Shown here: positions 1-64,000 of the stretch, one piece after another | Layout: each line of letters begins with the position of its first letter | Numbering within the stretch: position 1 is the stretch's first letter | Origin: Desulfovibrio sp. | GTDB taxonomy: Bacteria; Desulfobacterota; Desulfovibrionia; Desulfovibrionales; Desulfovibrionaceae | Reading direction: 5' to 3' | Assembly: GCA_031553235.1 (NCBI GenBank) | Contig: JAVBLS010000002.1 | Span: forward strand, 34,375 to 98,374 | DNA length: 64,000 bases | Made by a program: the position numbers and the translations under genes | The notes under the pieces: generated by a model | The model's database searches: none | Seen by the model: only the letters and a program-made list of their open reading frames with translations | Told to the model about the DNA's origin: nothing

Positions 1-109
1 ACTCAAGCTGATCAAGGGCGACGGGCAGGGACTGCTGCTCCTTGATCGCGATCTCGGCGGCCGCGCCTCTCCCTCCGCCGCCGACGCCACTCCGGCCGCA
101 TAGCGGCGC

Positions 110-155
110 AAAGAGAGATGCCTCTTGGCGTCCGCGCCGCGGGGCATCTCTCTTT
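110..155. terminator. 13-bp perfect inverted repeat (AAAGAGAGATGCC ... GGCATCTCTCTTT) just after the stop (tag 101-103) of a partial upstream + strand ORF
   Basis: Inverted repeat 110-122 / 143-155 with a 20-nt GC-rich loop, followed by TTTACTAT. Position is right after a truncated C-terminal ORF (2..103). Confidence 0.4.
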
Positions 156-271
156 ACTATGCAGCCCACCTTTCTTCTCCGGCGAACAGACGAAACACAG
201 AGTCAGGCGGATTAGATGCCGCACAGGATCGGGCTGCGCGGCAGGATGTAACCCGCCGGAAAGATATTCCA

Positions 272-298
272 TTGCGTACTTCTTGTTTCTTGTATAAT
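272..298 (+). promoter_or_regulatory. sigma70-like promoter with extended -10 (TGtTATAAT) upstream of the GGDEF gene
   Basis: Perfect TATAAT at 293-298 preceded by TG at 291-292. The AT-rich context contrasts with the surrounding 65% GC. A weak -35-like ATTGCG/TTGCGT lies about 15-17 nt upstream. Confidence 0.4.
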
Positions 299-348
299 GA
301 AAACGTATCAATTTCACTCTGTCTTTTATTCTTGCGGACGGCCGGTTG

Positions 349-1446
349 ATGGAACGGAAAAACATTGCTCACCCGCATGAATGCCCGGTGTTTTCGGGCT
401 CCTGCCGCTGGTCTCCCAACGACAATTTTTGCGACGTACTGCGCAGGGCCGGTGTTCCTCACAACGGGAAGTGGCCCCCTCTGGTCGTGCACCTGCGCAG
501 TCTGGCCGACGACATCCATCTGAGCGAGGTGCAAAAAGCCGCCATGCAGGAGTTGCTCATAGCGACCCTGCAGCAACGCGACTTTTCTCAGGCCGCCTAC
601 GCCCGAATAGCCGACGAAATCCAGAAGATCCAACGGGCGCCCTTTGATCAGAAGCTGCAGGAAATCATGCGTGAAGCCGAGTCTCTGGCCCATGAGGTCA
701 ACAATATTCTGGGCCGGCACCGCAACGACGTGATCACCGCGGCCCAATCCGTGGACAACGACATCGCCGGTGGCGTCGAGCCGGCCCGCATCCTCTCCGG
801 GCTGCGCGACGCCCTGCGCGGCATGCTGGCCAAAATGGAAGAGGATACTCAGGCTTTAAGCGCGCTGTCGCATCATGACGCCCTGACCGGCCTGACAAAC
901 CGCCGCTTTTTCGACGCCTTTCTGGATGAAACCGTGCATCTCTGGCAAGAGAAGAACGTTCCGGCGGCGCTTTTGATGCTCGACATCGACAATTTCAAGC
1001 GCTTCAACGACAGATTTGGCCATCTGGTGGGCGATCAGGTGTTGATTACCGTGGCCGGGCGCATCGACCGGCAGGTGCAGTCATTGGTCCAAAAAGGCAC
1101 CGAAGCCATAGCCGCGCGTTACGGCGGCGAGGAATTCGCGGTCATCCTGCGTGGCGAGGCTGCAGCCGGGGCAACGGAGTTCGCCGAGCACATGCGCGCC
1201 GTCATTGCCGACACCACCTTGTTGCTGCGCGACGCCAACGATCAGGTTATCTCCCAGGGCATCCGCCTGACCGTAAGCGCGGGTGTGGCCGCCCTGTGGA
1301 AGGGGTGGCGCGGCGCTTTTCAGACCAACCTCATCGACTGCGCCGACAAGGCCCTGTACCATGGGAAACGGGCCGGCAAAAACTGCGTTTTTCTCTATAC
1401 TCCCGAAGGGAAAGCTGCCTACACCCGGGTCACGCCCAAAGCTTAA
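349..1446 (+). CDS. diguanylate cyclase (GGDEF domain protein) with N-terminal domain of unknown function
   Basis: C-terminal half carries canonical GGDEF motifs (LTGLTNRRFFD, LLMLDIDNFKRFNDRFGH, RYGGEEFAVIL, DKALYHGKRAGKNCV). Start is ATG 349 (TTG 346 also possible). Confidence 0.85.
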   Translation: MERKNIAHPHECPVFSGSCRWSPNDNFCDVLRRAGVPHNGKWPPLVVHLRSLADDIHLSEVQKAAMQELLIATLQQRDFSQAAYARIADEIQKIQRAPFDQKLQEIMREAESLAHEVNNILGRHRNDVITAAQSVDNDIAGGVEPARILSGLRDALRGMLAKMEEDTQALSALSHHDALTGLTNRRFFDAFLDETVHLWQEKNVPAALLMLDIDNFKRFNDRFGHLVGDQVLITVAGRIDRQVQSLVQKGTEAIAARYGGEEFAVILRGEAAAGATEFAEHMRAVIADTTLLLRDANDQVISQGIRLTVSAGVAALWKGWRGAFQTNLIDCADKALYHGKRAGKNCVFLYTPEGKAAYTRVTPKA

Positions 1447-1475
1447 GGGGTGTCGGGGTTTCGATCTTTTCACAT

Positions 1476-1506
1476 GAAAAAGGCCTGCTCAGGCAGGCCT
1501 TTTTCG
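1476..1506. terminator. bidirectional rho-independent terminator between convergent genes
   Basis: GAAAAA-AGGCCTGC-tcag-GCAGGCCT-TTTTTCGTT. The 8-bp GC stem is flanked by an A-run on one side and a T-run on the other. Confidence 0.7.
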
Positions 1507-1668
1507 TTCGGGAAAGCTGTCTGGGAAACGCTGATCAACGAGAATTTTGTTCACCGGCAAGGAAGGCGAGTGCCGGGCGAAACGAAGTGTATCAAGACAG
1601 ACATGAGTTTTGCACGGGACGAGTCTGACGCGGCCGGCGGGCAGAAAGGCCATTAATCAACCTTTCCT

Positions 1669-2733
1669 TTACACCCCAAGGGCGCCGCGGATAGTGGCAA
1701 AATCCAGGTTGGTGCTGACAAGCTGCGCGCCCTGGCGAATTTTCATCACGTCGCGCATCTTGTGCCGGCTGAGCAACGCCTCCATCTTTTTGGCCACGGT
1801 GTAGGTGTCGTCCCGGACCATGATGATCGGCACGCCCAGTGTGTCGGCCCGCGACAAAATGATGTCGTTGGGGAACAGGTTGCCGGTGAGCACCAAACAG
1901 GGGCATTCTCCTTCAATGGCCACAAGCTGCACATCGGCCCGGTCGCCGCCCACGATGATGGCGGCGTTTTTCTGCCGGCGGAAATAGGTCATGAAATTTT
2001 CCACTTGCATGGTGCCGATGAGAAAATTTTCCACCATCGAGTCGGCCCGCCCTTGGGCGGCCACCAGCCGGCCGCCCAGGCGCTCGGCCAATTCACGGGC
2101 CCGGATGGCCCCCATCAGGGGATCACGCGGAATGACCCCGAGCACAGGCACATCGTTGCGCTCCAGGAAGGGACGAATGACGCTGGAGATTTCAGTCATG
2201 AAAGCCGGCGGAATATCGTTGAGCACCACACCCAGCAGTTGATCGCCGAGTATTTCCTTCAGGCTGATCAGGGTGTCGTAGTTGACCTCGTGCACCAAGC
2301 GGTCGATGATGATCGCCCTCAAGTCAAGCTCGCGGATGAGCCGGATGCCGTCCAGTCCGCAATATTTGCCGGATAAAAAGTGGCCGGAGCCGCCCACAAG
2401 CATAAGCTCGCGGTCTTTGCCCAACTCTTTGTAGGCGTCGATGATCCCGCCCATGAGATCGCCCACCTGCCCGCTGAAGGCGCGCATACGAAAATCTTGG
2501 GTGACCAGCACCGGCGTGACCAGTTCGGGAGGCTGACGGAGGCCGAGCACCTCCTGCATGAACTGGGCGTCTTCGTCGCCGGGCACACCGTCCTTTTCCG
2601 TGGGCATGACCCCGACCGGCTTCATATAGCCCGGGTTGAGGCCGTCTTTTTGCAAACGCATGCCGATGCCCATGGTGAGCATGTTCTTGCCGGAAAACGG
2701 ACGGGTTGCTCCGATATAAAGCCCTTTAGCCAT
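1669..2733 (-). CDS. DRTGG-domain protein resembling the N-terminal (non-catalytic) module of class-II phosphotransacetylase
   Basis: N-terminal P-loop-like region (MAKGLYIGATRPFSGKN) and a C-terminal DRTGG-like segment (VLTGNLFPNDIILSRADTLGVPIIMVRDDTY). Located immediately downstream of the ADP-forming ACS gene on the same strand. Confidence 0.6.
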   Translation of the reverse strand: MAKGLYIGATRPFSGKNMLTMGIGMRLQKDGLNPGYMKPVGVMPTEKDGVPGDEDAQFMQEVLGLRQPPELVTPVLVTQDFRMRAFSGQVGDLMGGIIDAYKELGKDRELMLVGGSGHFLSGKYCGLDGIRLIRELDLRAIIIDRLVHEVNYDTLISLKEILGDQLLGVVLNDIPPAFMTEISSVIRPFLERNDVPVLGVIPRDPLMGAIRARELAERLGGRLVAAQGRADSMVENFLIGTMQVENFMTYFRRQKNAAIIVGGDRADVQLVAIEGECPCLVLTGNLFPNDIILSRADTLGVPIIMVRDDTYTVAKKMEALLSRHKMRDVMKIRQGAQLVSTNLDFATIRGALGV

Positions 2734-2757
2734 ACAACCTCCTTGCGGCCGACATTA

Positions 2758-4908
2758 TCATTCAGCGGGCGGGAGAGCACCCGCTTCGCCGCATTCTCTT
2801 GTAAGTACAACACGGATATCGGCCACCACCGCGCCGTTTTCGTCGGCCAGCACGGGGTTGCACTCCGCCTCCTGAATTTCCGGAAAATCTACGGCCAACT
2901 GCGACATGATCAGCAGGATGTCTTCCAGGGCGGTGAACTTGACCGCTCCTTGGCCGCGCATGCCGGCCAGAATGGGAAAGGCCCGAATTTCGCGCACCAT
3001 GTCGTGCACATCTTCCAGCGACAAGGGCGCGAGCCGGCAGGAAATATCCTTAAAGGCCTCCACGTGGATACCGCCCAGACCGAAAATGACCATGGGGCCG
3101 AAGCGCGAATCGCGCCGGAACCCGACAATGACCTCTCGCGCCTTGGGCGTGGCCATGGCCTGCACCAGGCACCCGGCCACATACACTCCCTTGCGCAGGC
3201 GCATGGCCCGTCCGGTGATCTCCAGAAAAGCGGCCCGGACCCTTTCCGGTGAATCCAGGTTCAGAACCACGCCGCCCACATCGGTTTTATGCGAGATTTG
3301 CGGCGAAGCGATTTTCAGGGCCACGGGCAGGCCGATCTGCTTGGCCGCGTGCACGGCCTCATCGCTGGTGCGAGCCAGACGCGACTCAAGCACCGGCATC
3401 TCGTAGGCCTTAAGCAGATCCAGGGCCTGGAACTCCACCAGTTCCAAGGTTCCGGAAGCGCGGGCCGTTTCGATAATTTTAGCCGCCTTACGCCGATCCC
3501 GGCGGTAGTTGACCTCCACCGGCATAGGGTTGTCTTTCCAGCGGCTCTGCCGATACATGGCCGCAATGACCTCCACGGCCGGCTCAGGAAAATCGTAGCA
3601 GGGGATGCCCGCGTCGATAAAAGTCTGCCGCCCGGCCTCCACCCCGTCGCCACCCATGAGGCAGGCGAACACCGGCTTCTCGCTCCCGGCCGTGACCTCG
3701 GCCACCCGGCGGGCGATCTCGTCCACCCCGGTGCGGGCAGTGGGAGCGGCAAGCACCAGCACCGAATGCACGGCCGGGTCTTGCATGACCACCTCGACGG
3801 CCCGGCCCACCACCTCGGCCCTGGCGTCGCCGACCACATCCACCGGATTGTAGACCGAGGCGAAGGTAGGCAAAAATTCCTTCAGGGCCCGGGTGGTCTG
3901 GGCACTCAGACGGGCCATGGTCAGGCCGGCCTCGGCACAGGCGTCCGTGGCGATGATGCCCGGGCCGCCCGCGTTGGTGACCACCGCCACTCCCGGTCCT
4001 TTGGGCAAGGGGCGGGCGGCAAAGGCCTTGGCCAGATCGAAAAGATCTTCCATGAGTCTGGCCCGGATGATCCCGGTCTGCTTGAAGGCGGCCTCATAGG
4101 CCATATCAGCCCCGGCCAGGGCACCGGTGTGCGACGAAGCGGCCAGGGCACCGGCGGCCGTGCGCCCGGCCTTGTAAAGGATCACCGGCTTTTTGCGGGT
4201 GGCGATATGGGCGTTGCGCAAGAAACGCGGCCCGCACTCCACGCTTTCCAGGTAGCCCACAATGACCTTGGTCTCGGGGTCGTCGGCCAGGTGGGCCAGC
4301 ACATCGGCCTCGTCGACCACGGCCTTGTTGCCCAGGCTGACAAAAGAGGAGAAGCCGATGTTCTGCCGGCGGGCCCAGTCGAAAATGGACACGCACAAGG
4401 CCCCGGACTGGGAAAAAAAGCCGATATTGCCGGGCAGGGGGTCGCCGGCGGCAAAAGTGACGTTGACCTTGCCGGCGGCATGCACCAGCCCCAGGCAGTT
4501 GGGACCGAGCAGGGCGATATTGTGCCTGCTCGCCAAATTTTTGACTTCCTCTTCCAGTTCCACACCGCTGCCGCCGGTTTCCTTGAAGCCGGCGCTGATC
4601 ACCACGGCCGAGCGCACCGGCAGTTCGGCCAGTTGCTCCAGGGCCATGGGCACAGCCTCGGCAGGCAGACAGAGTACGGCCATGTCCAGGGGACGGCTTT
4701 CGGGAGGAATATCGCCGATCTTGCGCAGGGCCGGCAGACCAAGTATGCTCCCACCGCTTGGATTGATGGGATGCACCACCCCATCGTAGCCCGCGTGCAG
4801 CAGGTTTGCCAAAATAATATTGCCTATTTTCCCGGGTGATTGCGATGCGCCTACCACGGCAATGGAGCGGGGCGAGAACAGCGAGGTAATATGGGCATGA
4901 AGAGACAT
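2758..4908 (-). CDS. acetate--CoA ligase (ADP-forming), fused alpha/beta subunits (CoA-binding + ATP-grasp)
   Basis: N-terminus [30 protein letters not shown] is a CoA-binding fold, followed by succinyl-CoA-synthetase-like and ATP-grasp regions. The ORF-track start at 5115 was trimmed to Met70 (4908) because the first 69 codons overlap rnc. Confidence 0.75.
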
Positions 4909-5613
4909 AGTGTTCCCGGTACTGAAAGAGAAAATGCGCTTGTGCAACTGCAGAGAGGTATCCCCTATGATTTCGGCCAAGTCAAGCTGCTGGAAACGGC
5001 CTTGACCCACAGCTCCTTCGTCAACGAAAACACCGATGAAAGGGATCATAACGAAAGGCTTGAATTTCTTGGGGACGCTGTATTGGAAATCTGCGTGTCG
5101 GACGAACTTTTCCAACGTTTTCCCGATGCCCGGGAAGGAACGCTCACGGCCATGCGCTCACGCCTGGTCAACCAGGAGCACCTGGCCGAACTGGCCCGGC
5201 ACCTCGGCCTGGACAACTGTCTGTTGCTGGGGAAAGGAGAAGAAGGCCAGGGCGGGAGAAGCCGCGCCTCTATTCTGAGCGACACCTTTGAAGCCCTGCT
5301 GGGGGCGGTGTTTCTGGACGGCGGTTTTGAGGCCGCGCGGGCGGCCGTGCGGGCCTTGTTCGCCGGCCACTGGGAAAAGGCCGAGCCGCGCCCCAAGGGC
5401 AGGGACAACAAAAGCCTGCTGCAGGAGGTCACGCAACGCCTGTTCAAAGCCCAGCCGTTGTATACGCTGGTGGGCTCCGGCGGGCCGGAACACGCCAAAG
5501 AGTTCACCGTGCAGCTGGAGTTGCCGGACGGCAAAAGCTTCACCGCCACAGGCAGCAGCATCAAGCGGGCGGAACAGACCGCCGCCCTTGCCGCCCTGCA
5601 ACAGTATAGCTAA
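4891..5613 (+). CDS. rnc: ribonuclease III
   Basis: Signature [12 protein letters not shown] and a C-terminal dsRBD. Start chosen at ATG 4891 (GAGGT SD upstream); the N-terminus [26 protein letters not shown] matches RNase III. Confidence 0.85.
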
Positions 5614-5896
5614 AATTCTTCAACGCAACGTCGGCGGCGACTTCGCGTTGTAGAAAACCCGTCGCCTTTCCACAAGCCGACAAGCCTGTGGGCCACTTGA
5701 TTTACACGCGCCCCATGGGCGAATCCTCCCGGCGCGGCCCCCAAAGGCCTGCCCGGCTCTCATGGCGACGCGATCGCCTGGAGCAAAACAACTTTATACA
5801 ATTGCTCCGATGTGTTCTGTTCGGCACGTTTCGAATGTGAGTCGAACCGGCGCGGTGGTGCCGAGGAACATGACGCTGCTGCGGGGCCTGGAAGAA

Positions 5897-5924
5897 CCCG
5901 GGAAGGGGAAGATCCCCTTCCCGG
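5897..5924. terminator. bidirectional terminator hairpin downstream of flagellin (and of rnc)
   Basis: CCCGGGAAGGGG-aagat-CCCCTTCCCGG is a perfect 11-bp stem, with T-rich flanks on both strands (TTGTCTTT on +, TTCTTCC on -). Confidence 0.65.
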
Positions 5925-5963
5925 TTGTCTTTGGTCCGCCTCAGCCGAGTGTCAATCCGTCAT

Positions 5964-6857
5964 TTAGCCCTGAATGAGCTGCAGGGCCATCTTCGGCAGG
6001 GAGTTGGCCTGCGAGAGCATGGCCACGGCCGATTGCGAGAGCACCTGGTTACGGACGAACTCGGTCATTTCCGTGGCCACATCCACGTCGGAGATGCGCG
6101 ATTCCGCGGCCTGCAGGTTTTCCGCCTGGGTCTGCAGGTTGCTGATGGTGTTTTCCAGCCGGTTCTGCATGGCGCCCAGATGCGCGCGGATCTTGTCCTT
6201 GGAGATGATCGCCGCGTTCAGGGCGTCAAGGGCACTCTGCGCCGCGCCTTGGGTCGAGATGGTGTAGCCGGCCTTGCCCACCGTGGCCTGGTTGCCGACG
6301 CCGAGGGCCGAGGCCGTGGCGTTGCCGATGGTAATGTAGTAGTAGTCTTCGGCCGAGTCGTTGCCGGTGCCGAAGTGGATCTTCAGCTTGCCGGTAGCCT
6401 TCAGCCCGGTTCCGTCGTGCACCGAGCTCGACAGGCTGCCGTTGAGCAGATACACGCCGTTAAAGTCCGTGGCGTTGGCAATCCGGGTAATTTCCGAAGC
6501 CATGGCCTGGTACTCGGATTCGATCATCAGACGCTGATCCGAGTTGTAGGTGCCGGTTGCGGCTTGCTCGGCCAATTCCTTCATCCGGATGAGTTTTTCG
6601 TCGATGACGCCCAAGGCGCCGTCGGCGGTCTGGATGAGAGAGATGGCATCATTGGCGTTGCGCACGCCCTGGTTGAGGGTGGCGATATCCGCCCGCATGA
6701 GCTCGCGAATGGCCAGGCCGGCCGCGTCGTCGGCCGCCGTGCCCACGCGCAGGCCCGAAGAAAGCCGGCGGGTTGAGGTTGCGAGTCTGTCGTAACTGAC
6801 ACCCAGGTTCCTGGCCGCGTTCATGGCCATCAGGTTGTGGTTTATGACCAAAGACAT
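5964..6857 (-). CDS. fliC: flagellin
   Basis: Conserved flagellin N-terminus (MSLVINHNLMAMNAARNLG...LSSGLRV) and C-terminus (LSQANSLPKMALQLIQG). GGAGG SD immediately upstream. Confidence 0.9.
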   Translation of the reverse strand: MSLVINHNLMAMNAARNLGVSYDRLATSTRRLSSGLRVGTAADDAAGLAIRELMRADIATLNQGVRNANDAISLIQTADGALGVIDEKLIRMKELAEQAATGTYNSDQRLMIESEYQAMASEITRIANATDFNGVYLLNGSLSSSVHDGTGLKATGKLKIHFGTGNDSAEDYYYITIGNATASALGVGNQATVGKAGYTISTQGAAQSALDALNAAIISKDKIRAHLGAMQNRLENTISNLQTQAENLQAAESRISDVDVATEMTEFVRNQVLSQSAVAMLSQANSLPKMALQLIQG

Positions 6858-6895
6858 GGTTCTTTCCTCCTTGGAAAGGTTTGGTGTCCTTTCTA

Positions 6896-6912
6896 AGCAA
6901 TATGGGTGCCAA
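6896..6912 (-). promoter_or_regulatory. sigma54 (-24/-12) promoter for flagellin
   Basis: Minus strand reads TGGCACccataTTGCt, an exact fit to TGGCAC-N5-TTGCW, about 40 nt upstream of the flagellin ATG. An AT-rich tract (6930-6960) lies further upstream. Confidence 0.65.
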
Positions 6913-7161
6913 AACTTTTTTACCGTGAAAATACATCATATTAAAAAATATCTAGACTTTGTGAAGCCCGGAAAATCACAGTGGAGGCAAATTTTTCCGT
7001 TTTTTTGACGGCCCTGTTGGGCGCGCGGGGGAGGGGGATTTTTTTGCCGGGCGGAACGCGGCGTAGTAGAGACGATCCTTGACGACCGACCCTTGGCGCG
7101 GCATATCGAGAGCGGCGCGGCTAACCTCGGCATGCCGCGCGCAGCACTTTTCGGAGGCATC

Positions 7162-7827
7162 ATGGGTGCGGCCGTGGTTTGCGAAAATGTTTCCTTTGCC
7201 TATAAAAACGGCGGGCGGGCCTTGTCCGGCATCGAGCTGAACTGTCCCCAAGGAAGCTGTTCCCTGCTCGTCGGGCCTTCGGGCGCGGGCAAATCCACCC
7301 TGTTTCGCCTGCTGGTGCGCCTGGAAGAACCCGATTCCGGCCGCATCCTCTTTCAGGGCAAACCCCTGTCCGACTATTCCCCCATGCTGCTGCGCCGTCA
7401 GGTCATGCTCCTGCCCCAGGTGCCCGCCCTGTTTCCCGGCACGGTGCGCGAAACCCTGCTGCTGCCCTGGAGTTTCGCATCAAGCGCCGCAACGCCCCGG
7501 CCGGACGATGCCCTGCTGCGCTTCTGGCTTGAGCGTCTGAGACTGGAGGAAATTGCCCTTGAAGAAAAAGCCGCCGAACTCAGTGTGGGGCAGCAGCAAC
7601 GACTCTGCCTGATTCGCTGTCTGCTCCTCGACCCGGCCGTGCTGCTTTTGGATGAGCCCACCAGCGCCCTGGACGCCGAAAGCCGGCAACTGGTGCTCAA
7701 TACCGTGGCCGACCGCCACCTGCACCACGGCATGACCATGATCCAAATCGATCACTCCGGTTATGTGCCGCCCTTTGCCCACCTCGTCTGGCATATGAGC
7801 GCCGGAACCCTGGGGCGTGCCGAATGA
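7162..7827 (+). CDS. ABC transporter ATP-binding protein, FetA/YbbL-like
   Basis: Walker A GPSGAGKST, signature LSVGQQQRL and Walker B LLLDEPTSALD. Start trimmed to Met24 (GGAGG SD at 7153). Confidence 0.7.
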   Translation: MGAAVVCENVSFAYKNGGRALSGIELNCPQGSCSLLVGPSGAGKSTLFRLLVRLEEPDSGRILFQGKPLSDYSPMLLRRQVMLLPQVPALFPGTVRETLLLPWSFASSAATPRPDDALLRFWLERLRLEEIALEEKAAELSVGQQQRLCLIRCLLLDPAVLLLDEPTSALDAESRQLVLNTVADRHLHHGMTMIQIDHSGYVPPFAHLVWHMSAGTLGRAE

Positions 7828-8666
7828 GCGCCGGCAAAACCCTGCTCGACTCTCTGGCCGTTGCCGGCCAAGGCGGGGGCGGCATGGCCGCTTACACCCA
7901 TTTGGAATATTGGCAGATACTCGCGGCCGCCTGCTTTGTGCTCGTGGCCGGGGCCTTTTCGCTGATCTACCGCCTGCGCCTTGAGCGCGATTTGGCCCTG
8001 GGCGCCCTGCTGGCCTTCATCCAGCTTTCCCTTATGGGCTACCTGCTCACGGCCATCTTTGCCCTCGACTCTCTCTGGGTGGTGCTCGCCATGTACACAG
8101 CCACGGCCTTTTTCGCCACCCGCCTGGCCCGGCGCAAGGTCACCACCAAAGGCGTGCCCATCACCCTGCCCACCTTTCTGGCCATGGCCACGACCTGCTT
8201 CTTTCTCACTTCCCTGGTCTCCGGGGTGATCATGCCCGCCCATCCCTGGTGGGAGCCTCGCTACTTCATCCCCGTGGGCGGCATGATTGCCGGCAACTCC
8301 ATGAATGCCCTGTCCATCGCCCTTGAGCGCTTCTTTTCCGAACTGCGCCTCCGTCGGAGCGAAGTTGAAGCCTCCCTCTGCCTGGGCGCCTCCCCGGCCG
8401 AAGCCTCGCGCGAAATGTTCCGCGTCGCCCTGCGCGCCGGTATGATCAACGCCGTCAACGCCCTCATGGGCGCCGGCCTGGTCTCCCTGCCCGGCATGAT
8501 GACCGGCCAGATCCTCGCCGGCGTGCCGCCCGTCCAGGCCGTGCGCTACCAAATTGTGATCATGCTCATCCTCACCGCCGCCGCCGCCCTCAGCTCCTTC
8601 GCCGCCCTTACCCTGGTCCGCCGGCGCTGCTTCACCCCCGGGGCGTCCCTCGTCCGCCTCGGCTGA
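7824..8666 (+). CDS. ABC transporter permease, FetB/YbbM (UPF0014) family
   Basis: Polytopic membrane protein of ~280 aa. Start overlaps the upstream ATPase stop (ATGA). Typical YbbM-like length and hydrophobic profile. Confidence 0.55.
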   Translation: MSAGKTLLDSLAVAGQGGGGMAAYTHLEYWQILAAACFVLVAGAFSLIYRLRLERDLALGALLAFIQLSLMGYLLTAIFALDSLWVVLAMYTATAFFATRLARRKVTTKGVPITLPTFLAMATTCFFLTSLVSGVIMPAHPWWEPRYFIPVGGMIAGNSMNALSIALERFFSELRLRRSEVEASLCLGASPAEASREMFRVALRAGMINAVNALMGAGLVSLPGMMTGQILAGVPPVQAVRYQIVIMLILTAAAALSSFAALTLVRRRCFTPGASLVRLG

Positions 8667-8681
8667 TTTTGAAAAAGTATG

Positions 8682-8723
8682 GGGGAATTCAGTTCCCCCA
8701 GGCGGGGTTTGGGGCGGCAGCCC
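8682..8723. terminator. tandem hairpins forming a bidirectional terminator between convergent genes
   Basis: GGGGGAA-ttcag-TTCCCCC and GGGGC-ggca-GCCCC followed by AATTCTTTATT. An A/T-run is present on both sides. Confidence 0.55.
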
Positions 8724-8733
8724 CAATTCTTTA

Positions 8734-9696
8734 TTAAAAAAGCCAGGACAGGGCGAAAGCCATGGCCCAGAGGGCGCCGGCGGCCAGGAGCCCGGCAGTG
8801 CGCAGCAGATCGATGAGCGCGGAGATGCGGGCGCCGGTCCAGGGAATATCGGGCGGCCCGAGGCGGGGTTTGTCTTTGATGCCGTCTTCGTAAGGGGTGG
8901 GGCCGCCCATGGTGCCGCCGATCATCCAGGCGGCCGCGGCCATGGGCAGGCCGGAGTTGGGGCTTTCCATAAACGCGGCCTGGCGGCGGATTGTGGCCAG
9001 AGTGGGCTTGGGCACGCCCGGGAAAAGCAGACGCCCGGCCAGACCAAGGAAAAATACGCACAAGCGGGCCGGGACAAAGGCCAGAACATCGTCAAAGCGG
9101 GCGCCGAAACGGCCGAGCAGAAGCCACTTGGGGGTCTTGTACCCCCACATGGAATCGACGGTGCTCACGGCCTTGCACAGCCACAGACCGGCCGGGCCCA
9201 AAAGGACCAGCCAGAAAAACGGGGCCACAAAGCCGTCGTTGAAGTTCTCGCTCAGGGATTCGGCCAGGCTGCGGCGCAGATCGGCCCGCTCCATGGTCGC
9301 GGTTTGGCGCGAGACGAGCATGCCCACGGCCCGGCGGGCCTCGTCAAGACCGGCGGTTTCGACGAGATTCAGGGCCTTGCGGCCCTCGCGCAAAAGCGAG
9401 CCCAAGGCCAGACCGGTCCAGGCCAGGTAGAGGCCGGCCACGAAACCCAGGCCATAAGGCAGACTGAGCACGGCAAGGCTGATGCCGACACTCACGGCGC
9501 ACAGACAAAGTACGGCCAGAACGCCGCCAAGCAGATCTCTGCCCAGACGCCGAGCCGGAGCCTCGAGGAAACCCAGCAACCGGCCAAGGCCGCACACCGG
9601 GTGGGGCAGAAAGGCCGGGTCGCCAAAAGCAAGATCCAGGACAAGGGCCAGAGGCGGCAGCCACCACCAGGAACCGGGAATGACGTCAAAGAGCAT
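8734..9696 (-). CDS. cbiB: adenosylcobinamide-phosphate synthase CbiB/CobD
   Basis: N-terminal motif DPAFLPHPVCGLGRLLGFLE matches the CobD/CbiB family. Polytopic membrane protein of ~320 aa. Confidence 0.6.
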   Translation of the reverse strand: MLFDVIPGSWWWLPPLALVLDLAFGDPAFLPHPVCGLGRLLGFLEAPARRLGRDLLGGVLAVLCLCAVSVGISLAVLSLPYGLGFVAGLYLAWTGLALGSLLREGRKALNLVETAGLDEARRAVGMLVSRQTATMERADLRRSLAESLSENFNDGFVAPFFWLVLLGPAGLWLCKAVSTVDSMWGYKTPKWLLLGRFGARFDDVLAFVPARLCVFFLGLAGRLLFPGVPKPTLATIRRQAAFMESPNSGLPMAAAAWMIGGTMGGPTPYEDGIKDKPRLGPPDIPWTGARISALIDLLRTAGLLAAGALWAMAFALSWLF

Positions 9697-10162
9697 GGGG
9701 ACCGCCTTCGGCCGGCAGCAGCCCGGCCCGGTTGAGGGCGAAGAAGAGTAATATGCCCGCGGCCGTGGACAGGTTCAGGCTACGGATCTTGTCATTTACG
9801 GGAATGCGTACCAGGTGCGGCACTTGGGTCAAAACATCTTCGGGCAGACCCCGGGTTTCCGGTCCCAGGAGCAGGGAATCATTTGGCTCGAAATCGAACA
9901 ACTGCACGGCCGTGCCGCGCCGGCTGCTGCTGCCCACCAGCCTGCGGCCGGCGCCGGGCCCGGCCAGGTAGACGGACAGATTTTTCCAGACAGAGAGGCG
10001 CACCTTGGGCCAATAGTCCAAACCCGCCCGTTTCAGATAACGGTCTTCAAGGCTGAAGCCCAAAGGTTCGATCAGGTGCAGTTCGGTGTCGGTGCCGGCA
10101 CAGAGCCGGGCCACGTTGCCGGTATTGGGCGGAATCTCGGGCTGATAGAGAACGATATGCAT
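9686..10162 (-). CDS. trmL: tRNA (cytidine/uridine-2'-O)-methyltransferase TrmL (SpoU family)
   Basis: MHIVLYQPEIPPNTGNVARLC is a TrmL/YibK signature; length 158 aa. Confidence 0.8.
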   Translation of the reverse strand: MHIVLYQPEIPPNTGNVARLCAGTDTELHLIEPLGFSLEDRYLKRAGLDYWPKVRLSVWKNLSVYLAGPGAGRRLVGSSSRRGTAVQLFDFEPNDSLLLGPETRGLPEDVLTQVPHLVRIPVNDKIRSLNLSTAAGILLFFALNRAGLLPAEGGPHAL

Positions 10163-10176
10163 GGGTGTGGGCCGAC

Positions 10177-10998
10177 TCAGGCCGACGAGGCGGCCTCGGT
10201 GCCGCCCTCAATCCAGGCAAAAGCGTTGTGGGCGTGGATGGACTCGAAGCTTTCCACCTCCACCCGATACCAGGCCACCCTGGGGTGGCGGGCCAGTTTT
10301 TCGGCCACGGCCCGGACCACATCCTCGACAAAGCGTGGCGCGGCAAAGGCGCTTTCGGTCACCGCCTTTTCGTCCGGCCGCTTGAGCACCGGATGCAGGG
10401 GCGAAGAACCGGCCGCCTCGGCCATTTCAATAAACTCCTCCAGCCAGCAAAAGCCGTTCAGGCGCAAGCGGATGCGCACCTCGGCCCGCTGGCTGTGCGC
10501 CCCCTCGTCGCTGATGGCTTTGGAGCAGGGGCAGACGGTCATGACCGGCACGTCCACCTCCAGGGAAAACGCCGGCTTCTCGCTTGCCAGTTCGCCGATC
10601 ACGGTGCACTCATAGCCCTGCACCCCGCCGGCTCCGGAAACCGGGGCGTGGCGGCGCAGAAAATAGGGGAAGCGAAAGACGGCCTGGGCCTTTTGGGCCT
10701 GCAGCCGGGCCTTGAGATCTTCGAGCAAGCGCTTGACGCTCATGTAGCCGAGTTCTTCGTTCCAGTTTTCCAGGGACTCCACAAAACGGCTCATGTGGGT
10801 GCCCTTGTACTCGGCGGGCAGATCCACTCCCAGCTCCACCCGGGCCACGGTGTGCTGCACCCCGTGCTTGCGGTCGCCCAGCTTCAAGGGCACCAGCAGG
10901 TTGCGCACTCCCACCCGGTCGATGGGCAGCGAAACGTCGGCGGCATGATTTTGTACGTCTTCCATGTCATCCTTTAGAGCATTTTCAATGTTCATCAC
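10177..10998 (-). CDS. folE2: GTP cyclohydrolase FolE2 (type IB)
   Basis: Motifs GTHMSRF and CPCS are typical of FolE2/MptA; length ~270 aa. Confidence 0.8.
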
Positions 10999-10999
10999 T

Positions 11000-11419
11000 C
11001 TAACATAAAGTCCGGCCGTCGTCGGCCCGGGAAAAACTACCGAAGACCACGCCCTTGACCGCGATCAGTCGCTCGGCCAGGCTGCGGATCTCCTCGCCCG
11101 ACCCCTTGAGCACCAGCACTTCCAGACAGTTGTGGTGATCCAGGTGCACGTGCAGGGTGGCCACGATCAGATGATGGGCGTCGTGCTGGATGGACATGAG
11201 CTTTTTGGCCAGATCGCTCTTGTGGTGGTCATAGATCAGGGTCAGGGTACCCGCGCCTGCGCCCTCCTCGCTTTCCCAGCGCCGGGCCACCAGAGCCGAG
11301 CGGATCAGATCCCGAATGGCCTCGGAACGGTTGGGATAGTCGCGCTCGGAGCACAATGAGTCAAAGCGCTCCAGAAGGTCCGAATCCAAGGATACGCCGA
11401 AACGGATGGTCTCGCCCAT
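11000..11419 (-). CDS. nikR: nickel-responsive transcriptional regulator NikR
   Basis: Ribbon-helix-helix N-terminus ([15 protein letters not shown]) plus a C-terminal metal-binding ACT-like domain with His/Cys cluster ([12 protein letters not shown]). Start trimmed to MGETIRF. Ends 1 bp before folE2. Confidence 0.8.
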
Positions 11420-11476
11420 ACAGCCTTCCTCCACAGATACGCCCGCTCGCGCGGGTCAAGCCCGACAGCAATGAAC

Positions 11477-12166
11477 TCAATCGGCGGCGCGCGCCAGTTC
11501 CCAGAGGTTCACCCGGATATTCGAGGGCTGCATATGCAACGGTTCCACCTCGGTAAGCAAGATGCGCCGCGAGCTCCAGCCCCCGGCTTCGGCCGCCTGT
11601 TGAAAGGCATCATACACGCCCCTGGCCGGCTCCGCCACCCAGGCCCGGCCGCCCGGGGCCAGGGTGTGCTCCAGAAAGTCGAACACCGGGCCGACAAAGC
11701 GCTTTTCATACATGATGTCCCCGCCCCAGATGTGCAGGCAGGAACGCGGCGCTATGGCGGGCAGGCGCCAATCCATGACCAGCCAGCATGGCTGGGCCAC
11801 CTCGTTGACAAGGGCGTTTTGCCTGGCGTAGGAAAGGGCCGCCGGCTCGTAATCCATGCCGATGACCCTGGCCCCCAGCCAGGAAGCCACCAAGGCGGTG
11901 AGGCCCAGGCCACAGCCGAGATCCAGACAGACGCCCCGGCAAATGTTTTCCCGCTCGCGCAGCAGATGCTCGGCCAGAGCCAGACTGGCAGGCCAGAGTT
12001 CCACCCAATAGGGCAGTCGTTCGTCCTCGGTGAAAGCCTCATCGGTCATGGACTCCCACAAGGATTCCAAATCCGTGGGGCGAATGAGCCGCCAGCTTCG
12101 GCCGCAGGCTTCTACTTCGATCAGGCCGGGACTGACCCGGTCCGCGGGGGTGGAAGACATAACCAT
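11477..12166 (-). CDS. class I SAM-dependent methyltransferase (Methyltransf_16-like)
   Basis: SAM-binding motif VCLDLGCGLGLTALVASWLGARVIGMDYEP; length ~229 aa. Confidence 0.55.
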   Translation of the reverse strand: MVMSSTPADRVSPGLIEVEACGRSWRLIRPTDLESLWESMTDEAFTEDERLPYWVELWPASLALAEHLLRERENICRGVCLDLGCGLGLTALVASWLGARVIGMDYEPAALSYARQNALVNEVAQPCWLVMDWRLPAIAPRSCLHIWGGDIMYEKRFVGPVFDFLEHTLAPGGRAWVAEPARGVYDAFQQAAEAGGWSSRRILLTEVEPLHMQPSNIRVNLWELARAAD

Positions 12167-12217
12167 CCTTTGCTCAATAATGCGGGGGCGGAATATTTAC
12201 CCCACCTGGGAAAGAAA

Positions 12218-12796
12218 GTGAAGAACCAGTCCAGTATCAAACAATTCCGGGCTCTTGCCGGCATCGCCTTCATGGCCGCGCTCATCGCCGCCGGCTCCTG
12301 GTTCCATATGCCTGTCGGCCCGGTGCCGATCACCTTTCAGGAAGTTTTCATCATTCTGGCCGGTCTGGCCCTGGGCCCGCGCCAGGGCGCCCTGGCCGTG
12401 CTGCTCTTCCTCCTGGCCGGCCTGGCCGGATTGCCGGTGTTCTCGGCCGGCAAAAGCGGCCCGGCCGTATTTCTCGGCCCCACGGGCGGCTACCTGCCCG
12501 GCTTTGTGGTCCTGGCCGTATGCGCCGGCCTGGGCGGAAGCTTCGCCCTCAAAGACCTGCCCGAAGGCGCCGAACTGCCCTGGATCCGTCTCTGGGCGCC
12601 CCTGCTTGGCTGCTGCGCGGGCATGTCGGCGATCTACGGCCTGGGCGCGTTGCGCCTTGCCCAGGTGCTGGGCGTGGACCTGGGAAAAGCTCTGGCCGTG
12701 GGGGTTGTCCCCTTCCTGCCTCTGATTCCGCTCAAGCTGGTGCTTGCCGTTCTGCTCTGGCGGGCTTTGCGCCGTCGCGGGTTGACCGCCCGATGA
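12218..12796 (+). CDS. bioY: biotin transporter BioY (ECF S-component)
   Basis: BioY-like membrane protein (FMAALIAAGSWFHMPVGPVPITFQEVFIILAGLALGP...). Start placed at in-frame GTG 12218 after a GGGAAAGAAA SD. The upstream part of ORF 11471..12796 is antisense to the MTase and was discarded. Confidence 0.75.
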   Translation: MKNQSSIKQFRALAGIAFMAALIAAGSWFHMPVGPVPITFQEVFIILAGLALGPRQGALAVLLFLLAGLAGLPVFSAGKSGPAVFLGPTGGYLPGFVVLAVCAGLGGSFALKDLPEGAELPWIRLWAPLLGCCAGMSAIYGLGALRLAQVLGVDLGKALAVGVVPFLPLIPLKLVLAVLLWRALRRRGLTAR

Positions 12797-13521
12797 GCCT
12801 GCCGCTGCTGGCGGAAAATCTTGGTTTTGCCCATCCGCGCGCCGCCCGGCCGGCCTTTGCCGGGGTGTCCTTTGACCTGCGCCCCGGGGAGTTGCTGCTG
12901 CTTTGCGGCCGCAACGGAGCCGGCAAATCCAGCCTGTTGGAAGTCCTGGCCGGACTGCATGAGGACCGTACCGGCAGGCTTGAGCTTTTTGGCCGGGAGA
13001 TTCCCGAAAAAGAAATTCCGCCCCGCGAGATCCGCCGGAAAATCGCCCTGTTGCTGCAGAATGCCGATATGCAGATTTTCGGCGACAGCGTGGGCGAGGA
13101 TCTGACCCTGGGCCTTTCCGCCGAAGAAGCCCGCGCCGCCCCGTTCCTGGCCGCCCGCCTGGGCCTGCCCGGACCGGACACCCGTATCCAGGAACTCTCT
13201 TACGGGCAGAAGCGCAAACTCTGCCTGGCCGCGGCTCTGCTGCGCCGGCCGGAGATTCTGCTTCTGGACGAGCCTCAGGCAGGCCTGGATTATCCGGCGG
13301 TCAAGGAATTCGCCGGCCTGCTTCAGGATTTGCTGCAGGCCGGCACAGGCGTGATCCTCTCCACCCACGATCCCGAGCCCTTCCTGCCCCTGACCGAAAA
13401 CCTGCTCCTGCTCCGGCCCGACGGGCCGCCGGCCTACGTGGCCAAAAACGAACTCGGAGCCCTGGCCGAGGCCTTCGGCATCCGCCCGTCCGTTCCAACG
13501 CCGCATGGCGGAGAAAGATGA
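12793..13521 (+). CDS. ABC/ECF-type ATP-binding protein (BioM/CbiO-like)
   Basis: Walker A GRNGAGKSS, signature LSYGQKRKL, Walker B LLLDEPQAGLD. Start ATG overlaps the bioY stop (ATGA). Confidence 0.7.
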   Translation: MSLPLLAENLGFAHPRAARPAFAGVSFDLRPGELLLLCGRNGAGKSSLLEVLAGLHEDRTGRLELFGREIPEKEIPPREIRRKIALLLQNADMQIFGDSVGEDLTLGLSAEEARAAPFLAARLGLPGPDTRIQELSYGQKRKLCLAAALLRRPEILLLDEPQAGLDYPAVKEFAGLLQDLLQAGTGVILSTHDPEPFLPLTENLLLLRPDGPPAYVAKNELGALAEAFGIRPSVPTPHGGER

Positions 13522-13814
13522 TTTTGCCCTGCCGTCCCACGCATCCCCAGGTGTAGCCACCCCTCGGCGCCCATCAGGGCGAGCGCATCTAATTTCCTTT
13601 ACTACTGCTGCTTTTCCGCCACGGCAGCCGCTAAAAAAGTTTGCTGAATGCGGTGCTGCGAAAAGCCGCATTATTGCGGCGCAACGGAATTAAGATGCGC
13701 TCGCCCTGCGGCGCCCATCCTGCTGCTGGACTCCTACCCCGACCTGTGCGACAATCAAAAAAGGTACGGCGCCAAGCGCCTTTCGCATCACCCTTCCGCC
13801 TTCCGAGGTATCCC

Positions 13815-14762
13815 ATGTCCTTGTGGCCACACAAAGATCTCCTGGACGTCGCCGATTTAACCCCCGCAGAAATCACCCACCTGCTCGACACCGCCGAAGA
13901 ATTCCAAGAAATCAATACCCGACCGGTAAAAAAAGTCCCCACGTTGCGAGGGAAGGGTGTGATCCTGTTTTTCGCGGAAAACAGCACCCGAACCAAAACC
14001 TCCTTTGATGTGGCCGGCAAGAGATTGTCGGCCGATACTTTTTCTTTGGCCAAGTCCGGCAGCAGCATCTCCAAAGGCGAGACCCTCAAGGACACGGCCC
14101 TGACCCTGCAGGCCATGAGTCCGGACATCATCGTCATTCGCCATTCCTCCAGCGGCGCGGCCGCCTTCCTGGCCGATCGGCTGTCCTGCTCGGTGGTCAA
14201 CGCGGGCGACGGCCGGCACGCCCACCCCACCCAGGCGTTGCTCGACGCCTACTCCCTGCGCCGGCACTGGGGCGGCTCTCTCACCGGCAAAACCGTGCTC
14301 ATCGCGGGCGACACCGCCCACAGCCGGGTGGCCCGCTCCAATGTGCATCTACTTTCCAAAATGGGCGCGAACGTGCGCCTGTTCTCGCCCCGCACCCTGC
14401 TGCCCGTGGGCGTGCACACCTGGCCGGCCGAGGTTTTCACCGACCTGGACAAGGCCGTGCAGGGGGTGAACGCGATCATGTGCCTGCGCCTGCAGTTGGA
14501 GCGCCAGCACGCCGGGCTGTTGCCGGACCTTTCGGAATATGCCGCGCGCTTCTGCCTGACCCGCCGGCATCTGGAAAAGGCCGCGCCGGGAGCGCCGGTG
14601 CTGCACCCCGGCCCGATCAACCGGGGACTGGAAATTTCTTCCGAACTGGCCGATTCGGCCGAAAGCCTGATTCTCAATCAGGTGGCGGCCGGCGTGGCCG
14701 TTCGCATGGCCGTGCTCTTCACCCTGGGAACCCGCAACGAGGACACCGCATATGACGCCTGA
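13815..14762 (+). CDS. pyrB: aspartate carbamoyltransferase catalytic subunit
   Basis: Motifs [20 protein letters not shown] and [15 protein letters not shown] 5 nt upstream of ATG 13815. Confidence 0.9.
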
Positions 14763-16032
14763 TTATCCCGCTCCTTTTGTGCTGTTGGGCGCGGGCCTGT
14801 TCGGCACGCCCCACGATGTGTTTATCAAAGAAGGCCGCATTGCCGGCCTGCGCCCCTCGGGTTTTCCGGATCTGCCCGCCGATGTCGAGCGTGTGGACGC
14901 CGCGGGGCTGCTGCTCTTCCCTTCTTTCATCGATGCCCACGTGCACCTGCGCGAGCCCGGCTTTGAATACAAAGAAGACATTGCTTCCGGCCTGACGGCC
15001 GCCGGCCACGGCGGTTTCGGCGCGGTCATGTGCATGGCCAATACCGACCCGGTGAACGATTCGGCGGCCATTACCCGCTTCATGCTCGAACGGGCCAAAG
15101 CGGCCCGCCCGCACGGCCCGTGGCTGTACCCGGTGGGCGCTCTGACCGTGAAGCTTGAAGGCAAGGAACTGGCCCCCATGGGCGAGCTGGCCGAAGCCGG
15201 TTGCGCGGCCTTTTCCAACGACGGCAAGCCGATGATGAATTCGGAGATCTTCCGCCGGGCCGTGGAATACGCCGCCCAGTGGGGCAAGGTGGTCATCGAC
15301 CACTGCGAAGACGCCCATCTGGCCGCCGGCACCCACATGAACGAAGGCACGGTCAGCGGCCGCATCGGCGTGTCGGGCCAGCCCACCGTGGCCGAAGCCG
15401 TGCACGTGGCCCGAGATATCCTGCTGGCGGAATACCTGGGCCTGCCCATCCACCTGGCCCACATCAGTTGCCGGCAGTCCGTGGAGTTGATCCGCTTCGC
15501 CAAAGCCCGCGGCATTCCGGTGACGGCCGAAACCTGCCCGCACTACCTGCACCTGGACGACTCCGCCCTGGAACATTACGATACCGCCGCCAAGGTCAAC
15601 CCGCCCCTGCGCACGCCCGAGGACGTGGCCGCCCTGCGCCGGGCCGTGGCCGACGGGGTGTTCGATATTTTCGTCACCGACCATGCCCCGCACGCGGCCC
15701 ACGAAAAAGAGGAGCCTCTGGACGAGGCTCCCAACGGGATGATCGGTCTGGAAACAGCCGTGTCCCTGACCTGGGATCTCGTGAGCAAAGGCGAAATGTC
15801 CTCCAAAAACTTTGCGGCCATGTGGAGCGGGAACCCGGCCCGGATATTTGGCCTGCCCGGCTTTGAGCCGGTCGAGGGCGCCCCGGCCGACTTCTTTCTC
15901 TTCGACCCGGCCGCCGAATGGGTGCCGAATCGCGAAACCCTGCATTCCAAGAGCCTGAACACCCCCTGCCTGGGCAAGCCCATGAAGGGCCGGGTGGTGT
16001 GGCACTGGCTTGGCGGCATTCCAATCATTTAG
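14752..16032 (+). CDS. pyrC: dihydroorotase
   Basis: Metal-binding motif [12 protein letters not shown] and the amidohydrolase fold. Overlaps the pyrB stop. Confidence 0.85.
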
Positions 16033-16218
16033 GGATGCCGTCACGATGATCTTTTTGCCCTCTGCCTGCGTCAAAAATACTTTTTATTCCAGTCGAGTAC
16101 CAGAAGAGTACACTTCTTCCATAAAAAACATTTTTTCCTTGGCAGAGAACAAAAATCCTCCCCGTGACGACAGCCCCCCAAATGGGTTAAGCTTTTTCAA
16201 AGCCCATAGGAGTGCCCC

Positions 16219-16824
16219 ATGCAGACGGGAACAAGCCTCTCTCTCTTGTCGGCCCTGGTCTTGGCCGTCGTCTTTCTGTTCGTCACCCCGGCTCCGGCCG
16301 CGCAGACAGGCGAACGCGTCACCCTGCCTGCGCCGGGCAAAGACGGCGGCAAGCCCCTGATGCAGGCTCTGGCCCTGCGCAAAAGCACGCGCTCGTTCGG
16401 CGACGCGCCCTTGTCGCAGCAGGAACTGAGCAACCTGCTCTGGGCAACTTGGGGCGTGAACCGCCCGGACGGCCGGCGCACCGCGCCCACGGCCAGAAAC
16501 CAGCAGCGAGTCGAGGTTTACGCGGCCAAGGCCGACGGCGTCTGGCGCTATGACGGGCCGGGCAACGTCCTGGAAAAGGTCTTGGACCGCGACACCCGCC
16601 AAGCTTTCGGCGGCGCGCCTCTGACCCTGGTCTACGCGGCCGAGAATAACGAGTACGGGGCTCTGCATGTGGGTTCGCTTTACCAGAACGCCGGGCTTTA
16701 CTGCGCCTCGGCCGGGCTGAACAACGTGGTCAAAGCCACGGGCGTGGACATGCTGCAAAACGACCTGCCGCTGCCCGCCGGCTACAAAATCTTCATTGTA
16801 CAGTCCATCGGCCTACCGAAGTGA
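16219..16824 (+). CDS. nitroreductase-family protein with N-terminal signal peptide
   Basis: Nitroreductase-like core (LALRKSTRSFGDAPLSQQELSNLLWATWG) preceded by a hydrophobic signal-like N-terminus (LSLLSALVLAVVFLFVTPAPAAQ). AGGAG SD. Confidence 0.55.
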   Translation: MQTGTSLSLLSALVLAVVFLFVTPAPAAQTGERVTLPAPGKDGGKPLMQALALRKSTRSFGDAPLSQQELSNLLWATWGVNRPDGRRTAPTARNQQRVEVYAAKADGVWRYDGPGNVLEKVLDRDTRQAFGGAPLTLVYAAENNEYGALHVGSLYQNAGLYCASAGLNNVVKATGVDMLQNDLPLPAGYKIFIVQSIGLPK

Positions 16825-16935
16825 CTTCAAGGGCGGGACGGTTGACAACCCGCTCCGGCCGGCAGATGATATTACATCATCCATCGCAGAACCGGGTCCG
16901 CCCCCGGCCGTGCCGGGCCGGCCCAGGAGTACCGC

Positions 16936-18276
16936 ATGTCCCAAGTCGCCTTCAAAGACGCCGTGACCATCTGCAAATCAATCATGCGCAACGGCTTTGA
17001 CGCCCATATCGTCAACACCCAACTGCAACACGAACTCATTCTCGCGGACAAGCGGCCCGAAGTGGATCTGGCCACGGACGCGCCTCCCGACGAACTGGCC
17101 AAACTTTTCCCCAACATGGCTCCCGGCGACCATCCGGGCGTCATGGGCGTATTGGCGGAAAACGGCATTTCCTACCGTTTTTACCGCATGAACATTGCCG
17201 ACTCGGCCCTGCCCGAGGTGGCCTTGACCCGGCTCACCCCCACCATGTTGCAGCGCATGTTCGCCCTGGGGCCGGTGCCGCGCTCTCTGGTCAACGGCAT
17301 GATGTCCCTGTCGCCTCCCCCGGAGCCCAAGGGGTATCCCGGTTTCGGCAACTTTGAGCAGGGGTCGGTTCGCCTGGAAGGCCTGCCGGACGAAACCCTG
17401 AAAAGCGACTACCTGCTCGGCATCCGAGCTTTGCGTTACGCGGCCAACTTCGATCTGCCCATTGAGCCGAACACCTGGATGGCGATCATCCGCAATTCCC
17501 AACGTATTCTCGACTACGTGCCCGTGCAGCATTTCATGGACGAATGGCGCAAGGTTGAAGCGGAAAACATGTGGAAATTCGTTCAGTTGCTCTTCGACAG
17601 CCAGATCATGCACGGACTGATCCCCGAAATCGCCGGCCTGGCCCGGGTGCGACAGGCCCGCAACGACGCCGGGGCCGAAGAAACCGTGCTGGCCCATACC
17701 ATCGAAACCATGCGTTTCTATCCCGAAGGCGAGTTCCACTACGATTGGCTGGGCACCTTTGCCATGCTCTTCCATGATGTGGGCAAACTATACACGGCCG
17801 AATACTTCCAAGGCCGCTGGTACTTCTACGAACACCACCGGGTGGGCGCCAAGGTGGCCCGCAAGATTTTGCGTCGACTGCACATGCTGCCCGAGGACAT
17901 CGAGTTGATCTGCGGGCTCGTCCGCAACCACATGCGTTTCCAGTTCATGATGACCGACAAGGGCATTCGCCGCTTCAAAGCCGTCGGCGAGTACGCCCGG
18001 CTCATCGCCATGTCGCGTGCCGGAATCAAGGCCAGAGACGACAACTACACGGCTTTCAACCACAACAACAAGTATCTGGCCCGGGCCGAAACTCCGGAAC
18101 AGATGCTCGAACCGCTGCTCAACGGCAACGAGATTATGGAGGCCACGGGCCTGAAACCCGGTCCGCACGTGGGCTCTTTGCGCCAGGAACTGCTCAAGGC
18201 CCAGATCGCCGGCGAAGTCGGTAACGTGGACGAAGCCCTGGCCTTTGTCCGCAACCGGGCCGTGGTCGGGATGTAA
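16936..18276 (+). CDS. HD-domain protein with degenerate Pol-beta nucleotidyltransferase head (CCA-adding-enzyme/PcnB family-like)
   Basis: HD motif LFHDVGK. The N-terminus aligns to the CCA-enzyme head, but the GGxVRD and DxD motifs are replaced (IVNTQLQ / EVDLATDAPPDEL). Confidence 0.55.
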   Translation: MSQVAFKDAVTICKSIMRNGFDAHIVNTQLQHELILADKRPEVDLATDAPPDELAKLFPNMAPGDHPGVMGVLAENGISYRFYRMNIADSALPEVALTRLTPTMLQRMFALGPVPRSLVNGMMSLSPPPEPKGYPGFGNFEQGSVRLEGLPDETLKSDYLLGIRALRYAANFDLPIEPNTWMAIIRNSQRILDYVPVQHFMDEWRKVEAENMWKFVQLLFDSQIMHGLIPEIAGLARVRQARNDAGAEETVLAHTIETMRFYPEGEFHYDWLGTFAMLFHDVGKLYTAEYFQGRWYFYEHHRVGAKVARKILRRLHMLPEDIELICGLVRNHMRFQFMMTDKGIRRFKAVGEYARLIAMSRAGIKARDDNYTAFNHNNKYLARAETPEQMLEPLLNGNEIMEATGLKPGPHVGSLRQELLKAQIAGEVGNVDEALAFVRNRAVVGM

Positions 18277-18410
18277 AACGGGTTTTGCCCGCCGGCGAAG
18301 CGCCGGCTGTGGCTGCAAGTTATGACGCCGCTCCACGGGCATCCGCCGCGCGCGGGTGTTTGCAGGGCGGCGTTTTTCCTTCCGCAGCCAAGACAATAAA
18401 GGAGTTTGCC

Positions 18411-19274
18411 GTGAACATAGGCTACATCGGTCTCGGCCTCATGGGCGGCCCCTGCGCCGCCAACCTCATGAAAGCCGGGCACTCCCTGCACATCTGGGCC
18501 AGACGGCCCGAAGCCGTCGCCGCCCTGGGCGCCAAAGGCGCCATCTTGCACGCCTCGCCCGCCGAGGTCGGCAAGGCCGTGGACATCCTGTTCACCAATG
18601 TTTCCGACACCCCGGACGTGGAACAGATTCTGCTCGGAGAAAACGGCGTGCATGCCTGCGGTAAATCCGGGCTGATCGTGGTGGATATGAGCACCATCTC
18701 GGCCACGGCCACCCGGCGCATGGGGCAAGAACTGGCCACGAAAGGCATCACCCTGGTGGACGCGCCGGTTTCCGGCGGCACCGTGGGCGCGCAAAATGCC
18801 GGCCTGACCTTCATGGTCGGGGCCGGACCCGAGGTTTTCGAGCGCATCAAGCCGGTGCTCCAGGCCATGGGCAAGACCATTACCCGCATTGGCCCCTGCG
18901 GCGCCGGCCAGGTGGCCAAGAGCTGCAACCAGATTGTCGTCACCGGCTTCATCGCCGTGGTGGCCGAGGCCCTGCGCTTTGCCCGCGAAAACGGCGTCGA
19001 CCCGGCCCCGGTGCGCGAGGCCCTGCTCGGCGGCTTTGCCGGCAGCAAGATTCTGGAAATCCACGGCAAGCGTATGATCGACGGCGACTACGCGCCGGGC
19101 TTCAAGACCGCCCTGCACGTCAAGGACATGGGCATTGTCGAGGGCATCGCCAAGGAACTGGACCTGAACCTGCCCTGTACCACCCTGTGCACCGGCTTCT
19201 TGCGCCAAACCCTGGCGGCCGGCTTTGCCGAAGAAGATTCCTCGGCCATGGCGGAGATCATTAACAATTTTTGA
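18411..19274 (+). CDS. NAD(P)-binding 3-hydroxyisobutyrate / 2-hydroxy-3-oxopropionate reductase family oxidoreductase
   Basis: Rossmann motif [17 protein letters not shown] and the 6PGDH-like C-terminal domain. GTG start with AAAGGAG SD. Confidence 0.75.
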
Positions 19275-19290
19275 AAGCGGGAGCCGTCTC

Positions 19291-20886
19291 ATGAGCACGC
19301 CGAGCCTGCGGGCCATTCTGGACGCCTATTACGAGCAAAAACCGGATCCGGAAAACCCGGCCCAGCGGGTGAGTTTCGGCACCTCCGGGCACCGGGGCAC
19401 CTCCTTGGCCGGGAGCTTTACCGAAGGCCATATTGCCGCCATCACCCAGGCGGTGATTGAGCACCGCAAGGCCGCCGGCATTGCCGGGCCGCTGTTCATC
19501 GGCAAAGATACCCACGCTTTGTCCGCCCCGGCCCTGAACACCGCCCTGGAGGTGCTGGCCGCCCACGGAGTGGAAACCTGCATCCAGGGCGACGAGCGGC
19601 CCACGCCCACGCCGGCCGTTTCCCGGGCCATCCTGGCCCACAATGCCGACCTTACAGCCCCACGCGCCGACGGCATTGTGGTCACGCCCTCGCACAACCC
19701 GCCCCAGGACGGCGGCTTCAAATACAACGAGCCCCACGGCGGCCCGGCCGGCGAGGCCGTGACCACGGCTGTGGAAAACCGGGCCAACGAGCTGCTTCGT
19801 TTAAGATCGGTCAAGCGACTGCCCCTGAGCAAAGCCCTCAAGGCCGACTGCATCCGGAGCATCGACTTTGTCGGGCCCTATGTCGAAGCCCTGGCCTCCG
19901 TCCTGGACATGCAGGCTGTTGCCGCCTCCGGCCTGAAGCTTGGCGTCGACCCCCTGGGCGGCTCTTCTCTGCCTTTCTGGGCGCCCATTGCCGAGCGCTA
20001 CGGCCTCAACCTGACCGTGGTCAATCCCGCGCTTGACACGCTCTTTGCCTTCATGCCGCCGGACCACGACGGCAAGATTCGCATGGACTGCTCCTCGCCC
20101 CAGGCCATGGCCGGGCTGATCAACATGGCCGGGAACTTTGACCTGGCCTTTGCCACCGACCCCGACGCCGACCGCCACGGCATTGTCACGCCCGCCGGCC
20201 TGATGAACCCCAACCACTACCTCTGCTCGGCCGTAGACTATCTTCTGCCCCACCGGCCCACCTGGCCCAAGGCCGCGGCCGTGGGCAAGACCCTGGTGAC
20301 CACGGCCCTCATGGACCGGGTCTGCGCCGTCCATAAGCGCGCCCTGTATGAAACGCCCGTGGGTTTCAAGTGGTTTGTGGACGGCCTGGCTTCCGGCTCC
20401 CTGCTTTTCGGCGGCGAGGAAAGCGCCGGGGCCTCGTTCCTGCGCTTTGACGGCGGCCCCTGGAGCACCGACAAGGACGGGCTTCTGCTCTGCCTGCTCG
20501 CGGCCGAAATGACCGCCAAGACCGGCAAAAACCCGGCCGAGAACTACGCCCGGATCACCGCGGACCTGGGCGCGCCCCTATACACTCGCAAGGACGCCCC
20601 GGCCACGCCCGAACAGAAGGCCGCCTTCAAGACCCTGACCCCTGAATCGGTCAAGCAGAAGGATCTGGCCGGCCGGCCGATCACGGCCGTGCTGACCAAG
20701 GCGCCGGGCAACAAGGCAGGCATCGGCGGCCTGAAAGTGGTCACCGAAGCCGGCTGGTTCGCGGCCCGGCCCTCCGGCACCGAAAATCTCTACAAGATTT
20801 ACGCCGAAAGCTTCGTGGATCAGGCCCACCTGGACGCGCTCCTGGCCGAAGCCCGGAAGTTGGTCACTGCGGCTTTTGAGAAATAG
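19291..20886 (+). CDS. pgm: phosphoglucomutase (alpha-D-glucose phosphate-specific)
   Basis: Active-site loop [15 protein letters not shown] and overall similarity to Pgm over ~531 aa. Confidence 0.85.
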
Positions 20887-20926
20887 AGCGGTCGATGCCG
20901 GTTGCCGCTCAAGAGGTGCAACAGCT

Positions 20927-21181
20927 ATGCTCCGCCCCTTTCCCCGACATGGGGCCTGGTACCGCAAACTCTTCTGGTGCCTCTTTTTCTTCATTACCGG
21001 AGGCGGCACGGCCTTTTACGTCCTGCACCTGCTCCGGCCCTCGCGCGACGAGTCCGTGCCCCCGGCCTGGGGCCGGGCGGCCAAGGAAACCTTCCTGCCC
21101 ATGGCCACGCCCCGGCATGATCCACCGGGAGTGCTTGCCCCAAAGCCTTGCGACGACTCCACCACTCCGCCGCAAGCCTGA
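20927..21181 (+). CDS. hypothetical small membrane protein
   Basis: AAGAGGTG SD followed by ATG. One predicted TM helix (LFWCLFFFITGGGTAFYVLHLL). No recognisable family. Confidence 0.25.
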   Translation: MLRPFPRHGAWYRKLFWCLFFFITGGGTAFYVLHLLRPSRDESVPPAWGRAAKETFLPMATPRHDPPGVLAPKPCDDSTTPPQA

Positions 21182-21247
21182 CCGCCGTAAGCCTTCCACC
21201 CCGCACCGGGCCGGGGCCTGTGGTGTCGCGCCGACGTGGCCGTATTC

Positions 21248-21649
21248 CTACAGTCCCGGCAAAAACGTCAGCAGCACGTTGCGCCGGCGCGGGCCGTCGC
21301 CCTCGCACAGGTATACGCCCTGCCAGGTGCCCAGGCAGAGTTTGCCGCCGGATATGGGAATGAGCACTTGCGGGCCGAAAAGCGAGGCCTTGAGGTGGGC
21401 GTCGCTGTTGCCCTCGGAGTGATGAAAACCAGCTTCACGCGGAATGAGCCGGCCCATGAAGCGGGTGATGTCGCCGGCCACGTTCGGGTCGGCGGCCTCG
21501 TTGATGGTCAGCCCGGCCGTGGTGTGCGGGGAATAGACCAGCAGCGCGCCTTCGGCCCAGGCCGGGTTCGCGCCCACCAGGCCGCGCAACTCGTCGGTAA
21601 TATCGCGGAGCTCCTGGCGGGATGCGGTTTGCACTTCCAGCGTATGCAT
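21248..21649 (-). CDS. YjbQ/UPF0047 family protein (secondary thiamine-phosphate synthase-like)
   Basis: ~133 aa with YjbQ-like motifs (LLVYSPHTTAGLTINE, ASLFGPQVLIPI). GGAGG SD before the MHTLEV start. Confidence 0.65.
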   Translation of the reverse strand: MHTLEVQTASRQELRDITDELRGLVGANPAWAEGALLVYSPHTTAGLTINEAADPNVAGDITRFMGRLIPREAGFHHSEGNSDAHLKASLFGPQVLIPISGGKLCLGTWQGVYLCEGDGPRRRNVLLTFLPGL

Positions 21650-21657
21650 ACGACCTC

Positions 21658-22968
21658 CTACCACCCATACGAGTCGGCCACGGCCTCAAGCCTTTGCCGC
21701 GAGGCGGCCAAACGCCTGGCCAGGGCAGCGCCATACCCGGCCGGCACGGGCACACGGGCCACACCGCTCTGCACGGCCGCCTCGGCCACGGTCGGAGCCA
21801 CATATTCGATGTGGCGCAAATCCAGAGCCTTGGGCACGATGTAGTCCGGCCCGAAGAAAAAGCCCGAACAGCCATAAGCCTTACAGACATATTCCGGCAC
21901 AGGCTCCTTCGCCAGGGCGGCCACGGCCCGGGCGGCGGCCAGCTTCATGGCTTCGTTGATCTCGCGGGCCCGCACGTCCAAGGCGCCGCGAAAGATGTAG
22001 GGAAAACCGGAGACATTGTTGATCTGGTTGGGAAAGTCCGAGCGCCCGGTGGCCACAATGGCATCCGGTCGAACGGCCTTGGCCTCGGCATAGCCGATTT
22101 CCGGCACCGGGTTGGCGCAGGCGAAGATGATCGGGTTCCGAGCCATGCCCATGAGCATGGCGGGCGTAACCAGACCGGCACGCGACAACCCGAGAAAGAC
22201 GTCCGCGCCGCGCAGGGCCTCGGCCAGATCGGCAAAGCCCCTGGCGCCAACGAACTCGCGCTTCTCCGGGGTGAGGTCCGCGCGGCCCGCATGAATGTGG
22301 CCCTTGGAGTCGAACATGGCAATGCCCTCGGCCGGCACTCCCATGGCCCGATAGAGACGCGAGCAGGCCACGGCCGCGGCTCCGGCCCCGGCCACGACCA
22401 CGCGCAGGTTTTCGGTTTTTTTGCCGGTGATCTCCAGGGCGTTGAACAGGCCCGCGCCGGAAATGATTGCCGTGCCGTGCTGATCGTCGTGGAACACCGG
22501 AATGTTCATCTCGCGCTTCAGGCGTTCCTCAATGTAGAAACATTCAGGTGATTTGATGTCTTCCAGGTTAATCCCGCCGAAGGTCGGCTCCAGGGCTTTG
22601 ACGATCTCGCAAAAACGCTCCGGATCACGCACGTCCAAATTGATGTCGTAACAGTCGACATCGGCAAAGACCTTGAAGAGCACACCCTTGCCTTCCATGA
22701 CCGGTTTGCCGGCTAGGGGACCGATGTCGCCCAGGCCGAGTACGGCCGTGCCGTTGGACACGACCCCCACAAGGTTGCCCTTGCCGGTATAGGCGTAGGC
22801 GGTCTCGGGGTCTTCCTTGATAGCCAGACAGGCCTCGGCCACGCCGGGGCTGTACGCCAGGGAAAGATCCCGCTGGTCGCGGCAGGGTTTGACGGGCAAA
22901 ACTTCGACCTTACCGGGACGGACGCGGAAGTGGTAATCCAGGGCGTCCTGTTTCGTGAACAAAGCCAT
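21658..22968 (-). CDS. NAD(P)-dependent malic enzyme (malate dehydrogenase, oxaloacetate-decarboxylating)
   Basis: Malic-enzyme N-terminal and NAD-binding domains ([30 protein letters not shown]). 436 aa with no PTA extension. Confidence 0.85.
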
Positions 22969-23087
22969 TCTTGTCTATCCTTTCTGGATGCTTGTTGTTG
23001 TGTGCTGTTGCCGCGGGCCCACGTGGGGCCGGCCGATCCCGGCGTTGCCGGACATTCCGGCCCTGCGACCGGGAGCTTCGCCCCGCT

Positions 23088-23645
23088 CTACTCCAGTCCC
23101 ACCGCCGCCAGGTCCGGCATGGCCAGGCGGTCGCCGCCGTGGGCATCGTTGATCACCAGCAGGGGCAAATCAATAACGGCAAGCTTCCGGACAGCTTCCG
23201 TTTCCAGTTCTTCGAAGGCAACAACCTCGGCCGCCGTAATGTGGCGGGCAAGCAGAGCCCCGGCTCCGCCCACGGCGCCCAGGTAGACCGCGCCGTGCCG
23301 GCAAAGCGCCTGGCGCACGGCGGCAGAGCGCCGGCCCTTGCCTATGGTGGCCCGAATGCCCAGTGCGTGCAGACGCGGGGCATAGGCATCCATACGGCCG
23401 GCCGTGGTCGGCCCGGCCGCCCCGATGGGCCGGTCTGCGGGGGCGGGCGTGGGCCCGACGTAATAAATGACCGCACCCTCGGGGTCAAAGGGCAGCGGCA
23501 GCCCCTGGTCCAGCAGGGAAATCATGCGCTTGTGGGCGGCGTCGCGGGCGGTGTAGATGGTACCGGAAAGTAAAATCGTTTCGCCGGCCCGCAGCAACAG
23601 GGCATCGGCTTTGGACAGGGGGGCGGAAAGGCGATGGGCGCTCAC
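23088..23645 (-). CDS. class I fumarate hydratase (Fe-S hydro-lyase), beta subunit
   Basis: The tartrate/fumarate Fe-S hydro-lyase beta domain (LLSGTIYTARDAAHKRM). GTG start overlaps the alpha-subunit stop (GTGA) with a GGGAGG SD. Confidence 0.75.
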   Translation of the reverse strand: MSAHRLSAPLSKADALLLRAGETILLSGTIYTARDAAHKRMISLLDQGLPLPFDPEGAVIYYVGPTPAPADRPIGAAGPTTAGRMDAYAPRLHALGIRATIGKGRRSAAVRQALCRHGAVYLGAVGGAGALLARHITAAEVVAFEELETEAVRKLAVIDLPLLVINDAHGGDRLAMPDLAAVGLE

Positions 23646-24475
23646 AGGACCACCTCCCGATGGCGTGAGGAATGGCACTGGATGTTCACGGCCAGGGGCA
23701 GAGAAGCGATGTGGCAGGGGGCCACGGCGATTTTCACGGCCAGAGCCGTGACCGAGCCGCCCAGGCCCATGGGCCCGATGCCGAGTTTGTTGATGTCGGC
23801 CAGAAGCGAGGCTTCCATCTCGGCCTGCCCCGGATCGGGGTTGCGGTCGTCCAGGGGGCGCAGCAGGGCTTTTTTGGCCAGAATGGGGGCAAAGTCAAAG
23901 GTGCCGCCTATGCCCAGACCGACAATCAACGGCGGACAAGGATCGGGGCCCGCTTCGGCCACGCGGCGCAGCACGTACTCGCGAATGCCTGCCCAGCCTT
24001 GGGAGGGCGAGAGCATGACGACGCGCGACTGGTTTTCGCTGCCGCCGCCTTTGGCCAGAAAAGAAATTTTCAGGGTTTCGCCGGGCACCAGGTCGAAATG
24101 AATCACCGCCGGGGTATTGTCGCCGGTGTTCTTGCGACTGAAAGGGTCGCACATGGAGGCGCGCAGGCCGGCGTACCCCCGACGCACTCCGGCGTTGATC
24201 GCGGTCCGCAGACAGCCGCCCTCCAGGCGCAGAGCCTGCCCCAGTTCAATGAAAAACACCGCACCGCCGGTATCCTGGCACAAGGGCAGACCGGTTTCGC
24301 CCGCGGTGTCGGCGTTTTCCAAAAGCTGCCGAAGAATCTCACGCCCGCTCGCAGAGGTCTCGCGTTGCCCGGCCGACCCAAGGGCGGCACGAACGTCGCC
24401 GGGCAAAAAACACGCCGCCGAGCGGCACATGGCGACCACGGCCTCGGTTGCGGCGTCCACATGCAAAATACGCAT
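23642..24475 (-). CDS. class I fumarate hydratase (Fe-S hydro-lyase), alpha subunit
   Basis: N-terminus [17 protein letters not shown] and Cys-containing motifs typical of the FumA/TtdA alpha domain. Start trimmed to Met20 of the ORF. Confidence 0.75.
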
Positions 24476-24630
24476 CGTCAATCCAGGGTTGGAGTTGCGG
24501 CCGGACATCCCGCCCGGGGCGCAGTCTAGCAAAAATCACCCCGGCCGGCCGGCCCCAATTCTTCCCCCTCCCCGTCGGTAAAACGGAAACGGCGTTATTT
24601 ATTCAAGATTCTGCACATTCTAAATTAGCC

Positions 24631-24684
24631 TTGACATACGAGCATTTCTGGAGGAAAGAGTGGGGAAAAGTGGGAAAAAGTGGG
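24631..24684 (+). promoter_or_regulatory. mraZ promoter region with three phased GTGGG direct repeats (putative MraZ operator)
   Basis: TTGACA at 24631-24636. Downstream are GTGGGgaaaa GTGGGaaaaa GTGGGagcaa, with repeats at 24660, 24670 and 24680, i.e. exactly 10-bp phasing, about 40 bp upstream of the mraZ ATG. Confidence 0.6.
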
Positions 24685-24720
24685 AGCAAATCCCATTGCA
24701 ACCGGGGATGCAAAAGTAAG

Positions 24721-25170
24721 ATGTATTTTCGCGGACGCAGCCGACGCAGCACCGACCCCAAGGGGCGGCTCATGCTGCCCCCGGAATTCCGGGACACCCT
24801 CCTTGCCCGCAGCAGCGAAGGCAAGGTGGTGCTGACCACCTATGACGGCTGCGTGGTGGGCTTTCCCCTGCCCGACTGGGAAGATTTTGAAGATAAGATC
24901 AATCGCATGACCAACCCCACACGGGCCTTGCGCGACTTCCGCCGTCTGGTGGTGGGAGGAGCCGAGAGCCTGATCATCGACGCCCAGGGCCGGGCGCGCC
25001 TTTCCCGTGAACACATGCAGTACGCCGGCATTGAACGCGAGGTTGTCCTCGTGGGACAGGGCCGGCGCTTTGAAATTTGGGCACCGGATCGTCTCGAGCC
25101 GGTGCTGGCCCAGAATTTCGACGATGTGGCCGCCTCACTGGCCGAGACGGGCGTCGACTTCGGATTCTAG
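24721..25170 (+). CDS. mraZ: transcriptional regulator MraZ
   Basis: N-terminus [24 protein letters not shown] and a duplicated SpoVT/AbrB-like fold. First gene of the dcw cluster. Confidence 0.85.
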
Positions 25171-25171
25171 T

Positions 25172-26224
25172 ATGGGTCGGTCGGTGAAGAAAAAGGCTGC
25201 CGCCGAACGCCGCGAGCGTTTGGAGCGCAGACCCTCCGCTCCTGCGTGCACCTCACCCGCAGTAGCGCTCCACGGACCTGCCGGGCTGCACGTTCCGGTG
25301 CTCGGGCCGGAAACCGTGGAATTTTTCCCCCTGCGCGAGGGCGCGGTTTACCTGGATGGCACCCTCGGCCTGGGCGGGCACGCCTCGCTTCTGCTTGAGC
25401 GGGCCAAAGCGGCCGGCATCGACAGGGTCCGCCTCATCGGCCTGGATCGCGACGCCGAAGCCCTGGCTCTGGCGCGCAAGCGGCTGGCCACCTACGGTGA
25501 GCGGGTGATTACCGTTCACTCCCGGTTTTCGGACTTCACCGCGCTGCCCGTGTTTGCCGGGATCGGCGGGCTGGACGGTGCCCTGGTGGATCTCGGCGTT
25601 TCCTCCCTGCAACTGGACAAGGCCGAGCGCGGTTTCAGTTTCCGCCACAACGGTCCCCTGGACATGCGCATGGACCAAAGTATCGGCCAAAGCGCCGAGG
25701 CCTTGGTGAACAGAGCCCCCCGGGACCGACTGCGCACAATCATCCAGGAATACGGTGAAGACCCCCAGGCGGGGCGCATCGCCGCAGCCATCGAAGACGC
25801 CCGCAGCCGCGCGCCGATCACCGGCACCTTGGAACTGGCCAAGATCGTGGAAGAAGCCTACCCCGCCAAATGGCGGGCCACGGCGCGCAACCACCCGGCC
25901 ACCCGCACCTTCCAGGCTCTGCGCATGGCAGTGAACGAAGAATTGCAGGAGCTTGAACGTTTTTTGCAGGAGGCCGTCGTCGCCCTACGCCCGGGAGGCC
26001 GACTGCTGGTGATTACCTTCCACTCGCTGGAAGACCGCATGGTTAAACATTTTTTTCGGGACCAGGCCGAGCCTTGCCGCTGTATGCCCGGAACTCCCTG
26101 CTCCTGCGGTCGGGTGCCGCGCCTGAAGGTGATCACCAAAAAGGCCGTCGTTCCCACCCCGGAAGAGGTCCGGGGCAACCCCAGAGCCTCGTGCGCCAAG
26201 CTCAGGGTGGCGGAGAAACTGTGA
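25172..26224 (+). CDS. rsmH: 16S rRNA (cytosine1402-N4)-methyltransferase RsmH
   Basis: Motifs HVPVLGPE, LDGTLGLGGHA, FHSLEDRMVK. A basic N-terminal extension precedes the conserved core, so the true start may be internal. Confidence 0.8.
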   Translation: MGRSVKKKAAAERRERLERRPSAPACTSPAVALHGPAGLHVPVLGPETVEFFPLREGAVYLDGTLGLGGHASLLLERAKAAGIDRVRLIGLDRDAEALALARKRLATYGERVITVHSRFSDFTALPVFAGIGGLDGALVDLGVSSLQLDKAERGFSFRHNGPLDMRMDQSIGQSAEALVNRAPRDRLRTIIQEYGEDPQAGRIAAAIEDARSRAPITGTLELAKIVEEAYPAKWRATARNHPATRTFQALRMAVNEELQELERFLQEAVVALRPGGRLLVITFHSLEDRMVKHFFRDQAEPCRCMPGTPCSCGRVPRLKVITKKAVVPTPEEVRGNPRASCAKLRVAEKL

Positions 26225-26598
26225 TGGCGGCGCGTTTCGGCTTTTTGCGCCCGGCCGAGGGCGAAGGCAAGGGACCGGTGCTGGCTCTGCTCCTGTCCCT
26301 GGCCTGCACCGTGGCCTGCGGCATGATGCTGGTTTGGCTGAACATTGAGCGGACCAAGATGGCCTATCACCTGCGGACCTTGGTGCAGGAGGTCGCCGAC
26401 CGCGCCGACATGAACTCCAAGTATCTGGCCGAGCAGGAACATTTGCTTTCACTTTTGCGCGACAAGGCCCCTTCCTTCGGTCTGCATGCTCCCAAGCCCG
26501 GCCAGACCCGACGGATCGACAAAGACTCGGATCTGCCGGCCCGGCAGGCCCCCATTCCCGAAGGCCCCGGCGGTGCGGCCCCCGAGGAGGGAAACTAG
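26224..26598 (+). CDS. ftsL: cell division protein FtsL
   Basis: Small bitopic protein with one TM helix then a coiled-coil, in the canonical position between rsmH and ftsI. ATG overlaps the rsmH stop (TGATG). Confidence 0.6.
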   Translation: MAARFGFLRPAEGEGKGPVLALLLSLACTVACGMMLVWLNIERTKMAYHLRTLVQEVADRADMNSKYLAEQEHLLSLLRDKAPSFGLHAPKPGQTRRIDKDSDLPARQAPIPEGPGGAAPEEGN

Positions 26599-26601
26599 AG
26601 C

Positions 26602-28659
26602 ATGCTGCCTCGCCACCCCCCCCGCCCCACCCGCAACCGGCGCCTGAGACCGACGCCCCGGCCTTCCAAGCCGAGCGCCGCGCCGTCGGTCTTTGCCAAA
26701 GTGGACTGGATGCGCGCCCGGCTGCTGGCCGTGGGCGCCGTGCTTTTGCTTTTGCTCGGGGCGCTCTGGGCCAGAGCCTATTACATTCAGATTATCCGAG
26801 GGCCGGAACTGGCGGCCATTGCCGAGCGGCAATATGCCACACGCGAGGTTATTCAGGGCACCAGAGGTCGGATTCTCGACCGCAACGGTTATATCCTGGC
26901 CCTAAGCGTCGAGGGTAAATCAATCTGGGCCAACCCGGCCGAGGTTATCGATCCGGTCAAGACCGCCGCCGTACTTTCCAAGCAGTTGGGCCTGCCTGCC
27001 GCGCGCATTGCGGCGGCTCTGCAAAAAGACCGCCGCTTTGTCTGGCTGGCCCGCAAGGTCAATGAAAAGACCGCCGCGGGCGTCAAGGCCGAAAACCTGC
27101 CCGGCGTCCACTTGACCAAAGAAAACGAACGCGTCTACCCCAACGGACATCTGGCCGGACAGTTGCTCGGCTTCGTCAACGTGGACGACGACGGCCTGGA
27201 CGGCATGGAAAAAGCCATGAACGGCCGGCTGGCCGGCAGGCGCTACTCCGCTCCCCTGCAACGTGACGCGGCCGGGCGCCGGCTCTCCCTCAACGGTCTG
27301 GACGAAGCTCCGCTGCTCAACGGAGAAGACGTGCGCCTGACCATTGACTCGCAGATTCAGTACTTTGCCGAGGACGCCCTGGCCGAGTATGTGGAAAAAT
27401 ACGGGGCCAAATGGGGCGGCTGCCTGGTGGTGGATGTGCCCTCGGGCGAGATTCTGGCCTGGGCCCAATTTCCCTTTTTCGACCCCAATCGCTACAAGGA
27501 TTTTTCCGAAAAAATCCGGCGCAACCGTCTGTGCGGCGACGCTCTGGAGCAGGGTTCGACCATCAAATCGTTCCTCATAGCCGCCGCCCTGCAGGAAAAG
27601 GTCATCACCCCGGATACGGTGATCAACTGCTCCAAGGGCCAGTGGAAACTCGGCAAATTTACCATACACGACACCCATGCCTATGCCGATCTCACGGTGG
27701 GAAAAATTCTGCACGTATCCAGCAACATCGGCGCAGCCAAGATCGGCCTGAAGCTCGGAGCCGAGAAATACCGCTCCTATCTCTCCCGTCTTGGCTTCGG
27801 CGAGCGCTCCGGCCTGCCCCTGGTCGGCGAGGAGGTCGGCATCCTGCGCCCGGCCCGCAGGTGGCAGGAGATCGATCTGGCCACATCCTCGTTCGGGCAG
27901 AGCTTTTCCGCCACCTTGGTACAAATGGCCGGGGCCTATCTCTGCCTGGCGGGCGACGGCGTGCGCCGGCCCCTGATGTTGATCAAGGGCGAAGAGCCCG
28001 CCCGACCGAACGTGCAGATCTTCTCCCCGGACACCATGCACCAGGTACGGGCCATGCTGCGCGAGGTGGTTGAAGAAGAAGGCGGCACCGGCGCGCAGGC
28101 CCGCATCCCCGGCATGATTGTGGGCGGCAAGACCGGTACGGCCCAAAAGGCCGATTCTTCCGGCCGTTACGGCTCCGGCCGGGTTGGCTCGTTCGTCGGT
28201 CTGGTGCCGGGCTCGAACCCCCGCTACCTGATCTGCGTGCTCCTGGATGAGCCCACCAAGAGCCAGTATGGCGGTGTGGTCGCGGCCCCGGTGTTCCGCC
28301 AGGTGGCTCTGCAGACAATGGCCTACCACGGGCTGCTGCCCGACAGCGATGACCCCCTGGTGCTGGCCGCGGCGGCCAAAGAGGCCGGGCGCAGAAGCTC
28401 CCGTAAACTTGCCGAGGCCGGACCTGCTTCCGAGCAGCCTGCCGCTCCCGCGCCCGTCCCGATGTATACCGGCGACGGCGTGCCCGCGGTGGTGGGCCTG
28501 GACGTGCAACAGGCCGTGCGTGAATTCGCCCGTTTCGGGGCCGTGCCGGCCATCAACGATCAGGGCGGCCTCGTTATACGGCAAGAACCCGCAGCCGGCG
28601 CTCCCTGGCCGGCAGACAAAAGCAAATGCGCCATCTGGCTGGGGGAGCGCGCCCTATGA
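26602..28659 (+). CDS. ftsI: peptidoglycan D,D-transpeptidase FtsI (PBP3)
   Basis: PBP dimerisation plus transpeptidase domains (STIKS, SSN, KTGT motifs: GSTIKSF, HVSSNIG, GKTGTAQ). Confidence 0.9.
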   Translation: MLPRHPPRPTRNRRLRPTPRPSKPSAAPSVFAKVDWMRARLLAVGAVLLLLLGALWARAYYIQIIRGPELAAIAERQYATREVIQGTRGRILDRNGYILALSVEGKSIWANPAEVIDPVKTAAVLSKQLGLPAARIAAALQKDRRFVWLARKVNEKTAAGVKAENLPGVHLTKENERVYPNGHLAGQLLGFVNVDDDGLDGMEKAMNGRLAGRRYSAPLQRDAAGRRLSLNGLDEAPLLNGEDVRLTIDSQIQYFAEDALAEYVEKYGAKWGGCLVVDVPSGEILAWAQFPFFDPNRYKDFSEKIRRNRLCGDALEQGSTIKSFLIAAALQEKVITPDTVINCSKGQWKLGKFTIHDTHAYADLTVGKILHVSSNIGAAKIGLKLGAEKYRSYLSRLGFGERSGLPLVGEEVGILRPARRWQEIDLATSSFGQSFSATLVQMAGAYLCLAGDGVRRPLMLIKGEEPARPNVQIFSPDTMHQVRAMLREVVEEEGGTGAQARIPGMIVGGKTGTAQKADSSGRYGSGRVGSFVGLVPGSNPRYLICVLLDEPTKSQYGGVVAAPVFRQVALQTMAYHGLLPDSDDPLVLAAAAKEAGRRSSRKLAEAGPASEQPAAPAPVPMYTGDGVPAVVGLDVQQAVREFARFGAVPAINDQGGLVIRQEPAAGAPWPADKSKCAIWLGERAL

Positions 28660-30152
28660 TTCGCGGCCTGGAAGAAGTTTTGCAACTCGCCCGCAACGGC
28701 GTGCCCGTGGCGGCCCACTCCGGGGCCGCGACACCCGGCGGTATTTTCGTGGTCATGCCCGCCGCCGCGCCGGACAACGGCAACGGCAGGCCCGGCGGCG
28801 AAGTATGGCTGGCCGATGTCCTGGCCAAGGGCACCGGGGTAATCGTTTACGAGGAGCGCCATCTGCCCGCCCTGGAGACGGCCGACCCCCAGGGTCGCGC
28901 CGACCGCTGCCCAGTGTCGGCCTCGCGCACCGCCCTGGCGCAATTGGCCCGGGCCTTTTACGGCACCGAGCGGAACATGCCGCAGGTGGTCGGCATCACC
29001 GGCACCAACGGCAAAACCACGGTCAGCTATCTGTTGGAGCGACTCTTTACTGCCGCAGGCCGCAAGGTCGGGGTCATCGGCACGGTGGAATATCGCCGGC
29101 CGGGGCACCGCGAGCCGGCCTCTCTGACCACTCCCGGTTGCCTGGAACTGCATCGCCTGCTGGCCGACATGGCCGGGCACGGTGTGGATCTTGTGGTCAT
29201 GGAAACGGCCTCGCACGCCTTGGATCAGGAGCGCGTGGCCGGCATCGATTTCGCCGCCGGAGTGCTGACCAACGTCACCCAGGATCACCTGGATTACCAC
29301 GGTGACATGGAGACCTACTTCCAGACCAAGGCCCGGCTCTTCCGCGATCCCGAAGCCGGCGGAGTGCCCCTGGCCGGCAAAGCCAAAATCATCAATGGGG
29401 ACGATTCCTTTGGCCGGCGCTTGATCACGGAGCTCCCCGACGCCCTGGGCTTCGGTTTGAACACCGAAGCCGTATCGAGCGACCGGGCGCTGCGCGGGCA
29501 GATTCTCGCCCTGTCTCCCGCAGGCCTGCATCTGTCCATGAGCTTTACCGGACAAAGCTGGGAACTGCGTTCCCCCCTGGTGGGGGCCTTCAACGCCTCC
29601 AACCTCCTGGCCGCCCAAGGCGTGGGCCTGGCCCTGGGGCTGGCCCCCGCCGACTTTGCCGCCCTGGAAGACTTTGCCGGCGTGTCCGGCAGGCTGGAAC
29701 GAGTGGCCAACGGCAAGGGCGTACACGCCTTTGTGGATTACGCCCATACCCCGGACGCCCTGACCAACGTGCTCACGGCCCTGCGCGCGGCGGGCTTCGC
29801 CCGCGTGGTCACGGTCTTCGGCTGCGGCGGCAATCGCGATCGCGGCAAACGCCCGCTCATGGGCCGGGCCGTGGCCGCCCTTTCGGACGTGGCCGTGCTG
29901 ACCTCCGACAACCCCAGGCACGAGGAGCCCGAGGCGATCATGGCCGACGTGCTGCCCGGCCTGGACGGCTGCCCAAAAGTGATTGCCGAACCGGATCGGC
30001 GCGCGGCCATTGCCGCCGCCCTCAAGCTGGTGGGACCGGACGACGCCCTGCTCGTGGCCGGCAAGGGGCACGAGGCCTACCAGCAGATCGGCGACCGCAA
30101 GATTCCCTTCAGCGACCAGGACGTTTTACGGGAGTTGCTCCAATGCGCCTGA
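28656..30152 (+). CDS. murE: UDP-N-acetylmuramoyl-L-alanyl-D-glutamate--2,6-diaminopimelate ligase
   Basis: Mur ligase P-loop GITGTNGKTT and DNPR motif (DNPRHEEP). ATGA overlap with ftsI. Confidence 0.9.
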   Translation: MIRGLEEVLQLARNGVPVAAHSGAATPGGIFVVMPAAAPDNGNGRPGGEVWLADVLAKGTGVIVYEERHLPALETADPQGRADRCPVSASRTALAQLARAFYGTERNMPQVVGITGTNGKTTVSYLLERLFTAAGRKVGVIGTVEYRRPGHREPASLTTPGCLELHRLLADMAGHGVDLVVMETASHALDQERVAGIDFAAGVLTNVTQDHLDYHGDMETYFQTKARLFRDPEAGGVPLAGKAKIINGDDSFGRRLITELPDALGFGLNTEAVSSDRALRGQILALSPAGLHLSMSFTGQSWELRSPLVGAFNASNLLAAQGVGLALGLAPADFAALEDFAGVSGRLERVANGKGVHAFVDYAHTPDALTNVLTALRAAGFARVVTVFGCGGNRDRGKRPLMGRAVAALSDVAVLTSDNPRHEEPEAIMADVLPGLDGCPKVIAEPDRRAAIAAALKLVGPDDALLVAGKGHEAYQQIGDRKIPFSDQDVLRELLQCA

Positions 30153-31624
30153 CCCTGTTTGAGATTTCCCAGGTGCTCGGCTGCGGGCCGGACAACGTGT
30201 TGGTCGACGGTATGGCCACGGTCGGCAACGCCTCCCGATTGGAACAAGCCCCCTGGGCCCGGGTTCTGCCCTCGGGGGCCCAGACCGATAGCCGACTTGT
30301 CGGCCCCGGCGACATCTTTTTCTGCCTCAAGGGCGAACGCGTGGACGGCCACGACTTTGCCGGCATCGCGGCCGCGGCCGGAGCCTGCGCCGTGGTGGCC
30401 GAACATCCGCCCTTTGCCGAGGCCGCCCCCACGCTGCCGATCTTCCTGGTGCCCGACACCATGCGCGCCCTGGCCCGGCTGGCCTTTTGTCACCGCGAGA
30501 GCGGCGCGGCCCGGGTGGTGGGCATCACCGGCTCGGCGGGCAAAACCTCGGTCAAGGAGGTTTTGGCCCACATCCTTTCCATGCGCGGCGAAACGGCCCG
30601 CAACCATATGAACCTGAACAACCGCATCGGCCTGCCCCTGAGCATGCTCAATGCCTCGGCAGAGGCTTCCTTCTGGGTACTTGAGGCCGGCATCAGCGAA
30701 CCGGGCGACATGGACGAACTGGGCGACATTCTGCGCCCGGACTTCGGGCTGGTACTCAACGCCGGAGCGGCCCATTCCCTCGGCCTGGGCGACAAGGGCA
30801 CGGCGCACTACAAAGCCAGGCTGCTGCGCTACGTGCAGCCTTTGGGCAAGGCCTTTATCTGCGCCGACTACCCGGACCTGGTCCGTGAGGTCGGTGAACT
30901 TTCGCCCAAACCCTCCGAGCGCGGCATCGAGATCAACTGGTTCAGCGGCGCCGGGCACCCTCAGGCCATGTGTACGGCCCGCTATCTGGGTTCCTTCTCC
31001 GCCACCCAAGGGCGTTTTCTGGTGGAAACCGAAGACCGCGAATGCCTGATCTATGCCCCATTCCGAGGCGCCTACGGGGCGGAAAACGTGGCCGCCTGCT
31101 TTGCCGTGGCCCGACGCGCCGGGCTTTCCTTTGAAGAAATCGCCCAGGGCTTTGCCGGCGCGGAATTACCTGCCCAGCGTTTTTGCCTGATCCGTAAGGA
31201 CAACTGCCTGATCATCGATGATTCGTACAACTCCAATCCCCTCTCGGCCGGCAGGATGATCGAGGCCGCGGCCGACCTGGCCCAGGAAGGAGAGCGCCCT
31301 CTATTTTTGGTCATGGGCGAGATGCTCGAACTTGGCGACATTGCCGAACAGGCCCATGAAACTCTGGGACGGCAGATGGCCGCCGTCCACCCCCATTGCG
31401 TGTTCTGGAAAGGCGGCATGGCCGAAGCCGTGCGTCGCGGCCTGAAACTTGGCGAATACAAAGGCCCGTTCTACCCGGTGGCCGGCGGGCAGGAATTTTC
31501 CGGCCTGCTGGAAGAAATCCACTTCCGCGGCGGGGTCATTCTGGTCAAAGGCTCGCGCGGCAACAAACTTGAACGGCTGGTGGAAGTGCTCGACAACTCT
31601 TCCGCTCCGGCCGGGGGAATCTGA
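30143..31624 (+). CDS. murF: UDP-N-acetylmuramoyl-tripeptide--D-alanyl-D-alanine ligase
   Basis: Mur ligase P-loop [10 protein letters not shown] in the canonical dcw position. Overlaps the murE end. Confidence 0.9.
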
Positions 31625-32700
31625 TGCTCTATCACCTCCTCTACCCGCTCAGCGCCGACTTCAGCGTTTTCAACGTCTTTCGCTACATCACCTTCCGGTC
31701 GGTGTGGGCGCTGCTGACCGCGTTGATCATCACCATCCTGGTGGGGCCGTTTTTCATCCGCATGTTGCGTCGGCTGAAATTCGGGCAATACATCCACGAG
31801 GACGTCAAAGCCCACCTGGAAAAGGCCGGCACGCCCACTATGGGCGGGGTGCTCATCGCCTTCTCTCTGAGTGTGGCCGTGCTGCTGTGGGGAGATCTGA
31901 CCAACCCCTACGTCTGGCTGACCCTGCTCGTTTTCCTGGGTTTTGGCGCCGTGGGTTTTGCCGACGACTATCTGAAAATCATCCGCAAAAACAACAAGGG
32001 CATCTCCGCCCGAGCCAAATTCCTCGGACAGGTCTTCGTGGCCATGGTGGGCCTGGGCGTGCTCTTCACCCTGCCGGCTTTCTCCAGCGAGCTGGCCGTG
32101 CCCTTTTTCAAGAATTTTCGGCCGGATCTCGGGATCTTTTACGTGCCCTTCGCTGTATTGGTCATGGTCGGCACCTCCAACGGAGTCAACCTGACCGACG
32201 GTTTGGACGGGCTGGCCATCGGCCCGACCATTGTGGCGGGCATCTGCTTTGCCATCTTCATCTACGTAGCGGGCAACGCCCAGATGTCCGCCTACCTGCA
32301 GATCGCCCACGTACCCGGTGTGGGCGAGGTCACGGTGTTCTGCGGCGCGCTCATCGGGGCGGGCCTCGGCTTTCTCTGGTACAACGCCTATCCGGCCCAG
32401 ATTTTTATGGGCGACGTGGGTTCTTTGTCTTTGGGCGGTACCCTGGGCTTTCTTTCGGTGCTCTGCAAGCAGGAATTGATCCTTCTGGTGGTGGGCGGCC
32501 TGTTCGCTGTGGAGGCCCTCTCGGTGATCCTGCAGGTGGGCTACTTCAAATTCAGCGGCGGCAAGCGCATTTTTCGCATGGCCCCGCTGCACCACCACTT
32601 CGAACTCAAGGGGCTGCCGGAATCAAAAATCATCATCCGCTTCTGGATTACCTCAGCCCTGCTCGGGCTGATGGCCCTGTCGGTCCTGAAACTGCGTTGA
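31624..32700 (+). CDS. mraY: phospho-N-acetylmuramoyl-pentapeptide-transferase
   Basis: Polytopic membrane protein with MraY motifs ([19 protein letters not shown]). TGATG overlap with murF. Confidence 0.95.
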
Positions 32701-32704
32701 GGCC

Positions 32705-34018
32705 ATGCACATGAACTCTTCCCAGATTATCCCCGAGAACGCTCTGGCTGTGGTCATCGGCGCCGGCGCCTCGGGTGCGGCCGCAGCCAGGTTGCTCCAT
32801 TCCCTCGGCGCGCGGGTCAGGCTGACGGACCTTAAGGGAATTCCCGCAGATCTCCAGGCCTGGGCGCAAAGCGCGGGTCTGGAAACCGTCATCGGCCCTC
32901 ACCAACCGGAACACTTTTTCGGCGTGGCTTTGGTGGTGATCAGCCCCGGCATTCCCCCGGCCAAGATCGCGCCGATTTTGGCGGCCGCCGGCAACCCGCC
33001 GTTGATCGGGGAAATGGAGTTGGCCCTGCGCTGTACCGAGACCCCCATCCTGGCCGTGACCGGCACCAGCGGCAAGACCACCACCGTGAGCCTGGCCGCG
33101 GCCATGCTTGAACGGGCCGGGAAAACCGTCTTTCTCGGTGGCAACATCGGCACGCCGCTCAGCGATTTTATACTTTCCGGACAAAAAGCCGATGTGCTTG
33201 TGCTGGAGCTTTCCAGCTTCCAGCTGCAAGGCTGCCCCAGCCTGCACCCCAGGGTCGGGATGATCCTCAACCTCACGCCCAACCACCTGGATTACCACAA
33301 GGACATGGCCGAGTACACCGAGGCCAAGTTCGCACTGTTCGCGAACACGGGTCCGGAGGATCTGGCCCTGCTCCCGGCCGGCCTGGAGCCGGAATATCGT
33401 CGGCGCAAGCTGCGCGCCCGCCTGGAAATTCTCGGTGACGGCAAAGACTTTTCCGGCCTGCGCCTGGCCGGTCGGCACAATGCCGTCAACGCCGAGGCCG
33501 CCTTCCGGGCCTGCCGACCCTTTGGGGTTTCTTTCGAGCAGGCCCTGGCCGTGGCCCGCGATTTCCAACCCCTGCCCCACCGTTTGGAGCGCGTGGTCGA
33601 AGTCCGCGGTGTGACCTTTGTCAACGATTCCAAGTCCACCACCGTGGACTCCCTGCGCACGGCCCTGCAAAGCTTTGAGTATCCGGTGCTGCTTCTGGCC
33701 GGCGGCAAGTTCAAGGGCGGCGATCTGGCTTCCCTGCGCCCGCTCCTGCGGGAAAAGGTTGCCTCCGTGGGCCTGTATGGCGGCAGCAAAGATATTTTCA
33801 GCCAAGCCTGGCGAGGCGCCGCGCCCGTCGATCAGTATGAAACCCTGAAGGATGCCGCCCGCGCCCTGTTCGCCAAAGCCCTGGCCGAGAAGCTTTCCGG
33901 TGCGGTCATCCTGCTCTCGCCGGCCACCTCCAGTTACGACCAGTATTCCGACTATCTGGCCAGGGGCGAAGATTTCAGGCGCATCGCAGCCCTTTGCGGC
34001 AAGGAGGCGGCGCAATGA
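32705..34018 (+). CDS. murD: UDP-N-acetylmuramoylalanine--D-glutamate ligase
   Basis: P-loop VTGTSGKTTT with an N-terminal Rossmann-like domain (VIGAGASG). Confidence 0.9.
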   Translation: MHMNSSQIIPENALAVVIGAGASGAAAARLLHSLGARVRLTDLKGIPADLQAWAQSAGLETVIGPHQPEHFFGVALVVISPGIPPAKIAPILAAAGNPPLIGEMELALRCTETPILAVTGTSGKTTTVSLAAAMLERAGKTVFLGGNIGTPLSDFILSGQKADVLVLELSSFQLQGCPSLHPRVGMILNLTPNHLDYHKDMAEYTEAKFALFANTGPEDLALLPAGLEPEYRRRKLRARLEILGDGKDFSGLRLAGRHNAVNAEAAFRACRPFGVSFEQALAVARDFQPLPHRLERVVEVRGVTFVNDSKSTTVDSLRTALQSFEYPVLLLAGGKFKGGDLASLRPLLREKVASVGLYGGSKDIFSQAWRGAAPVDQYETLKDAARALFAKALAEKLSGAVILLSPATSSYDQYSDYLARGEDFRRIAALCGKEAAQ

Positions 34019-35121
34019 GCGAGGTCCGTTCCCGCTTCGGCGCTCCCGATTGGTGGCTGCTCGGCATCACCTTGTTGCTCACGGCCTTCGGCCTGCTCAT
34101 GGTTTATTCGGCCAGCGGCATCGTGGCCGCGAAAAACATGGCCGACACCTACTACTTCTTCAAGCGCCAGCTGCTCTTTGCCGTGGTCGGCTGCCTGGCC
34201 ATGGCCGGAGCGGCCGGGCTGCCGCGCGAAAACCTGAACAAGCTGCATTATCCGGCGCTTTTCGCCTGCTTCATCTTGTTGATTGTGGCCCTTTCGCCCT
34301 TGGGCGTGACGGTCAACGGCGCCCGGCGCTGGATCGGCTTCGGGCCCATCCGTTTGCAGCCCATGGAATTCGCCAAGATCGCCCTGGTTCTGTACCTGGG
34401 CTGGTTCATGGCCGGCAAACAGACCATCATCAAGACCTTTTCCGGCGGGGTCATTCCGCCCTTCCTGGTCACCGGCGCCCTGTGCCTGCTGCTGCTGGCC
34501 CAGCCGGACTTCGGCGGCGCGGTGCTGCTTTCCAGTCTGCTCTTTTTCATGTGCCTGGTGGGCGGCACCCGCTTTCTCTACCTGTTCATCTCGGCCTGTC
34601 TGGCCTGCGGCGCGATCTACCTGCTGATCAAAAACGCCGATTACCGCATGAGCCGGTTGCTGGCCTTCCTGGACCCCTGGGCCGTGGCCCAGGGCGCCGG
34701 CTATCAATTGGTCCAGGGCTTCCTGGCCCTGGGATCGGGCGGCGTGACCGGGCTCGGCCTGGGCGCGGGCCGGCAAAAGCTCTTTTACCTGCCCGAGGCG
34801 CACAACGACTTCATCATTGCCGTGCTCGGCGAAGAAGCCGGCTTCATCGGCATATCCCTGGTGGTTCTGCTCTTTGCCGTATTCATCTGGCGCGGTCTGC
34901 GCATTGCCCTGAAGCAGGAGAACCTGCGCGACCAGCTCACGGCCTTTGGCCTGATTCTGGTGCCGGCCCTGTCCATTTTGCTCAATCTGGCCGTAGTCTT
35001 TGGCTGCGCCCCGCCCAAGGGGGTGCCTATGCCGTTTTTCAGCTACGGCGGCAGCAGTCTTATGGGTTCACTCCTTTGTGTGGGCTTGCTTTTGAACTAT
35101 TCACGCGGCGTAAAGGGCTGA
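34015..35121 (+). CDS. ftsW: peptidoglycan glycosyltransferase FtsW (SEDS family)
   Basis: SEDS-family membrane protein (LLMVYSASG..., PEAHNDFI). ATGA overlap with murD. Confidence 0.9.
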   Translation: MSEVRSRFGAPDWWLLGITLLLTAFGLLMVYSASGIVAAKNMADTYYFFKRQLLFAVVGCLAMAGAAGLPRENLNKLHYPALFACFILLIVALSPLGVTVNGARRWIGFGPIRLQPMEFAKIALVLYLGWFMAGKQTIIKTFSGGVIPPFLVTGALCLLLLAQPDFGGAVLLSSLLFFMCLVGGTRFLYLFISACLACGAIYLLIKNADYRMSRLLAFLDPWAVAQGAGYQLVQGFLALGSGGVTGLGLGAGRQKLFYLPEAHNDFIIAVLGEEAGFIGISLVVLLFAVFIWRGLRIALKQENLRDQLTAFGLILVPALSILLNLAVVFGCAPPKGVPMPFFSYGGSSLMGSLLCVGLLLNYSRGVKG

Positions 35122-35123
35122 GC

Positions 35124-36209
35124 ATGGAACGCATCATTTTGACAACCGGCGGCACGGGCGGGCACATTTTCCCGGCTCTGGCCGTGGCCGAAGAAATCCG
35201 CCGCAGGCACCCCAGGGCCATGATTCTGTTCATGGGCGGCCGGGACGGACAGGAAGCGGATCTGGCCGTGGCCGCCGGGCTTGATTTTGTCGGTCTGCCG
35301 GTGCGTGGCGTGGTCGGCCGGGGGTTGCGCGGTCTGATCGCGGGCATCGGGATGCTCCGGGGCATTATCAAAGCCCGCGCGATCGTCAAAAAGTTCAAGC
35401 CGGAGATCGTCGTGGGTTTTGGCGGCTATGCCGCCTTTGCCGGGCTGTACGCGGCGCACCGGGCAAAAATTCCCACGGCCCTGCACGAGCAGAACAGCGT
35501 GCCCGGCTTGGCCAACCGCCTGGCCGGCGACTTCGTGGACAGGGTCTATCTTTCCCTGCCCGATGCCGGCGCTTCGTTCGCGTCCCGCAGAAGCACGGTT
35601 GTCGGCAACCCGGTGCGTACGGACATCGCCGCCCTGGCTCCGATCAACCGTGGCGACCGTCCCTCGCGCCCGCCGCGGCTGCTGATCCTGGGCGGCAGCA
35701 TGGGAGCCAAGGCCCTAAACGACGGCATCCTGGCCGGCCTCGACATGCTTGCCGGGGTGGAGATCCACCACCAGACCGGCCGGACCCAGTTTGAAGAAAT
35801 ACGCAAGGCCTACCGTGCGGCCAAGGCCGACCATGTGCTGGTGGAGCCTTTCATCGCAGACATGGCCGGGGCTTATGCCCGGGCCGATCTGGCCGTGTGC
35901 CGGGCCGGGGCTTCGACCCTGGCGGAACTGGCCTGCGCCGGCTTGCCGGCCGTACTCGTTCCCTACCCCTTTGCGGCCCGAGATCACCAGCGTCGCAACG
36001 CCGAGGCCCTGGTCGCGGCCGGAGCGGCCGAACTCCTGGACCAGCAGGAATTCGCCGACGGCAAAACCGAGATGCTGACGAAAAAGATTTTGAAATTGTT
36101 GGACGACCCGGTGCTTTTGGCCTCCATGTCGGCCTCGGCCAGGGCTCTGGCCCTGCCCCAAGCCGCTTCGAGTCTGGTGGAGGGCCTGGAAGCGCAGATT
36201 GCCGGATAA
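35124..36209 (+). CDS. murG: UDP-N-acetylglucosamine--N-acetylmuramyl-(pentapeptide) pyrophosphoryl-undecaprenol GlcNAc transferase
   Basis: N-terminus MERIILTTGGTGGHIFPALAVAEE (G-loop) and a C-terminal GT-B domain. Starts 3 nt after the ftsW stop. Confidence 0.9.
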   Translation: MERIILTTGGTGGHIFPALAVAEEIRRRHPRAMILFMGGRDGQEADLAVAAGLDFVGLPVRGVVGRGLRGLIAGIGMLRGIIKARAIVKKFKPEIVVGFGGYAAFAGLYAAHRAKIPTALHEQNSVPGLANRLAGDFVDRVYLSLPDAGASFASRRSTVVGNPVRTDIAALAPINRGDRPSRPPRLLILGGSMGAKALNDGILAGLDMLAGVEIHHQTGRTQFEEIRKAYRAAKADHVLVEPFIADMAGAYARADLAVCRAGASTLAELACAGLPAVLVPYPFAARDHQRRNAEALVAAGAAELLDQQEFADGKTEMLTKKILKLLDDPVLLASMSASARALALPQAASSLVEGLEAQIAG

Positions 36210-36268
36210 ATGCGCGGGTTGCCGGGTAGATGGAAGCGCAGATTGCCGGAAAAATAAAGGAGACGAGT

Positions 36269-37639
36269 ATGCACAGCAGAGTCAAAACCATCCACATGGT
36301 CGGCATCGGCGGCGCGGGTATGAGCGGTATCGCCGAAGTGTTGCTGAACATGGGCTATGCCGTGCATGGTTCGGACGTGGCCGAGTCGGCCACGGTCAAG
36401 CGCCTGCGCGAGTTGGGCGCGGTTGTCGCCGCCGGCGGACACGCGGCCGAAAATCTCAAAGAGGCCCAGGTGCTGGTCAAATCCACAGCTGTGGGTGAAG
36501 ACAACCCCGAGGTGGCCGCGGCCCGGGAGCGCGGCATTCCGGTCATTCCCCGGGCAGAGATGCTGGCCGAGCTGATGCGCCTGCGCACGGGCATCGCCAT
36601 TGCCGGCACCCACGGCAAAACCACCACCACCTCCTTTACGGCAGCCATCTTTGACGAGGCGGGGCAAGACCCTACGGTGATCATCGGCGGCCGGCTGAAC
36701 GCTTACGGCGCCAACGCCCGTCTTGGCGGCGGCCGATACCTGATCGCCGAATCCGACGAATCCGACGGCTCCTTTCTCTGCCTGTTCCCGATTATGAATG
36801 TGGTCACCAACGTGGACATGGACCACATGGATTTTTACCCCGACCGGGAGAGCATCGATCGGGCCTTTGTCGAGTTCATGAACAAGATTCCCTTCTATGG
36901 CATCAACGTGGTCTGCGGCGATGACCCCGGGGTACGTCGACTGCTGCCGCAGATCAAACGCCCGATCATGACTTACGGCCTCGGCCCCGGCAACGACCTG
37001 ACCGCCGAAGTGCTGGAATGCTCCGAGATCAACCGCTTTGTGGTACGCCTCAAGGGCTGCCGGCTGGGTGAAGTGACCCTGACGCAGCCCGGCAGGCACA
37101 ATATCCTGAATGCCTTGGGGGCCATCGGTGTTTCCCTGCAGGCGGACATCCCCCTTGAGGCCTGCATCCGGGGTCTGGAAAAATTCCGGGGCGTGGGCCG
37201 GCGCTTTGAGCGCATCGGCGAGTTCAACAACATCCTGGTGGTGGACGACTACGGCCACCACCCGGCGGAAATCGCCGCCACCCTGGATACGGCCCTGCGC
37301 TGCCTGCCCCACCGCCGGCTGGTGGTGGCCTTCCAGCCGCACCGCTTCACCCGCACCCAAGCGTTTTTTGGTGATTTTTGCAAGGTTTTCACTCCGGTAG
37401 ACAAACTCTTTCTCACCGAAATCTATCCTGCTTCGGAATCGCCTATACCGGGCGTGGGCGGCGAGAGTCTGTCCCAGGGCATCCGGCAGGTTTCCAGCAC
37501 GGACGTGACCTTCTGCCGAACCTTTGAGGAACTGCGCGCGGAACTGGAAAAGGAACTGCGCCCCGGCGATCTGCTGCTCACTCTTGGGGCGGGCAACATC
37601 ACCACCGTGGGCCGTAACCTGGTGGAAGACAAGTCATGA
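36269..37639 (+). CDS. murC: UDP-N-acetylmuramate--L-alanine ligase
   Basis: [18 protein letters not shown] and P-loop [20 protein letters not shown]. Confidence 0.9.
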
Positions 37640-38526
37640 GCGCGCAGGGTTTCTCCATCCTGCCGGGGCCGCTTCTGGCCCGGCGCACCAGCATGGGCCT
37701 GGGCGGGCATGCCCTGGCCGAGATCAGGGTGGAGGATCCCGCGCGTCTGGACAATTTGCCCGAAGCCTTGCAGCGCATTGGCGGCCGGCCGGAGATTCTC
37801 GGCGGCGGCAGCAACATCATCGCGGCCGACGGCTCTCTGCCCCTGTGCCTCTTGAGCCTGGCCGACGAGACGGTGCTCCCGGGCCGGGAGATTCACGGCC
37901 GGGTGGAACTGCGTGCGGGCGGCGGAGCCCGCCTGCCCGTGCTCCTGGCCGTGGCCGCCCGCCTGGGGCTTTCCGGCCTGGAGGGGCTGTCCGGCATTCC
38001 CGGCAGCGTGGGCGGCGCCGTGGCCATGAATGCCGGTTCCTACGGGGTGGAAATCTTTTCCCGGCTCGCCCGGGCCCAAGTCTTCGGCCAGAGCGCCGGT
38101 CTGCTGGAGCGCGGGCCCGAAGGCTTTGCCTACGGCTACCGGCACTGTGCCCTGCGGGGCAACACCGGTTTTTTCCTGATCGCCTCGGCCACATTTCTAC
38201 TCACGCCTTCCAATCCCAAAACCGTGCGCGCGGCCATCCGCGAAACCTTGAAGAAGAAGCGGGCCACGCAGCCTGTGGCGGCCAGAAGCGCCGGCTGCGT
38301 GTTCAAAAATCCGGCGGGAACAAGCGCGGGCAAGCTGCTGGACGAGGCCGGCATGAAGGGCCGGGCTGTGGGCGGGATGCGTTTTTCCACCCTGCACGCC
38401 AACTTCATGCTCAACACCGGCTTGGGCACGGGGGCCCAGGCCCTGGAACTGCTCGAAATGGGCCGTGAAGCCGTGTTCCGCCGGCACGGCCTCCGCCTGG
38501 AAACCGAGGTGCGCTTATGGCCGTAA
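37636..38526 (+). CDS. murB: UDP-N-acetylenolpyruvoylglucosamine reductase
   Basis: FAD-binding PCMH domain (LGGGSNI) and the MurB C-terminal domain. ATGA overlap with murC. Confidence 0.85.
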
Positions 38527-39401
38527 AGGGAAAATTCGTCCCGGCCAAAGGCCGACGGGTAAATTTGCAGCGCAGCGCCAAGCCGGTGCACAACCGCAGA
38601 AACGAGGCGCCCAAGCCCAAACGGCAGATGCATCTACCCTGGCGGGGTCTGGGGCAATGGCTGGCCACGACTTCCATCATCCTGATTTGCCTTTGTTTTT
38701 TTGCAGTGGTCTGCTTTGGATTGCTCTATGGATATAGGTTTTTTACTGCCACCCCATATTTTGCCATAAAAACAGTTGAAATTCAGGGCAATTCCAGGTT
38801 AGACTCTAGAGAGATTCTAGAAATAGCCGGACTTGATTCCGGGGGCAACAGTCTAACGGTATCTTTGGATGAAGTGAAAGCCGCCGTGGCGGCCAATTTA
38901 TGGATCAAGGACGTTTCCGTTACCCGGGTCCTGCCGGACACTTTGATCATCCGCGTGGAGGAACGCAAACCGGCCTTCTGGATGCACTACGAAGGCACCC
39001 TCTATTACGCGGATATTGAAGGCAGACTGATCGCGCCGGTAACCGCCAAGGATCTGGAAGTTCTGCCTGCCCTGGAGGTCGAGGTCGGAGCCGAGGACGC
39101 CGTACCCGCGCTGCCGGCCCTGGTGGACAGCCTACGTCGCTCGCATCTGCCCGTTGATCTGAGCGTGGTCACGTGGGTGCGCCTGTCCACCGCGCGGGGC
39201 ATAGAAGTTTTTGTCCAGAATACCGGGCTGAAGCTTTCCATAGGCCTGGAAGACTGGCAGCAGAATTTGCGCCGACTGGAACTGACCCTGGCCGACCTGA
39301 ACCGACGGGGAGAATTGTCCCAGATTCGGGAAGTTAAAGCCCAGGGAACCAACGTCTGGGTGGTACATGCTCCGGCCCGCGCTGCCGGACGGGTTTCCTG
39401 A
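38517..39401 (+). CDS. ftsQ: cell division protein FtsQ (POTRA domain)
   Basis: Basic N-terminus, one TM helix, then a POTRA-like segment (YFAIKTVEIQGNSRLDSREILEIAGL). Canonical position before ftsA. Confidence 0.75.
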   Translation: MAVKGKFVPAKGRRVNLQRSAKPVHNRRNEAPKPKRQMHLPWRGLGQWLATTSIILICLCFFAVVCFGLLYGYRFFTATPYFAIKTVEIQGNSRLDSREILEIAGLDSGGNSLTVSLDEVKAAVAANLWIKDVSVTRVLPDTLIIRVEERKPAFWMHYEGTLYYADIEGRLIAPVTAKDLEVLPALEVEVGAEDAVPALPALVDSLRRSHLPVDLSVVTWVRLSTARGIEVFVQNTGLKLSIGLEDWQQNLRRLELTLADLNRRGELSQIREVKAQGTNVWVVHAPARAAGRVS

Positions 39402-39546
39402 GAGCAGCCGCTCATTTGCTCCGACGGCCGTGCAAGCGGACGTTCGCCCAGATGCAAACCGCGTGCGCCCGCGAACCGGCGTTTGAACATAAGGCACTTT
39501 TTTCGCGCCGTCGGCCTTTATGGAGGCCGGCCCAAGGAAGGGAGAC

Positions 39547-40776
39547 ATGGCGAAAGCGGATTTGGTCATCGGTCTGGACATCGGCACCACAAAAATCTGC
39601 GCCGTGGTGGGGGAGCCCACTGAAGACGGCGTGGACATTGTCGGCATCGGCACCCACCCCTCCACCGGCCTGCGCAAAGGCGTGGTGGTGAACATCGAAG
39701 AAACCGTCGGCTCCATCCAGAAAGCCCTGGAAGAAGCCGAACTCATGGCCGGGTGCGAAATCCGCACCGTGTACGCGGGCATCGCCGGCAGCCACATCAA
39801 AGGCTTCAACAGCCACGGGGTCATCGCCGTCAAAGGCGGCGAGGTCACGGCCAAAGACATGGAGCGCGCCCTTGAGGCCGCCGGTGCCGTGGCCATCCCC
39901 CTGGATCGCGAAGTCATTCACACACTGCCCCAAGAATATATCGTCGACGATCAGCGCGGCATCATCCACCCCATGGGCATGGCCGGGGTGCGCCTGGAAG
40001 TGAAGGTGCACATCGTCACCGGCGCCGTGACCAGCGCCCAGAACATCGTCCGGGCCTGCCACAAGAGTGGCCTGGACGTTTCGGACATCGTGCTTGAGTC
40101 TCTGGCCTCGTCCAAAGCCGTGCTGACCGAAGAAGAACGCGAGTTGGGCGTGGCCCTGGTGGATCTCGGCGGCGGCACCACCGACATTGCCGTGTTTTCC
40201 GACTCCACCATCAAGCACACCGGCGTCCTGGCCCTGGGCGGCCAGAACCTGACCAACGACATCGCCTTCGGCCTGCGCGCCCCCATGGCAGCGGCCGAGC
40301 GGATCAAGATCCGCCACGGCTGCGCCATGGTGGACCTGGTGGAACAGGACGAGATCATCGAGGTGCCCAGTGTGGGCGGCCGCGAGCCGCGCCGGCTCTC
40401 CCGCCGGCTGTTGGCCGAAATCTGCCAGCCCCGCATGGAAGAAGTACTCGAACTGGTGGATCAGGAATTGACCCGCTCAGGCTGCAAGAGCCTGATTGGC
40501 GCGGGCATTGTGCTTACCGGCGGCTCGGCCCTGATCGACGGCTGCCAGGAACTTGGAGAACAGATTTTTAACTTGCCCACGCGCATCGGTTACCCGCGCA
40601 ACGTCGGCGGCCTGAAAGACGTGGTCAACAGCCCCAAGTACGCCACGGCGGTGGGTCTGTTGTGCTACGGAGCGGAAAAAGAAGGTCCCACAGTCCGCAA
40701 CTTCCGCATTCGCGACGGCAATATGTTTGATCGTGTGCTTTCTCGGATGAAAAAGTGGTTTGTGGACATTTCCTGA
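39547..40776 (+). CDS. ftsA: cell division protein FtsA
   Basis: Actin-fold motifs (VIGLDIGTTKICAVVGE, DLGGGTTDIAVF). GGAAGGGAG SD. Confidence 0.9.
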   Translation: MAKADLVIGLDIGTTKICAVVGEPTEDGVDIVGIGTHPSTGLRKGVVVNIEETVGSIQKALEEAELMAGCEIRTVYAGIAGSHIKGFNSHGVIAVKGGEVTAKDMERALEAAGAVAIPLDREVIHTLPQEYIVDDQRGIIHPMGMAGVRLEVKVHIVTGAVTSAQNIVRACHKSGLDVSDIVLESLASSKAVLTEEERELGVALVDLGGGTTDIAVFSDSTIKHTGVLALGGQNLTNDIAFGLRAPMAAAERIKIRHGCAMVDLVEQDEIIEVPSVGGREPRRLSRRLLAEICQPRMEEVLELVDQELTRSGCKSLIGAGIVLTGGSALIDGCQELGEQIFNLPTRIGYPRNVGGLKDVVNSPKYATAVGLLCYGAEKEGPTVRNFRIRDGNMFDRVLSRMKKWFVDIS

Positions 40777-40836
40777 GCCGAGAACAGGCGAAACGGCTGA
40801 GGCAAGGTAACATTAGGCGGAAAAAGAGAGGCGGTT

Positions 40837-42084
40837 ATGGAATTTTGTTTTGACGACGACGGCATCGGCAACCAGCAGGCCCAAATTAAAGTCGTGGGCG
40901 TGGGCGGCGGCGGCGGCAATGCCATCAACAACATGATTGTTTCCGGCATCGCAGGGGTGACCTTCATCGCGGCCAACACCGATGTCCAGGCGCTGCGGGC
41001 CTCCAAAGCCGAATACAAGCTGCAGATCGGCGGCAAGCTGACCAAGGGTCTGGGCGCGGGCGCCAACCCCAACGTCGGCTGCGAAGCCGCCCTGGAGAGC
41101 ATCGACCTGGTGCGCGAACTGCTTGATGGTGCCGATATGGTTTTCATCACCGCCGGCATGGGCGGCGGCACCGGCACGGGCGCCGCGCCGGTCATCGCCC
41201 AGGTGGCCAAAGAACTTGGCGCCCTGACCGTGGGCGTGGTCACCAAACCCTTCTACTTTGAGGGCAAGAAACGCCTTGCCGTGGCCGAGTCGGGCATCGG
41301 CGAATTCCGCCGGCATGTCGACAGCCTGATCACCATTCCCAACGACCGTCTGCTCCAGCTCGCCGCCAAGCGGGCCGGCTTCAAAGACATGCTCAAAAAG
41401 GCCGACGATGTGCTCTACAACGCGGTCAAGGGTATCTCCGACCTGATCATGACCCCCGGCCTGATCAACCTCGACTTTGCCGACGTGCGCACGGTCATGA
41501 ACGAGTCCGGCATGGCCATGATGGGCACCGGCATCGCCGTGGGCGAATCGCGCGCCAAAGAGGCCGCCGAAAAGGCCATCACCAGCCCGCTGCTTGAAGG
41601 AGTATCCATCGACGGCGCCCGCAACGTTCTGGTCAGCATCACCTGCAACGACGATCTGGCCATGGAAGAAGTCCATGAAGCCATGGACGTGATCAACGAG
41701 GCCGCCCACTCCGAGGTCAACGTGATCTTCGGCACCGTGGTCGATTCTGAAGCAGGCGACGAATTGCGCGTGACCATCATCGCCACCGGCATTGAAGCCG
41801 GCGAAGAGCCGTCCCGGCCTGAGGCCAAGGCCCCGACCATTACCAGCATCCGCCGAGGCGATATGCCCGCGCGCCCGGCCGCCGCTCCCGAAACGGCGGG
41901 CCTGCGCGGCCTTTCCCGCGCCCCCGGCGGCAACCCCAACTTCAATGTGCCGGCTTACGTGCGCAACCAACCCGCCGCTCACAACCCCGGCAGGCCCACG
42001 GCGCACAACCCCGGCGAAGACGACTTCATCTTTGACGAAGACGAGTTCGAAACGCCCTCGTTCATTCGTAAACAGGCCAATTAA
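40837..42084 (+). CDS. ftsZ: cell division GTPase FtsZ
   Basis: Tubulin signature [13 protein letters not shown], with NTD and T7 loop. A Pro/Ala-rich linker precedes the conserved C-terminal peptide ([19 protein letters not shown]). Confidence 0.95.
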
Positions 42085-42224
42085 AACAGACACGGCCTTC
42101 GCGGCATCCCCGCTGCGAAGGCCGCGCTCCTGCGGCTCCGCCCGGCTCCCCCGGGCGTCCGTCCGATTCTTTGCGCGCCGGGGTTTCCATGCCGCCCTTC
42201 CAAACGCGCGCACCTGAGCTGCGG

Positions 42225-42335
42225 CGGTAATCGCCTTATCGCCGCCCGCCCACCGGCCCCGCAGGCAACGCCTCTCGCCCGCGGGGCCGGGGATTATGGC
42301 TTCATAAACAATTTCAAAATGGAATTGCCCAGGGA
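42225..42335 (-). repeat. copy 3 of a ~110-nt dispersed repeat (minus orientation), in the convergent gap between ftsZ and the M16 peptidase
   Basis: Minus strand reads ctgggCAATTCCATTTTGAAATTGTTTATGAAGCCATAATCccc, followed by the GC-hairpin CCGGCCCCGC...GCGGGGCCGG (42253-42290). Shares the 38-nt core with copies at 47130 and 56408. Confidence 0.6.
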
Positions 42336-42560
42336 CCGGCTCCAAACAACGAATTTTGCTCCAAAAGCAAGGGAAACGGGCCTTTTTGCGTAGGGAGTGA
42401 ACTTTTGTGGCCCTCGACCGTAGCGCTCATTCCGCAGGGAGGCGGAACGGGCACCGGAGCTCTCCCGACGGCGTCCCGAAGGGGCGAGGCACAGGATGTC
42501 CGAGTCAAAAAGGCCCGTTTGACGCAGCAATTGGGCAAAAGACGTGTTTGGAGCCGGTCT

Positions 42561-45455
42561 CTACAGCACTCGGAGGATGGTCCAGTCACCCTTGGTGGCT
42601 TCTCGCTCAAGCGTCTGCCCGCCAAGGACGCAGGTACGCCCCTGGTCGTTGAGTTTTTCGAGCGCCTTGCCGAACTCGCGGAAGTGGTCCGGGGTGGTGG
42701 CAAAGATCTCGCGCCGCAATTGGGCCCGACCCTCTTCAGTATCGTTCTGCAGACGGCGGGCCAGGGCGGTGGAGCCTTTGGCGTCGGGCAACAGATAGGT
42801 GTCGAGTTCGCCCACGGCGCCAATAATCGCAGTGTCGAGTTCAAACTTGGACAAATTGTTGCGCTGCAACCACAAGGGTAGTTCTTCGTAAACCTTGAGG
42901 GTGGCAGCGACGTTCGGGTCGCGGTAGGAAGCCAGAAAAAAGGCCCCACTCAACCGGTCCAGACCGCAGACGCAGCCGTAGGCCCCGCCCTGCACCCGAA
43001 CTTTCTCCCAGAGATAGCCGGTGCGCAAATGCTTGAGAATCACCGCCGTGGAGCCGTGCCGGGCTGCCTGCAGGCCGGCAAGATTTACGCCCCGCCCCAC
43101 GTAGTTGACCTGGGCGGGCAGCAGCAGGGCCTCGGCAGGCGGCGCGACCACAAGCGGCACATCGGAGAGAGCGGGCGCGGCCCCGACGGGCAAGGAGGCG
43201 GCCAGGGCGCCTGCCAGAGCGCGCAGGCTCTCTTGCTGATCCGGCAGGGCGGTGACGTTCAGGGTCAGGCCGCCACGCAGGATCAAGGCGCGGCGCAGGT
43301 TTTCCAGCCGCAGGCGCACGGCCTGCGGCTCGCGCTCAAGCTCGCCGGCCAGGCGGCGCAGGAAAAAAAGTTGCTCAAGTCCATTCATATGCTCGGTCGC
43401 AGCCCCGGCCGCGCACAAGGAGGCCTTGAGCCGACCGGCCACGGCCTGGTGGCCCGAGGGGACCAGGCCGTGCTCCATGCCTGCCTTGTCTTCAAGGACC
43501 ATGCTGCGCAGGAGGCCAAGGTCGGAAAAATCCGGCTCCAGGAGCATTTCACCAAGCAGGTTGAAAAGATCCACGGTTTTGTCCGGCGCCGCCTTGCCGG
43601 AAAAGACCAGCCGGACCACGGCCCGGCCGTCGTCGGCGTGGGAAAGGGCCACGGGCGCAGCATCCAGGCCGCCGGTTTTGGCGGCCACGGCCATGTTCAG
43701 AGCAATGAAGTCGCGCTTGGCCGTGCCCATTTCGGTCATGGCCCGGCCGAGCAGGGGCAGCAGGGCCAGTTCGTCCGGGCTCAGAAAGCCGGCCTCAAAG
43801 GCCGCCTCCACATATGCGATGCCCGAGGTGGGCAGGGGGTGGAAAAGCAGGGGTGCGCCGCCGGCCTCGGCGTCGAGTGTGGGAATGTGCAGGTTTTCAG
43901 CAGGCAGATCGGCCACCTGCAGACGCGGGATGGCCGCCAGAGCCTGCGGCGAATCGGGCGTGGCCTGCAGGGCCAGCAGCTCTTTGGTGCGTCCGGCCAC
44001 GGCCGCGCGTTCGGCTGAGCCCATGGCAGCGGCCTTTTCAGCCAGTTCGGCGCGTTCCTCTTCTTCCTGGCGGGCGGCCAGATCGTTGTCCGGCTCCAGA
44101 ATGACCGTAACCCGGCCGGGGTTTTCCAGAAAAAGCCGGCGGATCAGTTGCTCAAACACCGGCTCGCCCTGGGCCAGACGGGCTTTGAGCCGGGCCAGCG
44201 GGGCCTCAAAGCGCAGGGGCAGGAAAGGATCGCCGCCATAAAGCCAGGTGGTCAGGCAGCGCAGCATTACAGAAAGGCCCACGGGGAAACGGCCGGTGTT
44301 GTTTTCGCGCAGGGAAAATTCCACGCTGTTCACAGCCGCTTCGACACTCTGGGCAGGCACCCCGCCCTCGGCCAGATCCGCCAGCCGGGCCAGGATCAAA
44401 GCTTCCACCTCAAGCACGCGGGCCGATTCAACGCCCTTGAGCCCCATGTCGAAGGCGGGCAGACGCAGTTCGGCCTCCAGTCCCTGGCCTGCCAGATCCT
44501 CGCCCAGGCCGGACTCCAACAGGGCTCGGCGCAGGGGCGAAGCGGGCAGGCCAAGCAGAATGTGCTCAAGAATACGCAACTCCAGAGCGGCTTCCATGTC
44601 CTCCAGCACATCCGGTCCGGGCCAGTTGACGGTCACCAGGGCCTTGTCGTCTTCCCCGGCGGCAAAAGGCACGCGGACCTGACGCGGGGCCGTGCCCACG
44701 GCCGGTCGGGCGATGCGCGCCGGGCGCTCGCCCCTGCCAAAGGGGGCAATGGCCTCGGCCGTGCGGCGCAGGCGCTCTTCCTCGGGGTCGTTGCCCCAGA
44801 AATAGAACAGAGCGTTGGCCGGATGGTAGCAGCGCTTGTGGAAATCGACAAAGGCCTCGTAGGTCAGGCTCGGAATGGCCTTGGGATCGCCGCCCGACTC
44901 CAGGGCATAGACCGAATCCGGGAACAGGGAGTGCAGGCTCCAGCGCCCGAGCACCGACTCGGGCGCGGAAAAGGCCCCCTTCATCTCGTTGTAGACCACG
45001 CCTTTGCGGAACAGCGGCGAGGCCTTGTCTTCGGCCTCCAGGTGATGGCCCTCCTGGGCGAAAATATCCTCGCTGATGCGCGGAAAAAACACGGCGTCCA
45101 GGTAAACGTCCATGAGGTTGTAAAAATCGGCGAGATTGGCGCTGGCCACCGGGTAACAGGTCTTGTCCGGATAAGTGAAGGCGTTCAGAAACGTCTGCAA
45201 CGAGCCCTTAAGCAGTTCCACAAAAGGCTCCCTGACCGGGTATTTGCGCGAACCGCAGAGCACCGAGTGTTCAAGAATGTGGGCCACGCCGCTCGAGTCA
45301 AAGGGGGGTGTGCAGAAGGACACGCCAAAGACCTTGTTTTCGTCGGCGTTGCAAAAAGAAAGCAGCTCCGCACCCGTGGCGTCGTGGCGCCAGAGTCGCG
45401 CCGTGGAGGAAAGTTCACTGATTTCAGTTTCGCTTATCAGGCTAAAGCCGTGCAT
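42561..45455 (-). CDS. M16-family zinc metallopeptidase (presequence-protease/insulinase-like, M16C)
   Basis: Inverted zinc-binding motif HILEHSVLCGS (HxxEH) near the N-terminus, ~960 aa with four M16 repeat domains. AGGAG SD. Confidence 0.8.
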   Translation of the reverse strand: MHGFSLISETEISELSSTARLWRHDATGAELLSFCNADENKVFGVSFCTPPFDSSGVAHILEHSVLCGSRKYPVREPFVELLKGSLQTFLNAFTYPDKTCYPVASANLADFYNLMDVYLDAVFFPRISEDIFAQEGHHLEAEDKASPLFRKGVVYNEMKGAFSAPESVLGRWSLHSLFPDSVYALESGGDPKAIPSLTYEAFVDFHKRCYHPANALFYFWGNDPEEERLRRTAEAIAPFGRGERPARIARPAVGTAPRQVRVPFAAGEDDKALVTVNWPGPDVLEDMEAALELRILEHILLGLPASPLRRALLESGLGEDLAGQGLEAELRLPAFDMGLKGVESARVLEVEALILARLADLAEGGVPAQSVEAAVNSVEFSLRENNTGRFPVGLSVMLRCLTTWLYGGDPFLPLRFEAPLARLKARLAQGEPVFEQLIRRLFLENPGRVTVILEPDNDLAARQEEEERAELAEKAAAMGSAERAAVAGRTKELLALQATPDSPQALAAIPRLQVADLPAENLHIPTLDAEAGGAPLLFHPLPTSGIAYVEAAFEAGFLSPDELALLPLLGRAMTEMGTAKRDFIALNMAVAAKTGGLDAAPVALSHADDGRAVVRLVFSGKAAPDKTVDLFNLLGEMLLEPDFSDLGLLRSMVLEDKAGMEHGLVPSGHQAVAGRLKASLCAAGAATEHMNGLEQLFFLRRLAGELEREPQAVRLRLENLRRALILRGGLTLNVTALPDQQESLRALAGALAASLPVGAAPALSDVPLVVAPPAEALLLPAQVNYVGRGVNLAGLQAARHGSTAVILKHLRTGYLWEKVRVQGGAYGCVCGLDRLSGAFFLASYRDPNVAATLKVYEELPLWLQRNNLSKFELDTAIIGAVGELDTYLLPDAKGSTALARRLQNDTEEGRAQLRREIFATTPDHFREFGKALEKLNDQGRTCVLGGQTLEREATKGDWTILRVL

Positions 45456-45552
45456 GATCCGCTCCTGGCAGAGGATTTTTGAGCGTCAAAAAGGCTGAAG
45501 CACGCATAATGCCCCAGCCCGCCGCAATGGGCAATGCTTATCAGGACGTGAT

Positions 45553-45861
45553 TCAGGTTTTGACCACGGAGTTGTCCTCACCGGCAAAACCACACGGACA
45601 GTATGCGTCGGCCGCCGGATCATTGATCCATTCACCGCTGTCGAGCAGATAGCGAAAACGGTAATCGCGCCCGGCATCCAGGTCGAGCTCACGGGTGAAC
45701 GAACCATCTTTGCGCTGCTTCATCGGGGTCTGGTTTATTTTCCATTTGTTGAAGTCGCCCACAAGATGCACTCCGCCGGCATTACGGGCTTCTTCGGGGG
45801 AAAGGCCAAAGGTGACCTTGCATACCGGCTTGGTCTTCAAAAATTTTTTCTGCAGGGGCAT
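45553..45861 (-). CDS. stand-alone CBM48 / AMPK-beta glycogen-binding-like domain protein
   Basis: CBM48/AMPK-beta glycogen-binding-like fold (VTFGLSPEEARNAGGVHLVGDFNKWKINQTPMKQRKDGSFTRELDLDAGRDYRFRYLLDSGEWINDP). Start trimmed to Met29 (AAGGA SD). Confidence 0.6.
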   Translation of the reverse strand: MPLQKKFLKTKPVCKVTFGLSPEEARNAGGVHLVGDFNKWKINQTPMKQRKDGSFTRELDLDAGRDYRFRYLLDSGEWINDPAADAYCPCGFAGEDNSVVKT

Positions 45862-46184
45862 GGGTGTTTCCTTAAACCCGCACAGCGGGGAAAAAGGGGA
45901 ACGGCCCGAATGGGAAAAACGGGAGAGGGCGCAGGGAGCCGTCACAGTCGATTATTACATAGCAGGGTTATGAGAAAAAATAAAATAAGAAATATGATAC
46001 TCAATAATAACACAATTTTCCAGATATAGATACCACTGGAACGAAACATGCCGGCTTATGTGCTACCGCAAACCGATACAGCAGGAGTATGCAGACCCTG
46101 CCGGCGCCGCACGTGCCGGCAGGCGAAGCCGACCCTGCCGACCGGCGGAAAAGAATGTTGGAGGACTATGCCGGGCGCCCAAGT

Positions 46185-46574
46185 TCAGCCGTTTACCGCA
46201 TACAGGGCTTCTTCAAAGGCCGGGCGCAGTTCCTCGGCCAGGGAGGGATCGATGCCGCACAGGCCGAAGACCGAAGCAAAAAGCAGATCCACCGGCACGG
46301 TCAGGCTCTGTCTGCCGTCGCTCATGCTGCACATATCGCCGTGGGGCCGCACGGTGTAGTTGCGGCGGGAGCGGCTTTCGCCGTCGCCGGAAACGATGGA
46401 ATAGACGTGGGCGCCGTCGTCGGTGACATACAGACGCAGGCGAGTGATGCCGGAACTGTCTTCATCGTAATAGGAGCTTTCGGAAAACAGCCTGCCCCGA
46501 AAGGACAGCTTTGCGCCGTTGTCGCCCTGCAACACCACGGATTCCGAAAAACCCGACATGGCCTTGGTGCTCAT
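46185..46574 (-). CDS. hypothetical protein (129 aa), second gene of a two-gene cassette with the excisionase-family HTH protein
   Basis: No recognisable motifs. Lies 23 bp downstream of the HTH gene on the same strand, inside an AT-rich islet. Confidence 0.4.
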   Translation of the reverse strand: MSTKAMSGFSESVVLQGDNGAKLSFRGRLFSESSYYDEDSSGITRLRLYVTDDGAHVYSIVSGDGESRSRRNYTVRPHGDMCSMSDGRQSLTVPVDLLFASVFGLCGIDPSLAEELRPAFEEALYAVNG

Positions 46575-46597
46575 CCCGTCTCCCGTGGCGGACTTCG

Positions 46598-46912
46598 TCA
46601 GTCTTCCTTGCTCTCGCTCTGCAGCAGGGAAAGCTGTACGGAGGCCGCGCCGCTTTTTTTCTTTTTGCGTCTTGCGCCGGGTTTTTCTTCCCGGGCTTCT
46701 TCTTCGGTCTCTTCGGTTTTGGAGAACAGCTCTCCGCCGCCGCCGGCCTTCCAGAAGGCCTCCAGATCCGGGCGCGAAATGCGGTAGCCCCGCCCCAACT
46801 TGGCCGCCCGCAACTCGCCGTCACGAACGGCGCGGCGCAGGGTTTCGGGGTGGCAACTCAACAAAGCCGCCGCCTCGGCCAGGGTAAACGTGGTCTTGTT
46901 GACCAGGGCCAT
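46598..46912 (-). CDS. excisionase-family helix-turn-helix DNA-binding protein (MerR-superfamily HTH_17-like) with charged low-complexity tail
   Basis: FTLAEAAALLSCHPETLRRAVRDGELRAAKLGRGYRISRPDLEAFW matches the excisionase/Xis-type DNA-binding domain. The C-terminal tail is EETEEEAREEKPGARRKKKKSG. Confidence 0.6.
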   Translation of the reverse strand: MALVNKTTFTLAEAAALLSCHPETLRRAVRDGELRAAKLGRGYRISRPDLEAFWKAGGGGELFSKTEETEEEAREEKPGARRKKKKSGAASVQLSLLQSESKED

Positions 46913-46932
46913 CGCGTCGTCCTTTTTCAGGA

Positions 46933-46962
46933 ATCATACCTTTTTCCAGCAACTATTGTCAA
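46933..46962 (-). promoter_or_regulatory. strong sigma70 promoter (TTGACA-N18-TATGAT) for the HTH/unknown cassette
   Basis: Minus strand reads gagTTGACAatagttgctggaaaaaggTATGATtcctgaaaaaggacgacgcgATG. The -35 is perfect and the -10 near-consensus, in an AT-rich stretch, with AAGGA SD downstream. Confidence 0.6.
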
Positions 46963-47129
46963 CTCCATGCAACATAAATCAATATTTATGCCTTTTAAAT
47001 CATCCAAAACAACCGGAATCTGCTGCTCTCCTATTTGCTTTCTTCATGGCTGCTTCTCGCCGCTTTCGTTCGAACACCTCGGATTATATCCATTTACAAC
47101 CGAACGGAAGCGCTCAAAGCGGTCGAGAG

Positions 47130-47252
47130 CTGGAGCAATTTCATTTTGAAATTGCCTATGAAACCATATTGCCGACAAACTTCCGAACGAGTCCGCAAGT
47201 GGACCGCCGCTTGCGCGGTCGTCAGGGCTGATAAACATTTTCAATCTCATCA
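47130..47252 (+). repeat. copy 1 of the ~110-nt dispersed repeat, in the 5' leader of nfeD
   Basis: ctggaGCAATTTCATTTTGAAATTGCCTATGAAACCATATTGCCG, a perfect 9-bp hairpin GCAATTTCA/TGAAATTGC, followed by the GC hairpin CCGCAAG-tggaccgccg-CTTGCGG and then ...CTCATC. Confidence 0.6.
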
Positions 47253-47373
47253 ACCCATTCCGGCCCGAAGCTGCTCGATGAGAGCTCAGCTTTCAGGTTG
47301 CCTTCAACGGGAATTTAGGCTTATATTTCGGTGTCGACCAAAGACAGGAACACCGTTTTCTCCCGGAGGACGC

Positions 47374-47955
47374 ATGGAACTTGCAGCTTTGTACAAATGG
47401 ACCGCCATGATCAGCGGCGCGGCCTTTTTGCTGCAGTTGCTCGCCACCCTGTTCGGGTTTGATCATCTTTTCGGCGATCACGACACCTCGGGAGCGGACG
47501 GCGCCTTCACCGACGCCGGCGACGGTCATGGCTTCGGTTTCGGCCACACCTTTTTGTCCTTCCTGTCGGTGCGCAACGTGGTCTGCTTTCTGCTGGCCTT
47601 TTCCGTCACCGGCTATTACGGCCTGACTTCCTACAACCTGGACGGCCTGGCCTCTTTGCTCGGGGTGGTGGCCGGCGTGGCTCTGGTCTTTTTCAACATT
47701 TATATGATGCGCGCCCTTTCGGGCCTGAAACGCGACACCACGGTGTACGGGTCCGAACTTCCCGGCCGACACGCCACGGTGGTCTTCCCCGTGCTGCCCA
47801 GGCGCTCCGGCCAAGGCAAGGTCAACGTCACCGTGGACGGCCGGACCATGACCCTCTTCGCCCTGACCGACGAGCCCGAAGAACTGCCCCGCAACGCCGG
47901 GGTGGTTGTCGAACAGGTGCTTGAAGGCTGGGTGGTGCTGGTGCGCAAGCCCTAG
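47374..47955 (+). CDS. NfeD-family membrane protein (YuaF-like; C-terminal OB-fold)
   Basis: N-terminal TM helices and a C-terminal NfeD short-form beta-barrel (GKVNVTVDGRTMTLFALTDEPEELPRNAGVVVEQVLEGWVVLVRK). Lies upstream of the flotillin, the classical pairing. Confidence 0.7.
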   Translation: MELAALYKWTAMISGAAFLLQLLATLFGFDHLFGDHDTSGADGAFTDAGDGHGFGFGHTFLSFLSVRNVVCFLLAFSVTGYYGLTSYNLDGLASLLGVVAGVALVFFNIYMMRALSGLKRDTTVYGSELPGRHATVVFPVLPRRSGQGKVNVTVDGRTMTLFALTDEPEELPRNAGVVVEQVLEGWVVLVRKP

Positions 47956-47965
47956 GCCGGAGTTC

Positions 47966-48496
47966 ATGTTCCGCCTGCTGTCGCTGCTCCTTGTAGTCGG
48001 CCTGTTCGCCGTTGTGGCCTGTTTCCGGGCCGTCCGGTCGAATCGGGCTCTGGTATTTTTCAGTCGGGACGAGAGCCCTGTGGTGCGGCGGGTGGTGTTC
48101 GCGGGTCTGGTCTTTGTCCCGCCTTGGCGTCGGGTGAAAACGCTCTATCTCGGGGCGGTCGGCCTTGAGCTTGGGGCCGAAGACCTGGGCCGGTCTGCGC
48201 CGTTGCACCGACCCCTGCGTTTTCTGGTGGGCGCGGACGTCCAAGGCCCCGGCTTGGAACGCGCGGCCGAGCGACTGGCCGGCTTGGAGGCTCCGGCTCT
48301 GGTCGATATTGCCCGCGCCGTGCTGCGCGGACGCTTACAGGGAGAGGCTCCCGGCCGGGCCTGGGAAGCCCGGCGTGAACAGATTCTGCGCGAAGACCTG
48401 CGTGTCGCCCTGGCGGCCAAGGGCTTGAAACTTTTCAGCTGCAACCTGGACGGCCTGTTCGCCGACCCAACCTCGGGCGCGGCCGGCCGGCCGTAA
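47966..48496 (+). CDS. short membrane-anchored protein homologous to the N-terminal SPFH segment of the downstream flotillin (truncated paralog)
   Basis: One TM helix, then ALVFFSRDES...LVFVPPWRRVKTLYLGAVGLEL...LRFLVGADV aligns with flotillin IIVISGMFFGSDRAS...TVFVWPLIQTYAYLSLTPMTIEI...SRFTIGV. The remainder is Arg/Ala-rich low complexity. Confidence 0.45.
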   Translation: MFRLLSLLLVVGLFAVVACFRAVRSNRALVFFSRDESPVVRRVVFAGLVFVPPWRRVKTLYLGAVGLELGAEDLGRSAPLHRPLRFLVGADVQGPGLERAAERLAGLEAPALVDIARAVLRGRLQGEAPGRAWEARREQILREDLRVALAAKGLKLFSCNLDGLFADPTSGAAGRP

Positions 48497-48546
48497 CCAC
48501 AACCCCGGCGCGGCCCGGCCGCGACCCTTTCTCGGGAGCCCCCCTC

Positions 48547-50079
48547 ATGGATCAACTTTTCGACTTTTTCGGCATGGGCAGCCTGCTCGGCATCATCGTC
48601 ATTCTGGCCGGCCTGGGCGTTTTGCTGACGATCATGAAGCGCTACCATGTGGTGCCTTCGGACAAAATCATCGTCATCTCGGGCATGTTCTTCGGCAGCG
48701 ACCGGGCCAGCGCCAAGTGCCTGCACGGCGGCACGGTCTTTGTCTGGCCCCTGATCCAAACGTACGCCTACTTGAGCCTGACTCCCATGACCATTGAAAT
48801 TCCGCTGCGCAACGCCCTGTCGCGCCAAAATATCCGGGTCAACGTGCCTTCGCGCTTCACCATCGGCGTATCAACCGACCCCGAAGGCATGCAGAACGCC
48901 GCCGTGCGCCTGCTTTCCCTGAAAACAACGGAAGTGCAGGACAACGCCACTGACATCATCCTCGGCCAGTTGCGGGCCACCATCGCCACCATGGATATCG
49001 AGGAAATCAACGCCGACCGCGAAAAATTCGAGCGCAAGATCATGGAAAACGTGGAGTCCGAGCTGCGCAAGATCGGCCTGCAGTTGATCAACGTGAACAT
49101 CACCGACATCTCCGACGATTCCGGCTACATTGAGGCTCTTGGCAAAAAGAGCGCCAGCGAGGCCGTGAACCAGGCCAAGATCGACGTGGCCGAGCAACAG
49201 CGCCGTGGCGCGGCCGGTGAAGCCGTGGCCCAGAAGGAGCAACGCATCTCCGTGGCCGACTCCAACGCCAAAGCCGTCGAGGGCGAGAACCAGGCCCTGA
49301 TGGCCATGGCCCGCTCCAACGCGGACAGAAACGAGGTCGAGGCCGAGTCCAAGCGCCGGGCCGAAGCCGCCCAACTGGTCCAGAACGCCATGGCCAGCCG
49401 CGAAGGCTACGACGCCGAGCGCCAGGCCGAAGAAGCCCGCCAGGCGCGCGAAAAAGCCACCCGCGAGGCCAACGAACTGGTGCCCGCCCGGGTGGCCAAA
49501 GAGCGCGTGCTGGTGGAGGCTGAAGCTGAAGCCGGCCGCATGCAGCGCATCGCCGAGGGCGAAGCCCAGCGCATCCGCATTCTGGCCGAGGGCGAGGCCG
49601 CGCAGATCCAGACGCTTTCCGAAGCCGAAGCCGTGCGCCTGAAGAACATGGGCGCCGGCGAAGGTGAAAACACCCGCCTGAAACTTGAGGGCGAGGCCCT
49701 GGGCGTGCGGGCCATTCTGGAAAGCCGGGCCGAGGGTTTCCGCAAACTGGTGGAGGCCGCCGGGCACGACTCGCAGGCCGCGGCCATGCTTTTGCTTGCG
49801 GAAAAAGCTCCGGAGCTTTACAATATCCAGGCCGAAGCCATGAAGAACGTGCGCGTGGACAAGCTTACCGTAGTCGGCGGCCTGGGTGGCGCGGGCGGCG
49901 CGGAGAACCCCCTGGGGCGGGTGGCCTCAGACTATCTTTCTCTGCTGCCCTCCCTGCACGAAGGGGCCAAGACCTTCGGGCTGGACCTGCCCGCCATGAT
50001 GGGCAAGGCCGGCGCGGCCAAGGCCGAAACCTCCCGGCCCGAGGCATCCAGGCCCGAAACGTCCGGAAAAGACGCTTAA
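48547..50079 (+). CDS. flotillin (SPFH/band-7 family, FloT/YuaG-like)
   Basis: N-terminal TM plus SPFH domain, and a long EA-rich coiled-coil (Flotillin domain) with repeated AEAE motifs. GGGAG SD. Confidence 0.85.
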   Translation: MDQLFDFFGMGSLLGIIVILAGLGVLLTIMKRYHVVPSDKIIVISGMFFGSDRASAKCLHGGTVFVWPLIQTYAYLSLTPMTIEIPLRNALSRQNIRVNVPSRFTIGVSTDPEGMQNAAVRLLSLKTTEVQDNATDIILGQLRATIATMDIEEINADREKFERKIMENVESELRKIGLQLINVNITDISDDSGYIEALGKKSASEAVNQAKIDVAEQQRRGAAGEAVAQKEQRISVADSNAKAVEGENQALMAMARSNADRNEVEAESKRRAEAAQLVQNAMASREGYDAERQAEEARQAREKATREANELVPARVAKERVLVEAEAEAGRMQRIAEGEAQRIRILAEGEAAQIQTLSEAEAVRLKNMGAGEGENTRLKLEGEALGVRAILESRAEGFRKLVEAAGHDSQAAAMLLLAEKAPELYNIQAEAMKNVRVDKLTVVGGLGGAGGAENPLGRVASDYLSLLPSLHEGAKTFGLDLPAMMGKAGAAKAETSRPEASRPETSGKDA

Positions 50080-50093
50080 CCGGAGTAGCCGAT

Positions 50094-50915
50094 TTGATTG
50101 ACGGTACGTGCAAAAGGGCGGGAATCACCGCCCTTTTTTTTGCCCTGCTCCTCTGTGCGGCCCTTTTCAGCTGCGGCAACGATGATGCCGAAGACCCCGC
50201 CGCCGCCCTGGCCCCGGCCGAGCACGCCCTGGGCAAAGGCGACATTGCCGAGGCCGAGGCACTGTACGAGCGCTTTTTGCGTACCCACCCGGAAGGTCCG
50301 CTACGCCGCAAAGCCTGGGATCGCCTGCTGGAGATCACCCTGAACATCCGCCAGGACAAGGCCACTGCCCGGGAATACCTGGAAGTGATGCGCCTGGAGT
50401 ATGCCGAGCAGCCTGAAGACCTGCGCGCTGTGGAGCTGGCCCTGGCCGCCTTGTGCAACGCGCAGCGCGACGACGCCTGTGCCGTGCCCTTATGGGAAAA
50501 GTCGGCCGCCGACCCGTCCACCCCGGCCGAAGTCAAGGCCCCGGTCTACCGGGATCTGGCCGCCGCCTATATGCGCCGGCTGGAGTTCACCCCGGCCGTG
50601 GACGCCCTGCAGGCCTGCCTGGAACTGGAGGTGGGCGTGCCGGCCAAGGGCGAGTGCCTGTACGACATGGCCGAAATCAATATGTTGACCGAAGATCCGG
50701 CCGCGGCCGAGCGCAACCTGCGCACCCTGCTCAGCTGGTCGGCGGATCTTTCCGAAGATCTCCGGGTGCGTGCCGTGTTTCTTTTGGCCGACGTGGTCGA
50801 GCAGCGCGGCAGCAAGGCCGAGGCATTAAGCCTGTTTGAAGGCATCCGGGACAAATACCCCAATGCCAAAGTCGTGGAAATGCGCATCACCTCATTGAAA
50901 AACCAGAAGAAGTAA
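50094..50915 (+). CDS. tetratricopeptide-repeat lipoprotein
   Basis: Signal peptide with lipobox (LFSCGN) followed by TPR-like helical repeats. TTG start with GGAG SD 8 nt upstream. Confidence 0.55.
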   Translation: MIDGTCKRAGITALFFALLLCAALFSCGNDDAEDPAAALAPAEHALGKGDIAEAEALYERFLRTHPEGPLRRKAWDRLLEITLNIRQDKATAREYLEVMRLEYAEQPEDLRAVELALAALCNAQRDDACAVPLWEKSAADPSTPAEVKAPVYRDLAAAYMRRLEFTPAVDALQACLELEVGVPAKGECLYDMAEINMLTEDPAAAERNLRTLLSWSADLSEDLRVRAVFLLADVVEQRGSKAEALSLFEGIRDKYPNAKVVEMRITSLKNQKK

Positions 50916-50935
50916 TCGACGGAACGAGAAAGGCC

Positions 50936-52183
50936 ATGGCGAAACACAGCACCATTTCCCAGTTGGATTATTCCTTTGAGCTGCGCCATGCCCTGGTGGG
51001 CGCGCAAATGTTTTTCGTGGCCTTCGGCGCCCTGGTCCTGGTGCCCCTGCTCACCGGCCTGAACTCCAGCGTGGCCATGTTCACGGCCGGGGTCGGCACC
51101 CTGGCCTACCAGGCCATCACCAGGGGCAAGGTGCCCATCTTTCTGGCCTCGTCCTTTGCCTTTATCGCGCCCATCCAGTATGGCATCCAGACTTGGGGCC
51201 TGCCCGGCACCCTCTGCGGGGTCACCGCCGCCGGGGCTTTGTATTTTGCCTTAAGTCTCCTGGTCCGCTACCGGGGCGTGGGCGCGGTCACCCGCCTGCT
51301 GCCACCTATCGTCACCGGCCCGGTGATCATGGTCATCGGCCTGTCCCTGGCGCCCGTGGCCGTGCAGATGGCCGCCGGCACCAACCCCGCCGCCGGCATC
51401 CACGAGGTCAACCAGCCCCACCTGCTCGTGGCCCTGATCTCCCTGGTCGCCACCCTGGCCGCCTCACTCCTGGGCCGGGGCTTTATCCGGCTGGTGCCGA
51501 TCATCTGCGGCATCGCGGCCGGTTATCTGGCCTCCCTGTACTTCGGCCTGGTGGATTTCGGGCCCCTGCACGCGGCCCCCTGGTTTGCCGTGCCCAAGTT
51601 CACCTTTCCTGCCTGGAACGCCGAGGCGGTGCTCTTCATGCTGCCCGTGGCCATTGCCCCGGCCATCGAGCACGTGGGCAACGTAGTGGCCATCGGTTCA
51701 ATTACCGGCCGTGACTACCTCAAGGACCCCGGCCTGCAGCGCACCTTTTTGGGCGACGCCGTCGCGACCTCGCTGGCTTCTTTTGTCGGCGGACCGCCCA
51801 ACACCACCTACGCCGAGGTTTCCGGCGGCGTGGCCCTGACCAGGGCCTTCAACCCCGGGGTCATGACCTGGGCCGCCATCTCGGCCATCTGCCTGGCCTT
51901 TGTCGGCAAGCTCGGGGCCTTTCTCAGCACCATCCCGGCCCCGGTCATGGGCGGGATCATGGTCCTGCTCTTCGGCACCATCGCCGTGGTGGGCATGAAC
52001 AGCCTAGTCCGGGCAGGCGACGACCTGATGAAGCCGCGCAACCTGGCGATCATCGCCGTGGTCCTGGTCTTTGGCCTGGGCGGCATGGAACTGAGCGCCG
52101 GGGTATTCACAGCCAAAGGCATCGGCCTGGCCGGCCTCACCGGCCTGGTGCTGAACCTGATCCTCCCCCGCGGCCGCGAGTAG
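50936..52183 (+). CDS. uracil/xanthine permease (NCS2 family, UraA/PyrP-like)
   Basis: NCS2 signature regions (VLVPLLTGL, FLASSFAFIAP, LPPIVTGPVIMVIGLSL). 12-14 TM helices, ~415 aa. Confidence 0.8.
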   Translation: MAKHSTISQLDYSFELRHALVGAQMFFVAFGALVLVPLLTGLNSSVAMFTAGVGTLAYQAITRGKVPIFLASSFAFIAPIQYGIQTWGLPGTLCGVTAAGALYFALSLLVRYRGVGAVTRLLPPIVTGPVIMVIGLSLAPVAVQMAAGTNPAAGIHEVNQPHLLVALISLVATLAASLLGRGFIRLVPIICGIAAGYLASLYFGLVDFGPLHAAPWFAVPKFTFPAWNAEAVLFMLPVAIAPAIEHVGNVVAIGSITGRDYLKDPGLQRTFLGDAVATSLASFVGGPPNTTYAEVSGGVALTRAFNPGVMTWAAISAICLAFVGKLGAFLSTIPAPVMGGIMVLLFGTIAVVGMNSLVRAGDDLMKPRNLAIIAVVLVFGLGGMELSAGVFTAKGIGLAGLTGLVLNLILPRGRE

Positions 52184-52239
52184 GGGTGCCACCACTGAAT
52201 TTACAAATAAATCTAAGTAGTCCAAGCGCAAAATGCCTA

Positions 52240-52270
52240 AAAACAAGCGGGTGGAAGTCTTTCCACCCGC
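52240..52270. terminator. bidirectional rho-independent terminator between convergent uracil permease and AlkP-paralog genes
   Basis: AAGCGGGTGGAAA-gtc-TTTCCACCCGCTT, a 13-bp perfect stem, with an A-rich 5' flank. Confidence 0.7.
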
Positions 52271-52293
52271 TTCGCACGTATTTGAAACAGGGA

Positions 52294-52866
52294 TCATGCG
52301 CAGTCGTGCTTATCCCAGGGTTCGCGATTATCGCGGGCCAGGGCGCTTTCCATGCGGACCAGGGCTTCTTTGAGCTTGCCGATCTCGTCCATTTTCAGGT
52401 TGGGGCTTTTCAGCACTTGGTAGAGCACCGCGCCGGTGCACTCGGTGGTGATCGGAAAGTCCGCGATGTAGGCCAGGGTGGGCACGATGTCGCGGGCCTG
52501 GGCGGCCCGGGCCACTTCACCGGCCTTGGCGTCCACGCCTAGGCCGTAGAACACGACCGCGCCCTTGGCGACCACGGCCAGGGTGCAGCGGCGGTCGGTG
52601 CCGTCGAGCACGGCGGCCAGGGCGGTATCCAACTCGGCCGTGCCGGCCGTGCCCAGGTCGACGACCATCAGGGCCGTGCCCGTTGCCACTTCGTCGGCCA
52701 CACCGGCCGGAGCAACGGAAATGGCGCCTTCGGCGGCCTCAAGGGAGTTGCCGGCCGTGTAGTTTTTTAGAACCACGCCTTTTTTCAGGAGTTTGCCGAG
52801 GCCGTCGCCGCAAGCGGCGATTTCGGCTTCGGGAGCCAGGACGATGATCGCTTTCTTTTCTGCCAT
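52294..52866 (-). CDS. hypothetical protein; mini-paralog of the C-terminal region of the adjacent alkaline-phosphatase-family enzyme
   Basis: C-terminus ARDIVPTLAYIADFPITTECTGAVLYQVLKSPNL aligns with the large protein's C-terminus LADIVPTLCYATGNPIPDDAEGAVMYQILENPNL. Lacks the N-terminal catalytic Thr and metal ligands. AAGGA SD. Confidence 0.45.
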   Translation of the reverse strand: MAEKKAIIVLAPEAEIAACGDGLGKLLKKGVVLKNYTAGNSLEAAEGAISVAPAGVADEVATGTALMVVDLGTAGTAELDTALAAVLDGTDRRCTLAVVAKGAVVFYGLGVDAKAGEVARAAQARDIVPTLAYIADFPITTECTGAVLYQVLKSPNLKMDEIGKLKEALVRMESALARDNREPWDKHDCA

Positions 52867-52877
52867 GATGAATTCCT

Positions 52878-54764
52878 TTATTTCACTAAATTGGGATTTT
52901 CGAGGATCTGATACATAACCGCACCTTCGGCGTCGTCCGGAATGGGGTTGCCGGTGGCGTAGCACAGGGTGGGCACGATGTCGGCCAGCCAGCGCGGACG
53001 CGTGTAGGTGAAGCCTTTTTTCACGTTCGGGCCCCTGAAGAGCAGAATGTTCTTCAGGCTGCCGCAGCCGGACTCGCCGGTGGGGAAGCCGTAGCCGTGC
53101 TCGGCCATATATTCGGGCTTCAGGGCGTAGACCACATCGCCGGCCTGAGCGCCGCCCATGCCGAAGACCTGGGCGTCTTCCTTGCGCACGGCCAGCAGCA
53201 CCGGGCGCTCGCCGGTCTCGGGGTGCTTGTAGTCCATCAGGGCGTCGATGATCTGGCCGCGGACCTTTTCATAGTCGGCGGCCTCGACGATGCCGTTGGG
53301 ATATTTGTCCTTCAGGTTCACGTACACGAACATGTAGCGCTGGGGAATGGCCACGGACTTGCTCGGGTCAAGCACGTAGTTGAAGCCCTCAGACTCTTCG
53401 TAGATTTCCCAATAGTTTTCGCTCTTCTTGGGCTCGTAGCTGCATAGGCCCTTGGACTTCAGGGCCTCGGCCGTGTTCAGGATCGGGCCGATTGGCGTGG
53501 CCCCGTGGTCGGAACACAGGCAGACCAAGGTGTCGTCGCCGAAAATCTCCATCATCTTGCCGAGCATGCGGTCTTCGATCTGGTAGATCTTGCGCTCCAT
53601 GTCGTATGCTTTTTTGCGGACGTTCTCGTCCTTGCTGTCCATGTCGCCCAGCCAGCCGTGGTAGAACCAGTCGATGGGGTGGGAGTGCATATAGAAGAGA
53701 TCCCAGTCGGCGTTGGCCTTGATCACGCTTGTCGCCACATTGATCAGCCAGTCGGAATGGTACTGGGCCACTTCGACCACGGTGTCCATGTCGAGCACGC
53801 CGTGGATGAAGCCCACCAGACCGATGTCGTTGCAGATCACGTCCTTGGAGAAATCGATGACTTGGGCGGCTTCCGGCGGCCAGACAAAGCCGGTGTGACC
53901 GGAAATGCCGGTGACATAAAGCTTGAAGTCCTCGGCATCATCGGAAAGTTCCATCAGCTTGCAGCGGAAGGTGCCCTTTTCCATGCGGCCGTCTTCCTTG
54001 ACCTTGAACGTATGCTGTACCGGGCCGCTCCACTCGCCTTTCTTGATGGTAAAGAAGGCCTTGGAGTAATCCTTCTCCGGGCAGACGGCAAAAGAATCGA
54101 AGCCGTCGTCGCCGCTCTCCCAGCACAGGCCGTACCAGGTCTGGTTTTCCACCGGGGTCATGGATTCTTTGAAGGCCATTTCCACGGTGAACTCCAGAGG
54201 TTCATCGCACTCAGGCAGGTTTTTCCAGCCCTTGGCGTTGTCGAAACGGGCCTGTACGCCCAGGGGGAAGAAATCCGAGGAAATGACACTTTCGGAAGCC
54301 AGAAATTCTCGGTGGGCATTACCCTCTTCCATCCAGCGGGTTTCGGCCGGGGAGATGCCCTCACCCATGACCATGACGCCGTTCTTCATTTTGCTCGGCC
54401 AGGCCATGGGATAGTTGACCACAAGACACTTCTTGCCTTCCTTGTCCCAGCGGTCCCAGATGGTCTGGGCGGTGAGAATCGAAGAACCGAAGGCCTGCAC
54501 GGTATTCTTGTGTTCCAGGCTGCGCCCTTCCACGTAGTAGTAATAGTCTTCCACGCCGTGGGTGCGCGGGTAGGCGCCGGTGCAGATGGTCGCCCAGGAG
54601 GGCGGCGTGACCGTGGGCAGGTTGTAGCCCTCGGTCATGTAGCTGCCGCTCTCTTTGAACTTCTTGAAGTTCGGCAGCGCGCCCTCGGCAATCAGGGCTT
54701 CCAGGCGTTTGGGGATGGCGCAGTCAAACCCGAGCAGGGCGGCGCGCTTGGCTTTAGCGGTCAT
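52878..54764 (-). CDS. alkaline-phosphatase-superfamily enzyme, nucleotide pyrophosphatase/phosphodiesterase (NPP)-like
   Basis: NPP-type nucleophile motif GYNLPTVTPPSWATICTG and the metal-binding DHG (CSDHGA) and HSHP motifs. Start trimmed to MTAKAKRAALLGFDC (GGAGA SD 7 nt upstream). Confidence 0.7.
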   Translation of the reverse strand: MTAKAKRAALLGFDCAIPKRLEALIAEGALPNFKKFKESGSYMTEGYNLPTVTPPSWATICTGAYPRTHGVEDYYYYVEGRSLEHKNTVQAFGSSILTAQTIWDRWDKEGKKCLVVNYPMAWPSKMKNGVMVMGEGISPAETRWMEEGNAHREFLASESVISSDFFPLGVQARFDNAKGWKNLPECDEPLEFTVEMAFKESMTPVENQTWYGLCWESGDDGFDSFAVCPEKDYSKAFFTIKKGEWSGPVQHTFKVKEDGRMEKGTFRCKLMELSDDAEDFKLYVTGISGHTGFVWPPEAAQVIDFSKDVICNDIGLVGFIHGVLDMDTVVEVAQYHSDWLINVATSVIKANADWDLFYMHSHPIDWFYHGWLGDMDSKDENVRKKAYDMERKIYQIEDRMLGKMMEIFGDDTLVCLCSDHGATPIGPILNTAEALKSKGLCSYEPKKSENYWEIYEESEGFNYVLDPSKSVAIPQRYMFVYVNLKDKYPNGIVEAADYEKVRGQIIDALMDYKHPETGERPVLLAVRKEDAQVFGMGGAQAGDVVYALKPEYMAEHGYGFPTGESGCGSLKNILLFRGPNVKKGFTYTRPRWLADIVPTLCYATGNPIPDDAEGAVMYQILENPNLVK

Positions 54765-55261
54765 GATTTGTCTCCAGAGTAAGGTGTATGTGCCAATGCG
54801 ATCGATGGGCCGGCAATCTGCCGCTTTCAAAAAACGGGCCATTGTGAATTTTTGCGCACAACGCGGATTTGCCGCTTTTTCCAAGACATTTTCGTCACCA
54901 AAAAAGCGACATATATGACGTTTTTTGGCATAAAAAATAAAAAAACTGTGATTTAGTGCCAATAACAATATGGCGATAGATATGTCGCAAATTACGATCA
55001 TTCCGACATAACTCGGAGTCGCCTCGTTCCATTCGGGCGTCGTGCCGGCAGGGCTCTCCAAGGAAGCTGCATTGGCCCGGAAAGCGGCAACAGGCCAATA
55101 GAAATATATCTTCCGGCTTGCCGACTGTGACAAACAGCACAATAGGTGCACAGCGCCCGCGCCGATGCATATCGGCCGCGCCCCCCGGCAGACGACGGCC
55201 ACCGGAACACTCTGCGGCCCGCGCGGGCGTGCCGCGGTGAACCGGAAGCACTCACTGACCA

Positions 55262-56020
55262 TTGAGTTTTATAGCTCAAAATGCTTTCTCGGATTCAGAA
55301 AAAGATCTTCGTCCCATGTGGGAAGCGGTTGTTCCTACCGCCCTGGTCATCGCAGTTCTTTGTGTGGTCATCTGCATGCAGCCCGACCAAAGCCGGAAGA
55401 TGCCGGGCGACACCTTTGCCTTCATTCCCAAGAACTTGGGCGCAGGCTGTCCGTGGTTTAACCTCTTCCTGACCGGACTGGATCTGCTTTTCATTTTCAG
55501 CCGCCACGGCAATGTGAAATTCGGAGCAAAAGACGAAGCCCCGGCTTTCAGCAACGGCAAATGGATTTCCATGATGTTTTGCGCGGGCGTGGCCGGCGCG
55601 GCGATGTTCTGATCCATCGCAGACCCCCTGTACGACCTGAACGGTCCACCCATGAACGTCACGCCGCTGTCGCCGGCAGCCTTCCACTACGCGACCTCAT
55701 ACGTGCTCTTTCACTGGGACGCCTCTACCTGGGTCTGGTATGTCATCTGCGCTCTGCCCATCTGCTACATGTACTATAAAAAGCGCGGCACCCCTGCTCT
55801 GCGCCTTTCGGCGGCCGGCAAAAAAGGTATCGGCAAGTGCGCCGGCGGCCCTGTGAGCACGGCCATCGGCATCTTTTTCTGCATCGGCCTGATTGCCGGC
55901 AACACGGCGATCATGGGCATCTCCATTCCCATTATGGCCGACGCCTGCATGATTCTGGTAATCATCCCGCTGCTCCTCTCGCTGATAAAATGCTTCGTAC
56001 GGAAGACCCCGTGGCCCTAA
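55262..56020 (+). pseudogene. BCCT-family (betaine/carnitine/choline) transporter remnant: in-frame TGA at a conserved Trp codon, and truncated after ~TM4
   Basis: 55262..55612 encodes the BCCT signature GNVKFGAKDEAPAFSNGKWISMMFCAGVAGAAMF, then TGA (55610-55612). The same frame continues as SIADPLYDLNGPP...YVLFHWDASTWVWYV (BCCT motif FxHWG) and stops at 56020. Intact BCCT proteins are at least ~480 aa. Confidence 0.6.
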
Positions 56021-56407
56021 AGCACCAGGAGATCCGGAAGGCCATGGAGTCTCGGGATACCCTGCGGCCTCAAAAGCCGCGGGAGGCCCGGAAATCCCAG
56101 ACCCTTCCGGGCATAGACGCGGCCTAAGACTCTGTCGCGGCGTTCCGGAAAAACCGCCAACCCGCATGTCGCTCAAGGCCCGGAGGACACATGCCCTCCG
56201 GGTTTCGCTTTTTGTCGCGGCCGCGACGATTTTGTCGCATTGCGGTCCACAGGAAAAGCAGCAGCGCGCCCCGGCAGGAATCGGCACCCGGGCCTACCCG
56301 CGAGCCGGCCGCACACCCGCAAAAGGAAACCCCACCGGAAGGCTGCCTGCCGTCCCGGTGGGGTGTTCGTCATCACGGCGCAGGACTTACCCGGGCCCGA
56401 CTGTTCC

Positions 56408-56529
56408 TAGCGCAATTTTACTTTGAAATTGTCTATGAAGCCATATTGCCGTCGGGCTCCTGAACGCGCCCGCAAGCTGCCGGCCGCTTGCGCGTCCGTC
56501 AGAGCAGATGAACATCGAAAATGCTCATC
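56408..56529 (+). repeat. copy 2 of the ~110-nt dispersed repeat
   Basis: ctagcGCAATTTTACTTTGAAATTGTCTATGAAGCCATATTGCCG, then the GC hairpin CCGCAAG-ctgccggccg-CTTGCGcG, then GATGAACATcgaaaATGcTCATC. About 85% identical to copy 1 over ~105 nt. Confidence 0.6.
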
Positions 56530-56539
56530 TGCTCCAGAC

Positions 56540-57616
56540 CTACTTCCAGTCCGGAACGGGCTGCTGCACCAGCTTCAGAAACTTGTCTGTGTTGATGTGG
56601 GCGTCCTTGAACTTCTGCACTTCTTTCGGGCTGAAACGGCCGACGGAGGCAAAGAAGTCGGCCACGGCGAACTGCCACTTGTCGGCCTGAGATTCGCCCT
56701 TGGAGCCGTCAAGCAGGGCCATGGACTCTTCATAGGACCAGCGTGGGTGAATGATGATATCCTGCTTCGCTTCTTCGGCGGTCATCTTGATGCCGGCGAA
56801 GTCGTTCATATACTGCTGGTATTCCTTGATGATGCGATCGCTCGGGCCCTCTTCGGCCAGCATCTTGGAAGTACGGAAGAACACTCGCAGGAACTTGGCC
56901 ACCAGTTCGGGGTTTTTGTCGCACCAATCTTTATCGCCCACAATGGAGGACACAGTCACGCAGTCCATGTCGTTCATGTCGCCGGCCACGGGCCAACCGC
57001 GGGAATCGGCGGCAAAAGTGAAGGGGGACCACAAGCAGGCGGCGTCGCCGATGCCCTTTTCAAAGGCCGGAATGGCCGAGGGCTGCTCCATGTTCACCAG
57101 GGTCACGTCTTCGGGCTTCAGGCCGAGAATTTCCAACCACTTGCCGACCATGTAGTGCACCGTGGTCTGTGAGGTGTAAAGAATCTTCATGCCTTTGACG
57201 GTTTCCGGGCTGCCCAGCACATTGGGGTACTTGGGGTTGTAGCCTTTGATCTTGGCAGCCGGGCTGTCCGGGCGCAGATAGAGCGCGTGCACTTTGCCTT
57301 CGCTGATAATCGGAGCCACGGCGTAAATTTTGTAGCGGATGCCGCCCACCAGCTGGCCGCCCACTCCGGTGGAACCCAGCACCCATTCTTTGGCGGGCAG
57401 AGCTTCCATCTGGGCCGGGCCGCTGCTGAAGAGGATCATCTGAATGTCCAGGCCCTCTTCTTTGTCCCAACCCATTTTTTTGGCGTACCAGATGTTGAAG
57501 CCCGGAGATTCGTCCATCCAGCAGGTGGGAATTTTGACCAGTTCCGCCGCCGTAGCGCCGGAAGCCAGGGCCAGGGCCAGGACGGCGGCCAGGGCCAGAG
57601 AGAAAAGCTTTTTCAT
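56540..57616 (-). CDS. ABC transporter periplasmic substrate-binding protein (NMT1/THI5-like, NitT/TauT family)
   Basis: Signal peptide MKKLFSLALAAVLALALASGATAA and an SsuA/THI5-like fold. AGGAG SD. Last gene of a five-gene ABC operon. Confidence 0.8.
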   Translation of the reverse strand: MKKLFSLALAAVLALALASGATAAELVKIPTCWMDESPGFNIWYAKKMGWDKEEGLDIQMILFSSGPAQMEALPAKEWVLGSTGVGGQLVGGIRYKIYAVAPIISEGKVHALYLRPDSPAAKIKGYNPKYPNVLGSPETVKGMKILYTSQTTVHYMVGKWLEILGLKPEDVTLVNMEQPSAIPAFEKGIGDAACLWSPFTFAADSRGWPVAGDMNDMDCVTVSSIVGDKDWCDKNPELVAKFLRVFFRTSKMLAEEGPSDRIIKEYQQYMNDFAGIKMTAEEAKQDIIIHPRWSYEESMALLDGSKGESQADKWQFAVADFFASVGRFSPKEVQKFKDAHINTDKFLKLVQQPVPDWK

Positions 57617-57674
57617 GCACGTCTCCTGATGTAACCGGTTGAGTGAAACAAATGGGATACCAACAGGGCCGGCG

Positions 57675-58439
57675 CTACAGCGTCAGCCTTTGCTCTTCCG
57701 TTATGGTATTGCGCAGTTCCAGAAACTTGATGTCCATGTTGTCGCGCGGCCGGGGCAGGGGAATGTCGTAGCTGTGCCTCACATGGCCCGGCAACTTGCC
57801 TTCCATGGTCACGATCCTGTCGGCCAGCAGAATGGCTTCATCGATGTTGTTGGTCACGAAGATCATGGTCCGTTTTTCCATGTGCCAGATGCGCTCGGTC
57901 TCCTGCTCCATAAAGAAACGGGTCTGCGCGTCCAACTGGCCGAAAGGCTCGTCCAGGAGCATGACCGTGGGGTTCAGGGCATAGGCCCGGGCGATGCCCA
58001 CGCGCTGCTTCATGCCGCCCGAAAGCTGGTGCGGGTAATAGCTCTCAAAGCCCTTCAGGCCGACCAGATCCAGCCAGTAGTGGGCGACATCTTTACATTC
58101 CTTGACAGGCAAGCCCTTGGTGCGCAGCCCCAGTTCCACGTTATTGTACACCGTTTCCCAGGGGAAAAGCATATAGCTCTGGAACACCAGGCCCCGGTCG
58201 GGACCGGCGCCGGTGATCGGTTTGCCGTCCAGGGTCACCGCACCCGTGGTGGGGGTTTCCAGCCCGGCGATGATGCGCAGCAATGTGCTTTTGCCGCATT
58301 GTCCCGGGCCAAGAATAACCAGGAATTCCTGATCGTGGACCTCAAGGGAAACATCCTTGAGCACGGGAACGAGATGGGTTCCCTTCTGCACGAATGTTTT
58401 GCCGACGTTGTCGCAGACGATTTTGCTCGTGGAAGACAC
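57675..58439 (-). CDS. ABC transporter ATP-binding protein (NitT/TauT family)
   Basis: Walker A GPGQCGKST, signature LSGGMKQRVGIAR, Walker B MLLDEPFGQLD. GTG start with GGAG SD. Confidence 0.85.
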   Translation of the reverse strand: MSSTSKIVCDNVGKTFVQKGTHLVPVLKDVSLEVHDQEFLVILGPGQCGKSTLLRIIAGLETPTTGAVTLDGKPITGAGPDRGLVFQSYMLFPWETVYNNVELGLRTKGLPVKECKDVAHYWLDLVGLKGFESYYPHQLSGGMKQRVGIARAYALNPTVMLLDEPFGQLDAQTRFFMEQETERIWHMEKRTMIFVTNNIDEAILLADRIVTMEGKLPGHVRHSYDIPLPRPRDNMDIKFLELRNTITEEQRLTL

Positions 58440-58470
58440 GGAAGACTCCTTGGGTAGACGCCGCGGCGCT

Positions 58471-59376
58471 CTACAGATTTTCGATTTCCCGCTGCCAGGG
58501 GCAGAGCTTGCCGCTGAGGAATTCCATTCCCTGCGTAAAAATCAGGGAGATGATCGTAATCACCACCATGCCGCCGATGATCATGGCCGGGTCGGAGAGT
58601 TTCATGCCTTGGGTGATGATGAAGCCCAGGCCGGAGCGGGCGTTGACCAGTTCGGCAGCGACCACCGAGGTCCAGGCGCTGGACATGGCGATCTGCAGAC
58701 CGGCGGTGATGGCCGGCAGAGCCCCGGGAATGCAGACCCGGCGAATCTCCACCCAACGGCTGCCGCCCATGGTCCGCACCACGTCATAGAGTTCCGGCTC
58801 GATGAGCTGTACGCTGTTGAAAGAGTTAAGCACCACCGGCACAAATGAACCGATGACGATGATGAAAATCTTCGGGGCTTCGCCGATGCCGAACCAGAGA
58901 ATGGCCACGGAAATCCAAGCCAAGGGGGGCATGGGTTTGAACATGTCGAAAAGCGGCTTCACAATGGCCCTGGTCGTGGGGCTGAAGGCCATGGCCAGGC
59001 CCATGGGCAGGCCGATACCCACGGCGACGCAAAAGCCCAGCAGCACCCGCGAGGTACTGACCCAGATATGCTGCCACAGGGTCATGCCGGCCAGGCTGTT
59101 GGTCGCCAGATCCTGCAGGCCTGCAACAACTTGGAAAGGTGAAGCCAAGGCGCTGGAGCCGAAGAGGTTCGACACGGCCGCCCAGTGCCAGAGAGCGAAG
59201 AAACCCAGGACTGAAACGGTGTGCATGAAATACTGGCTGTGCAGAATGCTCCGCAGGGTGATGGGCGTATCGTTGGTCCGAACGACGACCTCGTTGCAGA
59301 CGTTCTCTCCGCCGCCCTGCTCTTCCGTCGTCGCGGCCGCGGTCTGGTTCATGATGTTGGTGGTTGCATCGCTCAC
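58471..59376 (-). CDS. ABC transporter permease (SsuC/TauC-like)
   Basis: 6-TM permease with an EAA-like loop (FNSVQLIEPELYDVVRTMG). Confidence 0.8.
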   Translation of the reverse strand: MSDATTNIMNQTAAATTEEQGGGENVCNEVVVRTNDTPITLRSILHSQYFMHTVSVLGFFALWHWAAVSNLFGSSALASPFQVVAGLQDLATNSLAGMTLWQHIWVSTSRVLLGFCVAVGIGLPMGLAMAFSPTTRAIVKPLFDMFKPMPPLAWISVAILWFGIGEAPKIFIIVIGSFVPVVLNSFNSVQLIEPELYDVVRTMGGSRWVEIRRVCIPGALPAITAGLQIAMSSAWTSVVAAELVNARSGLGFIITQGMKLSDPAMIIGGMVVITIISLIFTQGMEFLSGKLCPWQREIENL

Positions 59377-59378
59377 GG

Positions 59379-60191
59379 CTACCTCCTGATGCCGGCCAAC
59401 AGCCTGGCTTCGACTTTTTCAATGAAGAAACTGATGATGCTGCCGGAAATGCCCACGCTGACCATGCCCACCAGCACGATGTCCGTGCGCCCGAGCATGC
59501 GGCCCATGGAAATGAGGTAGCCGAGACCTTTATCGGAGGCCAGCAGTTCCGCCGCCACCAGGGTCACCCAGCAGTAGGCCAGGGCGATCTGCAAGGCCCC
59601 GAACACCATGGGCAGGGCCGAGGGGATGCAGATGGTGCGAAAAATCTGCCAGTCGGTGGCCCCATAGGTGCGGGCCATCTGGATATACACCGGGTTGCTC
59701 ATACGCACCCCGATGAAGGCGTTGATCACGCAGGGCACAATGCCCGAAATCCAGATGATGAAGACCTTGCCGGAAAGGCCGATGCCGAACCAGAAAATGG
59801 TCAGGGGAATCCAGGCCACCGGGGGGATGGGCCGGATCATTTCAAAAATGGGCCGGACGTAACCGCGCACGGTGTTGAACCAGCCCATGGCCAGCCCCAG
59901 GGGCAGACCCACGGCCAGGGCCAGGATATAGCCCAAAAAGGCTTCCTGCATGCTGACCCAGGCGTGAGCCAACAAAGTGGCGCCGTCCGGCTGGGGGTTG
60001 GTGAATTTATCGATAAGCAACTGCAACACATCCAGGGGAGCCGAGAGCAACGTGGTGGGGATGCGCCAGTCTTCCACCCCTTCCGGGGCAACGCTGACCT
60101 GCCAGAGGACCAGGAACGCGGCGATGCTGAGCACCGGCAGAATACGCAGCCGCAAAGGCGTCGCGGTAAGGCTTTTAGTGTCTTCCGTCAT
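59379..60191 (-). CDS. ABC transporter permease (second, heterodimeric partner)
   Basis: Paralogous 6-TM permease (EAA-like loop FIGVRMSNPVYIQMARTYG). Confidence 0.8.
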   Translation of the reverse strand: MTEDTKSLTATPLRLRILPVLSIAAFLVLWQVSVAPEGVEDWRIPTTLLSAPLDVLQLLIDKFTNPQPDGATLLAHAWVSMQEAFLGYILALAVGLPLGLAMGWFNTVRGYVRPIFEMIRPIPPVAWIPLTIFWFGIGLSGKVFIIWISGIVPCVINAFIGVRMSNPVYIQMARTYGATDWQIFRTICIPSALPMVFGALQIALAYCWVTLVAAELLASDKGLGYLISMGRMLGRTDIVLVGMVSVGISGSIISFFIEKVEARLLAGIRR

Positions 60192-60218
60192 AAGAACGAT
60201 TCCTTTGGGTTTCCGGTG

Positions 60219-60980
60219 TCACCACCAACGGATGAGATCCGTCACCTGCCGGCGGATCTCGATGAACTTCGGGTCCAGGAAATTTCTCGGCCTGGGCAGA
60301 TCCACAACGATTTCCGCCCGCACCTTCGTGGGTTTGGGGCTGAGAATCAGAATGCGCTCGGCAACGTACACCGCCTCCTCGATGTTGTGCGTCACAAAGA
60401 GAACCGTGCTTTTCAGGGTTTGCCAGAGCTTGACCAGCTCGTCCTCAAGATAGAAGCGCAGCTTGACGTCAAGCTGGCCGTAAGGCTCGTCCATGAGCAA
60501 AAGGTCGGGGTTGACGGCAAAGGCCCGGGCAATGGCCACCCGTTGCATCATACTTGCGGAAATTTGGTTGGGATAGAGATCTGCGGTATCGGACAAACCC
60601 ACCAGATCGAGAATGAGCTTCAGGCGCTCCCGGAGATCTTTGGCAGGCACGCCTTTGATTTTCATGCCGTAAGCCACGTTTTGCGAAACAGTCAGCCAGG
60701 GCAAGGCCGTGGGCTCCTGAAAGACGAAAGCCAGATTGTGCTTTTGCGGGTTGGCCGGCTCGCCGTCGATGTAGATGTCGCCCGCGGTCGTACCCGTCAG
60801 CTTCGACATACAGTTGAGAAACGTGGTTTTGCCGCAGCCTGTGGGTCCGACGATACAGACCAGCTCCCCTTTTTGTATATTGAAATTCACCTTGTCCAGC
60901 ACCACAAGATCGCCGTACTTTTTGGTCAGGTCGGCCACCCTGATCTTGGGGACGCTGCTTGTCACGGACGTTTGTTCCAT
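60219..60980 (-). CDS. ABC transporter ATP-binding protein (second ATPase)
   Basis: Walker A GPTGCGKTT, signature ISASMMQRVAIAR, Walker B LLMDEPYGQLD. Start trimmed to MEQTSV (AAGGAG SD 9 nt upstream). Confidence 0.8.
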   Translation of the reverse strand: MEQTSVTSSVPKIRVADLTKKYGDLVVLDKVNFNIQKGELVCIVGPTGCGKTTFLNCMSKLTGTTAGDIYIDGEPANPQKHNLAFVFQEPTALPWLTVSQNVAYGMKIKGVPAKDLRERLKLILDLVGLSDTADLYPNQISASMMQRVAIARAFAVNPDLLLMDEPYGQLDVKLRFYLEDELVKLWQTLKSTVLFVTHNIEEAVYVAERILILSPKPTKVRAEIVVDLPRPRNFLDPKFIEIRRQVTDLIRWW

Positions 60981-61120
60981 AAAGGGAAAACTCCTTGGCT
61001 TGCGGCGGATTACCCGGAAAGGGAATCTTCCACGCGCGTGGGTTGTGAGAACGTCTGGGGCGACTTCCGGAAGCGTGGAGTCCGGTGCCGGCCGAGAAGA
61101 AATATGCTGTCCAACAATCG

Positions 61121-61138
61121 CATGCACATTATGTGCCG
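61121..61138 (-). promoter_or_regulatory. sigma54 (-24/-12) promoter for the ABC transporter operon
   Basis: Minus strand reads cGGCACataatgTGCAt, with GG and GC correctly spaced (TGGCAC-N5-TTGCW register). About 130 nt upstream of the first ATPase start and ~150 bp downstream of the palindromic putative UAS. Confidence 0.55.
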
Positions 61139-61278
61139 TATTTCACAATCACAATCTAGATGTTTATAATTATACAATAAATTACTGATTTAAAAGAAAA
61201 ATACCACCTTCCACCGAGCCTGTCGACTGCCCTGAAAAAGCCCGGCTCTCTCTTCAAAGGGACGAAAAGAGCGTAAAT

Positions 61279-61317
61279 GCGACATTAGTGTCGCCAGCGC
61301 AGGAGCGACATGTCGTC
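61279..61317. promoter_or_regulatory. putative enhancer (UAS) palindromes for the sigma54 activator
   Basis: GCGACAttagTGTCGC (an inverted repeat with 4-bp spacer) and GCGACATGTCG lie between the EBP gene 3' end and the sigma54 promoter. Confidence 0.45.
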
Positions 61318-61417
61318 TTTTTCACGAAGAACATGCGCCGTACGCGCCGGCCAAATGTTGCAGCCCATTCGGTCGGCGCGTACGGCGCACAGGGTAAATA
61401 AATTTTATTTAATAAAA

Positions 61418-62899
61418 TCAGCGAGTCATACCGTATTTTTTCATTTTCCGCTGCAGGGTGCGCATAGTCACGCCCAAAGCTTCGGCCGCTTTGCCCTTAC
61501 GCCAATGGCAGGCATCCAGGGCGGCCTTGATGCGGTACTTCTCAAGCTCGCCGGTTGCGTCGCGCAGGCTGGGACCGAGGGCATCCTCTTCGTTCCCGCT
61601 CACCGCCGCACCCGGCGCATGCGGAGCGGCAAGCCCCACCCTTCCCGCAGCACCGCCGGAGCACAACCGTCTGGCCGCATAGGGATCGTGCCGGTCCTCC
61701 GCTGCGCAGAAGTCTATGCCGGGATCTCCGAAGGCCCAATACCGGTCCAAAGAGTTGTGCAGCTCCCGGATGTTCCCCGGCCAGGGATATTGTTCCATGT
61801 AGGCCAGCAGATCGGCAGGAATGGGCTCGGCAATGCCGCGTTGCCTGGCGTAGGCATCAACCAGCAGGGGCAGATCGCCGCGCCGGATACGCAGGGGCGG
61901 CACATGCACGGCCAGCACATGGATGCGGTAGAAAAAATCCTCACGGATCTCCCGTCTTTGCACCAGAGCGTGCAGATCCTGGTTGGTTGCCGAGATCAGT
62001 CGGAAATTCGAGCGCCTGGGCTCACTTGAGCCCACCTGGGTGTAGGTCTTGCTTTCAATGGCCCGGAGCAGCTTGACCTGGAGCTTCAGAGGCAGCTCGG
62101 CCACTTCGTCGAGAAACAGCGTACCACCGTCGGCCGCGGCCAGAAGCCCGGCATTGTTGCCCACGGCCCCGGAAAAAGCCCCGCGCACGTGGCCGAAAAA
62201 TTCGCTCTCCAACAGATTGTCGGGAATGGCCCCGCAGTTCACCGGCACATAGCGGCCCTTGACCCCGGAGAGATCATGAATAGTCTGCGCGGCCAGATCT
62301 TTGCCCACTCCGGTCTCACCGTACAGCACCACTCCGGCCTCGCTCTCGGCCGCCTTGATCAGCAGGCCGTACATGTGCTGCATGGCATCGCTCTTGCCGA
62401 TAATCTTGCCCAGGCCGTAAGCGCTCTTAATGGAACGGCGCAGAGCCCGGTTCTCGTTGCGCAGGCTCAATTCGCGGATTTTCTGATCCGTGACGTCCAT
62501 CATGATGCCTTCAACATAATGGCACTGTCCGCCGGGGTCATAGATGCCCTCGCCCTGGTCCCAGATCCACTTTTCCCGGCCCGAGGCCGGACGGATGCGA
62601 TAAAACAGCTCATAGGGCAGCCCGGCTGTGATGCTCTGGTGCATGTTTTCCCGTACCTGCGTTCTGTCCTCGTCGGGCATCATGCGCTCGATGATGTTTG
62701 AGGGGTTCTCGTAAATCTCTTCGGGCTCCAACTCCAGAATTCCCTTGCTGCCCTTGCTGACAAAGGTCAGGATGTAGTTGTCCCCTTCCTCCAGTCGACA
62801 CCGGTAGGCCAGGCCGGGTAGATGGTTGAGCAGCCGGGCCAGACTGCCTTCCACCTCGGCCAAGCGGGTTTGCATCTGCTCTATGGATGGAATGACCAT
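61418..62899 (-). CDS. sigma54-dependent transcriptional activator (PAS sensor + AAA+ sigma54-interaction + Fis-type HTH; no receiver domain)
   Basis: Motifs VVLYGETGVGKDL (Walker A), GAFSGA (variant of GAFTGA), ESELFGH-like, RELHN, and a C-terminal HTH (AAEALGVTMRTLQRKMKKYG). The N-terminal region is PAS-like. Confidence 0.85.
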   Translation of the reverse strand: MVIPSIEQMQTRLAEVEGSLARLLNHLPGLAYRCRLEEGDNYILTFVSKGSKGILELEPEEIYENPSNIIERMMPDEDRTQVRENMHQSITAGLPYELFYRIRPASGREKWIWDQGEGIYDPGGQCHYVEGIMMDVTDQKIRELSLRNENRALRRSIKSAYGLGKIIGKSDAMQHMYGLLIKAAESEAGVVLYGETGVGKDLAAQTIHDLSGVKGRYVPVNCGAIPDNLLESEFFGHVRGAFSGAVGNNAGLLAAADGGTLFLDEVAELPLKLQVKLLRAIESKTYTQVGSSEPRRSNFRLISATNQDLHALVQRREIREDFFYRIHVLAVHVPPLRIRRGDLPLLVDAYARQRGIAEPIPADLLAYMEQYPWPGNIRELHNSLDRYWAFGDPGIDFCAAEDRHDPYAARRLCSGGAAGRVGLAAPHAPGAAVSGNEEDALGPSLRDATGELEKYRIKAALDACHWRKGKAAEALGVTMRTLQRKMKKYGMTR

Positions 62900-63232
62900 A
62901 ACCTACCTCAAATGTCGATATTCGCGTCACATATGTCGCATATGTGCTGATTTCTGTCGGATTTGTCAAGTGCGAATTCCCACAAGCCCAACGCTTCAGG
63001 TGCATTAGTTCGTTTCCGGACGCCGGCGGCACGAAAAATGCTGTTGTCGCGACATAGGCGCGACATTTTAGAGCAATTCACGACAGAAATGAGTGGATTG
63101 TTCTGCAGGGATTTGGCTGCAAATCCTTGCCGTGAAATGCTTGTAGGCCGACTGTGCCGGCCGTCAAGCAAGCATTTCAAGAGCAAAATATTCTAGACGC
63201 CTTGCGAAAACACCTATGAGGGAGCAAGCATC

Positions 63233-63664
63233 ATGGCGGAACTATCGGTAACCTACGAACGAGCGGGCTCTGTGCAGACCATCCACACGGGTTCTGCCGT
63301 TCTCGGCGACCTGGTCGTCGACAACAGCGGGGTGCCCGAAGAGCAGCGCGGCGGCACGGCCAAGCAGCTTCTGGCCTCGGCTGCCCTGTACTGTTTCTGC
63401 GGCGCCCTGGCCAAGGCCCTGGAGGCGCGCGGCGCCAAATACGACAAAATCGTCGGCAAGGCGACCCTGGAAACCGGCCTGGACGAAAAGAAGCGCGCCC
63501 GCGTGGCCAAGATCGCCCTGGACGTGGCCGTGCGCATGGACGAAGAGTTCGGCTTCATCTTCGAGCGGGTCGAGAAAATCATGCAGCAGGGCTGCCTGGT
63601 CACCGCCTCTCTCGAAGGCGGCTTCCCCGTGACATACAAGCTGACCCACGAATTCGAGGAGTAG
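63233..63664 (+). CDS. OsmC/Ohr-family peroxiredoxin-like protein
   Basis: OsmC fold with the conserved Cys pair (LYCFCGALA ... QQGCLVTASL); 143 aa. Confidence 0.75.
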   Translation: MAELSVTYERAGSVQTIHTGSAVLGDLVVDNSGVPEEQRGGTAKQLLASAALYCFCGALAKALEARGAKYDKIVGKATLETGLDEKKRARVAKIALDVAVRMDEEFGFIFERVEKIMQQGCLVTASLEGGFPVTYKLTHEFEE

Positions 63665-63668
63665 CGGC

Positions 63669-63700
63669 GGGTTTGGGGGGGTCCCCCAAAACCCCCGCAG
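63669..63700 (+). terminator. GC-rich hairpin downstream of osmC-like gene
   Basis: GCGGGTTTGGGGGGGtcCCCCCAAAACCCCCGC is an imperfect long stem directly after the stop codon. Confidence 0.4.
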
Positions 63701-64000
63701 ATCAACCCCGGGGTGGTGGCGGCATACAACGTCTTGGCCCCCTTTGTAAGAGAATCTTACGAAACCAAACCCCCGTCGCTTACCGCCTACAACCGCTTTG
63801 TGAGCAACAATTTAAAGAAAATAAAGATACATTTAAGCAAAGACGAAGCCCGCTCCCGCAGCTGTGTCACAGCCGAATACAATGTATCCGAAGGCACCCT
63901 GCCCCCCATATAACTTTACTCTACCGGCAACCTACTAACCTCATACCTCCCACTGCCCCAGTAACTTGTTGTTAACCCCGATATCACCATCGGCGAGATA

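Follow-up and report, generated by a model that had tools for sequence, protein, structure and literature searches.

Several miniature inverted-repeat transposable elements (MITEs) of bacteria are flanked by TA, among them the Correia repeat-enclosed elements (CREE) of Neisseria, RUP of Streptococcus pneumoniae, which is linked to IS630-Spn1, and Nezha of cyanobacteria. The Desulfovibrio repeats described here resemble these elements as non-coding units of ~100-160 nt in many dispersed copies, with terminal inverted repeats of ~20-26 nt that start with TA and with TA at both flanks. Intergenic location near gene ends, the capacity to form hairpins if co-transcribed, and presence/absence variation between relatives are further shared features. 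In contrast to CREE, RUP and Nezha, to which they show no known sequence similarity, the Desulfovibrio repeats have ends that are each palindromic, a TAG/CTA that repeatedly serves as the stop codon of a neighbouring gene, and a host in the Desulfovibrionaceae. We know of no partner IS for the Desulfovibrio element, and none was found in the window, the 64-kb stretch of DNA analysed here, or in ~200 kb of related loci.

A second group of described repeats, the REP sequences, is defined by a 5' GT(A/G)G tetranucleotide with an adjoining palindrome (PMC3686654), and REPINs are described as inverted REP doublets (PMC3686654; PMC3116915). The Desulfovibrio element likewise carries a short 5' motif with an A/G alternative (T[A/G]G) followed by a palindrome of variable sequence. 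As with REP, REPIN and BIME repeats, it occurs as inverted doublets with singlets as decay products, single insertions persist vertically, and all copies are extragenic, often behind stop codons and between cistrons. It differs in the absence of a conserved first G, in a spacer of 80-150 nt with its own conserved hairpin, in a 70-nt extra module within some spacers, and in one junction that suggests TA duplication; a RAYT gene was not observed in the lesser part of the genomes that was searched. The multi-hairpin fold of significantly low free energy is reminiscent of Rfam small-RNA and cis-regulatory families, which the element does not resemble in strand preference, promoter, terminator or family match.

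Copies in the window and their architecture

The initial annotation reported three copies of a repeat, interpreted as a structured small RNA or a miniature repeat. The observation is partly confirmed: the copies and their hairpins stand, while the identity, the extent of the third copy, the argument from G-U pairs and the boundaries required correction. The three copies are real and lie far beyond chance, as indicated by the pairwise matches and by 0 occurrences of the core in 100 shuffles. The count of three was too low, however, and the window contains five family pieces: two full copies of the main type, one full copy of a sister subfamily and two fragments.

c1: 47131-47264, plus strand, full short-form element of the main subfamily, 134 nt, 3' end decayed, matching 9 other family members; between a divergent HTH_17 gene (46598-46912, minus) and a 193-aa gene (47374-47955, plus)
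c1 5' terminal unit (H1): 47131-47158, plus strand, TG/GAGCAATTTCA-TTT-TGAAATTGCC, the 5' inverted repeat, itself palindromic
c1 internal GC hairpin (H2): 47195-47215, plus strand, CGCAAGTGG-ACCG-CCGCTTGCG
c1 3' terminal unit (H3): 47225-47264, plus strand, decayed, GGGCTGATAAACATTTTCAATCTCATCAACCC.., placed by alignments
c2: 56408-56542, plus strand, full short-form element, 135 nt, TA/GCGCAATTTT...CTGCTCCAGACC/TA
c2 5' terminal unit (H1): 56408-56435, plus strand, TA/GCGCAATTTTA-CTT-TGAAATTGTCTA
c2 internal GC hairpin (H2): 56471-56492, plus strand, CGCAAGC-TGCCGGCC-GCTTGCG
c2 3' terminal unit (H3): 56502-56542, plus strand, GAGCAGATGAaCAT-CGAAA-ATGcTCATCTGCTC, then CAGACC/TA
c3: 42293-42331, minus strand, fragment with the 5' unit only, 39 nt, TG/GGCAATTCCATTTTGAAATTGTTTATGAAGCCATAAT; between convergent ftsZ (40837-42084, plus) and a PreP-like peptidase gene (42561-45455, minus)
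c4 (previously missed): 63069-63195, plus strand, member of the sister (L025-type) subfamily, 127 nt, TA/GAGCAATTCACGACAGAAATG...CATTTCAAGAGCAAAATATTC/TA
c5 (previously missed): 39400-39447, minus strand, 3' fragment with the right arm of H2 and a short H3, ..GGACGTCCGCTTGCACGGCCGTCGGAGCAAATGAGCGGCTGCTC

The 9-bp hairpin GCAATTTCA/TGAAATTGC is perfect in c1, and the GC hairpin CGCAAG../..CTTGCG is common to c1 and c2, as had been described. The identity of c1 and c2, given before as ~85%, is ~80% when measured (79% over 109 nt ungapped, 79.8% over 104 nt by blastn), and the core quoted as 38 nt counts 40 nt. The fragment c3 matches c1 at 85% over 39 nt and c2 at 80% over 46 nt, in inverted orientation. 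The extents of c1 and c2 are likewise revised to those listed above, and the end of c2 overlaps a stop codon: its last three bases (CTA, 56540-56542) supply the TAG with which the convergent NMT1-like binding-protein gene (56540-57616, minus) terminates. The 5' unit of c1 has one mismatch to the family end consensus and is followed by a conserved subterminal block, TATGAAACCATATTGCCG, reaching ~47174. Alignments show its H3, GGGCTGATAAACATTTTCAATCTCATCAACCC.., to be homologous to GAGCAGATGAACAT..ATGCTCATCTGCTCCAGACC of c2, and GCTCCAGACC within H3 of c2 is also present in copy L015a at an unrelated locus (copies and loci of relatives carry L numbers). c4 was recognised by blastn (77% over 71 nt) and by end-to-end alignment, and c5 by its blastn match to L015a (88% over 33 nt, E=1e-6). 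c5 follows directly on the ftsQ stop codon (TGA, 39399-39401) in the ftsQ-ftsA spacer, which measures 118 nt in the window vs 73 nt in L012.

The GC stem CCGGCCCCGC..GCGGGGCCGG, which had been taken to replace H2 in the third copy, has an orthologous counterpart 3' of ftsZ in L011 and L012, both without the core there. In the alignment with these loci, homology ends exactly at the start of the core; the hairpin at ~42250-42292 is thus ancestral and lies outside the element, and the proposed stem-preserving variation is therefore not real.

The family as a whole consists of lineage-specific, non-coding palindromic repeats of 125-200 nt. Their ends are imperfect inverted repeats of ~20 nt each, with the 5' end T(A/G)/GAGCAATTTCAyTTTGAAA and the 3' end TTTCAAAGnnAnnTGCTCTA, which as reverse complement reads TA/GAGCAnaTnAaCTTTGA(A/G)A. 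TA adjoins GAGCA at 15 of 26 ends and TG at 6 more. In the main subfamily the H1 and H3 ends are each a local palindrome with the GC hairpin H2 in between, and insertions of 70-80 nt in the H2 loop of other copies give a long form. Across 15 H1 units, 87% of cells are paired, and four pairs show double (compensatory) changes. Conservation within this subfamily is uneven, the 5' 45 nt being much better kept than the 3' end. The inverted ends are common to the main type, the L025 type, the L027 element and the L028 hybrid, whose interiors differ. No conserved ORF runs across the copies; our translation of the copies reveals reading frames shifted by 1-nt indels and early stops (MKP and then a stop in c3 and L003).

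Placement and distribution in related genomes

Loci retrieved by way of their proteins, ~178 kb in all, contain 21 copies, every one of them intergenic, against an intergenic share of ~15% in L015. The orientation relative to neighbouring genes is mixed, and these neighbours include ftsZ, ftsQ, proC, dapA, ABC transporter, corrinoid, flagellin and OsmC-like genes. Many copies are situated at the 3' ends of convergent genes, and others just upstream of start codons, such as L015b before gcvH, L011c before dapA, and c4, which ends 37 nt upstream of the start of the OsmC-like gene (63233; Pfam). c1 lies 110 nt upstream of the 193-aa gene, which precedes a flotillin gene; the nfeD identity assigned before to the ORF at 47906-48496 has no Pfam support. 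The terminal TAG/CTA doubles as the in-frame stop of an adjoining gene in six independent instances. These cases involve ftsZ in L011 and L012 (counted as one orthologous insertion), a CTP-transferase-like gene in L004 with 307 codons upstream, the NMT1-like gene at c2, and BPD_transp_1 and ABC_tran genes in L027; c5, abutting the ftsQ TGA, is listed alongside them.

Related uncultured Desulfovibrio genomes have their own copies at other sites. L025 contains four copies of 128-129 nt that are 94-96% identical, each with exact TA...TA boundaries (flank/TAGAGCAAT...CTGCTCTA/flank) between unrelated flanks. Comparison with L015, a 94%-identical relative, reveals filled and empty sites. The site of c2 is empty in L015, where the NMT1-like gene ends ...GGGAAGATGTAA and a further 22 nt distinguish the empty site; the site of c4 is also empty, the orthologous spacer being 61 nt vs window flanks of 26+37 nt. 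Conversely, L015c is missing from the syntenic spacer of the window, and the ftsZ stop codon has a copy in L011 and L012 and none in the window. The L027 copy at 8845-8969 reads gactac/TA/GAGCA...GCTC/TA/AGGAGATGCTCgtg, and its empty junctions are TGA/TA/AGGAG in L026 and GTAAGGAG in L015. Copies have thus been gained and lost between related genomes.

The core, sought by exact pattern in genome and metagenome collections, occurs in 2 Desulfovibrio MAGs only. Relatives down to 72% identity of the binding protein carry the element, which was not found in 21 kb of a 67% relative; the extrapolated abundance is ~1 per 8-13 kb. The host belongs to a Desulfovibrionaceae lineage known from metagenome assemblies only.

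Origin of the repeats

The repeats are, on balance, probably relics of a lineage-specific MITE that was mobilised in trans and inserted at TA. This reading is supported by the inverted ends, the exact TA boundaries of recent copies, the TA beside the ends, the six stop-codon cases, the shared ends with different interiors, the filled and empty sites and the intergenic placement, as well as by the non-coding nature, the absence of RNA-gene features and the narrow distribution. A transposase encoded elsewhere in the genome would bind the ends and move the element, with duplication of the TA at the target. In a genome of 62% G+C, harmless TA sites would lie mainly in AT-rich spacers, in TAA/TAG stop codons and in ribosome-binding sites of the form TAAGGAG. 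With TA-G at its start and C-TA at its end, the element would restore a TAG stop on entering a stop codon or the position immediately ahead of one; such insertions would be tolerated and pile up at gene ends. Against this reading, neither the window nor ~200 kb of related loci showed an autonomous element or a transposase gene bearing these ends, and the called genes of the fetched loci include no transposase Pfam family. The better conservation of the 5' 45 nt also counts against it, as does the fact that TA as target duplication is not rigorously separable from the inverted repeat itself, since no filled/empty pair is close enough for base-by-base alignment.

The main rival is a mechanism of the REPIN/RAYT type, which we consider unlikely but worth serious weight. 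Here the ends would be REP units in an inverted doublet, each with a conserved short motif directly ahead of a palindrome that forms the recognised hairpin in single-stranded DNA, and replication would depend on a single-copy RAYT (an HUH/Y1 enzyme) rather than on a DDE transposase, with no target duplication. Both ends do have T(A/G)G, in TAG and TGG variants, directly followed by a palindrome of 9-11 bp, and palindromic ends with compensatory changes are typical of REPs recognised as hairpins, not of ordinary DDE-type MITEs. The ftsZ-stop copy, vertically inherited by the substantially diverged L011 and L012, is more in keeping with long-lived REPIN-like repeats than with IS derivatives, which are short-lived; single units or fragments (c3, c5, L025 8149-8199), the extragenic placement without exception and the abundance point the same way. 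However, the base ahead of T(A/G)G varies where GT(A/G)G would require G (C 7, T 6, G 4 and A 1 with TAG; always C with TGG), the spacer of 80-150 nt, with its own hairpin, exceeds that of typical REPINs, and in the L025 subfamily no palindrome adjoins the TAG of the 3' unit. The L027 junction, moreover, resembles a TA duplication, and no RAYT gene was seen in the part of the genomes covered.

That the copies are independently transcribed, structured small RNA genes of ~110-135 nt, with a functional 5' domain (H1 and TATGAAACCATA) and with H2 and H3 as structural stems or terminators, is highly improbable. On either strand the fold of the copies is significantly more stable than that of shuffled sequence (z -3 to -6), stems are kept despite sequence change, conservation across genomes is high in the 5' 45 nt, and three long-form copies show, by eye, changes of the type C-G to T-A and G-T within a small stem of the interior. 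Yet the reverse strand equals or surpasses the forward strand in folding in 6 of the 8 main-type copies compared, which comprised c1, c2 and six copies of relatives; both c1 and c2 are among the 6. The substitutions to G-U pairs, offered before as evidence for RNA, fail on this ground as well as on others: A-C mismatches occur too, and most of the family has the terminal T of TGAAATTGT, which suits an all-Watson-Crick extended palindrome TAGA-g-CAATTTCA...TGAAATTG-TCTA. The compensatory stem of copy 3 is unrelated ancestral sequence, so that both RNA-level arguments are lost. No sigma-70-like promoter or T-run terminator is present inside the copies; the sole promoter match near c1 (47298-47327) lies downstream of it. 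Comparison with Rfam, which the initial annotation had called for, gave no match even at E <= 1 for relatives with full copies and none reaching gathering score in the window. Copies face either way relative to genes, some overlap stop codons or sit between cistrons of one operon, fragments of one end only occur, and the sister subfamilies keep the ends and replace the entire interior, the opposite of what a functional RNA core leads one to expect. Of the two interpretations proposed at the outset, the REP/MITE-like miniature repeat is supported and the small RNA is not.

A regulatory role of the palindrome GAGCAATTTCA-N3-TGAAATTGCTC, as the operator of a dimeric DNA-binding protein in a regulon or as a nucleoid-protein site, with the copies not being mobile, has the least to recommend it and is scarcely credible. 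The palindrome is perfect or near-perfect and changes symmetrically, and some copies lie shortly 5' of start codons (the gcvH, dapA and OsmC-like cases above). The neighbouring genes nevertheless have no common function, many copies are at convergent 3' ends, the repeat goes on for 125-200 nt past the palindrome and includes a second, inverted terminus, and orthologous positions are not conserved as sites between relatives.

Repeats of this kind are ordinary in bacteria, and a small RNA gene is not demonstrated. A co-transcribed copy may nonetheless have a role as RNA, and an effect on neighbouring genes, for example through a hairpin at the 3' end of such a transcript, is speculative. Returning to the MITE, the window copies are old, since c1 and c2 are only 80% identical, the 3' end of c1 has decayed and c3 and c5 are fragments; their mobility has probably been lost.

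Family members in the window

The three related repeat copies reported by the initial annotation (c1 to c3) are present in the window, and two further pieces (c4 and c5) bring the family there to five members rather than three:

c1, 47131-47264 (+): copy of the main subfamily, with a decayed 3' inverted repeat
c2, 56408-56542 (+): copy of the main subfamily
c3, 42293-42331 (-): 39-nt 5' unit only, matching the core
c4, 63069-63195 (+): copy of the sister subfamily seen at locus L025 of a related genome, aligning end to end, 37 nt upstream of an OsmC-like gene
c5, 39400-39447 (-): 3' fragment in the ftsQ-ftsA spacer, immediately behind the stop codon of ftsQ

Comparison of c1 (47130-47238) with c2 (56407-56515) gives 79% identity over 109 ungapped bases, and blastn reports 79.8% over 104 nt; the similarity is thus ~80% rather than the ~85% estimated earlier, and the shared core measures 40 nt, not 38. 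On the minus strand, c3 shows 85% identity to c1 along 39 nt and 80% identity to c2 along 46 nt. The chance expectation of the 34-nt core pattern is 0, and an nhmmer profile of the core found no match in the window besides c1-c3. The hairpins described for c1 and c2 were recovered. The GC stem beside c3, previously taken as a compensating replacement of the internal GC hairpin (H2), is unrelated to the repeat: it aligns at ~75-80% with DNA downstream of ftsZ in the related loci L011 and L012, both of which lack the core at the equivalent place, and the homology ends exactly at the core edge.

We also note that the GC-rich hairpin region downstream of ftsZ is kept in three genomes (window 42215-42292, L011 2299-2371 and L012 4233-4305), with varying stem letters and preserved pairing (CCGGCCCCGC/GCGGGGCCGG in the window; CCGTTCCC../..GGGAACGG in L012). 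It may be a terminator of the dcw cluster or another conserved 3' structure, separate from the repeat.

The lone promoter-like site in the neighbourhood of c1 is placed after the copy, at 47298-47327, and precedes a 193-aa gene (47374-47955) with a homologue in L032. This locus (76% flotillin identity), the only one among the relatives to cover the c1 spot, is devoid of the element, its spacer being too diverged for alignment. For ORF 47906-48496, initially named nfeD, Pfam gives no match at E <= 0.001, and the separate 193-aa gene comes before it, which renders the annotation upstream of flotillin doubtful. The stretch 45800-47100 is AT-rich (GC 42-47%) and contains an HTH_17 (excisionase-type) gene at 46598-46912 (-) together with several ORFs that match no Pfam family; this may be what is left of a small island, or just a divergent promoter region. 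Direct repeats elsewhere in the window (57900-58037/60438-60575 and 58858-59039/59754-59935; 71-75% identity) are unrelated to the family: they represent paralogous coding sequence in the transporter operon, where the ABC_tran and BPD_transp_1 genes are duplicated.

Element anatomy and distribution among relatives

Loci of related genomes were reached with three protein queries (FtsZ, flotillin and the NMT1-like binding protein) and were screened with nhmmer, blastn and fuzzy end patterns; the census was consistent across all three. The ~178 kb of protein-anchored loci hold 21 copies, at a density of ~1 per 8-13 kb, and no copy was seen in 21 kb of a 67% relative. Among species-representative genomes, a set that does not include the source genome, the exact core pattern was confined to three loci (L003, L004 and L005) from two MAGs of uncultured Desulfovibrio. 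A metagenome scan for the core returned chance matches only, in low-GC contigs, and neither subfamily was matched in the plasmid collection. The source is an isolated Desulfovibrionaceae lineage, whose closest relatives in protein searches come from sewage and other metagenomes.

All measured elements fall between 125 and 200 nt. Comparison of the copies defines the 5' end as T(A/G)^GAGCAATTTCAyTTTGAAA (here and below a caret marks a junction) and the 3' end, in reverse complement, as TA^GAGCAnaTnAaCTTTGA(A/G)A, with the individual forms TAGAGCAGATTAACTTTGAGA in L025, TAGAGCATTTCAACTTTGAAA in L004 and cTGGAGCAAATCAGCTTTGAAA in copy L015a; the exact ends thus constitute inverted repeats of ~20 nt. 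In the main subfamily, aligned from c1, c2, L003, L004, L005a and L015a, both ends are also local palindromes, termed H1 at the 5' terminus and H3 (GAGCA..TGCTC) at the 3' terminus. A conserved block, CTATGAAACCATATTGCCGAC, follows H1, and the GC hairpin H2 (CCGCAAGC..GCTTGCG) occupies the middle of the element. Across 15 units of H1, 87% of cells are paired and four pairs carry double changes. The extended H1 palindrome, TAGA-g-CAATTTCA...TGAAATTG-TCTA, is entirely Watson-Crick. The G-U changes in H1, which had been put forward as evidence for an RNA-level structure, represent the majority state of the family and are compatible with this palindrome, and so lose that meaning.

The interior is variable. 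The H2 loop of three copies (L005b 968-1159, L011b 9503-9696 and L011c 11495-11691) accommodates a conserved module of ~70 nt, GCAAACAGGAATGCAAAGGTCGAyATrTCGGCGGA...GAATAyTCCCTGC. The module is bordered by short inverted sequences (CAGGAAT/ATTCCCTG), includes a small stem in which C-G is changed to T-A and G-T, and may represent either the ancestral long form or a nested insertion. The H2 loop of L003 carries a different insertion. The sister subfamily shares the ends of the main type and differs in its interior, and its 3' unit has no adjoining palindrome. L025 contains four such copies of 128-129 nt with 94-96% identity, whose edges are exactly flank^TAGAGCAAT...CTGCTCTA^flank in unrelated flanks, in addition to a 51-nt 3' fragment. 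A variant in L027 measures 125 nt, and a hybrid in L028 joins main-type parts to L025-type parts. Upstream of gcvH, L015 3465-3720 displays the motif GAGCAT(T)TTC four times, two of them as near-identical palindromes each after CGCCGAGCATTTTC; this looks like variant or tandem end units of the repeat abutting the gcvH ribosome-binding site.

Insertion sites

According to the gene tables, all 21 copies in the ~178 kb of loci fetched via proteins are intergenic; only ~15% of L015 is intergenic. Their orientation with respect to genes is mixed. Six independent cases have a terminal TAG/CTA that serves as, or adjoins, a neighbouring gene's stop codon, and two copies end at ribosome-binding sites (TA^AGGAG or TA^GGAG).

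Orthologous sites filled in one genome and empty in a relative reveal an insertion polymorphism. The L015 site corresponding to c2 is empty in a region of 11 kb synteny with a binding protein of 94% identity. The binding-protein gene ends as GGGAAG ATG TAA in L015 and as TGGAAG^TAG GTCTGGAGCAG... in the window, which indicates that the CTA end of c2 provides the stop codon; the empty site bears 22 extra unalignable bases, so the comparison is not exact to the base. The L015 spacer orthologous to c4 is likewise empty, its 61 nt agreeing in length with the window flanks of 26+37 nt. Other sites are filled in the relatives: a copy in both L011 and L012 begins at the ftsZ stop codon (GCCAAC^TAG^AGCAATTTC), where the window reads GCCAAT TAA with no element, and L015 has three copies of its own, the spacer of one being 350 nt shorter in the window. 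Adjoining c2, the window holds a remnant of a BCCT-family transporter gene (55262-56040), of which L015 has an intact 546-aa form between the NMT1-like binding-protein and phosphodiesterase genes; the remnant comprises the two gene ends (matching L015 11416-11520 and 12315-12985), with an internal deletion of ~800 bp.

The conserved ABC-transporter operon of L027 contains an element between two cistrons, gactac^TA^GAGCA...GCTC^TA^AGGAGATGCTCgtg. The same spacer is short and empty in L026 (TGA^TA^AGGAG), L015, L025, L028 and the window, and the right-hand TA of L027 runs on into TAAGGAG, like the empty junctions of L026 and L015. The L027 element makes the strongest case for a putative TA insertion with duplication, although none of the filled/empty pairs is base-perfect. 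TA is found at both ends of c2, c4, L004, L027e1 and the four L025 copies, where it could equally belong to the inverted repeat.

Nature of the repeat and alternative readings

The small, non-coding character, inverted-repeat ends, swapped interiors, recent burst with exact TA...TA boundaries, filled and empty sites and end-only fragments together point to a non-autonomous mobile repeat. We lean towards a MITE that is mobilised in trans and goes into TA sites. No autonomous IS or transposase with the family ends was found in the window, the gene tables of the fetched loci or the plasmid collection. In a genome of 62% G+C, tolerated TA sites would mainly be stop codons, TAAGGAG sites and AT-rich spacers, and the element, with TA-G at its start and C-TA at its end, would restore a stop codon at any gene-end insertion. 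This distribution of tolerated sites would also explain the position of c1 at the edge of an AT-rich divergent promoter region. The main rival, a REPIN/RAYT-type system, is less likely. REP sequences are defined by GT(A/G)G with an adjoining palindrome (PMC3686654). The family has T(A/G)G, in both A and G variants, with a palindrome adjoining at both ends, compensatory changes in the palindromes, units in inverted arrangement (the L025-type 3' unit, which has no adjoining palindrome, being the exception), singlets and one long-lived insertion. Nevertheless, the first G of the definition is not kept (TAG is preceded by C in seven cases, T in six, G in four and A in one, and TGG always by C), the spacer between units is long, and the gene tables for the fetched loci list no RAYT (Y1/HUH transposase). 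Rather improbable is a vertically inherited, REPIN-like Desulfovibrionaceae system in which a putative HUH/RAYT-type enzyme would read T(A/G)G plus hairpin instead of GT(A/G)G, and the host would have co-opted the hairpin ends as RNA structures, between cistrons or at 3' ends close to stop codons, to adjust the stability or translation of mRNAs, for example in dcw (ftsQ, ftsZ) and ABC transporter operons.

The initial annotation had proposed either a structured small RNA or a miniature repeat. The inverted ends and filled/empty sites bear out the latter, while the former loses ground, with neither promoter, terminator nor strand preference to support it. A family of independent small-RNA genes is very unlikely: Rfam gave 0 matches at gathering score across the window, and at E <= 1 the elements of L003, L004, L005, L011 and L012 matched none except the generic hairpin mir-5897 (E=0.17, on H3 of L005a). 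Neither a sigma-70-like promoter nor an intrinsic terminator is contained in c1, c2 or c3. Folding is about as good on one strand as on the other (z -3 to -6), with the reverse more stable in six of eight copies, c1 and c2 among them. The stems are therefore palindromes of the DNA, and nothing hints at selection on one strand, as expected at the RNA level. Operator or regulon sites are more improbable still. Several narrower candidates were rejected. Manual translation showed that 1-nt indels and early stops break the frames between copies on either strand, which excludes a small coding gene; the conserved 45 nt offer no acceptable sigma-54, sigma-28 or sigma-70 promoter, by eye against the consensus or by scanner; and the hairpins, on both strands, lack the trailing T-run that a 3'-UTR intrinsic terminator would require. 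Neighbouring genes and their orientations vary between copies, which rules out an attenuator or 5' leader belonging to a single gene family.

MITE/REP-like repeats are of a well-known kind, and the whole picture would not surprise a specialist. Correia elements and REPINs are nearest in style to the Desulfovibrio family, and the family ends mix MITE-like with REP-like features. A search of literature and databases for the terminal sequences and for Desulfovibrio MITEs or REPINs retrieved nothing relevant, and the family appears to be undescribed so far. It would provide a clean example of how, against a GC-rich background, a TA-seeking element with TAG/CTA ends is steered towards stop codons and ribosome-binding sites. 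It is also a marker of an uncultured Desulfovibrio lineage, associated with sewage and poorly sampled, in which its pattern of presence and absence may be of use in strain typing and divergence dating. The repeat explains the stop codon of the binding protein, the extra DNA in the ftsQ-ftsA spacer and the insertion just upstream of the OsmC-like gene, and its identity as a mobile relic guards against annotation as a small RNA or riboswitch-like leader in Desulfovibrio genomes. As separate observations, a cobalamin riboswitch (83.5 bits; L005 6806-7025 (-)) is present in the corrinoid-transport locus, which is home to two of the repeat copies, and a tRNA-Sec gene (L011 11943-12032 (-)) is located 250 nt upstream of copy L011c.
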